Shown one piece after another: positions 1 through 64,000 of a stretch of DNA of 64,000 nucleotides (positions are counted from its first letter, which is position 1; each line of letters opens with the position of its first letter). The position numbers were made by a program, and so were the translations under genes. This stretch comes from Dipteris shenzhenensis (Eukaryota): assembly GCA_047967505.1 (NCBI GenBank), contig CM106538.1; one strand, written 5' to 3'. The notes beneath the pieces were generated by a model. The model had not been told where the DNA came from. It saw only the letters and a program-made list of their open reading frames with translations, and ran no database searches.

Positions 1-2239
1 CAATTGAAGAAAGAAGTTGAAGTCATTCTTATAATAACATGGACACAGACCTTAACATTTCATGTTTGTCATAGTCAAGCAAGAAGTGAAGTCATTGACA
101 CTGAACTTTCGTGATTTCCACAATGCATTGATCGTTTGCTTATTGCTCAATTCTGTTGATAAGTCTGCCGTCATACTGCCGTTTTAAGATATTTATGCTA
201 CTGTAGAACTTGAGTGACCATGGCCTGGCTAGAAACACAAAATCGGACTGATGCTGCAGTGCTGTGTCCGTGTTGTCTCATAATATAAGATAATGGGAAA
301 GGAATTCAAGACTAGACAGTTGCAAAGTAATGGTTTCCTCTCATTGGATGTCCCCTTGCTGATCTGAGTCACTGCTCTCTCTGTTTGCTCTGTGTGCCTG
401 ACATCCACCACTGTTCTTCCAATTCTAATTTATTTTCCAATGCTGTTTCTGAGCACCCTTTCACAATTGCCCAAGGGGCTATTCAAGAACAGTTGCCTTT
501 CTACATGGTCTGCATGTACTGTGAGTTCCTTTTGCTGGGTTCACATCAATGCATAGTTTTGCATGGCAGTAAAGTTTTCTATGGTCAAAAGTTCCTTGAG
601 AAAAGCACACAAAGAAGAGACGTTGTTGAATGGTTGTGGGGTATGCAACAAAGTATGGCCCTTGATATTGTCATTCTTGAGGAGGTATCCTCCAACCTGT
701 TGTGATGGTTGGTGTCTCATCAGATCGGACGCTTCTCTTCAGTTTCCATTCAAGAGACATTTTAGAGGCATGACTGTATATAGTCTGCGTTGCTAGAGCA
801 GGAATAACTTTTATGGGTACAACTTTCAACAGGGGTGCAGCTCTTAACACATGCCCTCTTCTGTGCTCGCACCTTTTCATTTTGTCATTGTCCACAAGAT
901 TCTGGAATTCAACATACAACTCTACGCTGCATGATGTTGTTTAGCTACGTGCTTTTTTGAATGCAGTCTAAACCTTTGCATAAACACTTGATCACTTTGA
1001 TTGGCTCAAGATCTGCTTAGGTGGGTTCAATAAATGGACTTTCTCTTGCTAATGCTAATTATGATATGTAGATGTCATAAGAAGTCTTTACGCTCACTGT
1101 CTGGGGCAGCAATCATTACTCCAGGTATTTGTCAGCAGCTCTTTAAGAAACTCAAGTGTATTAGAGTGAGTCTGCTAGACGGCAGCTGCTGCTTGGGTGC
1201 TGATGAGTAGATAAGTGTTGCTTGGCGCCCCCCCCCCCCCCCCCCCCCCCCAAACCAAACAAAAGGTATCTAAGGTAGCTATAGTTATCTACACTAGCTA
1301 TCTAAGGTAGCTATTAAAAGCCCCCTATCATTGATGACCAAGGCAAGGCCTCAAGGGTCAGGCAGCTTGTCATCGAGGTCAGAGCCTGCAATTTGTCATG
1401 GACCTTGGCCCATCTTTGGTATGTGTGCATCTGATTCCAATTGCATGAAGTGACTTCAAGACTGCCCTTTCATGTTGCTTCAAATTACACAACTCTTGCA
1501 TGCTTCATCTTGTGTAGGCTGCAGGGGACATCGAGTTTTCGAGGATCTATTAAGTATTCCATTTGTGTAGTTGGGTTTCTGTATCTTGTAGCATTCTTGG
1601 AGCAAGTAAGACACATGCTCTCTTTGTAACCACATGGAGCCTTGGTAGGGATAATTTTTTCATAGTGGTGACATTGCTTTGACTAAGTTAACAATCCTCA
1701 CTTTTTTGGTTATGGACAACACTACCCTCATGTAAGGCTCTGAGAACCAGGGTTTTCCGATGGGGAGAAGAACATAGAGCGGGCTGTGGCTCGTATAAGA
1801 GAGGAGCGGCACAGATATGGTATATCTGTGATGGTGGATGGATGGAGTTTTGCTCGTGGTCAAGGGCATTCTCGCATATTGTAGAGGCAAGTTGCGCTTC
1901 TTGTATTCATTCCAGATTGAGAAAGAATGATAGACCTGTGGAGTGAGCTAATGGAGAAGGTAGGGCCTCAACACGTCATTGAGTCCATTTCAGATGGTGA
2001 GGATGCAAGTTTGGGAGGAAGTCACTTTCTTTTTGTCCAGAGAAAAGAACCAACCATACAAATCAGCAATCCATGTGGCGCTGTTCATGGGAGAAAACTA
2101 AGGAAAGAAAACATTGGCTGACAACCAGCCTGTTTTCAGACAACCCAGCTCACTGCTTAGGGAGTCTCTGATATAGGGGTCAACAACTAAGGTGGTGAAT
2201 ACCTCACTTTGTGAATAAATAGAGGACACCAGCAAGACA

Positions 2240-2895
2240 AGCCTTGGAAAGAACGCTTGCCTGTCAGTGGTTGTCCGAGATTCCGCCCTCCCGTGCTCCC
2301 ATATGGCGCACAAGATGTAGATAATGTCTTGTCAAATTGCAAGGAGGGTGGCTGCTGGGGGGGTCTGGCAGTCTCCCATCACCAAGCTGCAATAGGCGAC
2401 CAAGATGGTCCAGGCAGGATGTTGGACATTGTCTCCCAAATAGTGTCGAAGAAAGATGACTTGGTCGGGAAGGAGGGGTCGCATCTGTACCTCGATCTTC
2501 TAAGCTGGTGTGACCATAAGGTCTAACCCCCTCCGTCACCAAGCTCCCCATACTCTAGGTGAAGTCCCTTTGTGTGTCGTAGTCACTATACAGAGGGCCC
2601 CCCGGCGAGATCCTTCATGCTGCGGGGCAGCTCCTTAGATAGTATGATATTGTCTCGAGATCCCTATCTGCGCATCAGTGGCACCTCCCACAAACGTGAC
2701 CAAAATTTGGAGATAACATCTTGGGGCACTTGTTGCTCGATCCAATGTCTCTCTAAGGAGTTATGGCTGCCGCGGCGCCGCCTCTAGCTAAAGGCGATGA
2801 TCAATGTGTGTCACGTATACGAAGAAGGGCATCTCCACCTCTCTCTCCAAGTGTCCTATTTTGGATGACCAAAACCACTTGCCCAGATCCTGTCG
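2240..2895 (-). mobile_element. LINE (L1-like) ORF2 C-terminal remnant, left part, split by the gypsy insertion
   Basis: Minus-strand translation with stops and frameshifts: RQDLGKWFWSSKIG...MPFFVY, ISKFWSRLWEVPLMRR, FDTIWETMSNIL/WTILVAYCSLVMG...AIxQDIIYILCAIWEH. This resembles the Trp-rich C-terminus of plant L1 ORF2 and continues the frame broken at 10246. Confidence 0.65.
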
Positions 2896-3334
2896 TGTAA
2901 GAAATTCTAGATTTACTATATTTAGGAATGTGCTAAGGAAGAGAAAGGAGACTGAAATAGCAGAGAACAAGGAATAATTGTATTGCTTGAGTGTCTGTAG
3001 TGTGTCATCCATACAATTGGGCCTCTCTTATTAGAGAGTGAAGAGTCACACATGAAAAGGTTTGTACTCCAAAGTGTATGTGCATGAAGAGGTGTGTACC
3101 CCTTGTGAAAGGTGTGACCCTTGATGAGAGGGTACATTACAATAGAAGTGTCTCTTCAATAGAATGTCTCTTGTGAAGGGTTGTGCCTCATAGGAAGTGT
3201 CCCGTCGAAAGGGCATAGGGTTGTGCCTCATAGGAAGTGTCCCGTCGAAAGGGCATACCCTTCCACAAGTGTCCATTCATCAAACCATCCATAAGTCTAG
3301 AAATAGAGAAAGGAATACGTCACAGATCGTGACA
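2896..3334 (-). repeat. 3' LTR of the chromovirus
   Basis: TGTAAGAAAT...CGTGACA on +; direct repeat of 9803-10245; adjacent to the PPT. Confidence 0.93.
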
Positions 3335-3390
3335 TCCCCTCCCACTCAAAAGAAGACCCTGGTGGAGATAATGAACTGATGTAGAAAATA

Positions 3391-6300
3391 TCATGGTAAA
3401 TTTTGAAAATACTGCTGTAAAATGTCAAGGTACTGCTGTAAGTCTTCATCAGATTGCCAAGTAGCGTCGGAGTCGTCCAGATCTCGCCAAAGAACAAGGA
3501 ATTCTGTGATAAGTCGATGTCAAGTCTCTCGCTGTCGATGGTCCAGAATACGTTCAGGAATAAGGAGAACATAATCGTCTTCGATTTCTGGGACATAATC
3601 ACCTGTAGGAGGAACTGCTTCATCACCTAGAATGTACGTCTTTAGCCAAGAAATATGAAATGTCAAGTGGATTTTACCCCATGATGGTGGTAATTCCAAT
3701 TTGTAACTTAAAGGTGAATTTTTCTTGACGATCCAGAAAGGTCGCAACTTAGGAAACACAGACTTAACCGTCTTATAGCGATGTGGGGCTACAAATAATA
3801 GCACCATGTCACCCGTGTCAAATTCCAAGTGACGCCTATGTTTGTTGGCAGACCGTTGATACGGCTCTTGCGCTTTTCGCATATGATCCCTGACTTGGAG
3901 TAGAATGTCTTGCATTTCTTGAACCAGTTGATCAGCTAGGGCCACTCGATGTTGAAGTACAAAATTCATTGGTACAATCGGAGTGTGTCCATAAGCTGCT
4001 TGGAATGGAGTCATGCTGATTTCACTATGGAAAGAGTTGTTACAAGCAAACTCAAGGAGTGGTAGATACTCTTCCCAAGCTGCTAGGCGTGACTGAATAT
4101 AATGTCGAAGCATTTCTTCCAGAACTTGGTTGACTCTTTTAGTTTGGCCATCTGATTTGGGGTGGTAGGCTGAACTGAACAGTAGAGTTGTTCCCAAAGA
4201 TTCAAACAGTGAAATCCAAAAGTGACTGGTAAACTTAGGATCTCTATCGGATATGATGTTCTTGGGCAATCCATGGTGTCAGAAGATGTGTTGTATGAAG
4301 AGTTTGGCGATGTCCGGAGCCTGTGCACTGCTTTTGCAAGCAACAAAGTGTGCCATTTTGGACAATCGATCAACAATTACCATAATCTGAGTGTTACCTC
4401 GGGAGGATCGTGGTAGTGTTGTAATGAAATCCATGGAAATACTTTCCCACTTTTCAGTTGGAACTGGAAGAGGCTGAAGAAGTCCTGCTGGGAGTCGTCG
4501 GCTTGCTTTCATTTGTTGACAAGATAAGCAAGATGTAACCATTTTGATGACGTCGCTTTTCATCTGAGGCCAGTAGTATGTTGCATTGAGTAACCTATAA
4601 GTCTTGTTGATGCCTGGATGGGCAGCGTAAGGAACTACATGATGCTCTTTTAACAAAAGACGTCGAACATCCTTGTCATGTGGTACACAGACGCGATCTT
4701 GATAATACATAAGGTCGTCCGTATAAGAATAGGATGAGAAAATCTTCTATTCGGAAGTCGAAGGTTGATCTTTTGAAAGAACTTGTATTGTTGTGCCGAA
4801 GTCTTTATCATTGAAATACTTTCCTTTGAATGAATTCGGAACATTTACAGATAATGTAGAGATTACCATAGCTGATGCTAGAGTTAACCTGCTGAGAGCA
4901 TCTGCAACTACATTGCGTAGTCCTGGAATGTACTCAATCGTCATGTGAAAGTTGGCCAGAAACTCAATCCAGCGTGCTTGTCGAGCGTTCATGACTGGCT
5001 GAGTAAAGATATACTTTAGAGAGTGATGGTCTGTCTTGACTACAGAGTCGGCTCCCATGAGATAATGTTTCCAAGAGCGATAAGCATGTACAACGGCAAG
5101 AAACTTCTTATCATAAACCGGGTATCGGGTTTGGATATTAGAATATTTATGGCTGTCAAAAGTAATAACTCTGCCTTCTTGCATCAAGACTACTCCTGTA
5201 GCGATGTCGGAAGCGTCGATCATGACCTCAAATGGAAGGTTTGGGTCAGCAATAGCCATAACTAGTGTGGTAGTGAGTGCTTGCTTGAGTTGTTGGAAAC
5301 TATACTCGGTTTCGGGAAGCCACTGAAAAACTGTTGTGCTTTTTAATAATTCGGACATAGGAGCTGCGATTTCGGAAAATTGATAGACCTTTGTATGGTA
5401 GAAGTTTGCCAATCCGAGAAAAGAGCGGACATCATGAACAGTCTTATGAGTAGGCCAGTTTCGGATTACCTCGACCTTCTTGGGATCCACAGAGATGCCT
5501 TGAGCTGAAATAACATGTTCCAAATATTCGAGTTGGGTCTTGAAGAACTCACTCTTCTGAATGTTGATGTAGAGAGAATTTGCGCGGAGAACTTCAAAAA
5601 CTTGGTGAAGATGTTGTTTGTGCTCATGTAGGGATCTGCTGAAAACAAGGATGTCATCGAGGTAAACGATGACGAACTTATCAAGGAAAGGCCTGAAGAT
5701 GTCGTTCATGAGTGTCATGAATGTGGCCGGGGCATTGTTTAACCCAAAAGGCATGACCAAACATTCATAGTGTCCATACTTTGTTCGAAAAGCTGTCTTG
5801 TACTCATCGCCTTCTCGTATGCGAATTTGATGATAACCTGAACGAAGATCAATCTTTGAGAATTGTGTTGCGTGTAGAAGTTGATCGAAGAGGTCATCGA
5901 TGCGAGGCAATGGATACTTGTTTTTGATAGTGAGCTTGTTGAGGGCTCGGTAGTCGATGTAGAGGCGCATTGACTTATTCTTTTTTTCCACAAGTAGTAC
6001 AGGAGATCCGAAAGGGCTGCGACTGGGTTGAATGTGACCTTTGTCGAGTAGTTCGGTCACCTATCTTTGGATTTCTTCATTTTGAGTGTAAGAAACCCGA
6101 TACGGAGGTTTCGACGATGGATTACTGCGGGGAATAAGTTCGATTGGGTGATCCATTGGTCGTCGAGGTGGTAACTGCTTTGGCAATTCATGTGGAAAAA
6201 TATCTAGGTAGGGCTGGAAAAAAGGTTGGTTGAGGTATTCAGGAGGATCCTTTGTTGGTGTCTCCTCTACTGCCGTAACCAACAGAAGTGAAGTCTTTAC

Positions 6301-7988
6301 TTGACGTTTACGAACCCACTTCTTTACTTGTAGGGCAGAGGCAACTGGGGTTGAAGGACAGTCCCTTAAATCGGTGGACAAACTGGATAGTATGGCTGCG
6401 AAAACTGATTGATGGATCATAGTCGTAGAGCCACTGTTGTCCAAGCATGACATCGTACCGAGAAAGGGGCATGATGTCGAAGTTCAACTTGTCCATATAA
6501 TGTTGGATGCGAAAAGCAAGTTTTTGATCCTGGTGTTGCACAAGAAGGTAGTTCCATTTGCGAGTTCAATCTGATAGTCCATGAGACTAGGACTGGTGGT
6601 CAACCGAAGTTTGTCGACCATAGAACTAGCTAGGAAGTTATGAGAGCAGCCACTGTCGATGAGGATAGTGACCGTTGTTCCACGAATCGATCCTTGAACA
6701 CAAAGTACTTGAGTGGCCAGGGAAGGTTTGGGGTTGCTGGCAAGGCTCCGGTGGATGGTATTCGCCATTCGAACAGCTTTGCCTTCCTTGTCTTGTGCTG
6801 GGGTAGCATCTTCTGTATGGGAAGTGCTAGGTTCCATATTGGAATTTTTCTTTGGTCGCTTGGGACAATCGAACCATCTATGGTCGCCTGTGCAGATGGT
6901 ACAAAGTCCTTTTGTGCTGGAGTTGTTCTTCTTGTTAGTGGCCGCACCTTTATGTTGGGGATGTCGGTAATGACTTTGTGTAGAAGAAGAGGCGCGATCC
7001 TTGGAGGAGTGCTTCTGTTGGAATCCAGCATACGATTTTTGAGACTTCGGGGGCTCTTGAGACTGTCGCTGACCTTGATTACTCGAGTTTTTTCTAAACC
7101 TGGGGTTATCTTAAGGACGAGTACCTTTGGCCATAGTAGAGTTCTGTGTGCAATTAGCACTCTGCTTCCCTGTGTTTTGGAAATCTGTAATGCGCTCTGC
7201 ATAAGCAATAGCGCCAGCCGTGATGGTGATGTTAGCTTTAAGGACATCAATGCGTAACGAGGGATTTAGGCCTGAGATGAAAGCATGAAGGCGATCATCC
7301 TCAGTTAAACCATCAATCTCCAGCACCAATGTGGTGAACTGAGGGAGCCTGTTTGCTCCAACTGTCGGAGTTTTGATCGTGCTTGGAAGTCCGCATTGGC
7401 AGGTATGAACTGCTTACGGAGCACGTGTTCAAAAAGTTCCCATGTTAACACACTTTTGCTGTCCTTTAAGCGTCTTTGCCACCATAGGAAAGCTGTATCC
7501 TTAAGGAGGGAGGCTGCCAAGGCGATCTTTTTGCCTTCAGTGAGGTCAACAATATCAAAGTACATGCGCAATTTTGCGAGCCATTGGCCAACTGTTTGGC
7601 GATTTCGTTGACCAGTGTAGGCTTTCGGAAGTTTAATGTCAAGTCTTTTAGTTTTGGAAGCTTGGAGTAAACAGTAGAGAGCACGGAGTTCAGTATTTTC
7701 TACCTCAGGTGGGAATGAATCCGGATAGTCGTCTGGTGATGTCACGTCATCCTCTGTATGTGTGGTACTGCGAGAATCTTGGAGGAGTTGGACTTTTTGG
7801 ACCAAGTCGGAGATGCTGTTCTCAAGCTGGGAAATTTGAAGTTGCAGTAGTGTTTCGCCTTGTATGTTGACTTCAGGGGTCTTTTTTGGACTTGAGTCTT
7901 TGATCTCTGAAGAGGTTGCACGCGAGCATTGCGACATATCTGACGTCCCTGTGAGAAAAGCACAAACCTGCGCTCTAGTTTGTACCAT
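3391..7988 (-). pseudogene. Chromoviral gag-pol pseudogene (Gag, protease, RT, RNase H, integrase, chromodomain)
   Basis: Gag (7305-7988, AFLWWQ...FIPANADFQARSKLRQLEQTG); PR LIDSGCSHNF (6484-6837); RT YLDD and RH DAS (4747-6060); INT HHCC and ISMDF/SDRD/DGQTKRVN (3520-4710). Chromodomain PERILDHR..*HRLITEFLVLWRDLDDSDATWQS ends at 3391. Several in-frame stops and frameshifts. Confidence 0.92.
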
Positions 7989-8226
7989 TCCTGGAAGAAG
8001 ATTCGGGCTGCTCCCTGAGGTTGCTCATGTTGGAGGGGCAGGCGAGGCAGGATGGAACCACCCATGGAAATCTGGTGAAGGAGGTCCTGTCTGAGGTAAC
8101 ACTAGTGATGCCGAAATGGGTGTTACTGCTCGTGAGAGTATAGGAGTAGGTTGCAGAGTCCATGGATCTGAGAAGGGATAAGGAGTTGCTGTCGGGAGTG
8201 GAGGATATTCAGGAGAAGGAGTGCCT

Positions 8227-8751
8227 TCAGAGTGTAAAACTGTCTTGGGGAAGGTACAACCTGTATGGGAGGATATCTGGGAGCTGAAGGAGGTGGAGAG
8301 TACCCTGGAGATGCCGAAGGTGAGGGGTAAAATTCTCTTCAAAGATGGACAGCGAACTCGTGAGGAATATCGGGTTCTGGGTACCTTCGTGTCTCGTGGA
8401 ACACAACCTGGAGGGTGCTGAGGAAGTAATGTAATTGAGGTGCCTCACACAGAAGGTATAGGATGTGGTCCAAATCACTAGGAGGGCACGTGACACAGAA
8501 GACCCACGATGCCAAAGCTCCGAAATGGGCTGGTTGTGCAATTTGAACACGATATTGTGTGGTAGATGATGCCTGAGGTGTCCTTGAAATGCCGGGTGAA
8601 TTACCTGCTTTAAGGGAGCGTCTTTCATTTGCTGTAATTTGATAATGACAAGAGAATCCTTAGAAGTAGAATGGAAAGAATCCACCTGGCAATGATTTAA
8701 TCTGCCAATTTGTTGCGTAGAAGGCTTGCAGATTTCTGTCCGGAGGTCCAT
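8227..8751 (-). CDS. Putative extra ORF in the chromovirus 5' internal region, function unknown
   Basis: ATG-initiated 174-aa ORF between PBS and gag. The same frame continues past two TGA codons to a stop overlapping the gag start. No recognisable domain. Confidence 0.3.
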   Translation of the reverse strand: MDLRTEICKPSTQQIGRLNHCQVDSFHSTSKDSLVIIKLQQMKDAPLKQVIHPAFQGHLRHHLPHNIVFKLHNQPISELWHRGSSVSRALLVIWTTSYTFCVRHLNYITSSAPSRLCSTRHEGTQNPIFLTSSLSIFEENFTPHLRHLQGTLHLLQLPDILPYRLYLPQDSFTL

Positions 8752-9802
8752 GTTGCAGTGGGTTGCAAGGAGTAGATCTGGGCCTGGCTGGTCCGGATTG
8801 GAAAACAGGAACAGGGTGCATTTAACAGGCTGTCTTCATCGCGATAGGAAGGCTGAACCGCTGCTGATCTGGCAGGTAAGGTGGCGCAACAAGGGGGGAG
8901 GGCAGGCTGTCAATGGCGAAAGGCGTCAAAGGCTGCAGGCTGGATCACGATGGAGGCTGGCGAAACCAGGCTGCAGCTTCCAAGGCTGATTTGCGGCAGA
9001 TATGGCAGGCTGACGCTGATCTAGCGCTGCAGGCTGGCAGGGAACCAGGGCCGAAAACTGGCGAGGCTAGGGGCTGCATATGGCGAGGGGAGCAGGGCAG
9101 CGAAATGGCGAGGGCAGGGGCTGCGCAGGTAGGCAAACCTGTTTGACGAAAAACTGTATGGGCGTTGAAATGGATCGTCCCTTTTGTCTTTTCGGTTGGG
9201 CTGCCTACATTGGGTGGTTGCCCAAAAAATTTAAAGGGTGGGTTTATTTGACCCTTGGGTAATCTAGGGTAGACCTAAGGTTTGGGGCTGGGTTTTACTT
9301 TTTAACCCCTCTAGGTACCCTTTTATATAAGGTGCTTGGTTCCAAAAGGTGTGCCTATTCGAAGGGGTGTGACCCTTGGAATAGGTGCACCTTTTCATGA
9401 AGGGGTGTGTCCCTGTTTGTAAAAGGGGTGTCCCCACATGAATAGGTGTGTCCTTTTTGCCACGATGGGGTGTGTCCCTTGGGTGAGGAGTCAAGACTCT
9501 TCATCAAAAGGTGTGTCCGATGGTGGAAAAGGTGCGTCCCTTGGTTTTGGGACAGCCCAAGCACATGAAAAGACATGATTTTTGTCGTGTCCATTCACAT
9601 CAACTCGTGATGTGTGGGAGATGGAGAGGCCATTGATGACTTTAGGCAAGGTTGGCGCTAAAAATTTTTACGCTCATTCTCTCCATCTCTTCCATGCACA
9701 ATGTGCACGGATATCCTTCTAGCGGAAAGAGATGTATCAGAAAGGCGCTAGAAGGTGGAGGGCATTTCCTACGGGCAGGAGCGAAATTTGCTCTGATACC
9801 AC

Positions 9803-10245
9803 TATAAGAAATCCTAGATTTACTATATTTAGAAATGTGCTAAGGAACAGAAAGGAGACTGAAATAGCAAAGAACAAGGAATTGCTTGAGTGTCTGTAGT
9901 GTAGCTGTAGTGTGTCATCCATACAATTGGGCCTCTCTTATATAGAGAGTGAAGAGTCACACATGAAAAGGTGTGTACTCCAAAGTGTATGTGCATGAAG
10001 AGGTGTGTACCCCTTGTGAAAGGTGTGACCCTTGATGAGAGGGTACATTACAATAGAAGTGTCTCTTCAATAGAATGTCTCTTGTGAAGGGTTGTGCCTC
10101 ATAGGAAGTGTCCCGTCGAAAGGGCATAGGGTTGTGCCTCATAGGAAGTGTCTCGTCGAAAGGGCATACCCTTCCACAAGTGTCCATTCATTAAACCATC
10201 CATAAGTCTAGAAATAGAGAAAGGAATATGTCACAGATCGTGACA
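9803..10245 (-). repeat. 5' LTR of the chromovirus
   Basis: Direct repeat of 2896-3334; adjacent to the PBS; TATA-like CTATATAAG on the minus strand near 9937-9945. Confidence 0.93.
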
Positions 10246-11430
10246 CGTCGTACCTCACGAAGGGGCTTGCCCTCCCACAACCAGAGGCGCCAACCGTCGT
10301 GACCTGAAGGTACTGGTGTTGGGTCGATAGTCCAGCCCTTGCCCAATTGGCCCACTTCTTTGACCGTCTTCCTCTCAACAAGATCTAGGGACCCATCCAT
10401 CTCAAGTCTCCATTCGGATTTGGTTGAAGAAGACCTCCTAGCCCACCTAAATTGCTTGGAGCCAAAGGATCAAAGGTCTCGGTATAGAAACAAGATTCTC
10501 AGGGGCAACCCTGTCCGAGAGAACTGTCCATAGCAGCTCGGGGGAGCTGAGGCGCTATGAAATTCATGCCTCCCAAGACTAAGGGGTGGTGGTGAGTGTA
10601 TCTGAAGGCTTGCCCCATGCAGTTGAGAGATGGCTCTTGCCCGTGCCTCTGTCTCAGCGTGAAGACAACTTGAAGGCTTGAAAGAATTGGTTGGGCCACT
10701 GTCGCGCTGCACCCAGCCAATATGCATCCATTGCCCGAGCATGAGGCCCTCTTGATCCCAAACCTCGAGGTACCATATAAGGGGCTTGCATTGAAACTCC
10801 TCACGGCACCGTGGGCTGGCTTGAATGAGTCCTCTTGATAGGCACTGTTGAACTCTGTGTAGACTCCTCATTGGAGGCGAGTGCCTCTTGGTGAGGGGGG
10901 ACCTCTAAGAAGATCCACAGTTGAGGCTGCTGCCACTGACCTCTTGGTGCGGGGCTGTTCTTGAGAAGCTCTCTTTGAAGCAAGAGCTTCCAAAGATCCG
11001 AGCCTAGGATGATGCCTTCCCTTTGTCTAGGACAGGATCACTGTCTGCGAGGCAACCTTGGCTCTAGTGTTGCCCATGCCATCTTATCCTGCCCACAAGA
11101 AGTTGCGCACCAAGCGCCTGATCTGTCCCATGCAGCATCTATGAAAACACCAGCACAAGGCTATTAACCAGGCTGTGGCCAAAAGGACCAAGTTGGTCAT
11201 AAGGCCTCGCCCTGCTAGGGAGAGTTTGGAGGAGCTCCAATACAAGAGCTTTCGCCACACACTCTCTAGCATAGGGGCAACCTGCTGCTCCGCTGAAATG
11301 TCAATGCCAACCGGGCCTTGCTGTCTGACCTTGTGGGCCCAGTCCGCGATCTCCTGAACCTCCTCTTTTGCTGTGAGGAAGCCCACTTATTTCATCCAGT
11401 TGATCCTGGCCCTAGATGCCCGCTGCTGAT
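10246..11430 (-). mobile_element. LINE (L1-like) ORF2 remnant (RT C-terminal region), right part
   Basis: ASRARINWMK...PMLESVWRKLLYWSSSKLSLAGRGLMTNLVLLATAW...IRRLVRNFLWAG*DG..TRAKVA, then LWKLLLQ...KPLIW...WLWEGKPLREVR. These are typical post-RT motifs of plant L1 ORF2. Confidence 0.8.
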
Positions 11431-11868
11431 GCTGAAGTGCTAGATGCTGCCACTGGTCCATGGGCTGTTGCTGCCCGGAACTGGAGGAGCTGTTGCATCT
11501 TCTGGTTTGTGATGCCATTTCCACAAACTGATTTGTGAGTTTACAGACTGGCCAAAATGCCTCAAATGTTCTTCCAACCATTCACTCCTGCCCTTTAGTT
11601 TCTAGATGGTAGGCAGCGCTAGATGTGACCTGAGCTCCCATGATAGTGAACAGTTTCTTCCTGGAATTCATAAATTTAGCATCTCTATCAGGTAATAGTA
11701 CTTGTGATAGCGCAAACTTGAGGATGAGCTGCTTAAAAGAGGCGTCAGTAGCAAATTTTTGTTTGGAAACGAAAAAAGTCCTTTCAATCTATAAGCTGGA
11801 TATTCCCAGGAATAGTGAGCCTCGTTTCAATTATATTATAAGTTGGATACTCCAAAGAATAAGGGTCC

Positions 11869-12390
11869 TGACACGACCCAGCACTCCTGAAACCCCTGAT
11901 CTGCAAAACAACCACACACAACATCAGAACTGAGCAGGCTGCTCACCACCCAACCGTGACATCTACGGGATGTGATCCCGAATCAGAAGATGTCCCCTCC
12001 GAGCCACGAGCTGAGCTACTGGCACGAACTCCCAATCAGATCCCAACCAGCCTGGTGTCCCATACCACCAGGTGGCGCTGTGAAGCCCTGGATCTGCCAC
12101 TGGGCCTTGGGCTACGCTAAGATGCAGGCGCGCGTCCGCGACACAATCCAGGATCAGACCTAGCACCTGGGAACGAGACTCACTCCCAACTGCACACTGA
12201 GAACTGAACCCCCTGGGCCTCTTTTATAGACTCGAGCCCCGGCGCCAAAAATAGCGAAGGCCTATAAATAGTTCGTACCCTTGCCACTCAACTCGAGAAT
12301 CAAGCCTGCCTAGCTCTAAGCCTCCCCAGGCTAACCTGAGCTAGTTCTGTGTACCTAGTACACGTCAGATACCAATCCGTGCACATGACA
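11869..12390. mobile_element. Solo LTR (522 bp)
   Basis: Starts TGACACG, ends CATGACA. Flanked by an identical 5-bp TSD GGTCC (11864-11868 and 12391-12395). TATA-like motifs near 12221 and 12263. No internal coding region. Confidence 0.7.
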
Positions 12391-12540
12391 GGTCCTGCAA
12401 AGTTTGGAAAATATTTTATACCCAATTGTTGTGAGCTTCAGTAATTACATGCTCTTAACTTCATTTTTGTCTTCTTGAAAATCATGATATCTGAGGTGCC
12501 ACTCATAGGATGATATTAAGGACTAGATTTGACAAACTTG

Positions 12541-12809
12541 CTTTGTAATCTCAGCCATAAACTTTTCTTTGTAATCTCAGCCATTATTGTGGCTGAACTA
12601 CCCTTTATTAAGTTACACAGAGAGCACGTGGCTGAGCTACCCTTTATTAAGTGACGAGAGCATGTGGTCTGTTCAACAAAAACACGAATACATTCTTGGA
12701 CATCCATTTATGAGTGCACCTCAATCTGTCAGTGAGGTTTCTTATCATGCAGTGCAGGCCATATGCATGGCAGGTTTCTTATCATGCAGTGCAGGCCATA
12801 TGCATGGCA
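12541..12809. repeat. Cluster of short tandem duplications
   Basis: CTTTGTAATCTCAGCCAT x2; GTGGCTGA.CTACCCTTTATTAAGT x2; GGTTTCTTATCATGCAGTGCAGGCCATATGCATGGCA x2. Confidence 0.8.
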
Positions 12810-13512
12810 AAGTTTAAGCTTGGGAGTAAAGTGTACCTGTTCATTAGTACACATCTTTGCATCGTTAGCAGTCTTTTGGGAAGAGGTTAATGTACTAGTA
12901 CTCCAAGGATGAGAGGCTAAGGGGATGTGGGAATTTTTTGTGTAAGTCATTTGAAAGGGGTTCATTGCAGCTTGCGAAATATAAGTTTACAGAAAAATAT
13001 AATGGAAAGCAGGTCCTTATTATTGTAGTCGATAATACTGGATGTTTGAGCATTCGTTCTCTGTGGAATACCTTTGATTTGTTTGAAGCCTCTGTGTAAT
13101 ACCAATTATGTGTATGCCAACTCTTTTTCGACTGCTGCTACTTCATTGCCTGTTCGAGCTGTTGGTGCCCTCCCTTGCCTGCCTTGTGCTAGCCCTTTGG
13201 AACGGTATATTTTTTTGCAGCCCTCCAGACTCATGCTTGAGCCCTTTGGAAGCTCTACTCCCCCCAATTGATTTTTTCAAGTTATAGTCTGTTCCCAGGC
13301 CTCCAAACTTGAATGCCTACTGTTCTTTTTTATTTCTTGTTGGAAAATTTGTACACGTGTCCCCCCGCCAAATTTTCTGGTTGAAATGGAGAGAACATAA
13401 CTATTGGGAAAAATAAAATAGAATGGCTTTTATTGGAATACCTCTGACAACCTTGGTTAATATGTTGAACTTCTACTGCAGTTTTCTCATATGTGTGTAC
13501 CTTACTGCGCAG

Positions 13513-14316
13513 ATAGCTCAAAGAAATGGGATCGAAGTGGATGTAGATTTGGCATTGGGATTTGCATCTCATTACTGCAAGATTGGTACAATGGAATGCC
13601 TGGTGAATGATGGGAACGCAGTTGCCTTTTTGGGTCCTCTAATGCGGGCTGCAGATCGAGGCTGTATGCAGGTGGTTAAATGGTTTGTCGAGAGAGGCTG
13701 CAGGGATATGGAGCTGTGTCTTGCTCTGACAGCGGCCGCTTCAAGCAGCAGGATTGAAGTGGCTGACTACCTTTTGAAGCATATACCACTCCATGTTCTC
13801 CGTGCCCTAAGCTTGGATATTTTGAAGGCTGCTGGTGAGAGAAGTGCTGGCTCTTTAAATGGAATAGCTTTTCTCCTGCAGTCCGATTTCCTCGGCAGTC
13901 CAGAGGCAACCTATGCAGTTGCTGACAGCATTTCAAGATTGGAGGATGAGACTATCTCTGCAGAGTTGAAATCATTCTTCAAAGAAAAGTGGTCAGATGA
14001 AGCGTTTGTACGGGGGAGAATGGTTGGTGAAGCTCACCACTTAAATATAATGAGAGCTATTAAGAGGGGCTCATCACCTCTTCACCTTCAAGAACTTCCT
14101 CTACAGCTGCAGGTTACCATAGCCTATCTTCCTTTGTATAAAGAATGTGCTGCTCCTTGTGGCCTCTTACTTTCTCAGTGGCTCAGGGGCCAGCTTGTGG
14201 AGGCTGCCTTGAGGCTTGATGGAGGTAAGGATTACTCAGCAAAAGAGATCACAGAACTGGACAAAGGTAAGCTCCTTGCAATATTGGAATCAAGGTTACC
14301 ATCCTTCGTTGTATGA
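13513..14316 (+). CDS. SKIP35: Terminal coding exon of an ankyrin-repeat SKIP35-like host gene (upstream exons outside the window)
   Basis: After acceptor CAG (13510-13512): IAQRNGIEVDVDLALGFASHYCKIGTMECLV..GNAVAFLGPLMRAADRGCMQVVKWFVERGCRDMELCLALTAA...AGERSAGSL...IAYLPLYKEC...LRGQLVEAA...LPSFVV*. This matches the conserved C-terminal half of plant SKIP35. The ORF-track N-terminus (13423-13512) is intronic. Confidence 0.88.
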   Translation: MAQRNGIEVDVDLALGFASHYCKIGTMECLVNDGNAVAFLGPLMRAADRGCMQVVKWFVERGCRDMELCLALTAAASSSRIEVADYLLKHIPLHVLRALSLDILKAAGERSAGSLNGIAFLLQSDFLGSPEATYAVADSISRLEDETISAELKSFFKEKWSDEAFVRGRMVGEAHHLNIMRAIKRGSSPLHLQELPLQLQVTIAYLPLYKECAAPCGLLLSQWLRGQLVEAALRLDGGKDYSAKEITELDKGKLLAILESRLPSFVV

Positions 14317-17300
14317 GATCCCTGTAGCACTGCTTGCTTTCATTTATGTCTGTCCGACTCTGCCGGCACATTGTGGGAAGTCCTACGTGCGTGCATTTTT
14401 GGCAGATTTGGCATTGCTTTTGTACCTTTCCATATAAGCTATTCAGGCCCCATCTAGCCCAAGACTATGATAAATCTTAAGCCTTTAATGTTAATGGAAA
14501 TTCTGAATTTGCACTACTAGTACATAGACTTGCTGTTATGCGCACACTGCAAAGTTCAAATATTGCTTGTCAATCTTACGATCTCTGCATCCATGTTTAT
14601 ACTGTTGAAAAAGTATTGAAAATTTTGAGCGGACTCATCTCCTATCTGAGGAGGCAAGTGTATTCTTTTTAGGGAGGGAAACTCAAAGACACATATGTAT
14701 TGTGTATATGGACTCAGATGTATGCAGCTTTGTTGGTGGTGTGACATATATTGTGGTCTAGGTCACTTCATGTGCAGGTTGTCTTTGATGTTACAAGCAG
14801 ATTGAAAAGTGTTCTTCCATTAGGTTTGGGCCTTGTGAATGCCTTTAGTGTGATAGGAGGACGATTGTTAAAGAGGGGTGTCATTGAATACGCGTCAGCA
14901 GTGAGTCCGTAGGGAGTAATTTGGAGCAGAATACCTTGTAAATCAACAAGATGGAAGGAATTAAGTCAGGCTTAGAACAGTAGTTTTTGATTCTTTCTAT
15001 CGACAGCTGTACGTTGGGGATTTCGTGAGGTTTTTTGTTGCTGCTTCCTTAAAGGATGGCTCTCATATGCATTGATCCTAGTGCCACGGGGCAACCAAGC
15101 TTTGCAAACTCATCATGTTTGAGTCAACGAGAGATTGAAAGAACACATAAATTGTTTTCCATGTGTCTTGAAAAGCTCCTCCAAGATGAAGGAAATGCAC
15201 ACCAAAAGGGTCTAGGTCCTAAGACATAAGTTGCTTAGAAAAATGTGTGAAATTGAGGGTGGGTTTTTTTTCAGGTTTAGAGTTAAATTTTGCAGTGTTA
15301 CTTCTGTTATTTGTGGGGCATGAACATGCTCAAGAAGAAAGAAAAGATTGACAGTGCGATAAACACATTCACAAGATTGCAGGTGTTGCAAATTTTGATT
15401 GCTTCTATGGAGAGTGCTCAACATGGAACTATCTTTAGGATGTGCTAATTATGTGTACTAATTTGTGCTAGTTATGTGTACTAATTTTAATTATTGACAA
15501 TTTTATGTCATGTAGATTCATTCACGTGGCAAGATGAGGCCATCAACCAAGTGAGGCTATTGTACGGATTTTGTGTTGGATCTTGGACTACATGTCACCC
15601 TGAAGTATTGCACAAATACTGCCTTTTTATATACTTAACTTTATCTTGTGAAGAGTGTTTTGAGTTAATATGTGCTTTCACTTCATCCATTTGCACTTTT
15701 TGACATTAAAAAACTAAGAGAGTAAAATTAGCTCCACCATAAATATATTCAAGTCGGAAATATTTGGCAAACTTGGAGATGTGAGGAACTAGGTACAGAA
15801 TTTAGGAATGCCATGAAATAGAATAAAGAACTCATAAAGAAGTAAAAACACTTTTGCAAATAATATGCTATAAAATATCAATGAAATAACAAATATATCA
15901 TGAATGTAGAATGACGAAAGCATTTTGGCTCATTGTCCATCCAAATTTGAGCTTTGTGCAGTTGTGCACTTAGTTATTTTTTAGGAAAGAAAACATTTGT
16001 AGAAATAGCTTCACAAGAGAACAACAAGAGATCATTTATTATAATAAAGTTGTTTTCCTTTGGGAGAATTTTTAATTTGTATATTTTTTTATTTTGGGGT
16101 TAAAAAAAAAACCTTCTAAATTGTGCTTTGCAAATTGATATATTGAGAATGCAGATTGCACTATGTGTATTATAGGTAGTTTGAATACAAAGATTGGTAG
16201 AAATGACCATAAATTGTCAAATAGGGCTCTTAACAAGGGCTATGTATATAACCTTGTAAGCCATGTTTTTAGAACAGAGAGTACCTTTCCTCTCCCCCCC
16301 TTCAGTGCTTCTCTTAACATGGCTTAGCTCTTCTCCACTCGACACCTCCCTAGTAGAGGTGGTATTGTAGTCCTACTAGGTGGGAGTTCCCATTTGTTGA
16401 TTTTCAGCTTATGCCGTAGTTGTAGATCTTGTTTTTCTAAAGACAATGGTCTTTGTAGCTCAACATAATAAAAATTGAGGGAGAAAATGGGGTCTCAAAA
16501 GGGCCTTGAATTAGTGTATCCTAATTTTAAGGGATTAGAGAGGGATTTGAGGTGTTCCAACGAGAGTGCTTTGTGTGGGGCAATAGTATGTTGAGGTGGA
16601 GGGATGGCAGGCACGCAGAGAACCCCTATAGGCTATTTCTCTTACATTGGGAACCACCCAAACCATCGTCCCCCCCTTAATCCATGCTTGACTCTCCTCC
16701 CATGTGCACCGACCCCAGAGCAACCCCAAATCTCATCAAGGCTTTGTGGGCCCTTTTGGGCGAATTTCTCTTCACCTCTTTCTTTGATCCTCTCCTCTGG
16801 TCCAACTGTCCTCTCCCTCAGGTGTGGGCCGTTTTGGATTTTGTCCTCTGGCCTACTATAGGTCTGCTACCTCTTTCTTTTCTCCTCTAGTCCAACTGTT
16901 CTCTCCCTCCATTTTTCAAAATTTGGCTTGCAATACCTCCTATAGCTGGTCTACTACCTCGTGCTCTTCCCCCACTTTCTTTGCCTCCTCTTGCTCTACC
17001 TCTACCTTCTTTTTCCTCTCTTGTCCTATGTCCTCTTGCCATACCCTCTCCTATGACACCTCTTTCCCATGATGGAATGGAGGGAAAGAAGTGGAATGGA
17101 ATGAGGGAAAAAAGAGGAATGGAAGGCTCTGTAGTTTCTCTTTCTATATTATAGCTTTTCTCTTCCTCGAAGATGAACCCTATCCACCCACCTTGTATTG
17201 GAGGTCCATTCTTGCTATGGTGATCACTTTTTTCTCATCCTTAATATAAGCTCTTCATTACCCTATAGGCATGGTGAGGAACAAAGTGGCAGAAGCAAGC

Positions 17301-18689
17301 AATATTATGAGCTCTTGTGTGTTCTAGAATACCAAACATTCATTGGATGGGTGGATGACTTGGACTTATAGTTTGAATCACCAGATGGTCTTGAAAGGGT
17401 TTGCTAAGGGTCCACATAAACTTTCCAAGAGCAAGAGGGGTGATGTTTTGCATAACTTAAAGGGCCACATCTTGAAGTTCGAGTTTGGAGAGGACGAATG
17501 GCTTACCAAGTTACAACATGTGTACAAGGCAAGGACATGTGCCTTTTTCCTAGGATACCATCACATTTAAGTCATTCTTTCTATGTATCTTCCTTGTCTA
17601 CCTTCTTGTGACTGTTAAGAGTCTATTTGAAAATTTATGTTGATTTTGGAAGAAAATTTATTCATGGCAAAAATATGAGATTCAAACTTTGAGGAGTGGG
17701 AACTAGTGGAATCTTTGATAGGTAAGTTCACTGCTATTCATGAGGATTTTGATATTACTGACAATGGACTCTCTCTAGGTGATGTGTTGGAATACCTTTT
17801 AGTCATGGAGAATCATTCAACTTTATCTGAAATGGTGAAAAGGTAGGCAAGCGTCTAGAGAATTGCATGAACAATGCCAATTTCATCCCTCATGCAACAT
17901 TAAACAATGTGTTTGACTAGTGCAGGCTTTGCATAAATTCTAGGTTGTGCATTTGGGCTTTGCATAGCTTTGCTTCATGATTGGAGGACATAAAAAATAG
18001 TAGTGCAATTTATTTTGATGGTTTTACTTGGTTTCATGTATAAAGTTTTCAAATAATATGTCGCATTTGTTTTAGAGTTTATATTTATAGGTTTTGGTCT
18101 TTTAATCTAATGTGTTTGCTAGGTCTTCTAATGTAATTATTATTGAATTGTTGTGGGAGACATTTGAGGTTGATGAGTTATCTCCTTAGCAGGCCAACAT
18201 TCATAGCACATTTGGTTGAAATCACTCATTGGTGTGCTATATTAGTCGAGCAAGAGGGCACATTGTGGTCTTCTACATCAAATTTTCATAAGGTCCTACT
18301 TAACTATTGAAGTGCATCAAAATATTGACAAGATCCATGTGATCCATCACATGGCTTCCCTTAATGCATTTGTGTCTCAATTGGCAATGATGGAATAAAG
18401 TCTATGCTTAGCTGCCAAAGAGGAGAGCCTTAGGTTCTAGTTGTCAAAATGGTCAAATTCGGGTCATTGAGTAAATAGATTTCTTGTCATTGAAAATGAA
18501 TGGGTATTATATTCCTTTTACCACTATACCCTGTGCTCCAAAGAAAGGCAAAAAAGTGACCGTTATGGAGAAAGATCTCTTGCAATGTGGCTTTATCAAG
18601 CATAAGATGATATGTCTTGGCAAATTGCCTAATGAGTATGTGATCAATGACAAGAGATTGGAGCTAATAGAAACATCTTTGATCTTAGC

Positions 18690-19568
18690 AAATGGTCAAA
18701 TTTGTGCCATGGCAGGTTTAGGTATTTTTGGATACTCCATGCCATCCCGATCAACTTTGCCTTTTGTGCCATGTTGAAATTCCTTCTAGATTTGCTAGAA
18801 ATGGTCATTGGAATAGCCAAAATTGTCAAATTCCTTCATCTACCCCTTTAAAGTCTATATTTCTTTATAGAAAATCATGGGATACGTTAATATTTTACAA
18901 GGTACCTTGATGTAGGGGAATCTCAAAACTTAAAATTAAATATTACAATGACATAGCCAACCTATAGGCTACCTCAAAGGGCAAGATAAACATAGAAATT
19001 GACAATTTTTACAAGGAGATGTAGCGGAAGGCCAAACCATAAAATTCATCAATTTTTTCAAGGTGATGTAAAAAATCACATTGAAATAGCCAACCTGCAA
19101 GGTGTCTCCAAAGGTAACATAAACAAAGAAAATGACATTTTGACAAGGTGATGAATTGGGGGATCAAAATGTTTTGGATTAAGTAAAAAATTCCATTGAC
19201 ATAGCCAACCTACAAGGTGCCTCCAAGGGCAATAAATGTGGAAAATATATTGTCAAAGGGGTCTTAGCAGAGTTGCTTTGCAAGGCACACAAGTTGGCAT
19301 CTTGGCCAACCGTCATTTGCTAAATCACTTTCTAAATATTTTCTTTTCTATCTTTGTCTATGTTGAAGCTGATGCATCCCATGACTTTCTATGAAGAAAT
19401 ATAGATTTAAAGGGGTAGATGAAGGAATTTGATAATTGTGGCCATTCTAATGACCATTTCTCACAAATCTAGAAGGAATTTCAACATGGCACAGAAGGCA
19501 AACTTGATTGGGATGGCATGGAGTTGCCAAAACCACCTAAACCCACGACGTCACAAATTTGACCATTT
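18690..19568. repeat. Inverted repeat (~195-bp arms) enclosing degenerate ~120-bp tandem units; foldback/MITE-like
   Basis: 18690-18885 is approximately the reverse complement of 19374-19568. The spacer has three GA(C/A)ATAGCCAACCT.....G units at ~18950, ~19083 and ~19198. Confidence 0.75.
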
Positions 19569-20569
19569 AGGCATGGCTACCCTTTAAAATCTATATTTCT
19601 TCATAGAGAACTTTACAAGGTGATGTAGGGGAAGCTGAAATTTTAAATAAAAAATTCACTTTGCGGAGGGTTTTGTTATTTTTTAATAGTTCCTGCTGTC
19701 CTAATCAACTTTGCCCTCTACATTTGTCAGACATGGTCATTGGAACAACCACACTTGGTAGACAACATTTTGTTGACTTGTCATTTACATCAAAATTCTC
19801 CGAGCTACATTTAAAATAGGAGATTAAATATCGACAATAGTTAATTTCATGGAATGTGATATAACGTTTTGTGTGTAATATGATATAACAATAGATGCAT
19901 TATCGACAACAAAAAATAATTTATCCATAACATTTGCACTAGGTTTACATACAAAAGGTTCACCATTTAACCATCGATAAATGAGAAAATATAGCCATAG
20001 ATAGAAGAACATTATAAAGAATAGCTGTTAGTATTTCAAATTGTATTACAAAGAGGCTTCATAGACTATCTCTCTTCTTTTTGAACTCTAATACATCAAG
20101 AACATGGGTCTTTGAATCCTCGAGTAAGTCTTGAGAACACCAGTTAGGCTATGCTATAGTGACTACTACTTTTTTTGGGTAGGTACGATAGCTATTTTTA
20201 TGTGCATGCTCTTTACCCACACCTCCACTGGCCTATCTACCATTATTAGTCCCACCATCAAAAATCACTTCCTACCTTCATGCAAATAAAATTCCAGTCC
20301 TGGCATGCAAACATGACTAACATGTACAATAGTATTAATTCTACCTAGCTCCTACCACTAGCAGATCAAAATCAAGGTCCTCAAAATATCCCTATCATTT
20401 TTGCCCATCCCTTAGCTACAGACATTCATGTCCTACAGTCTCCTTTTGCTTTGCCTTGTTATTCTCTTGGATCAAAAGGAAATAAACCCTTGCTTCTGTA
20501 CTAATCACATTGATTCAAGCCACCGAGACTTTGCAAGCTGCATAAACTCCCTATTAAGAGTGAGAGATT

Positions 20570-21650
20570 TGTTGTTGGGCTTATGCCGGATCTTAGGTTG
20601 AAGGTGGCATTGAAGAATCCTCATCATTTTGATGAAGCTATTGAGATTGCATGTGCCAAGCAGTGGAAAATGCATCAGTGGGTTTGATCAATGTGTCCAT
20701 TTTACAAGGAAATTGGTCTTATGCATCGAAGCTTGTAAAGCCTTCTTTGGATGTGTCTATGTTGCCTTATATGCAAAGCACTAGATTTCTTTCTGGTGTA
20801 TCACTTCCACAGGTTGGTAATGTTAACAATGCAATTGGATATGATGTAAGGAAATTAGAGGAGTCTAATAATGTGATCAGATGTAACAAAGAGATTTTGT
20901 CATCACCAATGATAGGTGATGCCGAGTCATTTATAGAAGGTGGTGAAGGAGTGCCTGATGACATTTCAGGCCCTTAGATCACAGATGAGGAATCACATTT
21001 AGTAGAGCCCAATGAAGTGGAGCTAGAGATGCTTGAAAAGGGTGTTAAAGAAGATGCAAAGAGCTCTTATGTGTATAGAACTCAACTAGAAGAGGATCCA
21101 AGTGCATCATGTTGTGTTCTTGTTGATGATGTTGACCCTTCCCTACCATATGCTACTTGTGTTGCATCCAATGCTTGTAGAGTGTGCACAGAAGCGTGAA
21201 GATATGTCAAGGTCAATGACTAATGAAGAGTCAATATACCTTGAGGAACCTCTTGAAGAAGAACCAAGCATGTGTGCTGAAAATGAGGTAGATGCTTATG
21301 AGAAGAAGAATATGAGTTATATTTCCAACCAGAAAGAAGATTTCTCAAACGTGACAGATGCTCACCATGATGGAGAGGTAGATGCTTGGGATGCATTTAT
21401 GCAATTAGCACATGAGGTCATGGATGATTTATGAGAAGGAATTCCTACAGATGTTGGAGGCCAACAAGGGAGCGGACATAAACTATATCAACCTTATATT
21501 GATGAAGAGGTAGCACCAATGAAAATGAGGTGTGACAATGAGGATGATAATGAAGAGCAAGGGAATCGTGAGGCATTCTCACTCTTAATGTTGATGTGTT
21601 TGACAAAGAGCTTATTGTAGTAATTCCAATGCAGAGCAGAGGGTGGAATT
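20570..21650 (+). pseudogene. Ty3/gypsy gag C-terminal remnant followed by a decayed acidic region
   Basis: ERFVVGLMPDLRLKVALKNPHHFDEAIEIACAKQWK at ~20572-20680, then broken E/D-rich ORFs. Confidence 0.5.
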
Positions 21651-21849
21651 TTCTAATGAAGGAATCTTGGATGACCAGTTAAAGGTAGCACGTGACAGTT
21701 TGCCACATGAATCATTGCATGATGAATCTTATGGAGAGTTTCTAAACAGAGATGTGTATGCACAAGCCACTGACAATCGGGAGGTTTTTGATTGGCGGTT
21801 TGAAAAATAAATTGAAGAATTGGATTTGAAGATGGCATGCATATTGGAG

Positions 21850-22190
21850 GGATTAAAACATGATAGTGTATTGCAATTACACAACTCTTTCCAAATCTGA
21901 TTAGGATCCCTTGCACATGCATATTGGACCATAAAAGAAGTCCCTACCCCTTGGTATTCAACCTCCCGATATTGCATTTGCAACACATCTTGAACAAAAC
22001 TCTGAAACCATATCCTTGATTCACCTTGCAGACAATACCATAGGATCTGTAACCAAACCTTTGGTCTATCTTTTCCTTTTAACAACGCTGTGAACTCTAG
22101 GTCTTTGATCAATTGACAAGCATCCTCATTAGGAAATCCAAGAAACTGTTGAAGAAGTGAAAAGAAAGCATGAAGCTGAACACGAAACAA
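21850..22190 (-). pseudogene. Ty3/gypsy gag N-terminal remnant
   Basis: FLGFPNEDACQLIKDLEF...VWLQILWYCLQGESRIWFQ...DPNQIWKEL resembles the retrotransposon gag capsid N-terminus. Confidence 0.55.
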
Positions 22191-22689
22191 GAGAATGAAT
22201 ATAGAATGAAGAAGGGTGAGGTTTATATGTAGGCACCTCTACATGAGCCACCAAGCTCCACAATCATCTCCTCAATCAGCTCCTAGAATCTCTCAATCAT
22301 CCTATGTGGCATCTACCACCACCTAACAGTGCTTATGGGCACCTAACTGTGCCTCTAGCATACACACATAGAACCCAAGGTGTGCCTGGGGCATACACCT
22401 TGAGATATCCCATCAAACCACCCCTCAAGGGAATAGTTCAGGCTATGTCAAGGATACATCTAGTCACATAGTGTCTCAAGCCATCTCATGGTGGTCAAGG
22501 ATAAATCTATGGCTATGATCTCATGCTAGCAAGGGTTCCCAAGGGTGTGAAGTCAAACAAAGGGATACATAAGACCCCCCAATGGTTCTCTCCCCTGCAT
22601 GTACATGCACACAATGTCTGCAGGAGGTACCATGGAGTTAAACACATACACATGGCCTACATCATATGGTGACCAGAGGTGTTTACAAA

Positions 22690-23250
22690 GAACACAATAG
22701 TTTATTCCATTCATTTTGGAGGACTATCCAGGCAGAGTACCTTGACTCAACATAAAAGAGAGATTTGGAGTATATGTGGAGCTGGTTCAAAAAGCATAAT
22801 CATCATAGGAGGCCTCATCTTGTGGAGGCACATCAACTGAAAGTAAATTGGCAGTTTCTGGTTTTGTAGTTGCTTCCTTTTTGGCCTTACAAAGCTTTTC
22901 ATGGTGATTGTTTTTGCCACAATATTTGCAAGGATTGATCTTGAAGCAATCTTTTGAGAGGTGATTAGTCTTCTCACAATGTTTGCAAGGTGGAAACTTG
23001 CCCATTTGAGTTTTTATGGCATAGGCTGTGTCATTGCCTCTCCGGAGTTCCTTGTGCCTATCTTCTTCTTGAAGGGCAGTAATAAGACCTTCAAGAGTAG
23101 GATTAGGAAGATTTTTCAATGTGGTGACAACATGATCATAATCTTCAGGCATACTTTTGAGAAATACTGCCATTGCATCATCCGTAGTGATTGAAGAGTT
23201 GATAGAAGCAAGTTGAGTCATGAGACTCCGCATGTGATTGACATGGCCAT
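22690..23250 (-). pseudogene. Ty1/copia gag fragment with two zinc knuckles
   Basis: MRSLMTQLASI...AVFLKSMPEDYDHVVTTL (UBN2-like), then CKHCEKTNHLSKDC and CKYCGKNNHHEKLC. Confidence 0.75.
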
Positions 23251-25182
23251 TTTATAAAGACTAAATTTAATTTCAAAATTGCAATAATTTGGATGAGCAA
23301 AATCACATTGTCCTTTTCTCTTTCAAAATTCTCTCATTAGGAAAAAAGGGAACTCATTTTGGGGCCCTTTGGCCAAAATGAAAAATACATCCCCCCCAAT
23401 CACAAGAGCGCTAATGTAATGTTGGGAAATTAAGAAAATACAAAATGATTTCACATAGTAAGAGAGAGAAACAAAACTTTATGGATTGACAACTTTATCA
23501 ACCTGACAAGGAGTCATTTTCAAAAAAGATCTTGGACTAAAATGTGATTTCCCTTCCTAAACAAAATTTCCCACTTGTATGAATCAAAGATTCAAATGTG
23601 CTTTCATGCCTAAGCTGGCTTTCTTGTTTGCATTTTATGAGTGTAGGATTCTCCTACTTTTCCTCCTAGTTCTCCCGCTTGTGCTTCACCCATTTGCAAG
23701 TTTGGTTCCATCCATGGTAGTTAGCAACCCAGGGCATCTTACTTGCCTAAACGGAATTTATCACTTGTGTTCTTACTTTTCCTCCTAGTTCTCTCACTTG
23801 CATTCCACCCATTTGTAGGTTTTGTTCTCTTTCACGAATCATCCTTGGCAACAGGCAACTTAGAGCATCCCAATGCGAAGTGGTGTGTAGCTTAGAATGT
23901 AGAAGACCTTGACATAGAGGTGAGAGTTGTTTCTTAGCAACCTACAACACGCATATGATCTATAGGGCTCGCCAATAGGGTGAATGCACATGGTCACTAG
24001 TAAAACATAATCGTGTCAACAGGCACTTGGGTGCTGATGTAGCAAATGAGGAGGAAAAACCATGGTCAAATAATATATTTTTGGCCTCTTGGAAAGGCAG
24101 GGTCAAAAATTTTAGAACAATAGATGGTAAGAAAGGTATTAAGGAACTTCGAATGCACAAGCCCAATTGTGAGTTTAGAAATCTTTTAGTTCTGGAATGG
24201 TAGTTTGAAACATTGGTATTGTCTATGTAAACTAAAATGTCTTTTGGTTTTCATATTTGTATCCATCATCATGTGAAGAATGGCAACCAATGGAGTGCAT
24301 TTTTGGATTCTTGGATGTCTTGCATGGAGCAATAGTAGAATAATAATATCAAGGTAGATCTACAACTCAATTAGCTCAGACATGTATCTTCTTCTATGGC
24401 CATTTTTATGACTTGTTGGACAAAGCAAACATTCATGGTGTGTTGAGGAAACAAGATCTTCTGCCATCAAATATGATAGACTGCTGGTTAGTGCCTCCTA
24501 GTAGTGTGACAGAGACATATAGGGCCAAGCTATTTTTTAGAAGCTCAATGGTCTTTATGTCGAGGCATTGCTATAAGAATTGTCAAAGTCAATGTATGCA
24601 TTTTTCATTGACTTGTTTAATAAATATCTAGTCAAGGTGTGCAAAAGAATGCTCACCTATAGATTTACTAGAAATGAAGAGAACCTTGACTTCTTAGATG
24701 ATGGTTGGGTAGAAATCAATATCTAACAAGGTCCACTATGAGGTGGTGCCAAGTAGTTACCATTAAGTATATGATTGCAATCCATAATTTCATATTTTCT
24801 TTCTATTATAAATGCAATTGGCTCATTGTGAATAAATTAGTTCCAATGGACTAAGACCTTAACTAGTTTGGCCCTAAAAACAAAGTATTGGAGATCAAGG
24901 TCTATGAAGATGGAATACTGGTGAGTGTAATCTTAATAACACAGTGCAAAATGCTAGCTTGATTGCGTTTATGTGGAGACATTACAGAGGGCATTATCTC
25001 GAAAGAATTCTCATTCATTGTCAACAACTAAAAGTTATATGGAATGTTTACAAATCAGTTCTTTATTGTCTTCATTTGTGATATTTACATGATTTATTGT
25101 CTTCATTATGACTAACAAAACATTGCAAAAGCATCGTTGGAGAGATTGTTTATATTACTTCTCAATAATACAGTGTATAGGA

Positions 25183-28100
25183 TGTTAGATATTAATGCTC
25201 CACTCTCATGTAACTATGCGGAAACTAGCTAACTCTACTTGTAAGCCCCCCATATGAGGAGAAGGCATTTGAGTAGCTCGGTTATCTGGTAGGACCTGGT
25301 TTGGACACCAGATGGGGGCCATGTGTGGCCTGATGGCTGGACAGCTTCAGATAGAGTTGGCACACTACCAACTAGGCTACATACAAGTGCGGGAAGGCAT
25401 CCCATGACTGACCGCACTGAGGATAGATGGAGCATTTCCCGGGGCAGCCCACTCTCGAGTTGCGGGGCTTGTTTGGAGCCCCAGATGATCCCGGATAGCT
25501 CTGGGCCGAATGGCAACCGTAGGTGAGTTGGTCTATTCTACACCACAGTTCTATCGAGTGGTCAGTGGCCTATTTCGTGACCGACCCCCAGTCGGTCGTT
25601 TTGGGCGGACTGGCTCGATCACCAATTGGGTCTAACTAACTACGACCAGCAACCCTGATTCCTTAGCATCTAGCCTCCCTCCTCTATCATTTCCAGCATG
25701 CCATCAAAGCTCCTCTCACAGGAGCGCATGGCTGGGAGGCAGTGCCATCTATTGTATCAGTTTTACAGTAATCAAATTTTTGATTCTCCATACTATCTGC
25801 TTTTCTCTCTTGCATACGAGATCCTATTATCTGTTGAGCACAGACGTTGTATTGTTTTCTTACATGGTATCAGAGCTTGGAATCTAGCAAGAAGATTTGG
25901 TAGTGTGTTTTTGTTTGCGAGCAGATTGTGAGAGATGGCCCAGCCTGTAAGACTGCGAATCCCACCGTTCAGCGAAAGCGGAAAGTTGGATAGCACTAAC
26001 TATCCACTCTAGAAGTTCAAGATAAAGACCATCCTAAGCGCATATGAGCTTTGGGATACTACTACTGGGGTGAACATGAAGCAGAGGTTTGGTCATCTAA
26101 ACCTTACTTCTTTAAAGGAGATGCATAAAAGTGGAATGATTGCAGACCTACCAGACATTACAAATCAGGCCAATGTATGTGAAGCTTGCATGATGGGCAA
26201 GCAGCATCGGCAGCCCTTTCCTAAAGAGGCCAGCAGGGCAAAGGCTCCTCTAGAGCTCGTCGTTCCCATGGACCTCTGTGGAAAGATGGAGACGGAAGCT
26301 TTGGGTGGTTCCTACTACTTCATGACACTGATCGATGACTATAGTAGAAGGATATGGATATACTTCCTGAAGACTAAAGATGAGGCTTTTAGTAAGTTCA
26401 AAGAATGGCACGTAATGGTCGAGAAAGAAATGGGGAGGAAGGTGAAGAAGTTGAGATCAGACAGAGGTGGTGAGTTCACATCAAGTGAATTCGAAAGTTA
26501 CTGCAAAAGTCATGGGATCAAGAGGCAGAAACCCCCGCCACATACATCACAGCAAAATGGAGTAGCAGAGTGCAAGATGTGCGTCATCTGCGAAATGGGC
26601 AGGAGTATGATAAAAGGGAAAGATTTGCCAAAGACTTTCTGGGCTGAAGCATGTAACATGGCAGTTTACATTCTGAATCGTAGCTATATGAAGGCTGTGA
26701 ACAGGATGACTCCACTGCAAGCCTTTTCTGGTAAGAAGCCTTCAGCTACACATTTTAGAGTTTTTGGATGTGACTGTTTTGTGCATGTCCCTGATGCTAA
26801 CAAGACCAAATGGGAACCAAAGAGCCGGAAGTGCATTTTCTTAGGCTACAGTGAAGAGGCGAAGGGTTATCGTCTCTATAATCCTGTTACCAAGAAGGTA
26901 ATAGCAAGTTGCGATGTGGTCTTCTCAGAACAACCGCATCAATTAGAGGAGGATGCTTCCTTCCCAGACAACCAAGACGAGGATATCCATCCAGTACAAT
27001 CACCAACAGCAGACCGAACTCCCCCAACAATGCTTAGGAGGATCCAAGATAAAGACGAGGAAGAAGAGCCTACAGAACCACAACGGCAACAACCATTCCC
27101 GAAGTGGGTAAAGCAGCTTTTGGATGGTAGAGAACCTCCAGCCATTGAGGAGGAACCATCCGAACACCGCTGGTCCAAGAGATTAGAGGAGCAAAGAAGG
27201 GCACAGGAATACTTGGTCAACTATGCTTTGATGATAGAGGTGATCCGTGCTGAAGAACCCAAGTGTCTTGAAGAGGCACAGGGTGATGATAGGTGGATGG
27301 AGGCTATGCAGTCGGAGTATGGCTCCATAATGAAGAACAACACTTGGGACCTTGTGGATCGACCACCAAAATGCAAGGTAATCGGCACCAAGTGGGTGTA
27401 CAAGACCAAGCACAAGTTCGACGCACGTTGGATAAGTACAAGGCTTGGCTTGTGGCAAAAGGATTCGCACAGGTACATGGTTTTGATTATCAGGATACTT
27501 TTGCTCCCACAGCTCCACTAACCACAATTTGCAGTTGTTTGGCTTTAGCAGCACAGGGGGTTTCAGATGGATGTAAAATCCGCCTTTCTAAATGGAGATC
27601 TCAAGGAGGAGGTATACATGGAACAACCACCATGTTTTGTGATCCCCAGTTCAGAAGGTAAAGTCTGTAAACTAAAGAAGGCACTTTACGGGCTGAAATA
27701 GGCCCCATGAGCATGGTACCAGCAAATTGATGCCTACTTTCTGCAAAACGGGTTCAAGAGGAGCCCATCTGATGCAAATTTGTATATCTTCAGAGAAGGA
27801 GGCAGGTGTATGATCATGGTCCTTTATGTGGACGACCTTGTCATAATAGGGAACCATGAAAAGAAGATCTCGCAGACAAAGCATTTGCTAGGAAGAGAGT
27901 TTGAAATGACAGACCTCGGACTAATGCATTTCTGTTTGGGGATTGAAGTTTGGCAAGAGCCAAAACAGATCTTCATCTCACAGCTGAAGTACAGCTGAAG
28001 TATGCTGGAGAGATACTAAAGGCATTTGGCATGGCTGAGTGCAAGACAGTTGGCACCCCTATGGAGGTTAATGTGAAGCTCTCAAATGAGGATTCATCAC

Positions 28101-29550
28101 CACTAGTGGACGAAGCGAAGTACAGAAGGCTTGTGGGCAGTTTGATTTACTTGAGAAACACGCGGCCGGACATCAACTTTGCGACTGGTGTACTAAGCAG
28201 GTTTTCCAATAAGCCCCGGGAGAGCCATTGGAGGGCAAGGATGTGGGTGCTGAAATACATCTAAGGCACACTTGATTATGGCATCACCTATACCAAGGGC
28301 AATACCTTGACTGGATTCTGTGACTCGGATTGGGTAGGAGACATGGACAGTAGGAGATCAGTGACAGGCAGCTGTTTCTCACTTGGATCTGGAGCTGTGT
28401 CATGGGTCAGCAAGAAGCAACCTATAGTTGCTCTTTCTTCTACCGAGGCTGAGTACAAATCAACATGTTTTGCTTCTCGTGAGGCAGTGTGGTTGAGGAG
28501 GATTTTAGGGGATATGGTTGCAGTGCAGAACAAGCCTGAACAAGCCTATGCAGTTATCATGTGACAATCAGAGTTGCATGGCAATTGCAAAGAACCCTGT
28601 GTTCCACACTCACACAAAACACATTGAGATTCAATATCACTTTATACGCGAGCTCATCATGGATGGAGAGGTTGACTTGGTGTACTGTCCGATTACAGAG
28701 TCCGATTACAGAGAATACTGTGGACATCTTCACGAAGGATCTTGGAAGAGACTTGCTGGAGAGGCATCTTCATCGACTTGGCCTTGGGCTGAAAAAGTAA
28801 GTTCACTTATGGGTGGACATTGAGGGGGGGTGTTAGATATCAATGCTCCACTCTCGTGTAAGAATGTGGGAACCAGCTAACTCTACTTGTAAGCCCCCCA
28901 TATGAGGAGAAGGCATTTAAGTAGCTCGCTTATCTGGTAGGACCTGGTTTGGACACCAGATGGGGGCCTGGTAGGACCTGGTTTAGACACCAGATGGGGG
29001 CCATGTGTGGCCTGATGGCTGGACGGCTTCAGATAGAGTTGGCACACTGCCAACTAGGCTACATGCAAGTGCAGGAAGGCATCCCATGCCTGACCGCACT
29101 GAGGGTAGACGGAGTATTTCTTGGGGCAGCCCACTCTTGGGTTGCGGGGCCCGTTTGGAGCCCCTGATGATCTCGAATGGCTCTGGGCCGAACGGTAACC
29201 GTAGGTGAGTTGCTCTATTCTATGCCACGATTCTATCATGTGGTCGGTGGCCTATTTTGGCACCAACCCCCAATCGGCCATTTTCGGCGGACTGTGTCGA
29301 TCACCAATTGGGTCTAACAGACTACGACTGGTGGCTATATAAGAGCAAGCCCGTGAAGCCCATCATCATCACTAGCTACAGCAACCCTAATTCCTTAGCA
29401 TCCAGCCTCCGTCCTCTACTATTTCCAGCATGCCATCGAAGCTCCTCTCATAAGAGCGCATGGCTAGGAGGCAACGGCTAGGAGGTAGCGCCATCTATTG
29501 TATCAGTTTTACAGTAATCAAATTTTTGATTCTCCATACTATCTGCATAC
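25183..29550 (+). mobile_element. Ty1/copia LTR retrotransposon, internally deleted, 3' LTR truncated
   Basis: 5' LTR 25183-25864 (TGTTAG...TTACA); PBS TGGTATCAGAGC 25865-25876; PPT TGAGGGGGGG 28821-28830; 3' LTR 28831-~29550. Domain order INT-RT-RH. Confidence 0.93.
25935..28800 (+). pseudogene. Copia polyprotein pseudogene: gag start fused in frame to GAG-pre-integrase/INT, then RT and RNase H
   Basis: MAQPV...TNYPL*KFKIKTILSAYELWD joined to QRFGHLN...[85 protein letters not shown]. Multiple frameshifts. Confidence 0.9.
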
Positions 29551-30019
29551 TTCTGAATGATTTAGTATCCAATAGCCACTGATCTTAGTAATTCTGCTTT
29601 TGTACTCTAAACTATTGGAGAAGCATACTGGAGAAGATCTGTTACTAGTCTAGCTTTGTACTATAAACTATCGAGGAAATATACTAGAGAAGTTGTGCTA
29701 CCAGTCTAGCTCTAAAGCTATATACATACTTTGAATTGTAATAGTCCTCCTTCAATTGTATCAAACGGTGATGCAAATTGATTTTTTGAAATCCTACATG
29801 AACCTTTTGTACATGAATCACTCATAATGAAAAGCTTGTGGTTCTTTCAGGTGATAAGGTCTCGACCTTCGTTGTTGATTTTATTGATTTCCCATATGCT
29901 ATCTTTAAAGTCTCAAAAGAACTTACCCTGGAGTTTTAATTTGCATTCAATTTTTCTACCATTGAATAACATTACATGTTATACGTACTACAAATAAGAG
30001 AAATAATAATTCTATGTAA

Positions 30020-30190
30020 AAACATCTCAAATGGGATTAATCGTTGAGAGAAATCAAAACGTCAATTGTATTAATACAAAAATGAGTGAGTCATAAGCAA
30101 AGACATCCCAAATGGGGTTGTTGAGATGAATCAAAACTCATATTACAAGTATTTTATCAATGCAAAAATGAGTGAGTCATAATCAAAATC
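30020..30190. repeat. Tandem duplication (~80 bp x2)
   Basis: ACATC.CAAATGGG...AATCAAAAC...CAAAAATGAGTGAGTCATAA occurs twice. Confidence 0.7.
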
Positions 30191-30599
30191 TAAAGTACAA
30201 CTACAATGACAATATCTACTCCTATGCATATGAAGTGGAGGTTGTTCATTAGGTAAAGGCTGCAGCCCCTCAGACACAATGACACATTTAAGCAGCATAT
30301 CCTCCTCATGTGGATGATAAGCAATATAGGCTCCTTCCCTTTATCAGGCTCCATGATAGCAGTAGTAGCCTCCATGATAGTGGGCTCCATCATTCCAAAA
30401 CCACTACCTCTAGATCTTTCTCTGCGTGTCTCTCGGGATGCTTTATGATTGTAACCAAGGAGCATTTCTATGACTAGGGTCAAGCTTTGCTTGGGTGTAG
30501 CCAATCGTGAAACTATTTTTAGGGCCATTTTCGGGTCGTGAAGCGATGCGCTCCTGGAGGAATATTTTAATTTTTCATGGACCCACGCTCTCGCCGATC

Positions 30600-31050
30600 C
30601 ATTGGTGTAATAATGAGATGCAATCTATTTGTTTAAAACACTGCATAGCTCGACACATGGCCTCTCTGCACTTATCATTGCATAGCCTTTTGCTACAGCT
30701 TTGCCACCTGTCGCACGCATGTAGATCATTAAAATTGAATGTTGGCTTGGAGAGACCATCGCGCTGGTTCTTGGCATAATAATTAGATGCAATCTATCAT
30801 TTTGAACACTGCCATAGCATAGTCTCTGGCTTGACCACTTGTCATCGTGCAGCCTTTTGCCGCATCTTTGTTCGTAGCCCATGAAAATCATAGGTTGGCT
30901 TGGATAGACCACCGTGCTGGTTTTTGGCATAATAATGAGATGCAATCTATCATTTTGAGCATCGCCTCAGTGCAGTCTCTGACAACCTATCATCACCCAC
31001 ATTTCAAGGTTGTCTTGGAGAGACCACCGTACTAGTTCTTGGAGTTATAG
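30600..31050. repeat. Degenerate tandem repeat (~150-165 bp, about 3 units)
   Basis: Recurrent TTGGA.AGACCA.CG..CT.GTT.TTGG and ATAAT.AGATGCAATCTAT at ~30610, ~30780 and ~30932. Confidence 0.7.
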
Positions 31051-31200
31051 CTCCGTTACCTATTTTTATGTATTATAGGAGGAGGTCTATGACGACCAAT
31101 GCATTGGCAAACAGAAGGAGATCTATGAAAGTCATAGTGCTGGTTCTTGGAGTTATATATTTGTGTACCAAGGAAAATATATTCCATTGTGCAACCAAGC

Positions 31201-31365
31201 AAAATGCAATTGACGAAATGGCCCTTGAGGGGTCCCCTTTAGGGGCAAGGGCCATATCGACATGCCATTTTTATCCAGTGGCATCCTGGATATTGTATAA
31301 TGCACGTCGATATGGCCCTTGCCCCTAGAGGAGACCCTCAAGGGCCATATCGTCAATTGCATTTT
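31201..31365. repeat. Near-perfect ~165-nt hairpin built on the GGCCCTTGAGGGGTCCCCTTTAGGGGCAAGGGCC motif
   Basis: 31201-31265 is approximately the reverse complement of 31302-31365. The same motif pair recurs at 49512-49607. Confidence 0.85.
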
Positions 31366-32597
31366 TTGAAAGTTTAATTGTATTTTTCTAAATGTATCTC
31401 CATGCAACCACAATGGTGGGGTCGTTGGAGTTCTTTTAGTGCTATTTTGGTCATAAACCAAGGAAATTGTAGTCCTTCTTTCTTGGTATTTTAGTCCTTG
31501 TTGCAGTAAATATAAATGAGGGAAAAAGTACAATTTATCGAGTGAAAATTGAGCAAAAGAGATTACAATATACATCTACATCTAATAACAGGTTATAGAA
31601 AATTTATAAACTTATACCAAGCAAAAATTGAACAAAAACTCGGCAATTGTTGAGAGCCTTAAAGGCCAAAAGGTTAGAGGTAGCAGCCATAACCATTCAA
31701 ATACATATATAAAAGTTAACAATATTGCATAATGAGAGCCTCAAATTGAACAAAAAGAGATTATATAAATGCCTTAGAGACTAAAACATTACATCCAGTG
31801 AGCCAAAAGATCGTTGACAGCCCAAAAGATTACATCCAGCCATTGCTAAGAGCCTCATCCGAGCAAGAGGAAATTTGTACAACTCAGTTTTCTGCTAGTC
31901 TAGCTTGTTGCATTAAAATTTTTTACGGAGCCAAAGGAGGATACAATGGAGAGGCCGAAGATTACTAGGACTCAAATTACGGACCCCTCAACAAGTCGGG
32001 AGTACTCTGCTTTGAAAATACTGAGGCCTTTGGCAACATCTAGGGGGAACCCATACAACACAGCCATGAGGCACTCTCTGAGCATGTCATCTAAGGTGAT
32101 GATATTCACATGTGTGGGGAATCGCCTGTGGGAACGAAGGATCTCCAGTGCTAGCATTTCTACTTCAGGTGAGTGCAACACAATCACCTTATATGTGAAG
32201 GCAGATATTATTGGGATCACAGAGCATCGAGGGGTGGTGGTAGTGGGCATGCTAAAGATGAGTGGGTGAGCAGCAGATGAGCAAGGGAGCAATGCAGTGA
32301 TGAGAGTTGGAGGAGAGAGCATGGAGAAAAGTAGCATAGGGGTAGAAAAGAGCTAGAGGAGGGGTGTGGAGCAAAGTAGCAGAGCATGGACGAGATCACA
32401 GAGCAACATAGTAAAATGCCAAATGCCACGGATCTTATATATATTATAAAGTTCAAGCCACCATAGTGGTTGGAGCCCGAGGTTCCATCCATATGAATTG
32501 CAGGCCATTACAGAATCCCCCAGACGGGCTGGTAATCATGAAGAAGATGCCATGTGGCACCACTCTGGTGGTTGGTAATTAATTGCCAGCCTAGTAG

Positions 32598-32900
32598 AAT
32601 CTTAGCCACAGTAGACATGGTTGATGAGAGCCACCACCACCAAGCAGTAATTCCCACAAAAGGTAAATCATGAAGCTCTAATCACTCTCATTAGCATGCA
32701 CTCTAGTTCTCTACTGAGCATGTGAGCCCAGTGACTGGTAATTTTTACTGCACTCGTAGTGATCATGCATGCTAAAGCACAGTGGTGGGTGAGCGGTGGC
32801 ACGGTGGAATCATAGCCACGTTAGACATGGCTGATGACAGCCACCACCATCGGGCAATAATTCCCACAAAAGTAAATCATGAAGCCTAATCACCTCTAAT
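32598..32900. repeat. Direct repeat (~90 bp x2, ~210 bp apart)
   Basis: AATC.TAGCCAC..TAGACATGG.TGATGA.AGCCACCACCA...AATTCCCACAAAAG..AATCATGAAGC occurs twice. Confidence 0.7.
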
Positions 32901-33077
32901 CCCTCATTTACCATGCACTCTAGTACAAGCTTGCCAACATACCTCCAAGATGTGCTGAAGAAAACCATTCACTTCTTTTCTGATATGAGAGGAACCTGCA
33001 AGTTCTGGTAGGTTCAAGCAATAGTAGAGCAACTGAAAGGACGTGATGTACCTTTCTCAAGGGCGATCTCCAAGAGC

Positions 33078-34100
33078 ATGAAAACCAACCTAAAGAATTG
33101 CATGGATGGCAAATCTCAATTGTCATCTCAGCTCGCTGGAGTTGCAATGCACCTGATGGCATCTACCCTCAAAGGGATTTTTGAGCAATACGATAAGCAG
33201 ATGTCTCAGAAGGTGACTTTTATACAAGAGAGAGCCACCGATGTAACTAAGGTAGTGCAACGTGAGAAAAGTATCAAGGAAGGTGCATAAGCCAAGGTAG
33301 AGGAGGCACAAGTGAGGGCCTTGCAAGCATAAGAGCAAGCTGAGGCCGCTACAAAATTGGTCGACGTGGAAAGGCATAGAAGCGCATGAAGGAGCTTCGA
33401 GATAGGCTCGAAGAAGTGAGAAATGACGGGACATGGCAAACAAGGAGCTAGAAAAGATGCGAAAGGATCTTGACAATTAGAGAGCTGAAAAGGAAGGTCT
33501 TTACAAATGGCTCTGCAACATGCAGAATGCATCAAACATTAAAAAAGACCAGATGATGGAGGAGTTAATAAGGGAGAATGTAGAAACTAGAAAGGTGATG
33601 TAGGAGCTGCAAGAGAGCCAAAGGCCAGGAAGGATGGGGTAGAGAGTAGCCGAGGTGGAGAAGACAATGAGGCAGCTACCCAAGCCAGGAAGGATGCAGA
33701 GAGCAACCACGTTGAGGGTTGTTTTTTCAAAACAATTTTGGAAGTCCAAAGAGCAAGCTACAAGACCCTGCAAAAAGACCAGGATAGGTGTTTGCACGAG
33801 CTTGCCATGGCTTTCGACAGTTATGAAAAGCAGTCCGTCATCCTAAGAGATTTCCAAACTAGAGTGGAAGTCTTAGAAATGGCCCATGAAGATATTTTTT
33901 AGCAATTTATGCAACTTCAACAGATGCTGAGGGATTCAGATGAAGCTGTTGCAAAGAGTGAGCAAAAAGTGGAGGAGATGAAGGAGAACATCCCCACCCT
34001 TAAAATGAGGGAGGAAGGAATCAAGAAGCAACTTCTTCATGTACAGAGCAAGACTATGATATTGATGGCCGCAATAGTTAAATCGGCGGATGCCTATCCT
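33078..34100 (+). pseudogene. Decayed coiled-coil coding sequence, probably a TE accessory gene
   Basis: E/K/Q/A-rich reading (FEQYDKQMSQKVTFIQERATDV...AKVEEAQVRALQA*EQAEAA...QLQQMLRDSDEAVAKSEQKVEEMKE) broken by many stops. Confidence 0.4.
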
Positions 34101-36479
34101 GTCTACTCTCTTAATTGTAGAAACTTCACAATTGACTACTAACATATTATTTTGCAAGTGCAGTTATTTGGGATTTTGTACTTCACGAATGTCAATGAAG
34201 ATCTTGTGGAGCATGTTTGTGAGACTTGTTGAGGATCTTGTGTAAGTAGAGATCCACTTCGCCCATATTGCTATTCTTGCAAAGGCCTTCAAAATGTTGA
34301 ATGAGTCCCAAGTTTGACGGGGGACATAGTGCAACGCAATGGAGAGCAAGTTCCAATTCATGTTTGAGGCCCTTATGTGGACATCATATTGTCATTAGGT
34401 GTTCCTTTTCTACAAATTATGAAGAAGATCTTATGATGGCATGCAGCGAGCTCAAAGCTACAAAACCTAGTGGAAGCTTCACTATCAATAGCTCCGGCTT
34501 TGTATTTGCATTTGGTCCTAATGCATAATTTGTTTTCTTTACTTCTATAAAGCACTCCTACAATTTCAATTTTAATAAATAGTATTCTTATTTCTATACT
34601 TTTCCATTGACTCAAATAAAAATTACATGTGATTCTAACAATGACTATTGAAGTCATTCTTCATAGAAGACAATTCGAAAAAGATGAAGCTTTTGACTTA
34701 GAATATCCTTTTAACACAAATGTCATTGTTTATCTTTTGGAAAATTTCCCAACCTTAACCTATGAAGAAATATTCAAGCTTTTGTTTGAGAACATTATTT
34801 TGGATTTTGAAATTTAGGTGTTGCCATTTACCCATTGCTCATTGTTTCAGGCTTAACTTGGAGCTTTGATAGTGGAGTTGTAGGAGAGGAATGAGCGAAG
34901 AAGTGTGTGTGTGGATGGGAAAAAGGTGAAAACTATCATTTTTTATTGGAAAGCTTTTTTGATCATGGGAAGCTTGTTTTCTATATTTGTTAGTGTTTTG
35001 AAGTGATAGGAAGGTAGCTTAGAAGATTGCTAAAGTGTGTGTAATAGCAAAGTCCAACAAAAACACCCAAAAATGGAGATGAAGCTTAATTTCAAAGTGG
35101 TTCTTGAGTTCGGACAGCCCCACTTGTAGAAATATCTCATTCATGCACCAAAAGTTGATGTTTTTAGCTCTTTTTGTTTAGTACAGGTAGTTTAGGTAGT
35201 GCATAGCACCCACAGACACTCAGAGCTGGGACCAAAACTAAAAAGTCACTAGAAATCACCAAATAGAGGTCGGCAAACTTCGTTTCTCTCTATGTCATTG
35301 ATAGCTTTTTAGCATCTTTGGCATTTGCAACTTCAATTGCCTTAAGGTTATCGTGAATATTTTGACATTTATTATAGAAGTATGGATTAATTCACGAGTT
35401 ATAAGGTCCCAGAGTTAATGGATTTTGGGGCTCTATATGTTCATTTTTAGCATAAATTTTGGTAATCAAAATTGCCATTAAGCAACTCCAAACCTATTGG
35501 ACTTTGTAAATGTCAGTGAGACTGCTCATAGGACTCAGCAAATGGCCAAGAACACTTGAGATCCAAGTTTTTTTAAGCATGAATTCAAAGATCTAAATGA
35601 TCAATAAACAATTGCATACCTACTCATCTTTGTTTATATCTATGGCAACTCATAGGACTTAGCAAAATGGCCAGGAAGCTTGAGATCCATTGCCCTGTTT
35701 TTGGGTTCCATGCATATGATCTCAAATACTGTTGTAATGTCTATTTTTGGCATAAGTGTTTTCCTTATTTTATATAAGGCTCCTCAAAATGAGATACTGC
35801 TTCCTGCATTAAGAGCCACTTTCCACAGTAGGAAAGAGACTTTCCCTCATCACCTTGTTCCATATGCCACATTTTCCACATTTTCCACCTGCTAAGGAGA
35901 GGCACCGTAGGACCACTCTATAGTGCAATCATCAATACATTAGCCTGATAGAGCATTTTTATAGAGCCGTCTTCCCTATAACCCACTACATTGATCTTCC
36001 CTTGGTGTTTAGGATAGAGTTTGTAGGCTAAGAGTCTAGGATTCTCTCCATCACTACCCTAATTAGATCTACCTCACTATTTGTGAGGTGAACTCTACCA
36101 CATAATTGGTCAATTGTCAACCAATCAATGTAGCATCCCACGGTTCATGCCACCTTATGATTCCCTTCTTGTAAAGGTTCCTTGCGCATACTATATCATG
36201 GAGCGCAAAGGGTTCCACATCCTTTATCAATGCAATAGACCACCAAATGGTCCAGGCAAGGCTCACATCCCCTCTCAGACCTCCCTTACCTTTCCATGTT
36301 AGACATGGCAAATATTCTTTCCAGGCCACCACCAATCCATTGATTAGGTCCAAACCTACTTAGAGTGCATATTAAAAAGAAAGAAACAATGATGCTATAA
36401 ACTTTTCTTGCAAAAATGGCAACGTTTCTACCGATTTAGGAATGCTTTTCCCTAAAAATCAATTCATGGAAGCAAGCCT

Positions 36480-36815
36480 TTCCCTAGGAATAAAGCATAT
36501 AAATGGTGGATGAGCCTTAGAGAAAGTATTGAAATTCCAAAGAATTGGACTGAGTTTCAGCAAGCTTTTCTCAAATAATTTTAACTTGAAAATGAGATTA
36601 AAAGGGCATGGGATTCAAGTTTGGATAAAAATACTGTAGACTAATATATCACCAATTATAGGGAGGTAGTCCTTAAACTACAAAGGGGATTGACTGAGTC
36701 CCAGAAAATAAGAGGTTTCATGAGGGGTTTGAAAGATAATTATAAGGTTGAGGTGAGGTGAAATTCTCCCATAACCTTTAAGGAGGCTATTAACTATGCC
36801 CAAACATATAATATA
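36480..36815 (+). pseudogene. Ty3/gypsy gag remnant
   Basis: WWMSLRESIEIPKNWTEFQQAF and GLTESQKIRGFMRGLKDNYKVEVR*NSPITFKEAINYAQ. Confidence 0.6.
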
Positions 36816-39014
36816 ATAGGGAGATTTATAATTGGAATTGTGGAATAACTAGCTTTGTCTAGAGATTAATAGACTTCTCAATTCAAAAAGGAAGGGACAA
36901 TTTAAGAAGGAGGTCTCTTAGGTAGATCCTAGGTTATGCCAAATGATTTTGAAAAGAGAGGATTATGAATAGGCTAATCAAGAAAATATTTGGTTTTCAC
37001 GTAGCTGGTGTGCTACTGGGATAGAGTGTTTAGAGCCTTTCAAATGGTGGGTCTAAATTGATGGCGGGAATAAGATCAATGCCATATGACATCCCCAAGA
37101 CCCCTACCTTGGAATGATGATTGTCAATGTGGAAGATGCTCTAAAGGCATGGGAAACTAATAAAGTAGGAGAAGCTTGAATGAAGAGAGGGGAAACATGG
37201 TTCTCTTTAGGTAACTATCTATCTCACTTATAATTCCAAGCACTCAATCATAAGACAAAGGGAGGGGGTTGCATTGCTCTTGCCTTATGTCCTAAAGGGT
37301 AGCTAGAGGTTGCCCTATCTCTTGCCTTACCTCATCACAAGCTACCATGTTTTCTTTGGAAGGGTCATGGCTATCCTTATGAGATCTCAAAGGGAAACCT
37401 ATCGAAAAACCATCCTTTTGGCCACCCAGTTTTGGACCACTATTCTTGTAGTGTTGATTCATGATGAAACGTTGAACTTCACAACTCGCATTCAACCATA
37501 TTTCTCATCCTACATCCATTCATTTAACTTGTGAACAGCCTTGTTATAAGGAGAGGATATTTTGCATGGGAAGTACAAAAGGCTGAGGAGCATGGCCACT
37601 AACATAACAAGATGCATTTGAGAAGGAGAGACATGGTGAGCAAGCAGATTTGTGCTTCAAAAAATTGTAATTGCAACTCCTGAATGAGTGCCAAAATGAT
37701 TTCTTGGACCTTTAAATGCATAGATCCTTTAGGTTTTTGGCCTCTAGCTCACATATTACATTTTATTTCATAATTGATATTACCTTTAATGGAGAGCTCA
37801 CAACATGTGGTCTATGACTATTAAAGTATGCATTTAAAGGACATCAACAAGCTCATTATGAAGCATGAGATGTTGGTGATATGGCCTTTGAAACCTCAAG
37901 ACGATGGAAAAGGAAGCCAATAGAGGCACAACATATGAAGAACTTTGGAGGACAAAAGCAAGCAAGTTTTATCCCTACACAATCAATGTGAGAGCATGGC
38001 CACTCAAACATGTAGTTGTTGAGATCATTGAATTCGATAGAACACTCAATGGATTTGCATCAAGGTACATGGGAAACACTATATCAAAATGATGTGTCCA
38101 TGTGCTTCACTAAGTTAACACAAGCTTCTCAGCTTGATCATCCAAGAGTCTATTTCTTAAAGTATGCATATGTGGCTTTTGTCAAAGCTTGAATATTAAT
38201 GTGACTAACCCATTGTTATGTTGAGGCTTGGCTAACTCATTGCAACACCTTGCAACTCATGATTATACACCCGCACCACCTTATGAATCTCATACATGAA
38301 GACAAGGATCTCTTTGGCCTTTGTGTTCCACCATTCAAGGCCAAGAAAATAGACAAAACTATGTAAGGGGTTGTGAGAGATTGCTCCCATCATGGCCCAC
38401 CAAACAATTACCATGGCTCCTTGCTTTTGTACCATTGATCGAATATTCTTCTCTCATTCTCTTGACTTGAATGAAGAGATAGTTTTATTGCAATAATGAG
38501 AGCTTGCCTAGTACTCCAAAATTGCATCTAGCCTTTTCTAATGGCTAGACCCTTCAAGTCTAGGACCTTAAGCATCACTTTTGACATAGCCCATCAGATA
38601 TAGAGGTTTAGGAGACCTCGGCTTCTGCCAATAACAGGAGACAACTCGATAGATGCAGATCCAAGACATCTTTGTAGCCCATCGGCAAGCCACTGTGGTG
38701 CCAAGTTTCAGATTTTGAGTTGAGATCTAAAGTGTGTACTACATACACGTATAAAATTGTAAAGTATTCTACAAGAGTTCTTACTACATTTGGCATTTTT
38801 CATAACAACTTTGCAAAACTTTTTTAGGTCCTATCTAACTTTGATAGTACACTTGGATATAGGTCCCTAGACTTTCATGTCTTATATATTGATTATCATG
38901 TGAAAAGGCTCCCCTCAAAGTAATATAGCCATTATATTCTTCATGCTTGTCCATTGATTTGAGACAATTGTGCACCTGGTGTTGTGTAACTATGAGAAAA
39001 TATATGATTGATAG

Positions 39015-39016
<2 letters not shown>

Positions 39017-39072
<56 letters not shown>

Positions 39073-39137
39073 GTTTATTTGTGTGTGTCTCTCTCTCATG
39101 TTTATTTGTGTCTGTGCATGCATGTGTGCATGCACGC

Positions 39138-39180
<43 letters not shown>
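39017..39180. repeat. (TC)n and (TG)n microsatellites
   Basis: Read directly from the sequence. Confidence 0.95.
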
Positions 39181-39182
<2 letters not shown>

Positions 39183-39359
39183 CACCAACTTCATCATCGT
39201 GAGCTTAGAACATCTTTCCATCACCTAGAAAATGAATAGGTCTCCCTTGATGTTTGTGGATTCTATTTTGGCATTGGCCACCACAACCTTTGTGCTTGTC
39301 ATATTTACCTTTGTGAAATTTTATTTAGCTTTTTTAGAGTCATTCAAAGTTGAACCAAC

Positions 39360-39850
39360 CTTCTTGCTTTGGTTGTCTCTAGAAAATTGTCTTCATTTTC
39401 CATAATCAAAGCATGTTTTGTGCTTCCTAATAGATCCTATCTTTGGGACCCTCAGATCCTTCTCTGCCTTGCTCTTGCTATTTCCATTTTCCTTTCCCTT
39501 TCTACTAAGAAGGCCTTTGAATAAGCCAAACTTCTTTTCTTGAACCTCTTCTTGTAAAAGCAAGAGAACCATCTTTTTAAGTGATTTAGGTGCTAACCCC
39601 TGTTCTATAATCGTGGTTGTCACAACCCTTTATAGTCTTAGGGAAGCATGCCCAGCACCAATTTGGAAATCTAGGATGATTCTATTTTTTGACCAAGTTC
39701 CATGAGTCAACCTTTGACCATGTTCAATCGATGATGTAGTCTTGCATCGAATCTCCCTTGTCCATCTTTGTGTTGTAAAGATCGATCTTGAGGTAAAGTC
39801 TTCCAACTTCATTTTTCACCTCCAACATCTCCTTATGCATCTTCCATCCC
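39360..39850 (-). pseudogene. Heavily decayed Ty1/copia gag remnant
   Basis: MDKGDSMQDYI, LLLLQEEVQEK, and a basic region with a degenerate knuckle TCFDYGK*RQFSRD. Confidence 0.4.
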
Positions 39851-41299
39851 TCTACTGCTATCTTGCTCAACTAAGTATTAGGAAAGACAATGCGTATAGT
39901 AGTCCTAATGATGATGGCTAGACATCTATATCTCACACTATCTAATCTTGGACTGCAATTAGATTTTCTATAGTGGTCATTGCTCTAAAAACATTCTTGA
40001 TGTTCTCTAGTCTCAATTCTAGTCTAGTGGTGATTTCTAGAATCCTTGGACAACGAGGTGAATCCAACCTTCATCTTCCAAATTGGATAGTCGGACCCAT
40101 CGAGCTTTCTAGTTTTCCCAAAGTTGGGGATGGGAAAATGGCTAGCCATCTTGAGATGCGATTGGCTAGGCATCTTGAGGTGAATCATTAATGAGACAAC
40201 AAACTTTGAAAGTTAATTGAATACTAAAATTCTTTAATTGAAGAGGAACTTCTTCGTTCATTGTCATTATATACTTCTAATTCTCTCTTTAACTTGTCCC
40301 TAAGACCTCCAGAAGAAATAAGAAAATATTTTGTGGTCTCAAATTGGTCCATAGACATGACCAAAAGTGAGAGATAACCTCCTAGGGACCTCATGCTCAA
40401 ACTAGAGTCACTCCCTTAAGGGGGTCTAGGCTTCTTCCTTTATTTGCTAGAGGCCTTGGTCAATACCTGTCATATAGGAGAAAAGGGGCACCTCCTCCAC
40501 TCTAATTAAGTTCCCACTTGAGCAAGCCAAAGCACTCCCCTAGATCCCATTGAATGTCCCAAACAGTGTGAACCTTCCATAACCAAAGTCTCTGGTGTGC
40601 TCCCTCATGATCTAAAAGAATTGAGTCCGAGATAATCGTCTAGTCCTTGCCCGAATGGCATTGTCCCATGCAACCCCTATGAAAGCACTAGCATGAGTCT
40701 ATGATCAGGTTGTGGCAAGGAGAATATGGGTCGCTACCAAGTCATTACCTACTAGTGAGAGTTTGGCCAAGCTCTAGTATAGAAGCTTGCACCAAAGACT
40801 CTCTAATATTGGAACCATTTGTTACTCTACTATAATGTTATCATTATGCTGATACGTTTTGCACTTGCATTGATATCCATCAAGAGTGGTAGCAAGCATT
40901 TTTATAAATTGCTTTCTCTGGAATTGCCTCACACTTTTGTCTAGTTAGCGCTGATGTAATTCATAGAAAATATGAGCTCTTCCACAAGACTCTGATTGCT
41001 CTTCAAATGGCTAGATCATACTGAAGGAGGGCTTAAAGATGTATTAGATGCAAGTCTGTCTGAAGGGAGGCCTCTGATTACTACCAAGTTAAATAATCGC
41101 CTGAAGTCATCACCAAACGACAAAATGAGGGACTATACTAGGAAATTTCCCAACTTGCCTCTTTGCATAATTATGAGCTATGGAAGTGTTGTGAGCTATG
41201 GGAGCATTGTGGAACTATCAGCAACTCAGAGAAAAATCTTTTGCACTATGGCAAAACAAATTTACAAGTTCTGATTGTCGCTTCTAATCAAAAATTCAC

Positions 41300-42150
41300 A
41301 CTCGTATCTACCCGCTAGCTACTGTGACCTTGGTTCCTACTCTTTGAGATGCTTAATGGAGGCAAGGTCCTATCTTAGAGCTCCCTTGTGCACCTAGAGG
41401 AGAGGTGGTGCAATGCATGGGACTATAGCTCCTCAATAGCCCCTTGGATTGCCTCTATTGCCCACGTAGCCTAGCCTCTATTTGGGCCATGTTTGTCTAC
41501 AAATCTTTGCCCCCTGTCTCCTACACCTCTTGCTCATGTAACAAGGAATTAAGAATGTGAATCCCACTCTTGGGGAGCAGCTGCTCTAGCTGCATAATAG
41601 CCAAGGAATGGTCTAACATCATGGTGTCGGCTAGAATGTCAGTGGCTCATCCCCTGTGCATCGCCCAGTCCCCCACATAAAACTTGTCTAGCCTCTCTAA
41701 GAGTCCATTGTGCCGACACTGACCAAAGGAGAAACTTCAGCTTCCTAGAAGCCTGGAGAGCTCCATCTCTTGCTAGGGGTCCCTGTCACAAATTGTGAAG
41801 ATGAACTACTCCCATGTACTCCTCTCTACTGTCGGCATCTCTGCCATACTTGTCCTCCCTAAACTCTAGACTGTTTGTCACCTCCAATAATCCAAGAGAC
41901 TATATATTGAAGTCTCCACTAGCCATCTCTAAAAAGTGATCTATTGTTGCCACAAGCAAGGTTCAAGGTGCCTGTCCTAGAGTCACCTGAATGAATGCCC
42001 ATATAGATTGCCTTGCTTGTGGTCAGATCCCCTTGATCAAAGGCATCTAGTACCACCACCAATGAGACTGAGATACAAACCCCTCTGCTTTTGGCTACTG
42101 CAAGGGACCACACCTCTAGCCCTCTTCTTGGCAAGAGATGGTTCTCACAA
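41300..42150 (-). mobile_element. LINE ORF2 AP-endonuclease remnant
   Basis: Minus-strand motifs SGDFNIV (~41905-41925) and ERLDKFYVGDWAMHRG*ATDILADTMMLDHSL (RLDRF...SDH equivalent, ~41605-41700). Confidence 0.6.
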
Positions 42151-45100
42151 CTTATATTTGCTGTGTTGAATACATATGCTCATGAATAATTAAAAATCGA
42201 TTGTCCTCCTCAATTCCTAGTAGAGTAGTAGGTACTATGGCTATAGACACACCGGTCGTGGAGCTCATGCATGTCTAAACTCATTGAAGTCCAGCTCATG
42301 GAGAAAAGGCTTGGGAGAAGAAGGATCGCTTATGAGTAGGAGGCTACACCACCACGTCAAACTTTTGTGACTTTGAAGGGGTGTTGGGGGGGAGCAATCC
42401 ACATCTCTGTGTCGCCATAGGCATGATAGGTTTCATGCCTATCTTGAGGGCACTACATCTCATAAAGGAAACCTCTATCCCTAACTTGGCTACGCATTGG
42501 TGGAGTGACCAAGCATGACCTATGTGTAATGTATATTTGGTCCTAGGCAAATTCGCCCATTGCAAAACCTATGCCTAGTCTCTCTATGCGGAAACTAAGC
42601 CCAAAAGTAGCAACAACCCCAACTCCTCCATCAAGAGGTACATCTGCTCCTTCATCATACAATTGAACAAAGAGTGGGTCTACTTCTCCTTCCCTGTGGA
42701 GGCAAATTTGAATCCCAAAAAAGGTCATGTGAAAGCCTACTACTCCAATTGAGCCCCCTTTATGCGGGTTGCAAAATCCTAACTGTCATCTCCAAGGCAA
42801 GGGGATACTCGTCTGGTATCTCTAGGTAGTTCCATGGTCTGAACCTCCAAAAATCCCTTGACAAGGGTTGCCAGGCTTTGGGCTTGAAAGCTAAGAAAAA
42901 AGGCCACGTGGATGCCTTCTACCAGAAAGTCCTAATATGAGGGGAGGACTGAGGCTGAGAGGAGGAGGCCATAGCCTAAGAGGGAGGGTGGGGCTCTGCT
43001 GCCCAAAGGCTTTGGGTCCTAGGCGAGAGGAGGAGAAAGAAGCAGTTGATACTACAATAGCGGGAGGAGGAGAAGAAGGATGTGGAGAGCTAACAAGATG
43101 GTGGTGAGTAGTGATGGTGGTAACAGCTAGGGTGGGATGAAGGGTGAGAGAAGAAGAAGTGGGGGAGCATGCAAGGAAGGGTAACCAGTAGAGGGGGGGA
43201 CGAGCAAGATTGGCAGGGAGGTGAGGGAGGGGGCAACTAGAGTAGTGACCACCGAGGCTGAGGGATCCCCCTGATCCACATCTGCTAGGTTGGCTCTAGG
43301 TGCTCTATCACCCCACTACCGATGGATCTAGCTAAACATCAAAGAAGGTCTTATCCTCCAAGGTATAGGGGTGGTCCACTGAGGCATCCTTTGACTACTT
43401 CCCTTGAGACTTGGGAGGTGCCTCCTACTCTCTCCCTTGATATGCTCTTGAAGTATTGCATGTCATCTCTACGGTTCTTCAAAGCATTCTTGCTAGGAAT
43501 TTTTGTGCTTCACCCTAGTCCAAGCCCCTCTAGAAGGCTCTACCCAGGGTGTCTAGAACTCTGTCCATTGTCTTGACTTGTGTTGCACTCTTGGTGGTGG
43601 TCGAGTAGCCCTTTGCTCTGGTTGACACTGTGGGTGAGATCCCTACCTAGACCCCTCCTACAATACTAAGCTGAGTGTCCCATCTACCTACACCATAAGC
43701 ACTAGCCTTAGCAGCCTCAAGATCTCAATGATTTGTGTCTGAAATCACTACCATCTAGAGTCTCTAGAAAGATATCCTCTGGAAGAGTCTCTCAGCAGTT
43801 GACTATCAAGGGACTCCATCATCTACAACCACTATCGTTGCCATCTGAAGTGGCGACTCCACCACCATGCCAAAGGCTCCTCCAATGGAGTGAATGATAG
43901 GTTTGTACTTCTTGGGGAGCTCTAAAAATCGAAGAGTCACCTAGAAGTGAGGCAGGTGGTGAGTCAAATCCATGTCATCAATTGTGAACCCATTGTACCA
44001 AGGGATGAGGTAGACAAGATGTGGGCCCAATAAGAGAGGGCCCCACTCCACAAGTGATTAGGTGGTGTTGGGTGAGTTGAAGTGGAGAAGGAAGACCCCT
44101 CTACCATAAATAGTGACCTCCTCTATATTGTCTCGGTAAGCTCATCTAGATCCAATCATGTACCTCTCCTTGTAGCCATGAGACCAACTATCTTGCCCAC
44201 CAGTGCTCTATCTTGAAGTGGCTGAATTGCTTTCTTCACCTAGTGTTTGTCTTTTAGAAAGAGAACAACCTTACTGGCGTGGGTACCACCAAGATTCATT
44301 CTTCAAAAGAATAATAAGCACAAGCGCGGTGCTACAAGAAAGAAAAATGGAAAAGAGGAGGCTAGGAGAGGACTGAGGAGGCCCTCTGAAAAGACTCCCA
44401 GAGGCTAGCTAAAGGCTACCAAAAAGAGAGCTCTCAATAATGGTACAAGGGCAAAGGCCTTCAAAAAATATCTACCAATAGGACTCCAAAAAGGAGGGGA
44501 AACAGCCATCCAAAAGGAGGAGGCTAGTTGTGAGCTACTTCCAATGGCTGGTACAACACCAAAGGATAGCATAAAAAAATAATGCCTTAAAAGATCCACA
44601 AAACACCTCCAAAAGGACACCCATAAGCTGAAAAAAACTTTGAATAGTGCCCTCCCAAGGCCAACAAGACCTATGGCAAAGGCCCTTATCACCTATAGCA
44701 CCCTTGGAAGGGGCTAGCAGCTTTTAGATCCCATCACAAGGGGCAAGTTGCCTCATTAGAAGGCTTCACCTCTTAGAGGTGACCTAGGGAAACAACACGT
44801 AGCTTTGAATTGGAGCTCACCACACCTGGAGTGGCTCGGTTCTTCAAGCAGGCTTCCCTTAGGTAGCTGGGAACCAAGTAAGTGATGCCCAACCATACCA
44901 AAGGAGCCTGAGGAGGGGAGGAAGCCCTCTCAACCTACCAGCAAAGTGTGGGGAGCCAATGGGACCCCGTGCGGGTCTATAGGTGAGAAAAATGCATCAA
45001 GGAGGAGATCTAGGGCATTTTCGAAGCTGTAAGGAGGAGTGTGAAGGTGAGGAAGAAGGGCCAGGAGGGAGGGGGCCACAAGGGGGAGGGGAGGTGTGTT

Positions 45101-45152
45101 GAGATATGGTGCCATCTGTACATAGATTAGAGGCTAAGGTATGGTATAGGAA

Positions 45153-45439
45153 TGTATTAAAGTAGCCACCCTAGGATGTGGACTACATGATGTGAGGATG
45201 TGGATCAAGGACATCCACTAGGAGAGATGTGGATCAAAGGATCCCACAAGTGTTGAATGTTTTAAAGGCTCTCTCTATATAGGAAGCCTATCTCTTCTAT
45301 TACAATACACATTTGGAATAGATTGACTCAAGTTTCCCTATCTCTCTCATGAAGTCTCGTGTGGTTGCATCCACCATAGCTAGTCATTGTTGCACTAGGC
45401 TTAGCACTATCATTTCTCATATTTTCACATGGTATCAGA
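45153..45439 (+). mobile_element. Orphan 5' LTR with tRNA-iMet PBS of an LTR retrotransposon
   Basis: ...TTTTCACA (ends 45429) is immediately followed by TGGTATCAGA. TATA-like CTATATAGG near 45275. The left boundary is approximate. Confidence 0.5.
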
Positions 45440-45602
45440 ACGTAGGTTTAATCTGAACCTAGGTTCATGAGAGGTCCATTCCTTATGAGAAATTTCGCCA
45501 TCCATTTGTTTCCATTGTGAGAGGTTATTCTGTAGTGAGAGATCTATGAGAAAGAGATTAGTGAGAGTCTATTCATTCTAGGAAATCTATTTCCTACCTT
45601 AA

Positions 45603-45660
<58 letters not shown>
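45603..45660. repeat. (GA)n microsatellite
   Basis: Read directly from the sequence. Confidence 0.95.
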
Positions 45661-45664
<4 letters not shown>

Positions 45665-47336
45665 ATGCTACTTTATCAGCAAACTTACTCTAAATAGCTA
45701 CAAGGTAGATCCAATAGTGTAGACCAAACTAAGCCAAGAGTACATCAACAACAACTTCTACGTCAACCAAAGATGAACATTGCAAATGCCACTACAATAA
45801 CTTGCAAGATGACTCAGGTAGAAAGCATGCTATAGTAGCCATGATCAATGCTAGATCTACAACAAAGGCAGCTATACGAAGGCAATTAGCTCGACTCAAG
45901 ATACCAAAGCAAGGCTCCAACACCAAACCACAACATCACATGCCACGAGAGTGACACCAAGACCTTGCAGTTTGATGACACTACAATGATGAGCTGCAAC
46001 AAGCACAAGGCAAATCTAGAACTATGCAACATCAAGAAGCATCAATAGATTGAAATAATGACAGTGCACAAAGCTCTCAAGCTATTATGATGACCCAACA
46101 ACACCGACAAAAGTGAAGCTCATGCATAGCGCAAGCACAAGACTGTAGCAGCTAAGCAGCTATCTCCCAGACCTCTCCATCTACAAGGATCTCCATGCAA
46201 TCATTGTGCAATCATCGTCTTCATTTGTAACATCTCCACTATCAATGTCTCTTCAACAGACCCATAGCTCTTCATGCCTTTGTGCGCAGCAAACACACCG
46301 CAAATCTCCATCGTCGCCCATGTGCATCGTTAAAAACTTCTTCATTTGAAAGGCTCACAACAAAAGACCGACTAAGCAGGCAATCGACCTAAGGCAAGGC
46401 ACCTCCTCCGTCAACCGATTATCCAACGAGCTAGTCTCCTATAGCAGCTAACAAAGCAATGCACCCACATTTGCAGTGGCTCCTTCTACCAGCATGCAAT
46501 GTCCATAGCCCTCCTCAACTAAGCAGCCAACCTTTGTTGTCATTGCCTCCTCAGTGTCATCATCGCCCATCATGAGCTTCTTTATTCAAATCTTAGACCT
46601 TAAGCCACATGGCCACGTGTGGTAGATAACGGTAATTAAAAGTTAACCATGGGGGTGAAAGCATGCTACGGTGTCTAAAAAAGTACTCTTTTTGGCAAAG
46701 GTTCTAGCATAGATATAGTACTAAATTGTGTACTAAAAGGCGCTGACAATTGGATTAGATTTCCACATATCGAGGAGTCCACGATCTACAACTGCAATCC
46801 ACTATCAATCGAGGATGATTTCCCTGCACATTGAGGAATCTACGATCTACAATCTACTCTCAATTGACTCTCTTCTCTCTCGTGGAATCACTTGCACATG
46901 TTTGAAACCATTGATAGTTGACTCTCTTCTCTCTCGTGGAGTCCTGTCTCTATCCTTGCAATTATCTCCGCTCATCTTTACTAGAGGTCCATTGCTCTCT
47001 CTCTCTCTCCCAAAGGTCCATTGCTCTCTCTCCCCAGCTCTCTCTCTCCCTAGCTCTCTCCATTCTCTCTACAAACTGGCTCTCCCCTTCTCTCTCATTG
47101 AAGCCCTCACACTTTGGACCGTATGTTCTCTCTGGCGCAAAAACCAATTATGTTTGAGTGATTCTACAGCTCTCTCTCTCTAGAGCTCTCTCTCTCTCTC
47201 TCTTTCTCCCTCTCTCTCTCTCTCTCTCAGGATGACTTTCTCATACAGTAAGATTGAGCACGCATGTTTTAAGGTATTGTCTTCTTGTGTCATTCATTAA
47301 TTTATGATTTACCATTGAAATATAGTTGTGTGTAGG

Positions 47337-47968
47337 ATGGAGAACTCTGCACTAGAAGTGCCACACCATGAAGGGAACTCGCTCAATGCACTGCCACATC
47401 ATTGCTCTGAAAGGAACATGAGACACTTGACATTAATATTTGTGCGACATTTCAAGCATACCACAAAGAACTTGGACTTGAGAATGAAGGCTAACATTTT
47501 GTCTAAGGTTATAAAACATCCAGATATGCAAGAGATTGTCGATGAGACAAATTTTTCAAAGCCAGTCCATATCAATGGCAATAGTGGGATAATCTAAAGA
47601 CATCATTGAGTCTTGTGAAAAGAGTAGAAAGCGCTAATAAGCTAGCTACGAAGAGAGAAGCTCTCCACATGATTGCTAACACTTTAGCATTTAAAAAAAA
47701 TAGTGATAGCAAAGTAGTTAAAGCCCTTGGAATTCAAGCATGGAATCCGAAGAAACATCGCATGGACATAAAACAAGCTTCCTTCAAATGGGCAAATGAA
47801 GGTCGAAAGCATAGATAGGATTCCTTAAGTTGTGAGGTTGTTCAATGTGTTGTCCAGTTTTGGAAAGACAACACCAGGGTTTTCCCAAACAACAAGGATG
47901 TTTGCAGGCATAGGGTTGGCCCAAAAAAGTATGCAATACATCCCACCCATTTCTTGGAGCTCACAGAG
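47337..47968 (+). pseudogene. Decayed exon of a putative DNA-transposon-associated protein
   Basis: Broken frame ending KWANEGRKHR*DSLSCEVVQCVVQFWKDNTRVFPNNKDVCRHRVGPKKYAIHPTHFLELTE, followed by GT. I associate the motif FW..NTRVxPNxKDV with TE-derived proteins of non-seed plants; superfamily not assigned. Confidence 0.4.
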
Positions 47969-48289
47969 GTGCCTCTTCCTTCTTTCAACAATAAAGCCCA
48001 AGTTACACACTATTATTTGGTACTTTTTACAACTATTTAGTACTGTCAAGGATAATATTAGTATTGTTCAAATGTTAAAGCTAACATTTAACACTGTAAC
48101 AGACTTTATATGAAGCAAATTTAGCACTAAATCATAGAATCATAGTACTAAATACTACACCGGGGACTTAATACGTTTATAGTATAGTTCATATTTTAGA
48201 AATCAGTCTTAAGAATAAAGATAGGACAAAATAGTATTGTTTGCTCTTTCAAGTCAGTTAATATGACTAAATAGAATACTCGTTATGAC

Positions 48290-49320
48290 TAAATAGTACT
48301 ATTTAGTGTTAATTAGTAGTGTGTGATGTTTGAAATTGTTTGTATTAGAGTGGGACTTTGAGCGTAATCATTCTCTCCTTACACTAACCCTACTACTAGT
48401 TCTATTTAGTACTATCTAGTACTATCTCTTGCACTAACCCTGCTACTAGTACTATATAGTAGTGTTTAGATATTGTTCTCTTTCTTGCCTTAACTCTGCT
48501 ATTACTACTATTAGTTCTATCTAGTATTATTTTGCAATATTTTAGCACTATTTAGTACTATGTAGCACTTAGTAACATTTAGCACTGAGTAAGTACTATT
48601 TATTGAGTACTATTTAGGACTCAATAATTCTTAGCTGCTTAGTAATATTAGCAGTTAGTAAGTACTCTTTAATACTATTTAGCACTTAGTAATATTAGCA
48701 CTTCCTATTCAATAATAATAGTACTATAATATCACACTTACCATCTAGCACTTGCTATTTAGTACTAATAGTACTACAGATCAAGCATTTACTATTTAGT
48801 AATATTAGCACTTGCTATCTAACACTTACTAATATTAACACTTTCTATTTAGTAATTCTTAGCCGCTTAGTAATATTAGCACTTAGTAAGTACTCTTCAA
48901 TACTATCTAGCACTTAGTAGTATTAGCACTTACTATTCAATACTAATAGTACTATAATATCACACTTACCATCTAGCACTTGCTATTTAGTACTAATAGT
49001 ACTACAGATCAAGCATTTACTATTTAGTAATATTAGCACTTACTATCCAACACTTACTAATATTAACACTTTCTATTTAGTACTATCTAGCACTTACTGT
49101 TTAGTACTATCCATCACTGGTAATATTAGCACTTACTAATATTACCACTTAATATTTAGTACTAATAGTACTATCTAGCACTTACTAATAGTACTAATAT
49201 TAGCACTTACTAATAGTACTAAACTAGCTATTAGTAATATTCGCACTTATCTAGCATTTAGTAAAATATTTAGCAATTAGTACTATGTAAACATATTTAG
49301 TACTATCTAGCATTTACTAT
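48290..49320. repeat. AT-rich degenerate satellite (TAGTACTA/TTAGCACT units) with an internal ~228-bp tandem duplication
   Basis: Read directly; 48625-48852 is repeated at 48853-49080. Confidence 0.85.
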
Positions 49321-49511
49321 TTTTTGCATTTCTCATTTTCAACAGCTTCAGCTTGCTTTGTACCAGTCTTCAACTTTTTTGGACATGGTATTTCGGTGTC
49401 TTAACCTGTTTGTGTAAGGAAAAGAACAATTATTTGAAACTGATTTCAAGATGCAAATAGATTATTTAAAGATAGACAATAATCAAAAAAATAATAGTAT
49501 TTAAACTTGAA

Positions 49512-49607
49512 GGAAATATGGCCCTTGAGGGGTCCCCTTTAGGGACAAGGGACATATTCCAACACAGCCCTTGCCCCTAAAGGGGACCCCTCATGGGCCG
49601 TATTTCC
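49512..49607. repeat. GC-rich hairpin, second copy of the GGCCCTTGAGGGGTCCCCTTTAGGG motif pair
   Basis: 49512-49551 is approximately the reverse complement of 49568-49607. Confidence 0.85.
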
Positions 49608-49639
49608 ATTGGTTGTGTTGGAGTTCAGATGTGATTGGT

Positions 49640-50870
49640 AATAAATAGTACTAAGTGCTAAGTGCTACTAATAGTGCTAAATACTACTAATACTGCTAAG
49701 TACTGCTACATAATACTAAATACTACTAATATTGCTAAGTACGAAATACTACTAATGCTAATCCTAATACTGCTAGATAATAGTAAGTGCTAACTAAGGT
49801 ACTACATACTACTAATGCTCAATAGTAGTAAGTGCTAACTAGTGCTAAATACTACTAAATACTACTGATACTAAATAGTACTAAATACTGCTCAATACTA
49901 CTGATACTAAATAGTACTAAGTGCTAACTAGTGCTAAATACTACTAAATACTTTTGATACTACTAAATAGTACTAAATGCTACATATTAAATAGTACTAA
50001 TTGCTAACTTAGAGTGTTGAATAGTAGATGATAAATAGTATTAAATTCTAAATAGTATTGAAAGTTGAATAGTACTAAATACTAAATTATAGTTCTAAAA
50101 ACTAAATAGTACTAAATGCAAGATAGTGCTAAATGGTACTAAATGCTTAATAGTATTTAGCCTTTTAGGCTATCCTTTCAGTACTAAATGATATATAGTA
50201 CTACATGCTAGGTGGTGCTAATATTACTAAATGTTGAACAGTCCTAAATGCTAAATAGTGCTGAATAGTACTACATGCCAAATACTACTAAATGCCAAAT
50301 AGTGTTAAATGTTAAATAGTGTTGAAACACACAGTATTACAGTGCTAGATAGTGCTAAATAGTACTAAATGCTTAGTAGTATTTAGCCTTTTTAGCTTCT
50401 TTTTTAAAACTAAACACGCAGTACAAGTAGTGCTAGATAGTGTTAAAACACAGCTATACTAGCAGTGCTTAGATAGTGCCAAATAGTACTAAATGCTTAT
50501 GCTTTTAGTGCTAAATGCTAAATAGTACTAAATGCTAGGTAGTGTTAACATTACTAAATGTTGAACAGTCCTAAATGCTAAATAGTACTTGATACTAAAT
50601 AGTGTTGAATAGTACTAAATGACAAATACTACTAAATGCCAAATAGTGTTAAATGCTAAATAGTGCTAAAACGCACAGTACTAGCAGGCTAGATAGTGCT
50701 AAATAGTACTACTGAATGCTAAATAGTGCTGAATACTACTAAATGCTAAATAGTGCTAAATAGTACTAAAGTCTAGTAGATAGTGCAAAATGTTAAACAT
50801 TAGTAAATGCTAGATAGTTCTAAATCCTAAATATTGCTAAATCACATAAATAGTACTATTTAGTACTAAA
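49640..50870. repeat. AT-rich satellite in the opposite orientation to 48290-49320
   Basis: Units AGTGCTAAATAGTACTAAATGCT are reverse complements of the left-array units. Confidence 0.85.
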
Positions 50871-51199
50871 TAACTGACTTCAAATGTTCAGCATGTACAA
50901 TATTATATTACTCTTTTGAGTAATAAGTAATAAGAAAAAAAGAGTGAAGAAAATCTACATACTTTGTCAAAGCCCATGGTAGCCAACCATGCATTTGACA
51001 CCAATACATTGCAGGATGGATGAATACATTGCAAGTTCTTTAAAAAATGGAATGCTTCACACATGACATGTGGTATGTGTGCAAGCATGGTGCAAAAAGC
51101 ACATCAATAGTTTCTTAAGAAAATCCAAGCCCACAGAAAACACACCTTCACATTTATTGAAAGAGAAAGTATACACTACTTACAAGAGGACCCAACTCT

Positions 51200-54100
51200 A
51201 AAAACTAAAACATCGATTTGTACATGGAAGTTAAAAATCTTACCATTCAATTTTTACTTGCATCAACAGAGCTCCAATTGCAATGTCTGATGCATCTACA
51301 AAGACATGAAAATCGAACATCCAATTTGGTGCCTACAAAATTGGAGATATTGATACTAGCATCTTCTTCAACAATCAAAATTCCGGTTCCCACATCCATT
51401 CAAATTTATGGTGTATCTTTCTTTGTGTCCTACATAACTGGCTGACACATGTAAGATAGATGTCTTAGAAACCTATTGTTCCATGCCATAAATTATTTCC
51501 ACTTTTTGAGGGTTGATTACCATTCCATCTAAAGAAAAGATGTTGCATAACAAAACTCCTTGTTGGATAGCAAACACACATTTTGCCAAGTTTGGGATGC
51601 TTTGTGCATCCCAAAACAACGTCATAAATTCTTATTGTGGTCATCCTTATTTCCAAACACATTGAAGTTGTAATGTTAGCAAGTATGAAATGAATACTCT
51701 ATCCAGCTCTGAAATATTAGAGGTGTATTCTTCAATCCAAAGATCATGACATTACTGCACAATTTATTTATCTTTATCTTCCTCGGCCATTTGAATTTGA
51801 TTGTACCAAGTGAATCTATCTAAAAAGCTATGACTCATGATAGCTGCAACATCTAGTATGTATATATATATATATGTATGTATGTATGTATGCATCCATG
51901 TATATATATATATATATATATATGTATGCATGCATGCATGCATGCATATATATATATATATATAGCTTTTGATAACCCACAAAGATCCATATACTTCTAG
52001 TATTCTTTTGGACATCACATTGGGAGACAACCAAATCATCTACTCTGATGGATAAATGAATGCCACTTTAAAAAATTTATCGATTTCTAGCTTTTCTTGT
52101 TTGGCAAAGTTTAGATTATTTGGTATCTCTGTTGCACTACTAGAACTAAAATCTTCTCCAAATTGATTCGATGCATGCACACACTTGGGACAACACTCTA
52201 CATATATGTGTATTCTCATGCAGTAATGTCATTGAACTTTGTAAGTACTTCTATGAGACCAATCCAAAATTTTCCTTCCACATCAATCAATTTTGGGCTA
52301 CTCTTCTATACTTGAATTTAGATCCTCATGGTCATCTTCTTTGGCATGTGAGAGATTTTTCATGTGCTCCTCATAGGCAACTTCTTCATTTTTTATTACA
52401 TCTTCATTTCAGTGATTATGGTCATTCTCTTATTTCATATTAAATTACGATTACAAAACAAGTATCGATATTTTAATTTCCTTCTCTATTTTCCCAAAAA
52501 AAAGTGGTTCTACTATAGAAATATCCAATACCTAAACTTCATTCCATCCCTCCCATACATACCTTTGAACAATTTCACCCATATTGACATTGAAGATTTG
52601 CATGATGGATGGATTTGACTTGATGAATTTTTTTCTTTCTCATCATCAATTTTTGAAACCATATTGATCCCTTGTGCAATCGTGGGTCATACCTCCTTGT
52701 GTAACACACCTTTGGGTATTATTTCCCCCTTGTTTCTTCTTTTGCTACACACAATAATTTTTGATCCTGTTTGACTCAATATTCTTTGGACAATGGTCTT
52801 ATAAAGAGAATTGGGTATGGAATATTTCCTTCTTCCATTTTAGAACAATAAAAATCACTCAAAATACCAGGTCCTACATAAAAATTTGTTGCAACTACAT
52901 AATGCCTAGTGGCTATACTCTTCCTTGGTCCACCATCTCCATTTGAAATGATGGGCTTCAATCTAAGTAGACCCAACCATTCATATAAAGATCGAGGCAA
53001 TATGTTTATACCTAACACCCCATCTAAGAGTGCTTCAGGTAGTTCTTGGCCCTAGAATTGCAATTTCAAGTTCAAAGCCTTTTAATACATAGCTTCTAGT
53101 TTTGCCTGATCAACCAAAATTTTATCTACAGGTGTCAGATCATCATTTGCCCAAAGTTCCTTTGCTAAGTGCTTTTGGAAGCTTGGTACCAATGTGTGTA
53201 ACAATGGGCTAGTGTGAAATGGATCTTTGGCTTTAATCCTTTGAACAAATCCATTGCTAAAATTTTTTAGTTTTTCGTTGCATACCTTGGATTTTTGGAT
53301 TCAAATTTCTAAGCTTCATATCTTGGGCGTCATTTAATTGAATTTTTGGATAGATTTTTGCTTACTATACTATACCGTTCTCTTTGGATCCTTAAAATTT
53401 TGGAATCCCTTTGGATACTCAGATTCAAACTTGTTTGTGATCTTGCCATCAGAATAGCTTTTCTTTTGGACTACCCTTCTCCTAGGTCAATTCCTTAATT
53501 GGTCCTTTGGATCAAGTAATTGTAATAATGCCCACAATTCTTAGACTCACCTTTACTTCCTCTATCTACAGTCATCCTAAATAATTGCATCTTATATACT
53601 TGTTTGCTTTCATATCCTTCTCTTTTACCACATCTATCTTCTTGGTCTTCTTATTCTCTTTTTTGTGTCTCTTCTTATTTTCATCATCATAATCTTTGTC
53701 TAATGAATCAATCTTTGAATTTAAGACTTCCTTAATTTTGAATAGTGCCCTTCTTTGTCAAAATTAGAATCGTTGTCTGAATCTAAATCGTCCTTCTTGG
53801 ACTCTTTCTTAAGGGAATCAAATCACCTCTCTGCATGGTTTGTAATGTCAATCAGCACATTGAACCCTCTTTCACATTTTGGTAGATCTAACATACCTAT
53901 CTCACTTTGGATCCCTTGCCAAAGTCCCTTTTATAAAAGTTCTCCACCAGCATTTTGTTTGTTGGTCTTTTAGCAATAAGTTCCATCCGGGCAGTTAGAT
54001 TACAAACTTTTTGTGCATGATCTTCCATCAAATATATTTTTCTACTTCATTTCGTTGATATTTTTCTTGGAATCAATGCTATTTCTAAGGTATCATAATC

Positions 54101-54349
54101 TGGGAAATGTTTTCCACCATGCGTGCTAAACTGGGACACTCAGGGTAATCAACTATATTATGTCATCAACCTTTGGGGTAGATATTTGTATTCTTTTGTT
54201 GGCATTTGATGTTACATTGGATTGGATTCCAACATCAATTGTGATTATGGAGGAATCCATTCCTACTAAAGTTGCTCTTGCTTATGCTAAGCTTGATGTC
54301 ACTACAATAGGAGCCAAACTTTACCTATCATATTCAAGCCCATGGATAC
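51200..54349 (-). mobile_element. Old, fragmented non-chromoviral Ty3/gypsy pol that hosts the young element; probably continues after 63280
   Basis: PR: ALLDG..GINILPRSLYEWLG, MVDQGRV*PLGIM (~52800-53040). RT: DKFFKVAFIYP, HSFLDRFTWYNQIQMAEEDKDK (~51764-52085, interrupted by a TA microsatellite). RH: PNWMFDFHVFVDASDIAIGALLMQ (~51255-51330). Confidence 0.7.
51856..51964. repeat. (TA)n/(TATG)n/(CATG)n compound microsatellite
   Basis: Read directly from the sequence. Confidence 0.9.
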
Positions 54350-55339
54350 TGTTATGGATAAAATTGTCTAAGGAAAAAGGCATTAATGTGTATGTGTGTT
54401 TGTATATGTGGCAATAGTATAATCAAATATGGTGTGCATAGGGCCCAAGGTTGAGGTGGCAAGGCATGACCATGTGCCACCCTTCCATGTAAGAGGACCC
54501 ATAAGGTGTGTTGTACATAATCCATAATAGTAATATTATAAAATGCAAGGTGGCATGGCTCCTCCATGTGCCACCCCTCCACCTAGGATGCAATAATTGA
54601 GATAAGGCTCAAAGTCCAAGGGAGAAGCAATATAAAATGAGTGGAGATGGCTATTATATTGAGTTATTCCCTCCATATGGGATAGGCCCATGTGGGGGAG
54701 GTATAGAAGGACAAAGAGAGCTAGTTAAATAATAGGGAAAGTAGGACGAGGTGGCAAGATTCCTTGTGCCAACCCTCCACTTGTCCTCCTAGAGGTTTGA
54801 ACCTATTATAAAATTGGAAGAGACCTAGGAAGTATCATAGACTTGAGATAAGGGGCTTGATTTATGCGGAAAATTGAGGCAAAGGGTTGTCGCACACAAT
54901 TGAGAGTGCGTACCCACCTAGCCCACATGGGAGACTTTTCCACACACACCATGCATGTGGGAGGATACATTAATGTGGAGAGACCCCCTCTTTTGGCTAT
55001 AAAAGGAAGGGGCAATTCCTTGATGGGACACGCTCATTCTTGTAAAGCCACCTAGCTAGTATTTTGATATTTCCCTCTCATCCCTCCTTTCCAATAAAGT
55101 ATGGTTCACTTCCCTTGATGTCTACATCTCAACATTCCTCTTCCTATCATGTACTTGCTTCTCTTCCCACACTCCCTTTCCCCTTGTGTCATAGTCTCCC
55201 TTTTCCTTCCCTCCATTTCTAATTCCTTATTCACCCCTATGACATCCCTTCGCCCTCGTGATCTCCTTTTCTCTATGGCCTTTGAGCGTCGCCATACTTA
55301 GTCTCTAGCTTTTGGTCTCGGTTTCTTTTCCGGCTAAAA
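54350..55339 (+). repeat. 5' LTR
   Basis: TGTTATGG...CGGCTAAAA; TATA-like CTATAAAAG at ~54997; AATAAA at ~55093; direct repeat at offset 7940. Confidence 0.95.
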
Positions 55340-55343
55340 GTTT

Positions 55344-55376
55344 TGGTGTGGCTGCTGGGATACGAATCTCCACGGC
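55344..55376 (+). promoter_or_regulatory. Primer-binding site complementary to cytosolic tRNA-His, with a second complementary box
   Basis: TGGTGTGGCTGCTGGGAT is the reverse complement of ...AUCCCAGCAGCCACACCA, the plant tRNA-His 3' end as I recall it. TCTCCACGGC (55367-55376) matches GCCGTGGAGA of the same tRNA. Confidence 0.8.
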
Positions 55377-55486
55377 TGTTGGCGAATCTTCTATTCGTAT
55401 GGGTTACATCAACAAAACTATACCATCTGTGCTCTTTCTAAGCTACTGCGCGTGCATTCGCTTCGTGCGTCTCCTGCGCTTCAGTG

Positions 55487-55642
55487 CTCTGGACTGCTGC
55501 GATTTCTAGTTGCGGACAGTTTTCTGCGCGACAGTTCTCTAGACTGCCGCGACTTCTGGTTGCGGACAGTTTTCCGCGCGACAGTTCTCTGGACTGCTCT
55601 GGTCGCGGACTGGTTTCCTGAGGTCGCGGACTGTTTCCTGAG
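55487..55642 (+). repeat. GC-rich tandem repeats in the 5' leader (~50 bp x2, then ~20 bp x2)
   Basis: CTCT.GACTGC.GCGA.TTCT.GTTGCGGACAGTTTTC.GCGCGACAGTT x2; GGTCGCGGACTG.TTTCCTGAG x2. Confidence 0.8.
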
Positions 55643-56020
55643 CCCCTGCAAAAGAGTAACAGCAGATCCCGCGCCCCCCCTATCTCTTCTCTTGTTCTCC
55701 TTCTCTTTCTCTTCTCCTTCTCCTCTCCTCTCCTCTCTTTTTATTAAAGAGTAGGATTGGAACCCAAGACCTCCCCCTTCACAAAAGAAAGTCTTATCAT
55801 TGGGCCAACAAGTTGGAAGTGGTAAAAATGTAATGATTTTTGTTCATATATTGAAATTGCGGGAGCTGTAACTCTCTAACCATAAGGAGTTTGCTCTTGT
55901 TGTAAAAAGCAAAAATATTTCATTTTATGTTCTCTATCCACTTCTCTAGCTAGATCGCCAATTCAAAACTTCTCCAAGCCCACTTCATGGACGCACGCCT
56001 CACGAGAAGGGTGGACATTT

Positions 56021-56431
56021 ATGTCACTTCTCGACGCGTTTAAGGAATTGGTGCCTGTTCCTCCGCACCTTACGGCTACCAATGCACGAGATGTATTCCT
56101 TGATCTTCATGTTGACCTTCAACGGCTGATTGTCCAGTGCATTATTGATGGTGATGACGGGTGGAATGACACACCGTGGATGATTCAGGGTGACGAACTA
56201 CTGATACGCTGGGAGAATTTTGACTTTACTTCTACTCATTGTGCGGTGATCGAACTACTTGCTGCTTCAGAGGTAATCAAAACAGTTTCCTTCTTCGAAG
56301 GGTGGGATGTTCCCCAAGCTTGGGGGGAGATTTGGCACATCTGCTTGTTGATTCCTGTGGAAAAGCTCGTCCTGAATGGTCATTTCACAATCTCATTACA
56401 AAGGTTTCTAGGCCTTGGCTATGGTTGGTAA
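56021..56431 (+). CDS. Accessory ORF-A, 136 aa, with an F-box-like N-terminal motif
   Basis: Open ATG-initiated ORF. VFLDLHVDLQRLIVQCI resembles the F-box pattern LxxLPxxlxxxIlxxL. Its TAA stop overlaps the next ATG. Confidence 0.6.
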   Translation: MSLLDAFKELVPVPPHLTATNARDVFLDLHVDLQRLIVQCIIDGDDGWNDTPWMIQGDELLIRWENFDFTSTHCAVIELLAASEVIKTVSFFEGWDVPQAWGEIWHICLLIPVEKLVLNGHFTISLQRFLGLGYGW

Positions 56432-56655
56432 TGTTTCGACCAAGGAATCCATTTGTACCTAATCAGCCTTTTGTGCCTCATTTTGAGCTTCAAATTGTAA
56501 TTCTTTTTGGGCTTAAGATAAACTATCAACAAAGAATTGCAAGTTTATTTGGTGCTGAACGTTTGGCTCAAGTGTTGAATTCTCCCCACCCTCTCCTCCT
56601 ACCTATCTTGGACTACCGAGAAACTTGGGATGTCCGAATTCTCGTCTTGGTGTGA
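56431..56655 (+). CDS. Accessory ORF-B, 74 aa, function unknown
   Basis: MFRPRNPFVPNQPF...WDVRILVLV*. Starts in TAATG and ends in TGATG. Confidence 0.55.
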   Translation: MFRPRNPFVPNQPFVPHFELQIVILFGLKINYQQRIASLFGAERLAQVLNSPHPLLLPILDYRETWDVRILVLV

Positions 56656-57119
56656 TGACATCTTGGATTCTTCAATTTGATGGAGCTTACAAACCTTCGA
56701 CCAAGGCGGCTGGCGTGGGTGTGAAGCTCACTTCACCGAGTGGTGAGGAGTTTTGTTACAGCAAGTCTTCGCCCGCAAGTACTTGCAATCAAGCTGAGTA
56801 CTCGGCGCTCATTTTTGGGCTACAAAAGGCACAAGAACATCATGCCAAGCAATTGGAGGTGCAAGGAGATTCTCAACTAGTGTGTGAACAAGTTAGTGGA
56901 AGGTGGAAGGTGCGGAGCAAAGGCTTGGTTCCACGACATCAACAAGCCTTGGAACTTTGCAACCAATTTGAAGAGGTAAAAATTCAGCATATCCCTCGAG
57001 CTCGAAATCTTGTTGCTGATTTCTTGGCACGTGAAGCTTGTGTTTCAATCACGCATGACGCGAGTGGATGCGCCACCCCAATCAAGCCGCAAGCCACGAA
57101 GGAGGGTGATCGTTTGTAA
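56655..57119 (+). CDS. Stand-alone archaeal-type RNase H (aRH, RNase HI-like), 154 aa
   Basis: WILQFDGA...AGVG...TCNQAEYSALIFGL...LEVQGDSQLVCEQVSGRWKV...HIPRARNLVADFLAREA. The D-E-D-D catalytic set is complete and the HIPR..N motif is aRH-like. The likely start is the ATG at 56655. Confidence 0.9.
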   Translation: MTSWILQFDGAYKPSTKAAGVGVKLTSPSGEEFCYSKSSPASTCNQAEYSALIFGLQKAQEHHAKQLEVQGDSQLVCEQVSGRWKVRSKGLVPRHQQALELCNQFEEVKIQHIPRARNLVADFLAREACVSITHDASGCATPIKPQATKEGDRL

Positions 57120-57255
57120 GGAATGCAAAGGTTGTGGTCATCATGAAACTAAGTGTTGGGCCTACTTGATACGAGTTCACCGACTTTGGCAGACCATCAG
57201 GAGGGTTCTCAAGGACATTGCTCAAAAGAAGGATGCCAGACCGCACACCCCTTGA
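57055..57255 (+). CDS. Accessory ORF-D, 66 aa, basic, with a CCHC zinc knuckle
   Basis: MTRVDAPPQSSRKPRRRVIV-CKECKGCGHHETKC-WAYL... matches C-x2-C-x4-H-x4-C. It overlaps the end of aRH. Confidence 0.6.
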   Translation: MTRVDAPPQSSRKPRRRVIVCKECKGCGHHETKCWAYLIRVHRLWQTIRRVLKDIAQKKDARPHTP

Positions 57256-57397
57256 AGAAATAGAATGGCGACTACAAGAACTGGAAGAAGCTGAAGGTGA
57301 TGTGCAAGCTCTCCAACTGTTGACATTTGTCATGGCATTCTTGTTTGCCTTGATGAACAACCTCATGCGACGCCGCACCTCTAACACTCGCGTGTAA
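57233..57397 (+). CDS. Accessory ORF-E, 54 aa: acidic coiled coil, hydrophobic helix, basic tail
   Basis: Translated by hand (below the ORF-track cutoff): MPDRTPLEEIEWRLQELEEAEGDVQALQLLTFVMAFLFALMNNLMRRRTSNTRV*. Ends in TAATG. Confidence 0.5.
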   Translation: MPDRTPLEEIEWRLQELEEAEGDVQALQLLTFVMAFLFALMNNLMRRRTSNTRV

Positions 57398-57413
57398 TGA
57401 TCAGAGTGATATC

Positions 57414-57584
57414 ATGAGGATTGGTCCTTTTAAGATAGTCTATGTGCTATTCTATGCTGAAGATTCTTCTCGTATAATATTTCACACTACACCAGTGACA
57501 CCCTACCCTGCCTATGTGTGCTTTTTGGATGTATCTTCACCCGATTTTCAGTTCAAGCTTCCTCTTACTATTGTTCGTCCATAG
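57414..57584 (+). CDS. Accessory ORF-F, 56 aa, function unknown
   Basis: MRIGPFKIVYVLFYAEDSSRIIFHTTPVTPYPAYVCFLDVSSPDFQFKLPLTIVRP*. Linked by the 6-codon mini-ORF MIRVIS (57397-57417) through an ATGA overlap. Ends 28 nt before the gag ATG. Confidence 0.4.
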   Translation: MRIGPFKIVYVLFYAEDSSRIIFHTTPVTPYPAYVCFLDVSSPDFQFKLPLTIVRP

Positions 57585-57612
57585 ATAAGCCACTCTTTTC
57601 CATCTTCCAAGC

Positions 57613-60600
57613 ATGGCTGACATTCCCGTGTTTTGTGGACGGGTAGAAGAAAATCCAAATGAGTATCTTGTGGCTTTCAAACGCCATTGTGTCTCTCTCA
57701 ACTTTCTTACTGAAGACAGATGGCTATTGGTTCTCCCCACATTTCTAGAAGGTTTGGCTCAAGTGTGGTATGAGAAGCAAACCGAAGATGTTCGCCAAAG
57801 CTGGCCAAGGTTGACAGCAGCAATGATTGAGTATTTCGGCAAAGAAGAGGAGCCGGAGAATGTGTACCTGCAGGTGGCAAATTTGAAGCAGTCAGAAGGT
57901 GAGACGGCGCGTCGATATGTGGATCGAGCGGCCGTGCTCCTGGACCGTTTGATTGCCACACAGGAGGACAATGCCGGATTTCGAGCTGGAATGACTCAGC
58001 ATGTGCTGGGCTACCTTGTAGCAGGAGCGAGTGATGAATTCCGCCTCAAGCTTAAATGGGAGAATCCAGAAACTATGGTGCTAGCACATGAAATTTCTCA
58101 AAAGTTTGACAAAGTTCAGTCTGACCCCGCTTCAAAGAAGACGATTGTCCCTCCGCATCCCCCTCCATTCCTGCAACAACAACCTGGGGGGTCTAACTCA
58201 GGGGCATACCCCCACCCCTCAGGGATGTATCCACCGCCTCCACCTCAGATGTATGGTCCTCCCTTAGCTGCTTACCCTCAACAAGGTGGATATCCTCATC
58301 CTCCGCCTCGAAGATTTCCCCAGCCTCGCCCACGAGCCCCCCTCCTCTCTACTCCCGTGGCCCCTCCAACTAAAGAGGCCCCCCCTGCAACAGAACCTGG
58401 AGTCAATGACCTAGCCAAGGCCCTGAATGATCTTCGGCTTGAGATGGTGGGCATCAGAAATCAAGCCAACCGCCCTCCAAGAGATCGTGCTAATGTTGTA
58501 TGCTACGAATGCCACCAGAAGGGTCATTATCGCACAGAATGCCCCAATATTCCAAGGGTGAATCTTCTAAGTGAGTCGGGCACTGAGGATTCTGATGTGG
58601 AGATCCTTGATCTCAGGAAAAGAACTCGTGCTACCTCGGACCCCTCTCTAAACCGTGGACTGGGCCGCCCCAGGAAGAAGGTGTCCTTCTCAGAGCCCTC
58701 AGACGCTGAGATGGCAGACCCACCAACAGAGAAGACTAAAAGATCTCGCAGGAGTAAGTGGTCACCCTCGGATTTTCCCATCGGCTCAGGGCAAGAGGAC
58801 TATTCGGTCGTTCAAGACCTTGCTCATCGTTCTTTGAGCATCACACTCCCTCAACTAATAGCATTAAGTCCTAAGGTGAGACGTGAGCTGCAGCAAGGTC
58901 TCTCAACAAGGAAGAGTAAGAAAAAGGGAAAGGTACGAGAGGTATCTTCTATCTCTGAAGAAATTGATCGGCACCCACACACAGTAGATGTCATCATAGA
59001 TAATTGCCGTGTCAAAAATGTGTGTGTTGATGGGGGAGCTGCATGTAATATCATGGTGCCCCGCATCATGAAGAAATTGAATTTGAAATGTACAAGGCGT
59101 TCCTCCACTCGAATCAAGGTAGCAGATGGTCGACGACTCGCCACCATGGGAGTCATTGAGGATTTGCCCATCACTGTCAATGGGCTGACCACCACTGTCA
59201 ATTTCTATGTAGTGGACATTGAAGATACAGGCAGAAGTTACCCTGCCATACTCGGGAGACCATGGTTGAGAAAAAGTGATGCAGTCAGCTATTGGAAGAC
59301 AGGACACATGTCTTTTGGTGCTTCCAAGGAGAAAATCCCTGTGCAACCTGGTGCTATGGAACCGGAAGAAGAAGAGGAACATGATAGTGATACTCTCTCA
59401 TCTTCAGTGTCTGAGTCCATGGAAGAATCAGACGGGGGGGAGGAATTCACAGAGGAGGAAGTTTACATGATGGGGGTGTCTCCGACCCTGCCACCTGTAG
59501 AAAAGATAACAGCTAGTCCTCAACAGCTCGAATCAATGCTTTCTCCAGACCTCACTCCAGGTGAGAAAGATGAGTTTCTTGAAATGTTCAAAGATTTCCC
59601 TGACCTCTTTGCAACTAGCTACCACCACCTTCGCCATGTGACTGCCATAGAGCACAAGATAGAGCTAAAGCCTGATGCAAAGCCTGTGGCTCAGAAGTAT
59701 CGGAGATTAGGGCCCCTACAGACCGACGCCTTGCGATCAGAGTTGCAGAAGCTTGTAGAGGCTGGGTTTATTGTTCCGGTTCACAATACTGAATGGGTTT
59801 CACCAGTGGTAGTCATCCCAAAGAAAAACAACAAGTGGCAGGTCTGCATCGACTATAAGAAGCTCAATGCTGCCACCAAGAGGGATCATCATCCTTTACC
59901 CTTTCAAGACCTCATTCTTGAGAAGGTAAGTGGACATGAGATGTATACTTTCTGTGGTGGTTACTCTGGGTTTTATCAAATCAGAATTGCCGAGGAAGAT
60001 GTGCTTAAAACCACATTTGCCACACCCTGGGGGACATTTGCATTCAAAGTAATGCCATTTGGCCTCACCAATGCTCCTGCCACCTTTCAAAGATTCATGC
60101 AGATGGTGTTTGCTCCTTATTTGGGGGATTTCTTGGAGGTGTTTTTAGATGATTTCTGTATATTCTCATCACGTAAGGAGCACATCATGAAGGTTAGATT
60201 GGCATTCCAAAGGGTTAATGATGCAAACGGTAGTCTCAACCCTGAGAAATGCACCATTGGAGCCACTCAAGGGAGGTTATTGGGACATGTTGTCTCATCT
60301 GAGGGCATCAAGCCTGACCCCGAGAAGGTAGAAGCCATCCTCAAGCTCTCCCCACCTACAACCAAACGTCAGGTACGCTCATTTGTCAATCTAGCAGGAT
60401 ACTATCGCCGCTTCATTGATCAGTATGCTGCTTTGACACGGCCCATGACTATGCTATTAAAAGATGGGGTTGATTTCTCTTGGAATGAGGATTGTGATCA
60501 TGGGTTTGCACAAATCAAGAATGCTCTGGCTTCAGAACCCATTCTACGCAATCCAGACTGGTCAAAGACCTTCTATATCAATCCTGGGTTTGGAGAACAC

Positions 60601-62301
60601 ACTCTGGCAGGTATTCTTCTCCAGCAAGGGGAGGATCGGTTCATGTATCCCGTTCGATTTGCTTCTCGACAATTGCTCGACACCGAGCGATGCTATTCAG
60701 AGGCCGACAAGCATGCCTTGTCTTTGGTGTTTTGCATTGAGAAATTTAAGCATTATGTGGCTGGAAGGTCCTTCTTTATACTCACTGACACTGGTCTTGC
60801 AAAGCAGGTTCTTCAATCACCAAATCCCATGGGCCGGTTGGCCAAATGGTTGGCGGTTCTACAAGAATATGATTTTTCTTTCAAAATTGTAAAAGGGGGT
60901 TGTTCCAACTTGAAGAATGCTTTGATTGATTTAGAGGAGTGCCTTGATGTAACCCTGGTAGCAGCCATAGAAGTTGGGGATCCTTGGTATGGTGGTATAT
61001 ATAAGTTTTTGACCGCTTTCTCCTTTCCTTCAGAAAGTACAAGCTATGAGAGAAAGAAGATCCGCAGAGATAGTAGGCGCTACACCCTCCTTGATGGGGT
61101 GTTGTACCGTCAAGGCATGGATGGGGTACTCAGACGGGCCATTGATGCAGATGAAGTGCCTAAGGTATTGAAGCATTATCATGATGGGTTTTGTGGAGGC
61201 CACTATGCCAGTGACTATACAGCTAAGAAGATTTTACATGCTGGATACTATTGGCCGACATTGTTCAAGGATGTCACTTTGTATTGCAAAACCTGTGAAC
61301 CATGTCAATTCTTTGGTAGGAAGGATTTGCGTCCCGGGCAACATCACCCAGTGATGTCCATCCATCCGTTTCAGAAGTGGGGAATAGATTTTGTCGGGCC
61401 CTTGCCCATGACTGCCCGCAAAAAGAAGTATCTTTTGGTAGCCACTCAGTATGTCACTAAGTGGGCTGAAGCTATCGCTCTCTCTGCTGCAAATGGCAAG
61501 GCAGTTTCAAGTTTCATATTCGAACGTATCTGCACAAGGTTTGGGACACCCATGGAGATAGTCTCTGACCATGGGAGTCCATTCTTAAATGAAGCAGTGG
61601 AGTTACTCATGGATCGCATGGGCATTGATCATCACACTTCTAGCATCTATTATCCAGCATCCATGGGTCAAACAGAGTGGACCAATGGCCTCCTCTGTAA
61701 AACCATAGGAAAAATGGCCGCAGGAAATAGGAGCCAATGGGATCAGAAGGTCACTGAAGCAGTGTGGGCTTACAACATCACTCATAAAACATCTACAGGT
61801 CACACCCCTTTTGAGTTGGTGTATGGTACTGAGGCAGTTTTACCACTTGAGATAGAGATTCCAGCCTTGAGATTGGCGCAAGAACAGAGGATGACAGAAG
61901 ATGAACATGTAGAGGCCAGATTGGTACAACTTGAGAAGTTAGATGAGACCCGACGCCTTGCACTACATCAAACAGAGATCCAAAAGAATCGACAAAAGGC
62001 CCGATTGGATGCTAAGATTCGCAAGGGATGGGTAAGACACTTTGCTGAGGGGGATGTTGTGCTATGCTTTGATAACAGATTGGACCACCAAATGGATAAG
62101 AAGTTTCTGCCACTGTGGGCTGGTCCATACAAAGTCATCAAAGAACGTAGCAATGGTTCTGTACAAGTTCAGGAGCTGCATGAACCATATGGCAAGAAGG
62201 TGATCAACAAGCGCTACCTCAAGCCTTTCTTTGTGCGTGATGGTCCCAGGCATGGAAATGCGGTGCATTCCCTGCCTGGGGGGGGGAACTGTTATGGATA
62301 A
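57613..62301 (+). CDS. Gag-Pol polyprotein, 1562 aa (Gag, CCHC, PR, RT, degenerate RH, INT)
   Basis: Gag (FCGRVEENPNEYL...LEGLAQVWYE), Pro-rich linker, CYECHQKGHYRTEC. PR: VDGGAACN. RT: MPFGLTNAPATFQR, FLDDF. INT: H..H..CxxC, GIDF, SDHG, GQTE; C-terminal WAGPY. Single uninterrupted frame. Confidence 0.95.
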   Translation: MADIPVFCGRVEENPNEYLVAFKRHCVSLNFLTEDRWLLVLPTFLEGLAQVWYEKQTEDVRQSWPRLTAAMIEYFGKEEEPENVYLQVANLKQSEGETARRYVDRAAVLLDRLIATQEDNAGFRAGMTQHVLGYLVAGASDEFRLKLKWENPETMVLAHEISQKFDKVQSDPASKKTIVPPHPPPFLQQQPGGSNSGAYPHPSGMYPPPPPQMYGPPLAAYPQQGGYPHPPPRRFPQPRPRAPLLSTPVAPPTKEAPPATEPGVNDLAKALNDLRLEMVGIRNQANRPPRDRANVVCYECHQKGHYRTECPNIPRVNLLSESGTEDSDVEILDLRKRTRATSDPSLNRGLGRPRKKVSFSEPSDAEMADPPTEKTKRSRRSKWSPSDFPIGSGQEDYSVVQDLAHRSLSITLPQLIALSPKVRRELQQGLSTRKSKKKGKVREVSSISEEIDRHPHTVDVIIDNCRVKNVCVDGGAACNIMVPRIMKKLNLKCTRRSSTRIKVADGRRLATMGVIEDLPITVNGLTTTVNFYVVDIEDTGRSYPAILGRPWLRKSDAVSYWKTGHMSFGASKEKIPVQPGAMEPEEEEEHDSDTLSSSVSESMEESDGGEEFTEEEVYMMGVSPTLPPVEKITASPQQLESMLSPDLTPGEKDEFLEMFKDFPDLFATSYHHLRHVTAIEHKIELKPDAKPVAQKYRRLGPLQTDALRSELQKLVEAGFIVPVHNTEWVSPVVVIPKKNNKWQVCIDYKKLNAATKRDHHPLPFQDLILEKVSGHEMYTFCGGYSGFYQIRIAEEDVLKTTFATPWGTFAFKVMPFGLTNAPATFQRFMQMVFAPYLGDFLEVFLDDFCIFSSRKEHIMKVRLAFQRVNDANGSLNPEKCTIGATQGRLLGHVVSSEGIKPDPEKVEAILKLSPPTTKRQVRSFVNLAGYYRRFIDQYAALTRPMTMLLKDGVDFSWNEDCDHGFAQIKNALASEPILRNPDWSKTFYINPGFGEHTLAGILLQQGEDRFMYPVRFASRQLLDTERCYSEADKHALSLVFCIEKFKHYVAGRSFFILTDTGLAKQVLQSPNPMGRLAKWLAVLQEYDFSFKIVKGGCSNLKNALIDLEECLDVTLVAAIEVGDPWYGGIYKFLTAFSFPSESTSYERKKIRRDSRRYTLLDGVLYRQGMDGVLRRAIDADEVPKVLKHYHDGFCGGHYASDYTAKKILHAGYYWPTLFKDVTLYCKTCEPCQFFGRKDLRPGQHHPVMSIHPFQKWGIDFVGPLPMTARKKKYLLVATQYVTKWAEAIALSAANGKAVSSFIFERICTRFGTPMEIVSDHGSPFLNEAVELLMDRMGIDHHTSSIYYPASMGQTEWTNGLLCKTIGKMAAGNRSQWDQKVTEAVWAYNITHKTSTGHTPFELVYGTEAVLPLEIEIPALRLAQEQRMTEDEHVEARLVQLEKLDETRRLALHQTEIQKNRQKARLDAKIRKGWVRHFAEGDVVLCFDNRLDHQMDKKFLPLWAGPYKVIKERSNGSVQVQELHEPYGKKVINKRYLKPFFVRDGPRHGNAVHSLPGGGNCYG

Positions 62302-63279
62302 AATTGTCTAAGGAAAAAGGCATTAATGTGTATGTGTGTTTGTATATGTGGCAATAGTATAATCAAATATGGTGTGCATAGGGCCCAAGGTTGAGGTGGC
62401 AAGGCATGACCATGTGCCACCCTTCCATGTAAGAGGACCCATAAGGTGTGTTGTACATAATCCATAATAGTAATATTATAAAATGCAAGGTGGCATGGCT
62501 CCTCCATGTGCCACCCCTCCACCTAGGATGCAATAATTGAGATAAGGCTCAAAGTCCAAGGGAGAAGCAATATAAAATGGGTGGAGATGGCTATTATATT
62601 GAGTTATTCCCTCCATATGGGATAGGCCCATGTGGGGGAGGTATAGAAGGACAAAGAGAGCTAGTTAAATAATAGGGAAAGTAGGACGAGGTGGCAAGAT
62701 TCCTTGTGCCAACCCTCCACTTGTCCTCCTAGAGGTTTGGACCTATTATAAAATTGGAAGAGACCTAGGAAGTATCATAGACTTGAGATAAGGGGCTTGA
62801 TTTATGCGGAAAATTGAGGCAAAGGGTTGTCGCATACAATTGAGAGTGCGTACCCACCTAGCCCACATGGGAGACTTTTCCACACACACCATGCATGTGG
62901 GAGGATACATTAATGTGGAGAGACCCCCTCTTTTGGCTATAAAAGGAAGGGGCAATTCCTTGATGGGACACGCTCATTCTTGTAAAGCCACCTAGCTAGT
63001 ATTTTGATATTTCCCTCTCATCCCTCCTTTCCAATAAAGTATGGTTCACTTCCCTTGATGTCTACATCTCAACATTCCTCTTCCTATCATGTACTTGCTT
63101 CTCTTCCCACACTCCCTTTCCCCTTGTGTCATAGTCTCCCTTTTCCTTCCCTCCATTTCTAATTCCTTATTCACCCCTATGACATCCCTTCGCCCTCGTG
63201 ATCTCCTTTTCTCTATGGCCTTTGAGCGTCGCCATACTTAGTCTCTAGCTTTTGGTCTCGGTTTCTTTTCCGGCTAAAA
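62290..63279 (+). repeat. 3' LTR
   Basis: Direct repeat of 54350-55339, preceded by a G-run PPT. Confidence 0.95.
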
Positions 63280-64000
63280 ATACACATTCCTATGTGTTGA
63301 AGTTTTCTTCCATGCCGTGGAAAGGGTTATCCTTTATAATAATCTCAAAATCCATCTGGCAGGCTTGGGCAATCATTGCCAGTGTATAATCCTCCCTCAA
63401 GTCAAATATTTCTTGAATGTCATGAAGAAGAATATACTCCATACCTCCAATTTGGAAAGAGGAAATCAATAGCACATCATGGGCTACACCTTTCAATGTC
63501 AGGGCTTCAATACTTACTAGTCGGTCAAGTGTGTTTGACGTTAGTGCCACAAGGTCCAATGCAGCAGCTTCATCTCTCTCCTTGACTACATTTCTCACCT
63601 CCTCTTCATCCTTCTTCTCTGCTACTTTCCCCTCCTCTTGGAGTTTCTCTTTATTTTATTGTTTTGGCGATCCCAAGGCCTCTCTTCCACTTCCTCCTCC
63701 TCTTTCATCTCCAAGTATTGTTCAATGTCAATGTGGTGATAGTTTAGGTACAGTAAAAATAACAAACATTCCTCCATAATTTTACACTTTCTAGTGTGCA
63801 TGTTCCACTTTGCCTTAACATTCTCTGCTAAGAGGTCATATCTTTTGTGAATGAAAGACCTCAACTTGTTATCCATCACACCAAATCCTTAATGTGGATA
63901 TAATACTTATCTACAGTACAAACCCTACCCTCCCCTATGAGCTTTTGAAACACATTGCACTATTCAGTCAGAATTTCAATGTCTTGATCAATGAAATCTG

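Follow-up and report, generated by a model that had tools for sequence, protein, structure and literature searches.

A probable Tat-clade Ty3/Gypsy retrotransposon carrying an archaeal-type RNase H gene upstream of gag and a decayed native RNase H in pol

The window analysed here, a stretch of DNA of 64,000 nucleotides, contains an LTR retrotransposon in which an archaeal-type RNase HI gene (aRH) precedes gag and the native RNase H (RH) domain inside pol appears to have decayed. This arrangement raises the question as to which kind of element it represents and how an RNase H encoded outside pol could take part in reverse transcription. The element is 8.9 kb long (8930 nt), intact, and flanked by a 4-bp ATAC target-site duplication that is identical beside both LTRs (54346..54349, right copy at 63280-63283); all element features described below are on the plus strand. 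When the two ends of the element were compared using blastn, the LTRs were found to be 99.6-99.7% identical over 990-996 bp, and their first 300 nt are identical. The 990-bp 5' LTR (54350..55339) begins with TG, and a PBS-like site (55344..55368) with a TGG start lies 4 nt past its end. At the other end, a polypurine tract (PPT) consisting of G9 followed by AAC (62278..62289) adjoins the 3' LTR (62290..63279); the PBS-like site and the PPT were read directly from the sequence, as was the 3' LTR in addition to its detection by blastn. The LTR pair, the target-site duplication, the PBS-like site and the PPT are those of a Ty3/Gypsy element, and Pfam matches on one 1562-aa ORF follow the order gag - PR - RT - RH - INT. 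With LTRs that are about 0.3% apart, the element would be a recent insertion and is apparently an autonomous young copy. The leader includes three tandem 50-nt repeats (55469..55618; 100, 82 and 60% identical to the reference copy). A leader ORF at 56021-56428 was considered as a gene and is treated as non-coding; its parent ORF has no Pfam match and its Atlas look-alikes are weak (0.91, 122 of 256 shared features). Scans of the window yielded no Rfam match and no tRNA gene. Elsewhere in the window, a SKIP35-like host exon (13417-14313) shows 88% identity to one transcript and 70-75% to sequences of liverworts, mosses and Diphasiastrum; in a 26-row quick tree this single fragment, the N-terminal half of which lies beyond the window, is placed outside the mosses, the liverworts, the sampled lycophytes and the seed plants.

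The last 12 nt of the gag-pol ORF (57613..62301), which was identified by ORF scan and Pfam, lie in the 3' LTR. Pfam matches place gag at 57736-57957 (with a CCHC motif at 58501), protease at 58984-59271 (DGG), RT at 59815-60291 (FLDDF), native RH at 60481-60870 and integrase at 61144-61656. The PR, RT and integrase motifs agree with those of relatives, and the RT/RH region matches the Ty3 RT/RH structure 4ol8 with an E value of 3.1e-58. We read the catalytic positions of the native RH (60571..60918) from alignments to 4ol8 and 26 relatives and found that the first Asp is replaced by G992 (60586-60588, within FYINPG from 60571), the Glu by H1034 (SEADKHAL) and the fourth Asp by N1102 (NLKNAL), with the third Asp retained as D1059 (LTDTG). 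The loss of three of the four catalytic acids, which the preliminary description had proposed on the basis of FYINPG at 60571 and neighbouring motifs, is therefore borne out. Viral contigs searched with the pol alignment returned three loci at 25-30% identity, which were uninformative.

The aRH gene (56655..57119) encodes a 154-aa protein that matches the Pfam families RVT_3 (PF13456, E 9.9e-27, residues 8-128) and RNase_H (PF00075, E 4e-8). Among solved structures it matches archaeal-type RNase HI proteins, namely 3hst (E 6.7e-18), 4e19 (E 1.8e-16) and 3aly/2ehg (E about 1e-10). In the AlphaFold2 model, residues 1-131 have pLDDT values >90 and the tail comprising residues 132-154 falls below 50, and the best PDB folds for this model are again 3hst and the Halobacterium RNase H1 4e19 (TM 0.78/0.90). 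The motifs FDGA, NQAEY, GDSQL, HIPRARN and VADFLA, named in the preliminary description, are all present and give a complete active site of D9, E48, D72 and D122. The ORF is located within the LTR pair, downstream of the PBS-like site, starting 1.3 kb past the end of the 5' LTR; its end lies 494 nt upstream of the gag ATG (57613), and its frame differs from that of gag-pol. Metagenome contigs searched with aRH gave 70 pattern matches and no relatives. A free-standing RNase HI-type ORF 5' of gag combined with a decayed native RH is thus the anatomy of this copy, as had been described. We consider it probable that aRH is a working enzyme: with its complete DEDD site it would supply the RNA-degrading activity needed in reverse transcription, and the native RH in pol probably persists only as a structural 'tether'.

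Sister copies conserve both the aRH ORF and its position. Nine family proteins are 69-83% identical to the aRH of the window, and the two full-length ones (P0001 and P0002; 154 aa, 81% identity) keep D9, E48, D72 and D122 and end at the same stop. Two further members were counted as broken, namely the fragment P0006, in which the D72 motif is lost, and P0009, in which the leader is read through into aRH and the sequence diverges past about residue 57. Four sequencing runs aligned to the element provided 464, 95, 15 and 41 records, all of them assembled contigs. The genomic context of aRH recurs in P0009 and among these sister contigs, with X2 record 9 covering 56515-57541 and X3 record 19 covering 56356-56744. 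Three joints were found among the aligned contigs: one is a skip of a 50-nt repeat, and the other two are replaced-segment deletions in X3, in which the contigs skip 56349-57851 or 56745-57814 and carry 22-24 unrelated letters instead. Since the start of gag is also missing from these two contigs, we regard them as defective copies. Absence or breakage of aRH in sister copies, which had been named as a result that would count against the gene, is therefore seen in the two X3 contigs, P0006 and P0009, but both full-length proteins are intact.

Having established this anatomy, we asked whether it is new. The preliminary description did not recognise the architecture from any described lineage, and this part of it does not stand, because the layout has already been published. 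Biryukov & Ustyantsev 2023 described aRH before gag as Tat 'structure #4' in mosses (Tat B) and Selaginella tamariscina (Tat C), and reported that the native RH is decayed in every aRH-bearing Tat structure. In the parts of their text available to us, Prokopeva et al. 2026 (PMC13468544) term the same arrangement 'pre-capsid', and Wang et al. are credited, likewise in the accessible part of the source, as co-discoverers of the pre-capsid layout. The element shows two traits of Tat elements, an archaeal-type aRH, as indicated by the PF13456 match, and a degraded native RH core. In a quick RT-RH tree the window sequence lies inside a 24-row clade of aRH-bearing elements, from ferns among others (SH-aLRT 99), and is sister (SH-aLRT 93) to 22 elements, including those of Adiantum, with aRH in pol or truncated near it. 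This sister position to fern-type elements would be compatible with the published order Tat B - C - D. In a quick aRH tree the aRH of the window does not fall with the aRH that its RT relatives carry in pol, but an AU test did not reject a single clade uniting them (p 0.257). Of the two origins put forward in the preliminary description, an independent capture or a relocation, either may apply. We conclude that the element is probably a copy of a multi-copy family of the Ty3/Gypsy Tat clade with the structure #4 / pre-capsid layout (LTR, PBS, leader, aRH, gag-pol, PPT, LTR), in which aRH would supply the activity. Judged by sequence, the window copy is a new member of this published layout, and its RT-RH shares no more than 49% identity with any sequence retrieved. 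A smaller possibility is that its host lies outside mosses and Selaginella, where the layout was reported.

According to the describers of structure #4, the way in which an aRH outside pol functions is unclear. One answer, which the preliminary description took to be a necessity, with aRH packaged separately, and to which we give somewhat less than even credence, is that aRH is produced on its own and joins the reverse-transcription complex in trans. A predicted complex of pol 690-1115 with aRH 1-136, computed without alignments, scored 0.00 and gives no verdict either way. Eighteen ATGs precede the aRH ATG and 18 more lie from there to the gag ATG, so that simple scanning accounts for neither the aRH nor the gag ORF.

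A possible but more doubtful answer is that a candidate GT-AG intron of 496 nt (57116..57611), recognised from sequence, is spliced out of some transcripts. aRH would then form the N-terminal domain of an aRH-Gag-Pol protein and be packaged in cis, and unspliced RNA would act as genome, possibly with aRH by itself as a further product. The GTAAGG donor overlaps the stop codon of aRH, so that splicing would remove this stop, and the pyrimidine-rich acceptor (pyrimidines at 14 of 15 positions, then AG) stops 1 nt short of the gag ATG; across the resulting junction the reading frame of gag is kept, its first Met included. The 8930 nt of the element contain only 8 GTAAG sites (9.2 expected) and 33 acceptor-like sites, and a rough post-hoc estimate puts the chance of such a donor/acceptor pairing at a few in a thousand; the frame also stays open, however, in 30 of the 70 GT/AG pairs of the scanned ranges, and the pair was itself chosen post hoc. 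Consistent with an intron, the segment is more T-rich and has a GC content of 0.442, as compared to 0.486 in aRH and 0.520 in gag. The Leu codon and stop that end aRH are kept in P0001, P0002 and P0008, and the predicted disorder of residues 132-154 would suit a linker. The Tat clade also offers a precedent in Ogre, the inter-ORF intron of which is removed from only some transcripts according to the portions of the papers available to us (PMC6317226, PMC3735527). On the other hand, a 57115/57612 joint is not among the three joints of the aligned assembled contigs, none of which is on record as RNA, and both splice sites are weaker than the consensus, with TT in place of AG on the exon side of the donor and AAG at the acceptor. 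Moreover, the main texts of both structure #4 papers describe no such fusion, in a text search that covered 'frameshift' only. If the fusion is real, structure #4 would be a spliced polyprotein instead of a trans-acting cistron, with the RNase H carried into the particle at the N-terminus of Gag, which would answer the question raised in the literature as to how an aRH outside pol serves reverse transcription.

The probability that remains falls to routes in which aRH has no role or is joined to a zinc knuckle through a +1 frameshift. That the aRH ORF is a dispensable passenger or relic, with host RNase H or what activity is left in the native domain removing the RNA, seems improbable to us. 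The two X3 contigs without aRH, the broken fragments P0006 and P0009 and the question posed in the literature itself as to how a separate aRH ORF could function all speak for this reading, but the window copy and the two full-length sister proteins retain all four catalytic acids, the native RH has lost three of its own, and the X3 contigs are defective copies.

The zinc knuckle belongs to a 66-codon ORF in the +1 frame (57055..57255), which overlaps the 3' end of aRH and encodes a basic stretch and a CCHC motif. Using BLASTP, we found 16 of 40 residues identical to gag residues 284-322 (E 6e-6), and tblastn of gag against the leader detected the knuckle segment with an E value of 6.7e-4. The ORF has no Pfam match, and when a capsid-like remnant was sought in the leader by tblastn with gag, the nucleocapsid (NC)-like segment alone was found. 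Only two relatives of the knuckle ORF were retrieved among 1.84 billion representatives; of these, P0286 alone spans the knuckle, and its second Cys position is occupied by Tyr. None of 45 aRH homologues has a CCHC motif. The main texts searched, those of the two structure #4 papers, contain no mention of an NC-like knuckle after aRH or of a stop-overlapping donor paired with an acceptor at the gag ATG. A +1 ribosomal frameshift extending aRH into this ORF, so that an aRH-nucleocapsid-like protein binds genomic RNA and is packaged in this way, is highly improbable: the +1 frame is open for 91 codons over the aRH tail and its intact CCHC lies in a segment 40% identical to the gag NC, but we recognised no slippery site and no stimulatory structure at the overlap (z 0.95, 166 of 200 shuffles equally stable), and the second Cys of the knuckle is missing from P0286. 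More simply, the knuckle ORF is a recombination scar, possibly left behind when recombination moved the neighbouring aRH domain.

Since the layout has been published, our analysis adds no new architecture. The value of the locus lies in a clean, apparently autonomous young specimen of the rarest Tat layout, in a knuckle remnant that is relevant to the published proposal of inter-element recombination as the origin of the alternative Tat structures, and in the sequence at 57116/57611, which gives concrete form to the alternatives of trans-complementation and a spliced aRH-Gag-Pol fusion.

Several known systems can be set beside the probable structure #4 / pre-capsid copy described here. The published structure #4 / pre-capsid Tat elements, like the window copy, have an aRH ORF of their own between the 5' LTR and gag, an archaeal-type aRH, a decayed native RH core and, probably in the case of the window copy, a place on a non-seed-plant Tat branch; they are reported from mosses and Selaginella, and the RT-RH of the window stays at or below 49% identity to anything retrieved. 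The nearest RT-RH relatives, at 43-49% identity, are the fern-type, retrovirus-like Tat elements of 'structure #1' (P0079 and P0077 of Adiantum nelumboides), which, like the window copy, have lost the first Asp through the derived 'NPxxG' change and have lost the Glu as well. In contrast to the window copy, these elements carry aRH inside pol between native RH and integrase, giving an RH-to-INT distance of about 317 aa as compared to about 160 aa here, and have also lost the third native-RH Asp, which the window copy keeps. In Ogre, an angiosperm Tat element, two ORFs are joined by partial splicing, as seen in the available portions of the sources cited above, which the candidate intron would parallel; the Ogre intron, however, separates gag-protease from RT-RH-INT and its aRH lies inside pol, whereas the candidate intron here precedes gag. 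Cellular archaeal-type RNase HI proteins (4e19, Sulfolobus tokodaii 2ehg/3aly and the N-terminal domain of Rv2228c, 3hst) have the same fold and DEDD site as aRH, with TM scores of 0.74-0.78 by query and 0.76-0.91 by target and 30-38% identity; unlike them, aRH is retrotransposon-encoded and has a 23-residue disordered tail. Finally, retroviruses, for which convergence on a dual RNase H has been described (PMC4408406, PMC10508981), likewise combine a degenerate native RH, serving as tether or connection, with an acquired active RNase H, but in retroviruses both domains are adjacent in one chain, whereas the gene for the active one lies 5' of gag in the element described here.

The element is well preserved, and its layout is one both rare and already catalogued. 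From a search for direct repeats, and from blastn between its two ends, the 5' LTR was placed at 54350-55339 and the 3' LTR at 62290-63279 (both, like all features of the element, on the plus strand). The LTR pair shares 99.6-99.7% identity over 990-996 bp, the first 300 nt are the same in both, and the same 4 bp, ATAC, borders both. A TGG-initiated PBS-like site, starting 4 nt past the 5' LTR, and a polypurine tract (G9AAC) adjoining the 3' LTR were read directly. Between the LTRs lie, from 5' to 3', a 1.3-kb leader, a 154-codon ORF encoding an archaeal-type RNase H (aRH; 56655-57119), a 493-nt spacer and gag-pol, which the ORF scan found as a single ORF of 1562 codons (ATG at 57613, end at 62301). 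Pfam domains of gag-pol follow the Ty3/Gypsy order (gag, aspartic protease, RT, RT-linked RNase H and integrase), and its protease DGG and RT FLDDF motifs agree with those of relatives. The gag-pol ORF enters the 3' LTR for 12 nt (62290-62301). The leader carries three tandem 50-nt repeats (55469-55618; 100, 82 and 60% to the first), and one contig of sequencing run X2 is without one such unit (skipping 55527-55578).

Only one copy of the element is present in the 64-kb window. A second Gypsy element, at 3520-8444 on the minus strand, is unrelated (27% identity to the pol of the first); in-frame stop codons split its coding region into consecutive ORFs, and the first catalytic motif of its native RNase H (RH) is still DAS. 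By eye, the ORF list shows at 22787-27661, on both strands and in mixed orientation, ORFs resembling Copia-type gag (CCHC) and pieces of integrase/RT. The only clear host sequence in the window comes from a SKIP35-like ankyrin gene, of which it is the C-terminal exon (13417-14316, plus strand, 299 codons open); the gene's N-terminal half was not detectable anywhere in the 64 kb. Among 120 listed matches, identity of the exon product was 88% with one transcript-derived protein and 70-75% with proteins of liverworts, mosses and Diphasiastrum; values for seed plants were lower. In a quick tree of 26 rows hand-chosen from these 120, representing one gene fragment, the exon and its 88% match fall outside mosses, liverworts, sampled lycophytes and seed plants. 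The host would be of a non-seed streptophyte lineage with few named proteins. One of the sequencing runs that contain the family is labelled an algae metagenome, a label we do not take as evidence for either host or habitat.

The preliminary description had read a complete RNase HI active site in the ORF between PBS and gag, and Pfam, solved structures and the predicted fold agree with this. The ORF matched PF13456 (E 9.9e-27) and PF00075, and D9, E48, D72 and D122 were all present in an alignment to solved archaeal-type RNase HI proteins. In the AlphaFold2 model, residues 1-131 are confident and 132-154 disordered; the top structural matches were Rv2228c-N, Halobacterium RNase H1, LC11-RNase H1 and Sulfolobus RNase HI. 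The loss of three of four catalytic acids from the native RH inside pol was likewise borne out: aligned to Ty3 RT/RH and 26 relatives, its catalytic positions are G992, H1034, D1059 and N1102, the first loss falling at about 60571, as claimed.

A word-index protein search with aRH returned 45 proteins at E <= 0.001 among 53 candidates, including nine family members from short contigs (P0001-P0009; 69-83% identity to the window aRH). In the alignment, the full-length P0001 and P0002 (154 aa) show no loss among the four catalytic acids and have an identical stop position, and the contig-limited fragments P0003, P0004, P0005, P0007 and P0008 retain the catalytic residues within their span. P0006 has lost the D72 motif, and P0009 is divergent past about residue 57; its leader sequence runs into aRH, which indicates the same upstream context as in the window element. 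Records with at least 88% likeness to the element numbered 464, 95, 15 and 41 in four sequencing runs, so the family is multi-copy; all are assembled contigs, none on record as RNA. Contigs bridge the aRH flanks in run X2 (record 9, 56515-57541), run X3 (record 19, 56356-56744) and run X1 (records 1 and 2, 56485-56707 and 57098-57385). Two X3 contigs, from related copies in another organism, skip 56349-57851 or 56745-57814 and carry 22-24 unrelated letters instead. These deletions take out aRH, whole or in part, along with the gag start, and because the two are missing together we read the contigs as putative deletion derivatives.

The leader (55340-57612) is very long and ATG-rich, with 18 ATGs ahead of the aRH ATG and 18 more up to that of gag, so that neither ORF is accounted for by ribosomes simply scanning a full-length RNA from its cap. 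That aRH is a separate, trans-acting protein, as first proposed, is a reading we hold tentatively, at somewhat below an even chance. Joining of aRH to Gag-Pol by splicing seems somewhat less likely. When GT sites of the aRH tail were paired with AG sites near the start of gag, one pair stood out, bounding a candidate 496-nt intron (57116-57611). The stop codon of aRH overlaps its donor, GTAAGG, and its acceptor (14/15 pyrimidines, then AG) ends one base short of the gag ATG; removal of the intron in silico puts aRH in frame with gag's first Met. In its favour, GTAAG occurs 8 times in the element (9.2 expected), whose 8930 nt include 33 acceptor-like sites; the candidate interval is lower in GC (0.442) than aRH (0.486) or gag (0.520), and the disordered tail (132-154) could serve as a natural linker. 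Against this, the pair was picked post hoc, 30 of the 70 scanned pairs leave the frame open, and the bases on the exon side are weak. Passages in PMC6317226 and PMC3735527 offer a precedent by analogy: in Ogre elements, also of the Tat clade, an inter-ORF intron is spliced out in part of the transcripts, whereas the aRH-gag intron here is a candidate from sequence. For a question left open in the literature, the element supplies a splice hypothesis that is specific and can be tested.

A +1-frame ORF (ATG 57055 to stop 57255, by ORF reading) overlaps the aRH 3' end; its product would have a basic stretch followed by a CCHC knuckle that is intact. In a single comparison it matched the nucleocapsid segment of gag itself at 40% identity across 40 residues (E 6e-6), and tblastn of gag against the leader also found a nucleocapsid-like segment (E 6.7e-4). 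The ORF is probably a recombination scar and, as such, may bear on how aRH came to sit ahead of gag. A function for the ORF seems doubtful: it has no Pfam match, the fold search at the overlap found no stabilising RNA structure, only two weak relatives emerged among 1.84 billion representatives (the sole one spanning the knuckle being without the second Cys), and 0/45 aRH homologues carry a CCHC motif. A frameshift fusing aRH to this overlapping knuckle is a long shot.

With respect to origin, a 58-row quick tree grouped the window aRH, P0001 and P0002 with free-standing RNase H proteins (95), and outside the clade formed by the in-pol aRH of the element's RT relatives, with long branches involved. 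Given these branches, similar aRH identities (35-39% versus 38-41%) and an AU test that did not reject a single clade (p 0.257), our data do not separate relocation from independent capture, in line with the published aRH phylogeny, which is not resolved.

Pol residues 700-1150 as query gave 4442 matches among 8000 scored candidates. The most similar proteins among the best 120 of these (45-50% identity) include Adiantum nelumboides, a fern, and others with PF13456 inside pol, and also Marchantia proteins, but without PF13456 in pol. In a quick maximum-likelihood RT-RH tree of 76 rows (RT of at least 140 aa followed by RH of at least 90 aa; multi-RT proteins of unnamed source left out), the element is sister (SH-aLRT 93) to a 22-row aRH-in-pol clade, within a 24-row clade at 99. 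This position fits the order mosses - lycophytes - ferns given for one Tat branch in passages of Prokopeva et al. 2026 (PMC13468544), which also name the layout 'pre-capsid'. The architecture, which the preliminary description did not recognise from described lineages, is thus known and the element a new member; its anatomy had been read correctly, and novelty is not supported. The layout may have gone unrecognised because REXdb (Neumann et al. 2019), in its passages on aRH, gives only three positions. Compared with its aRH-in-pol relatives, the element is without their approximately 150 aa between RH and integrase and keeps the third catalytic Asp of the native RH, which they have lost. Common to both are a derived 'NPxxG' at the first catalytic Asp and loss of the Glu, which places the start of native-RH decay before the aRH-in-pol and aRH-before-gag layouts parted.
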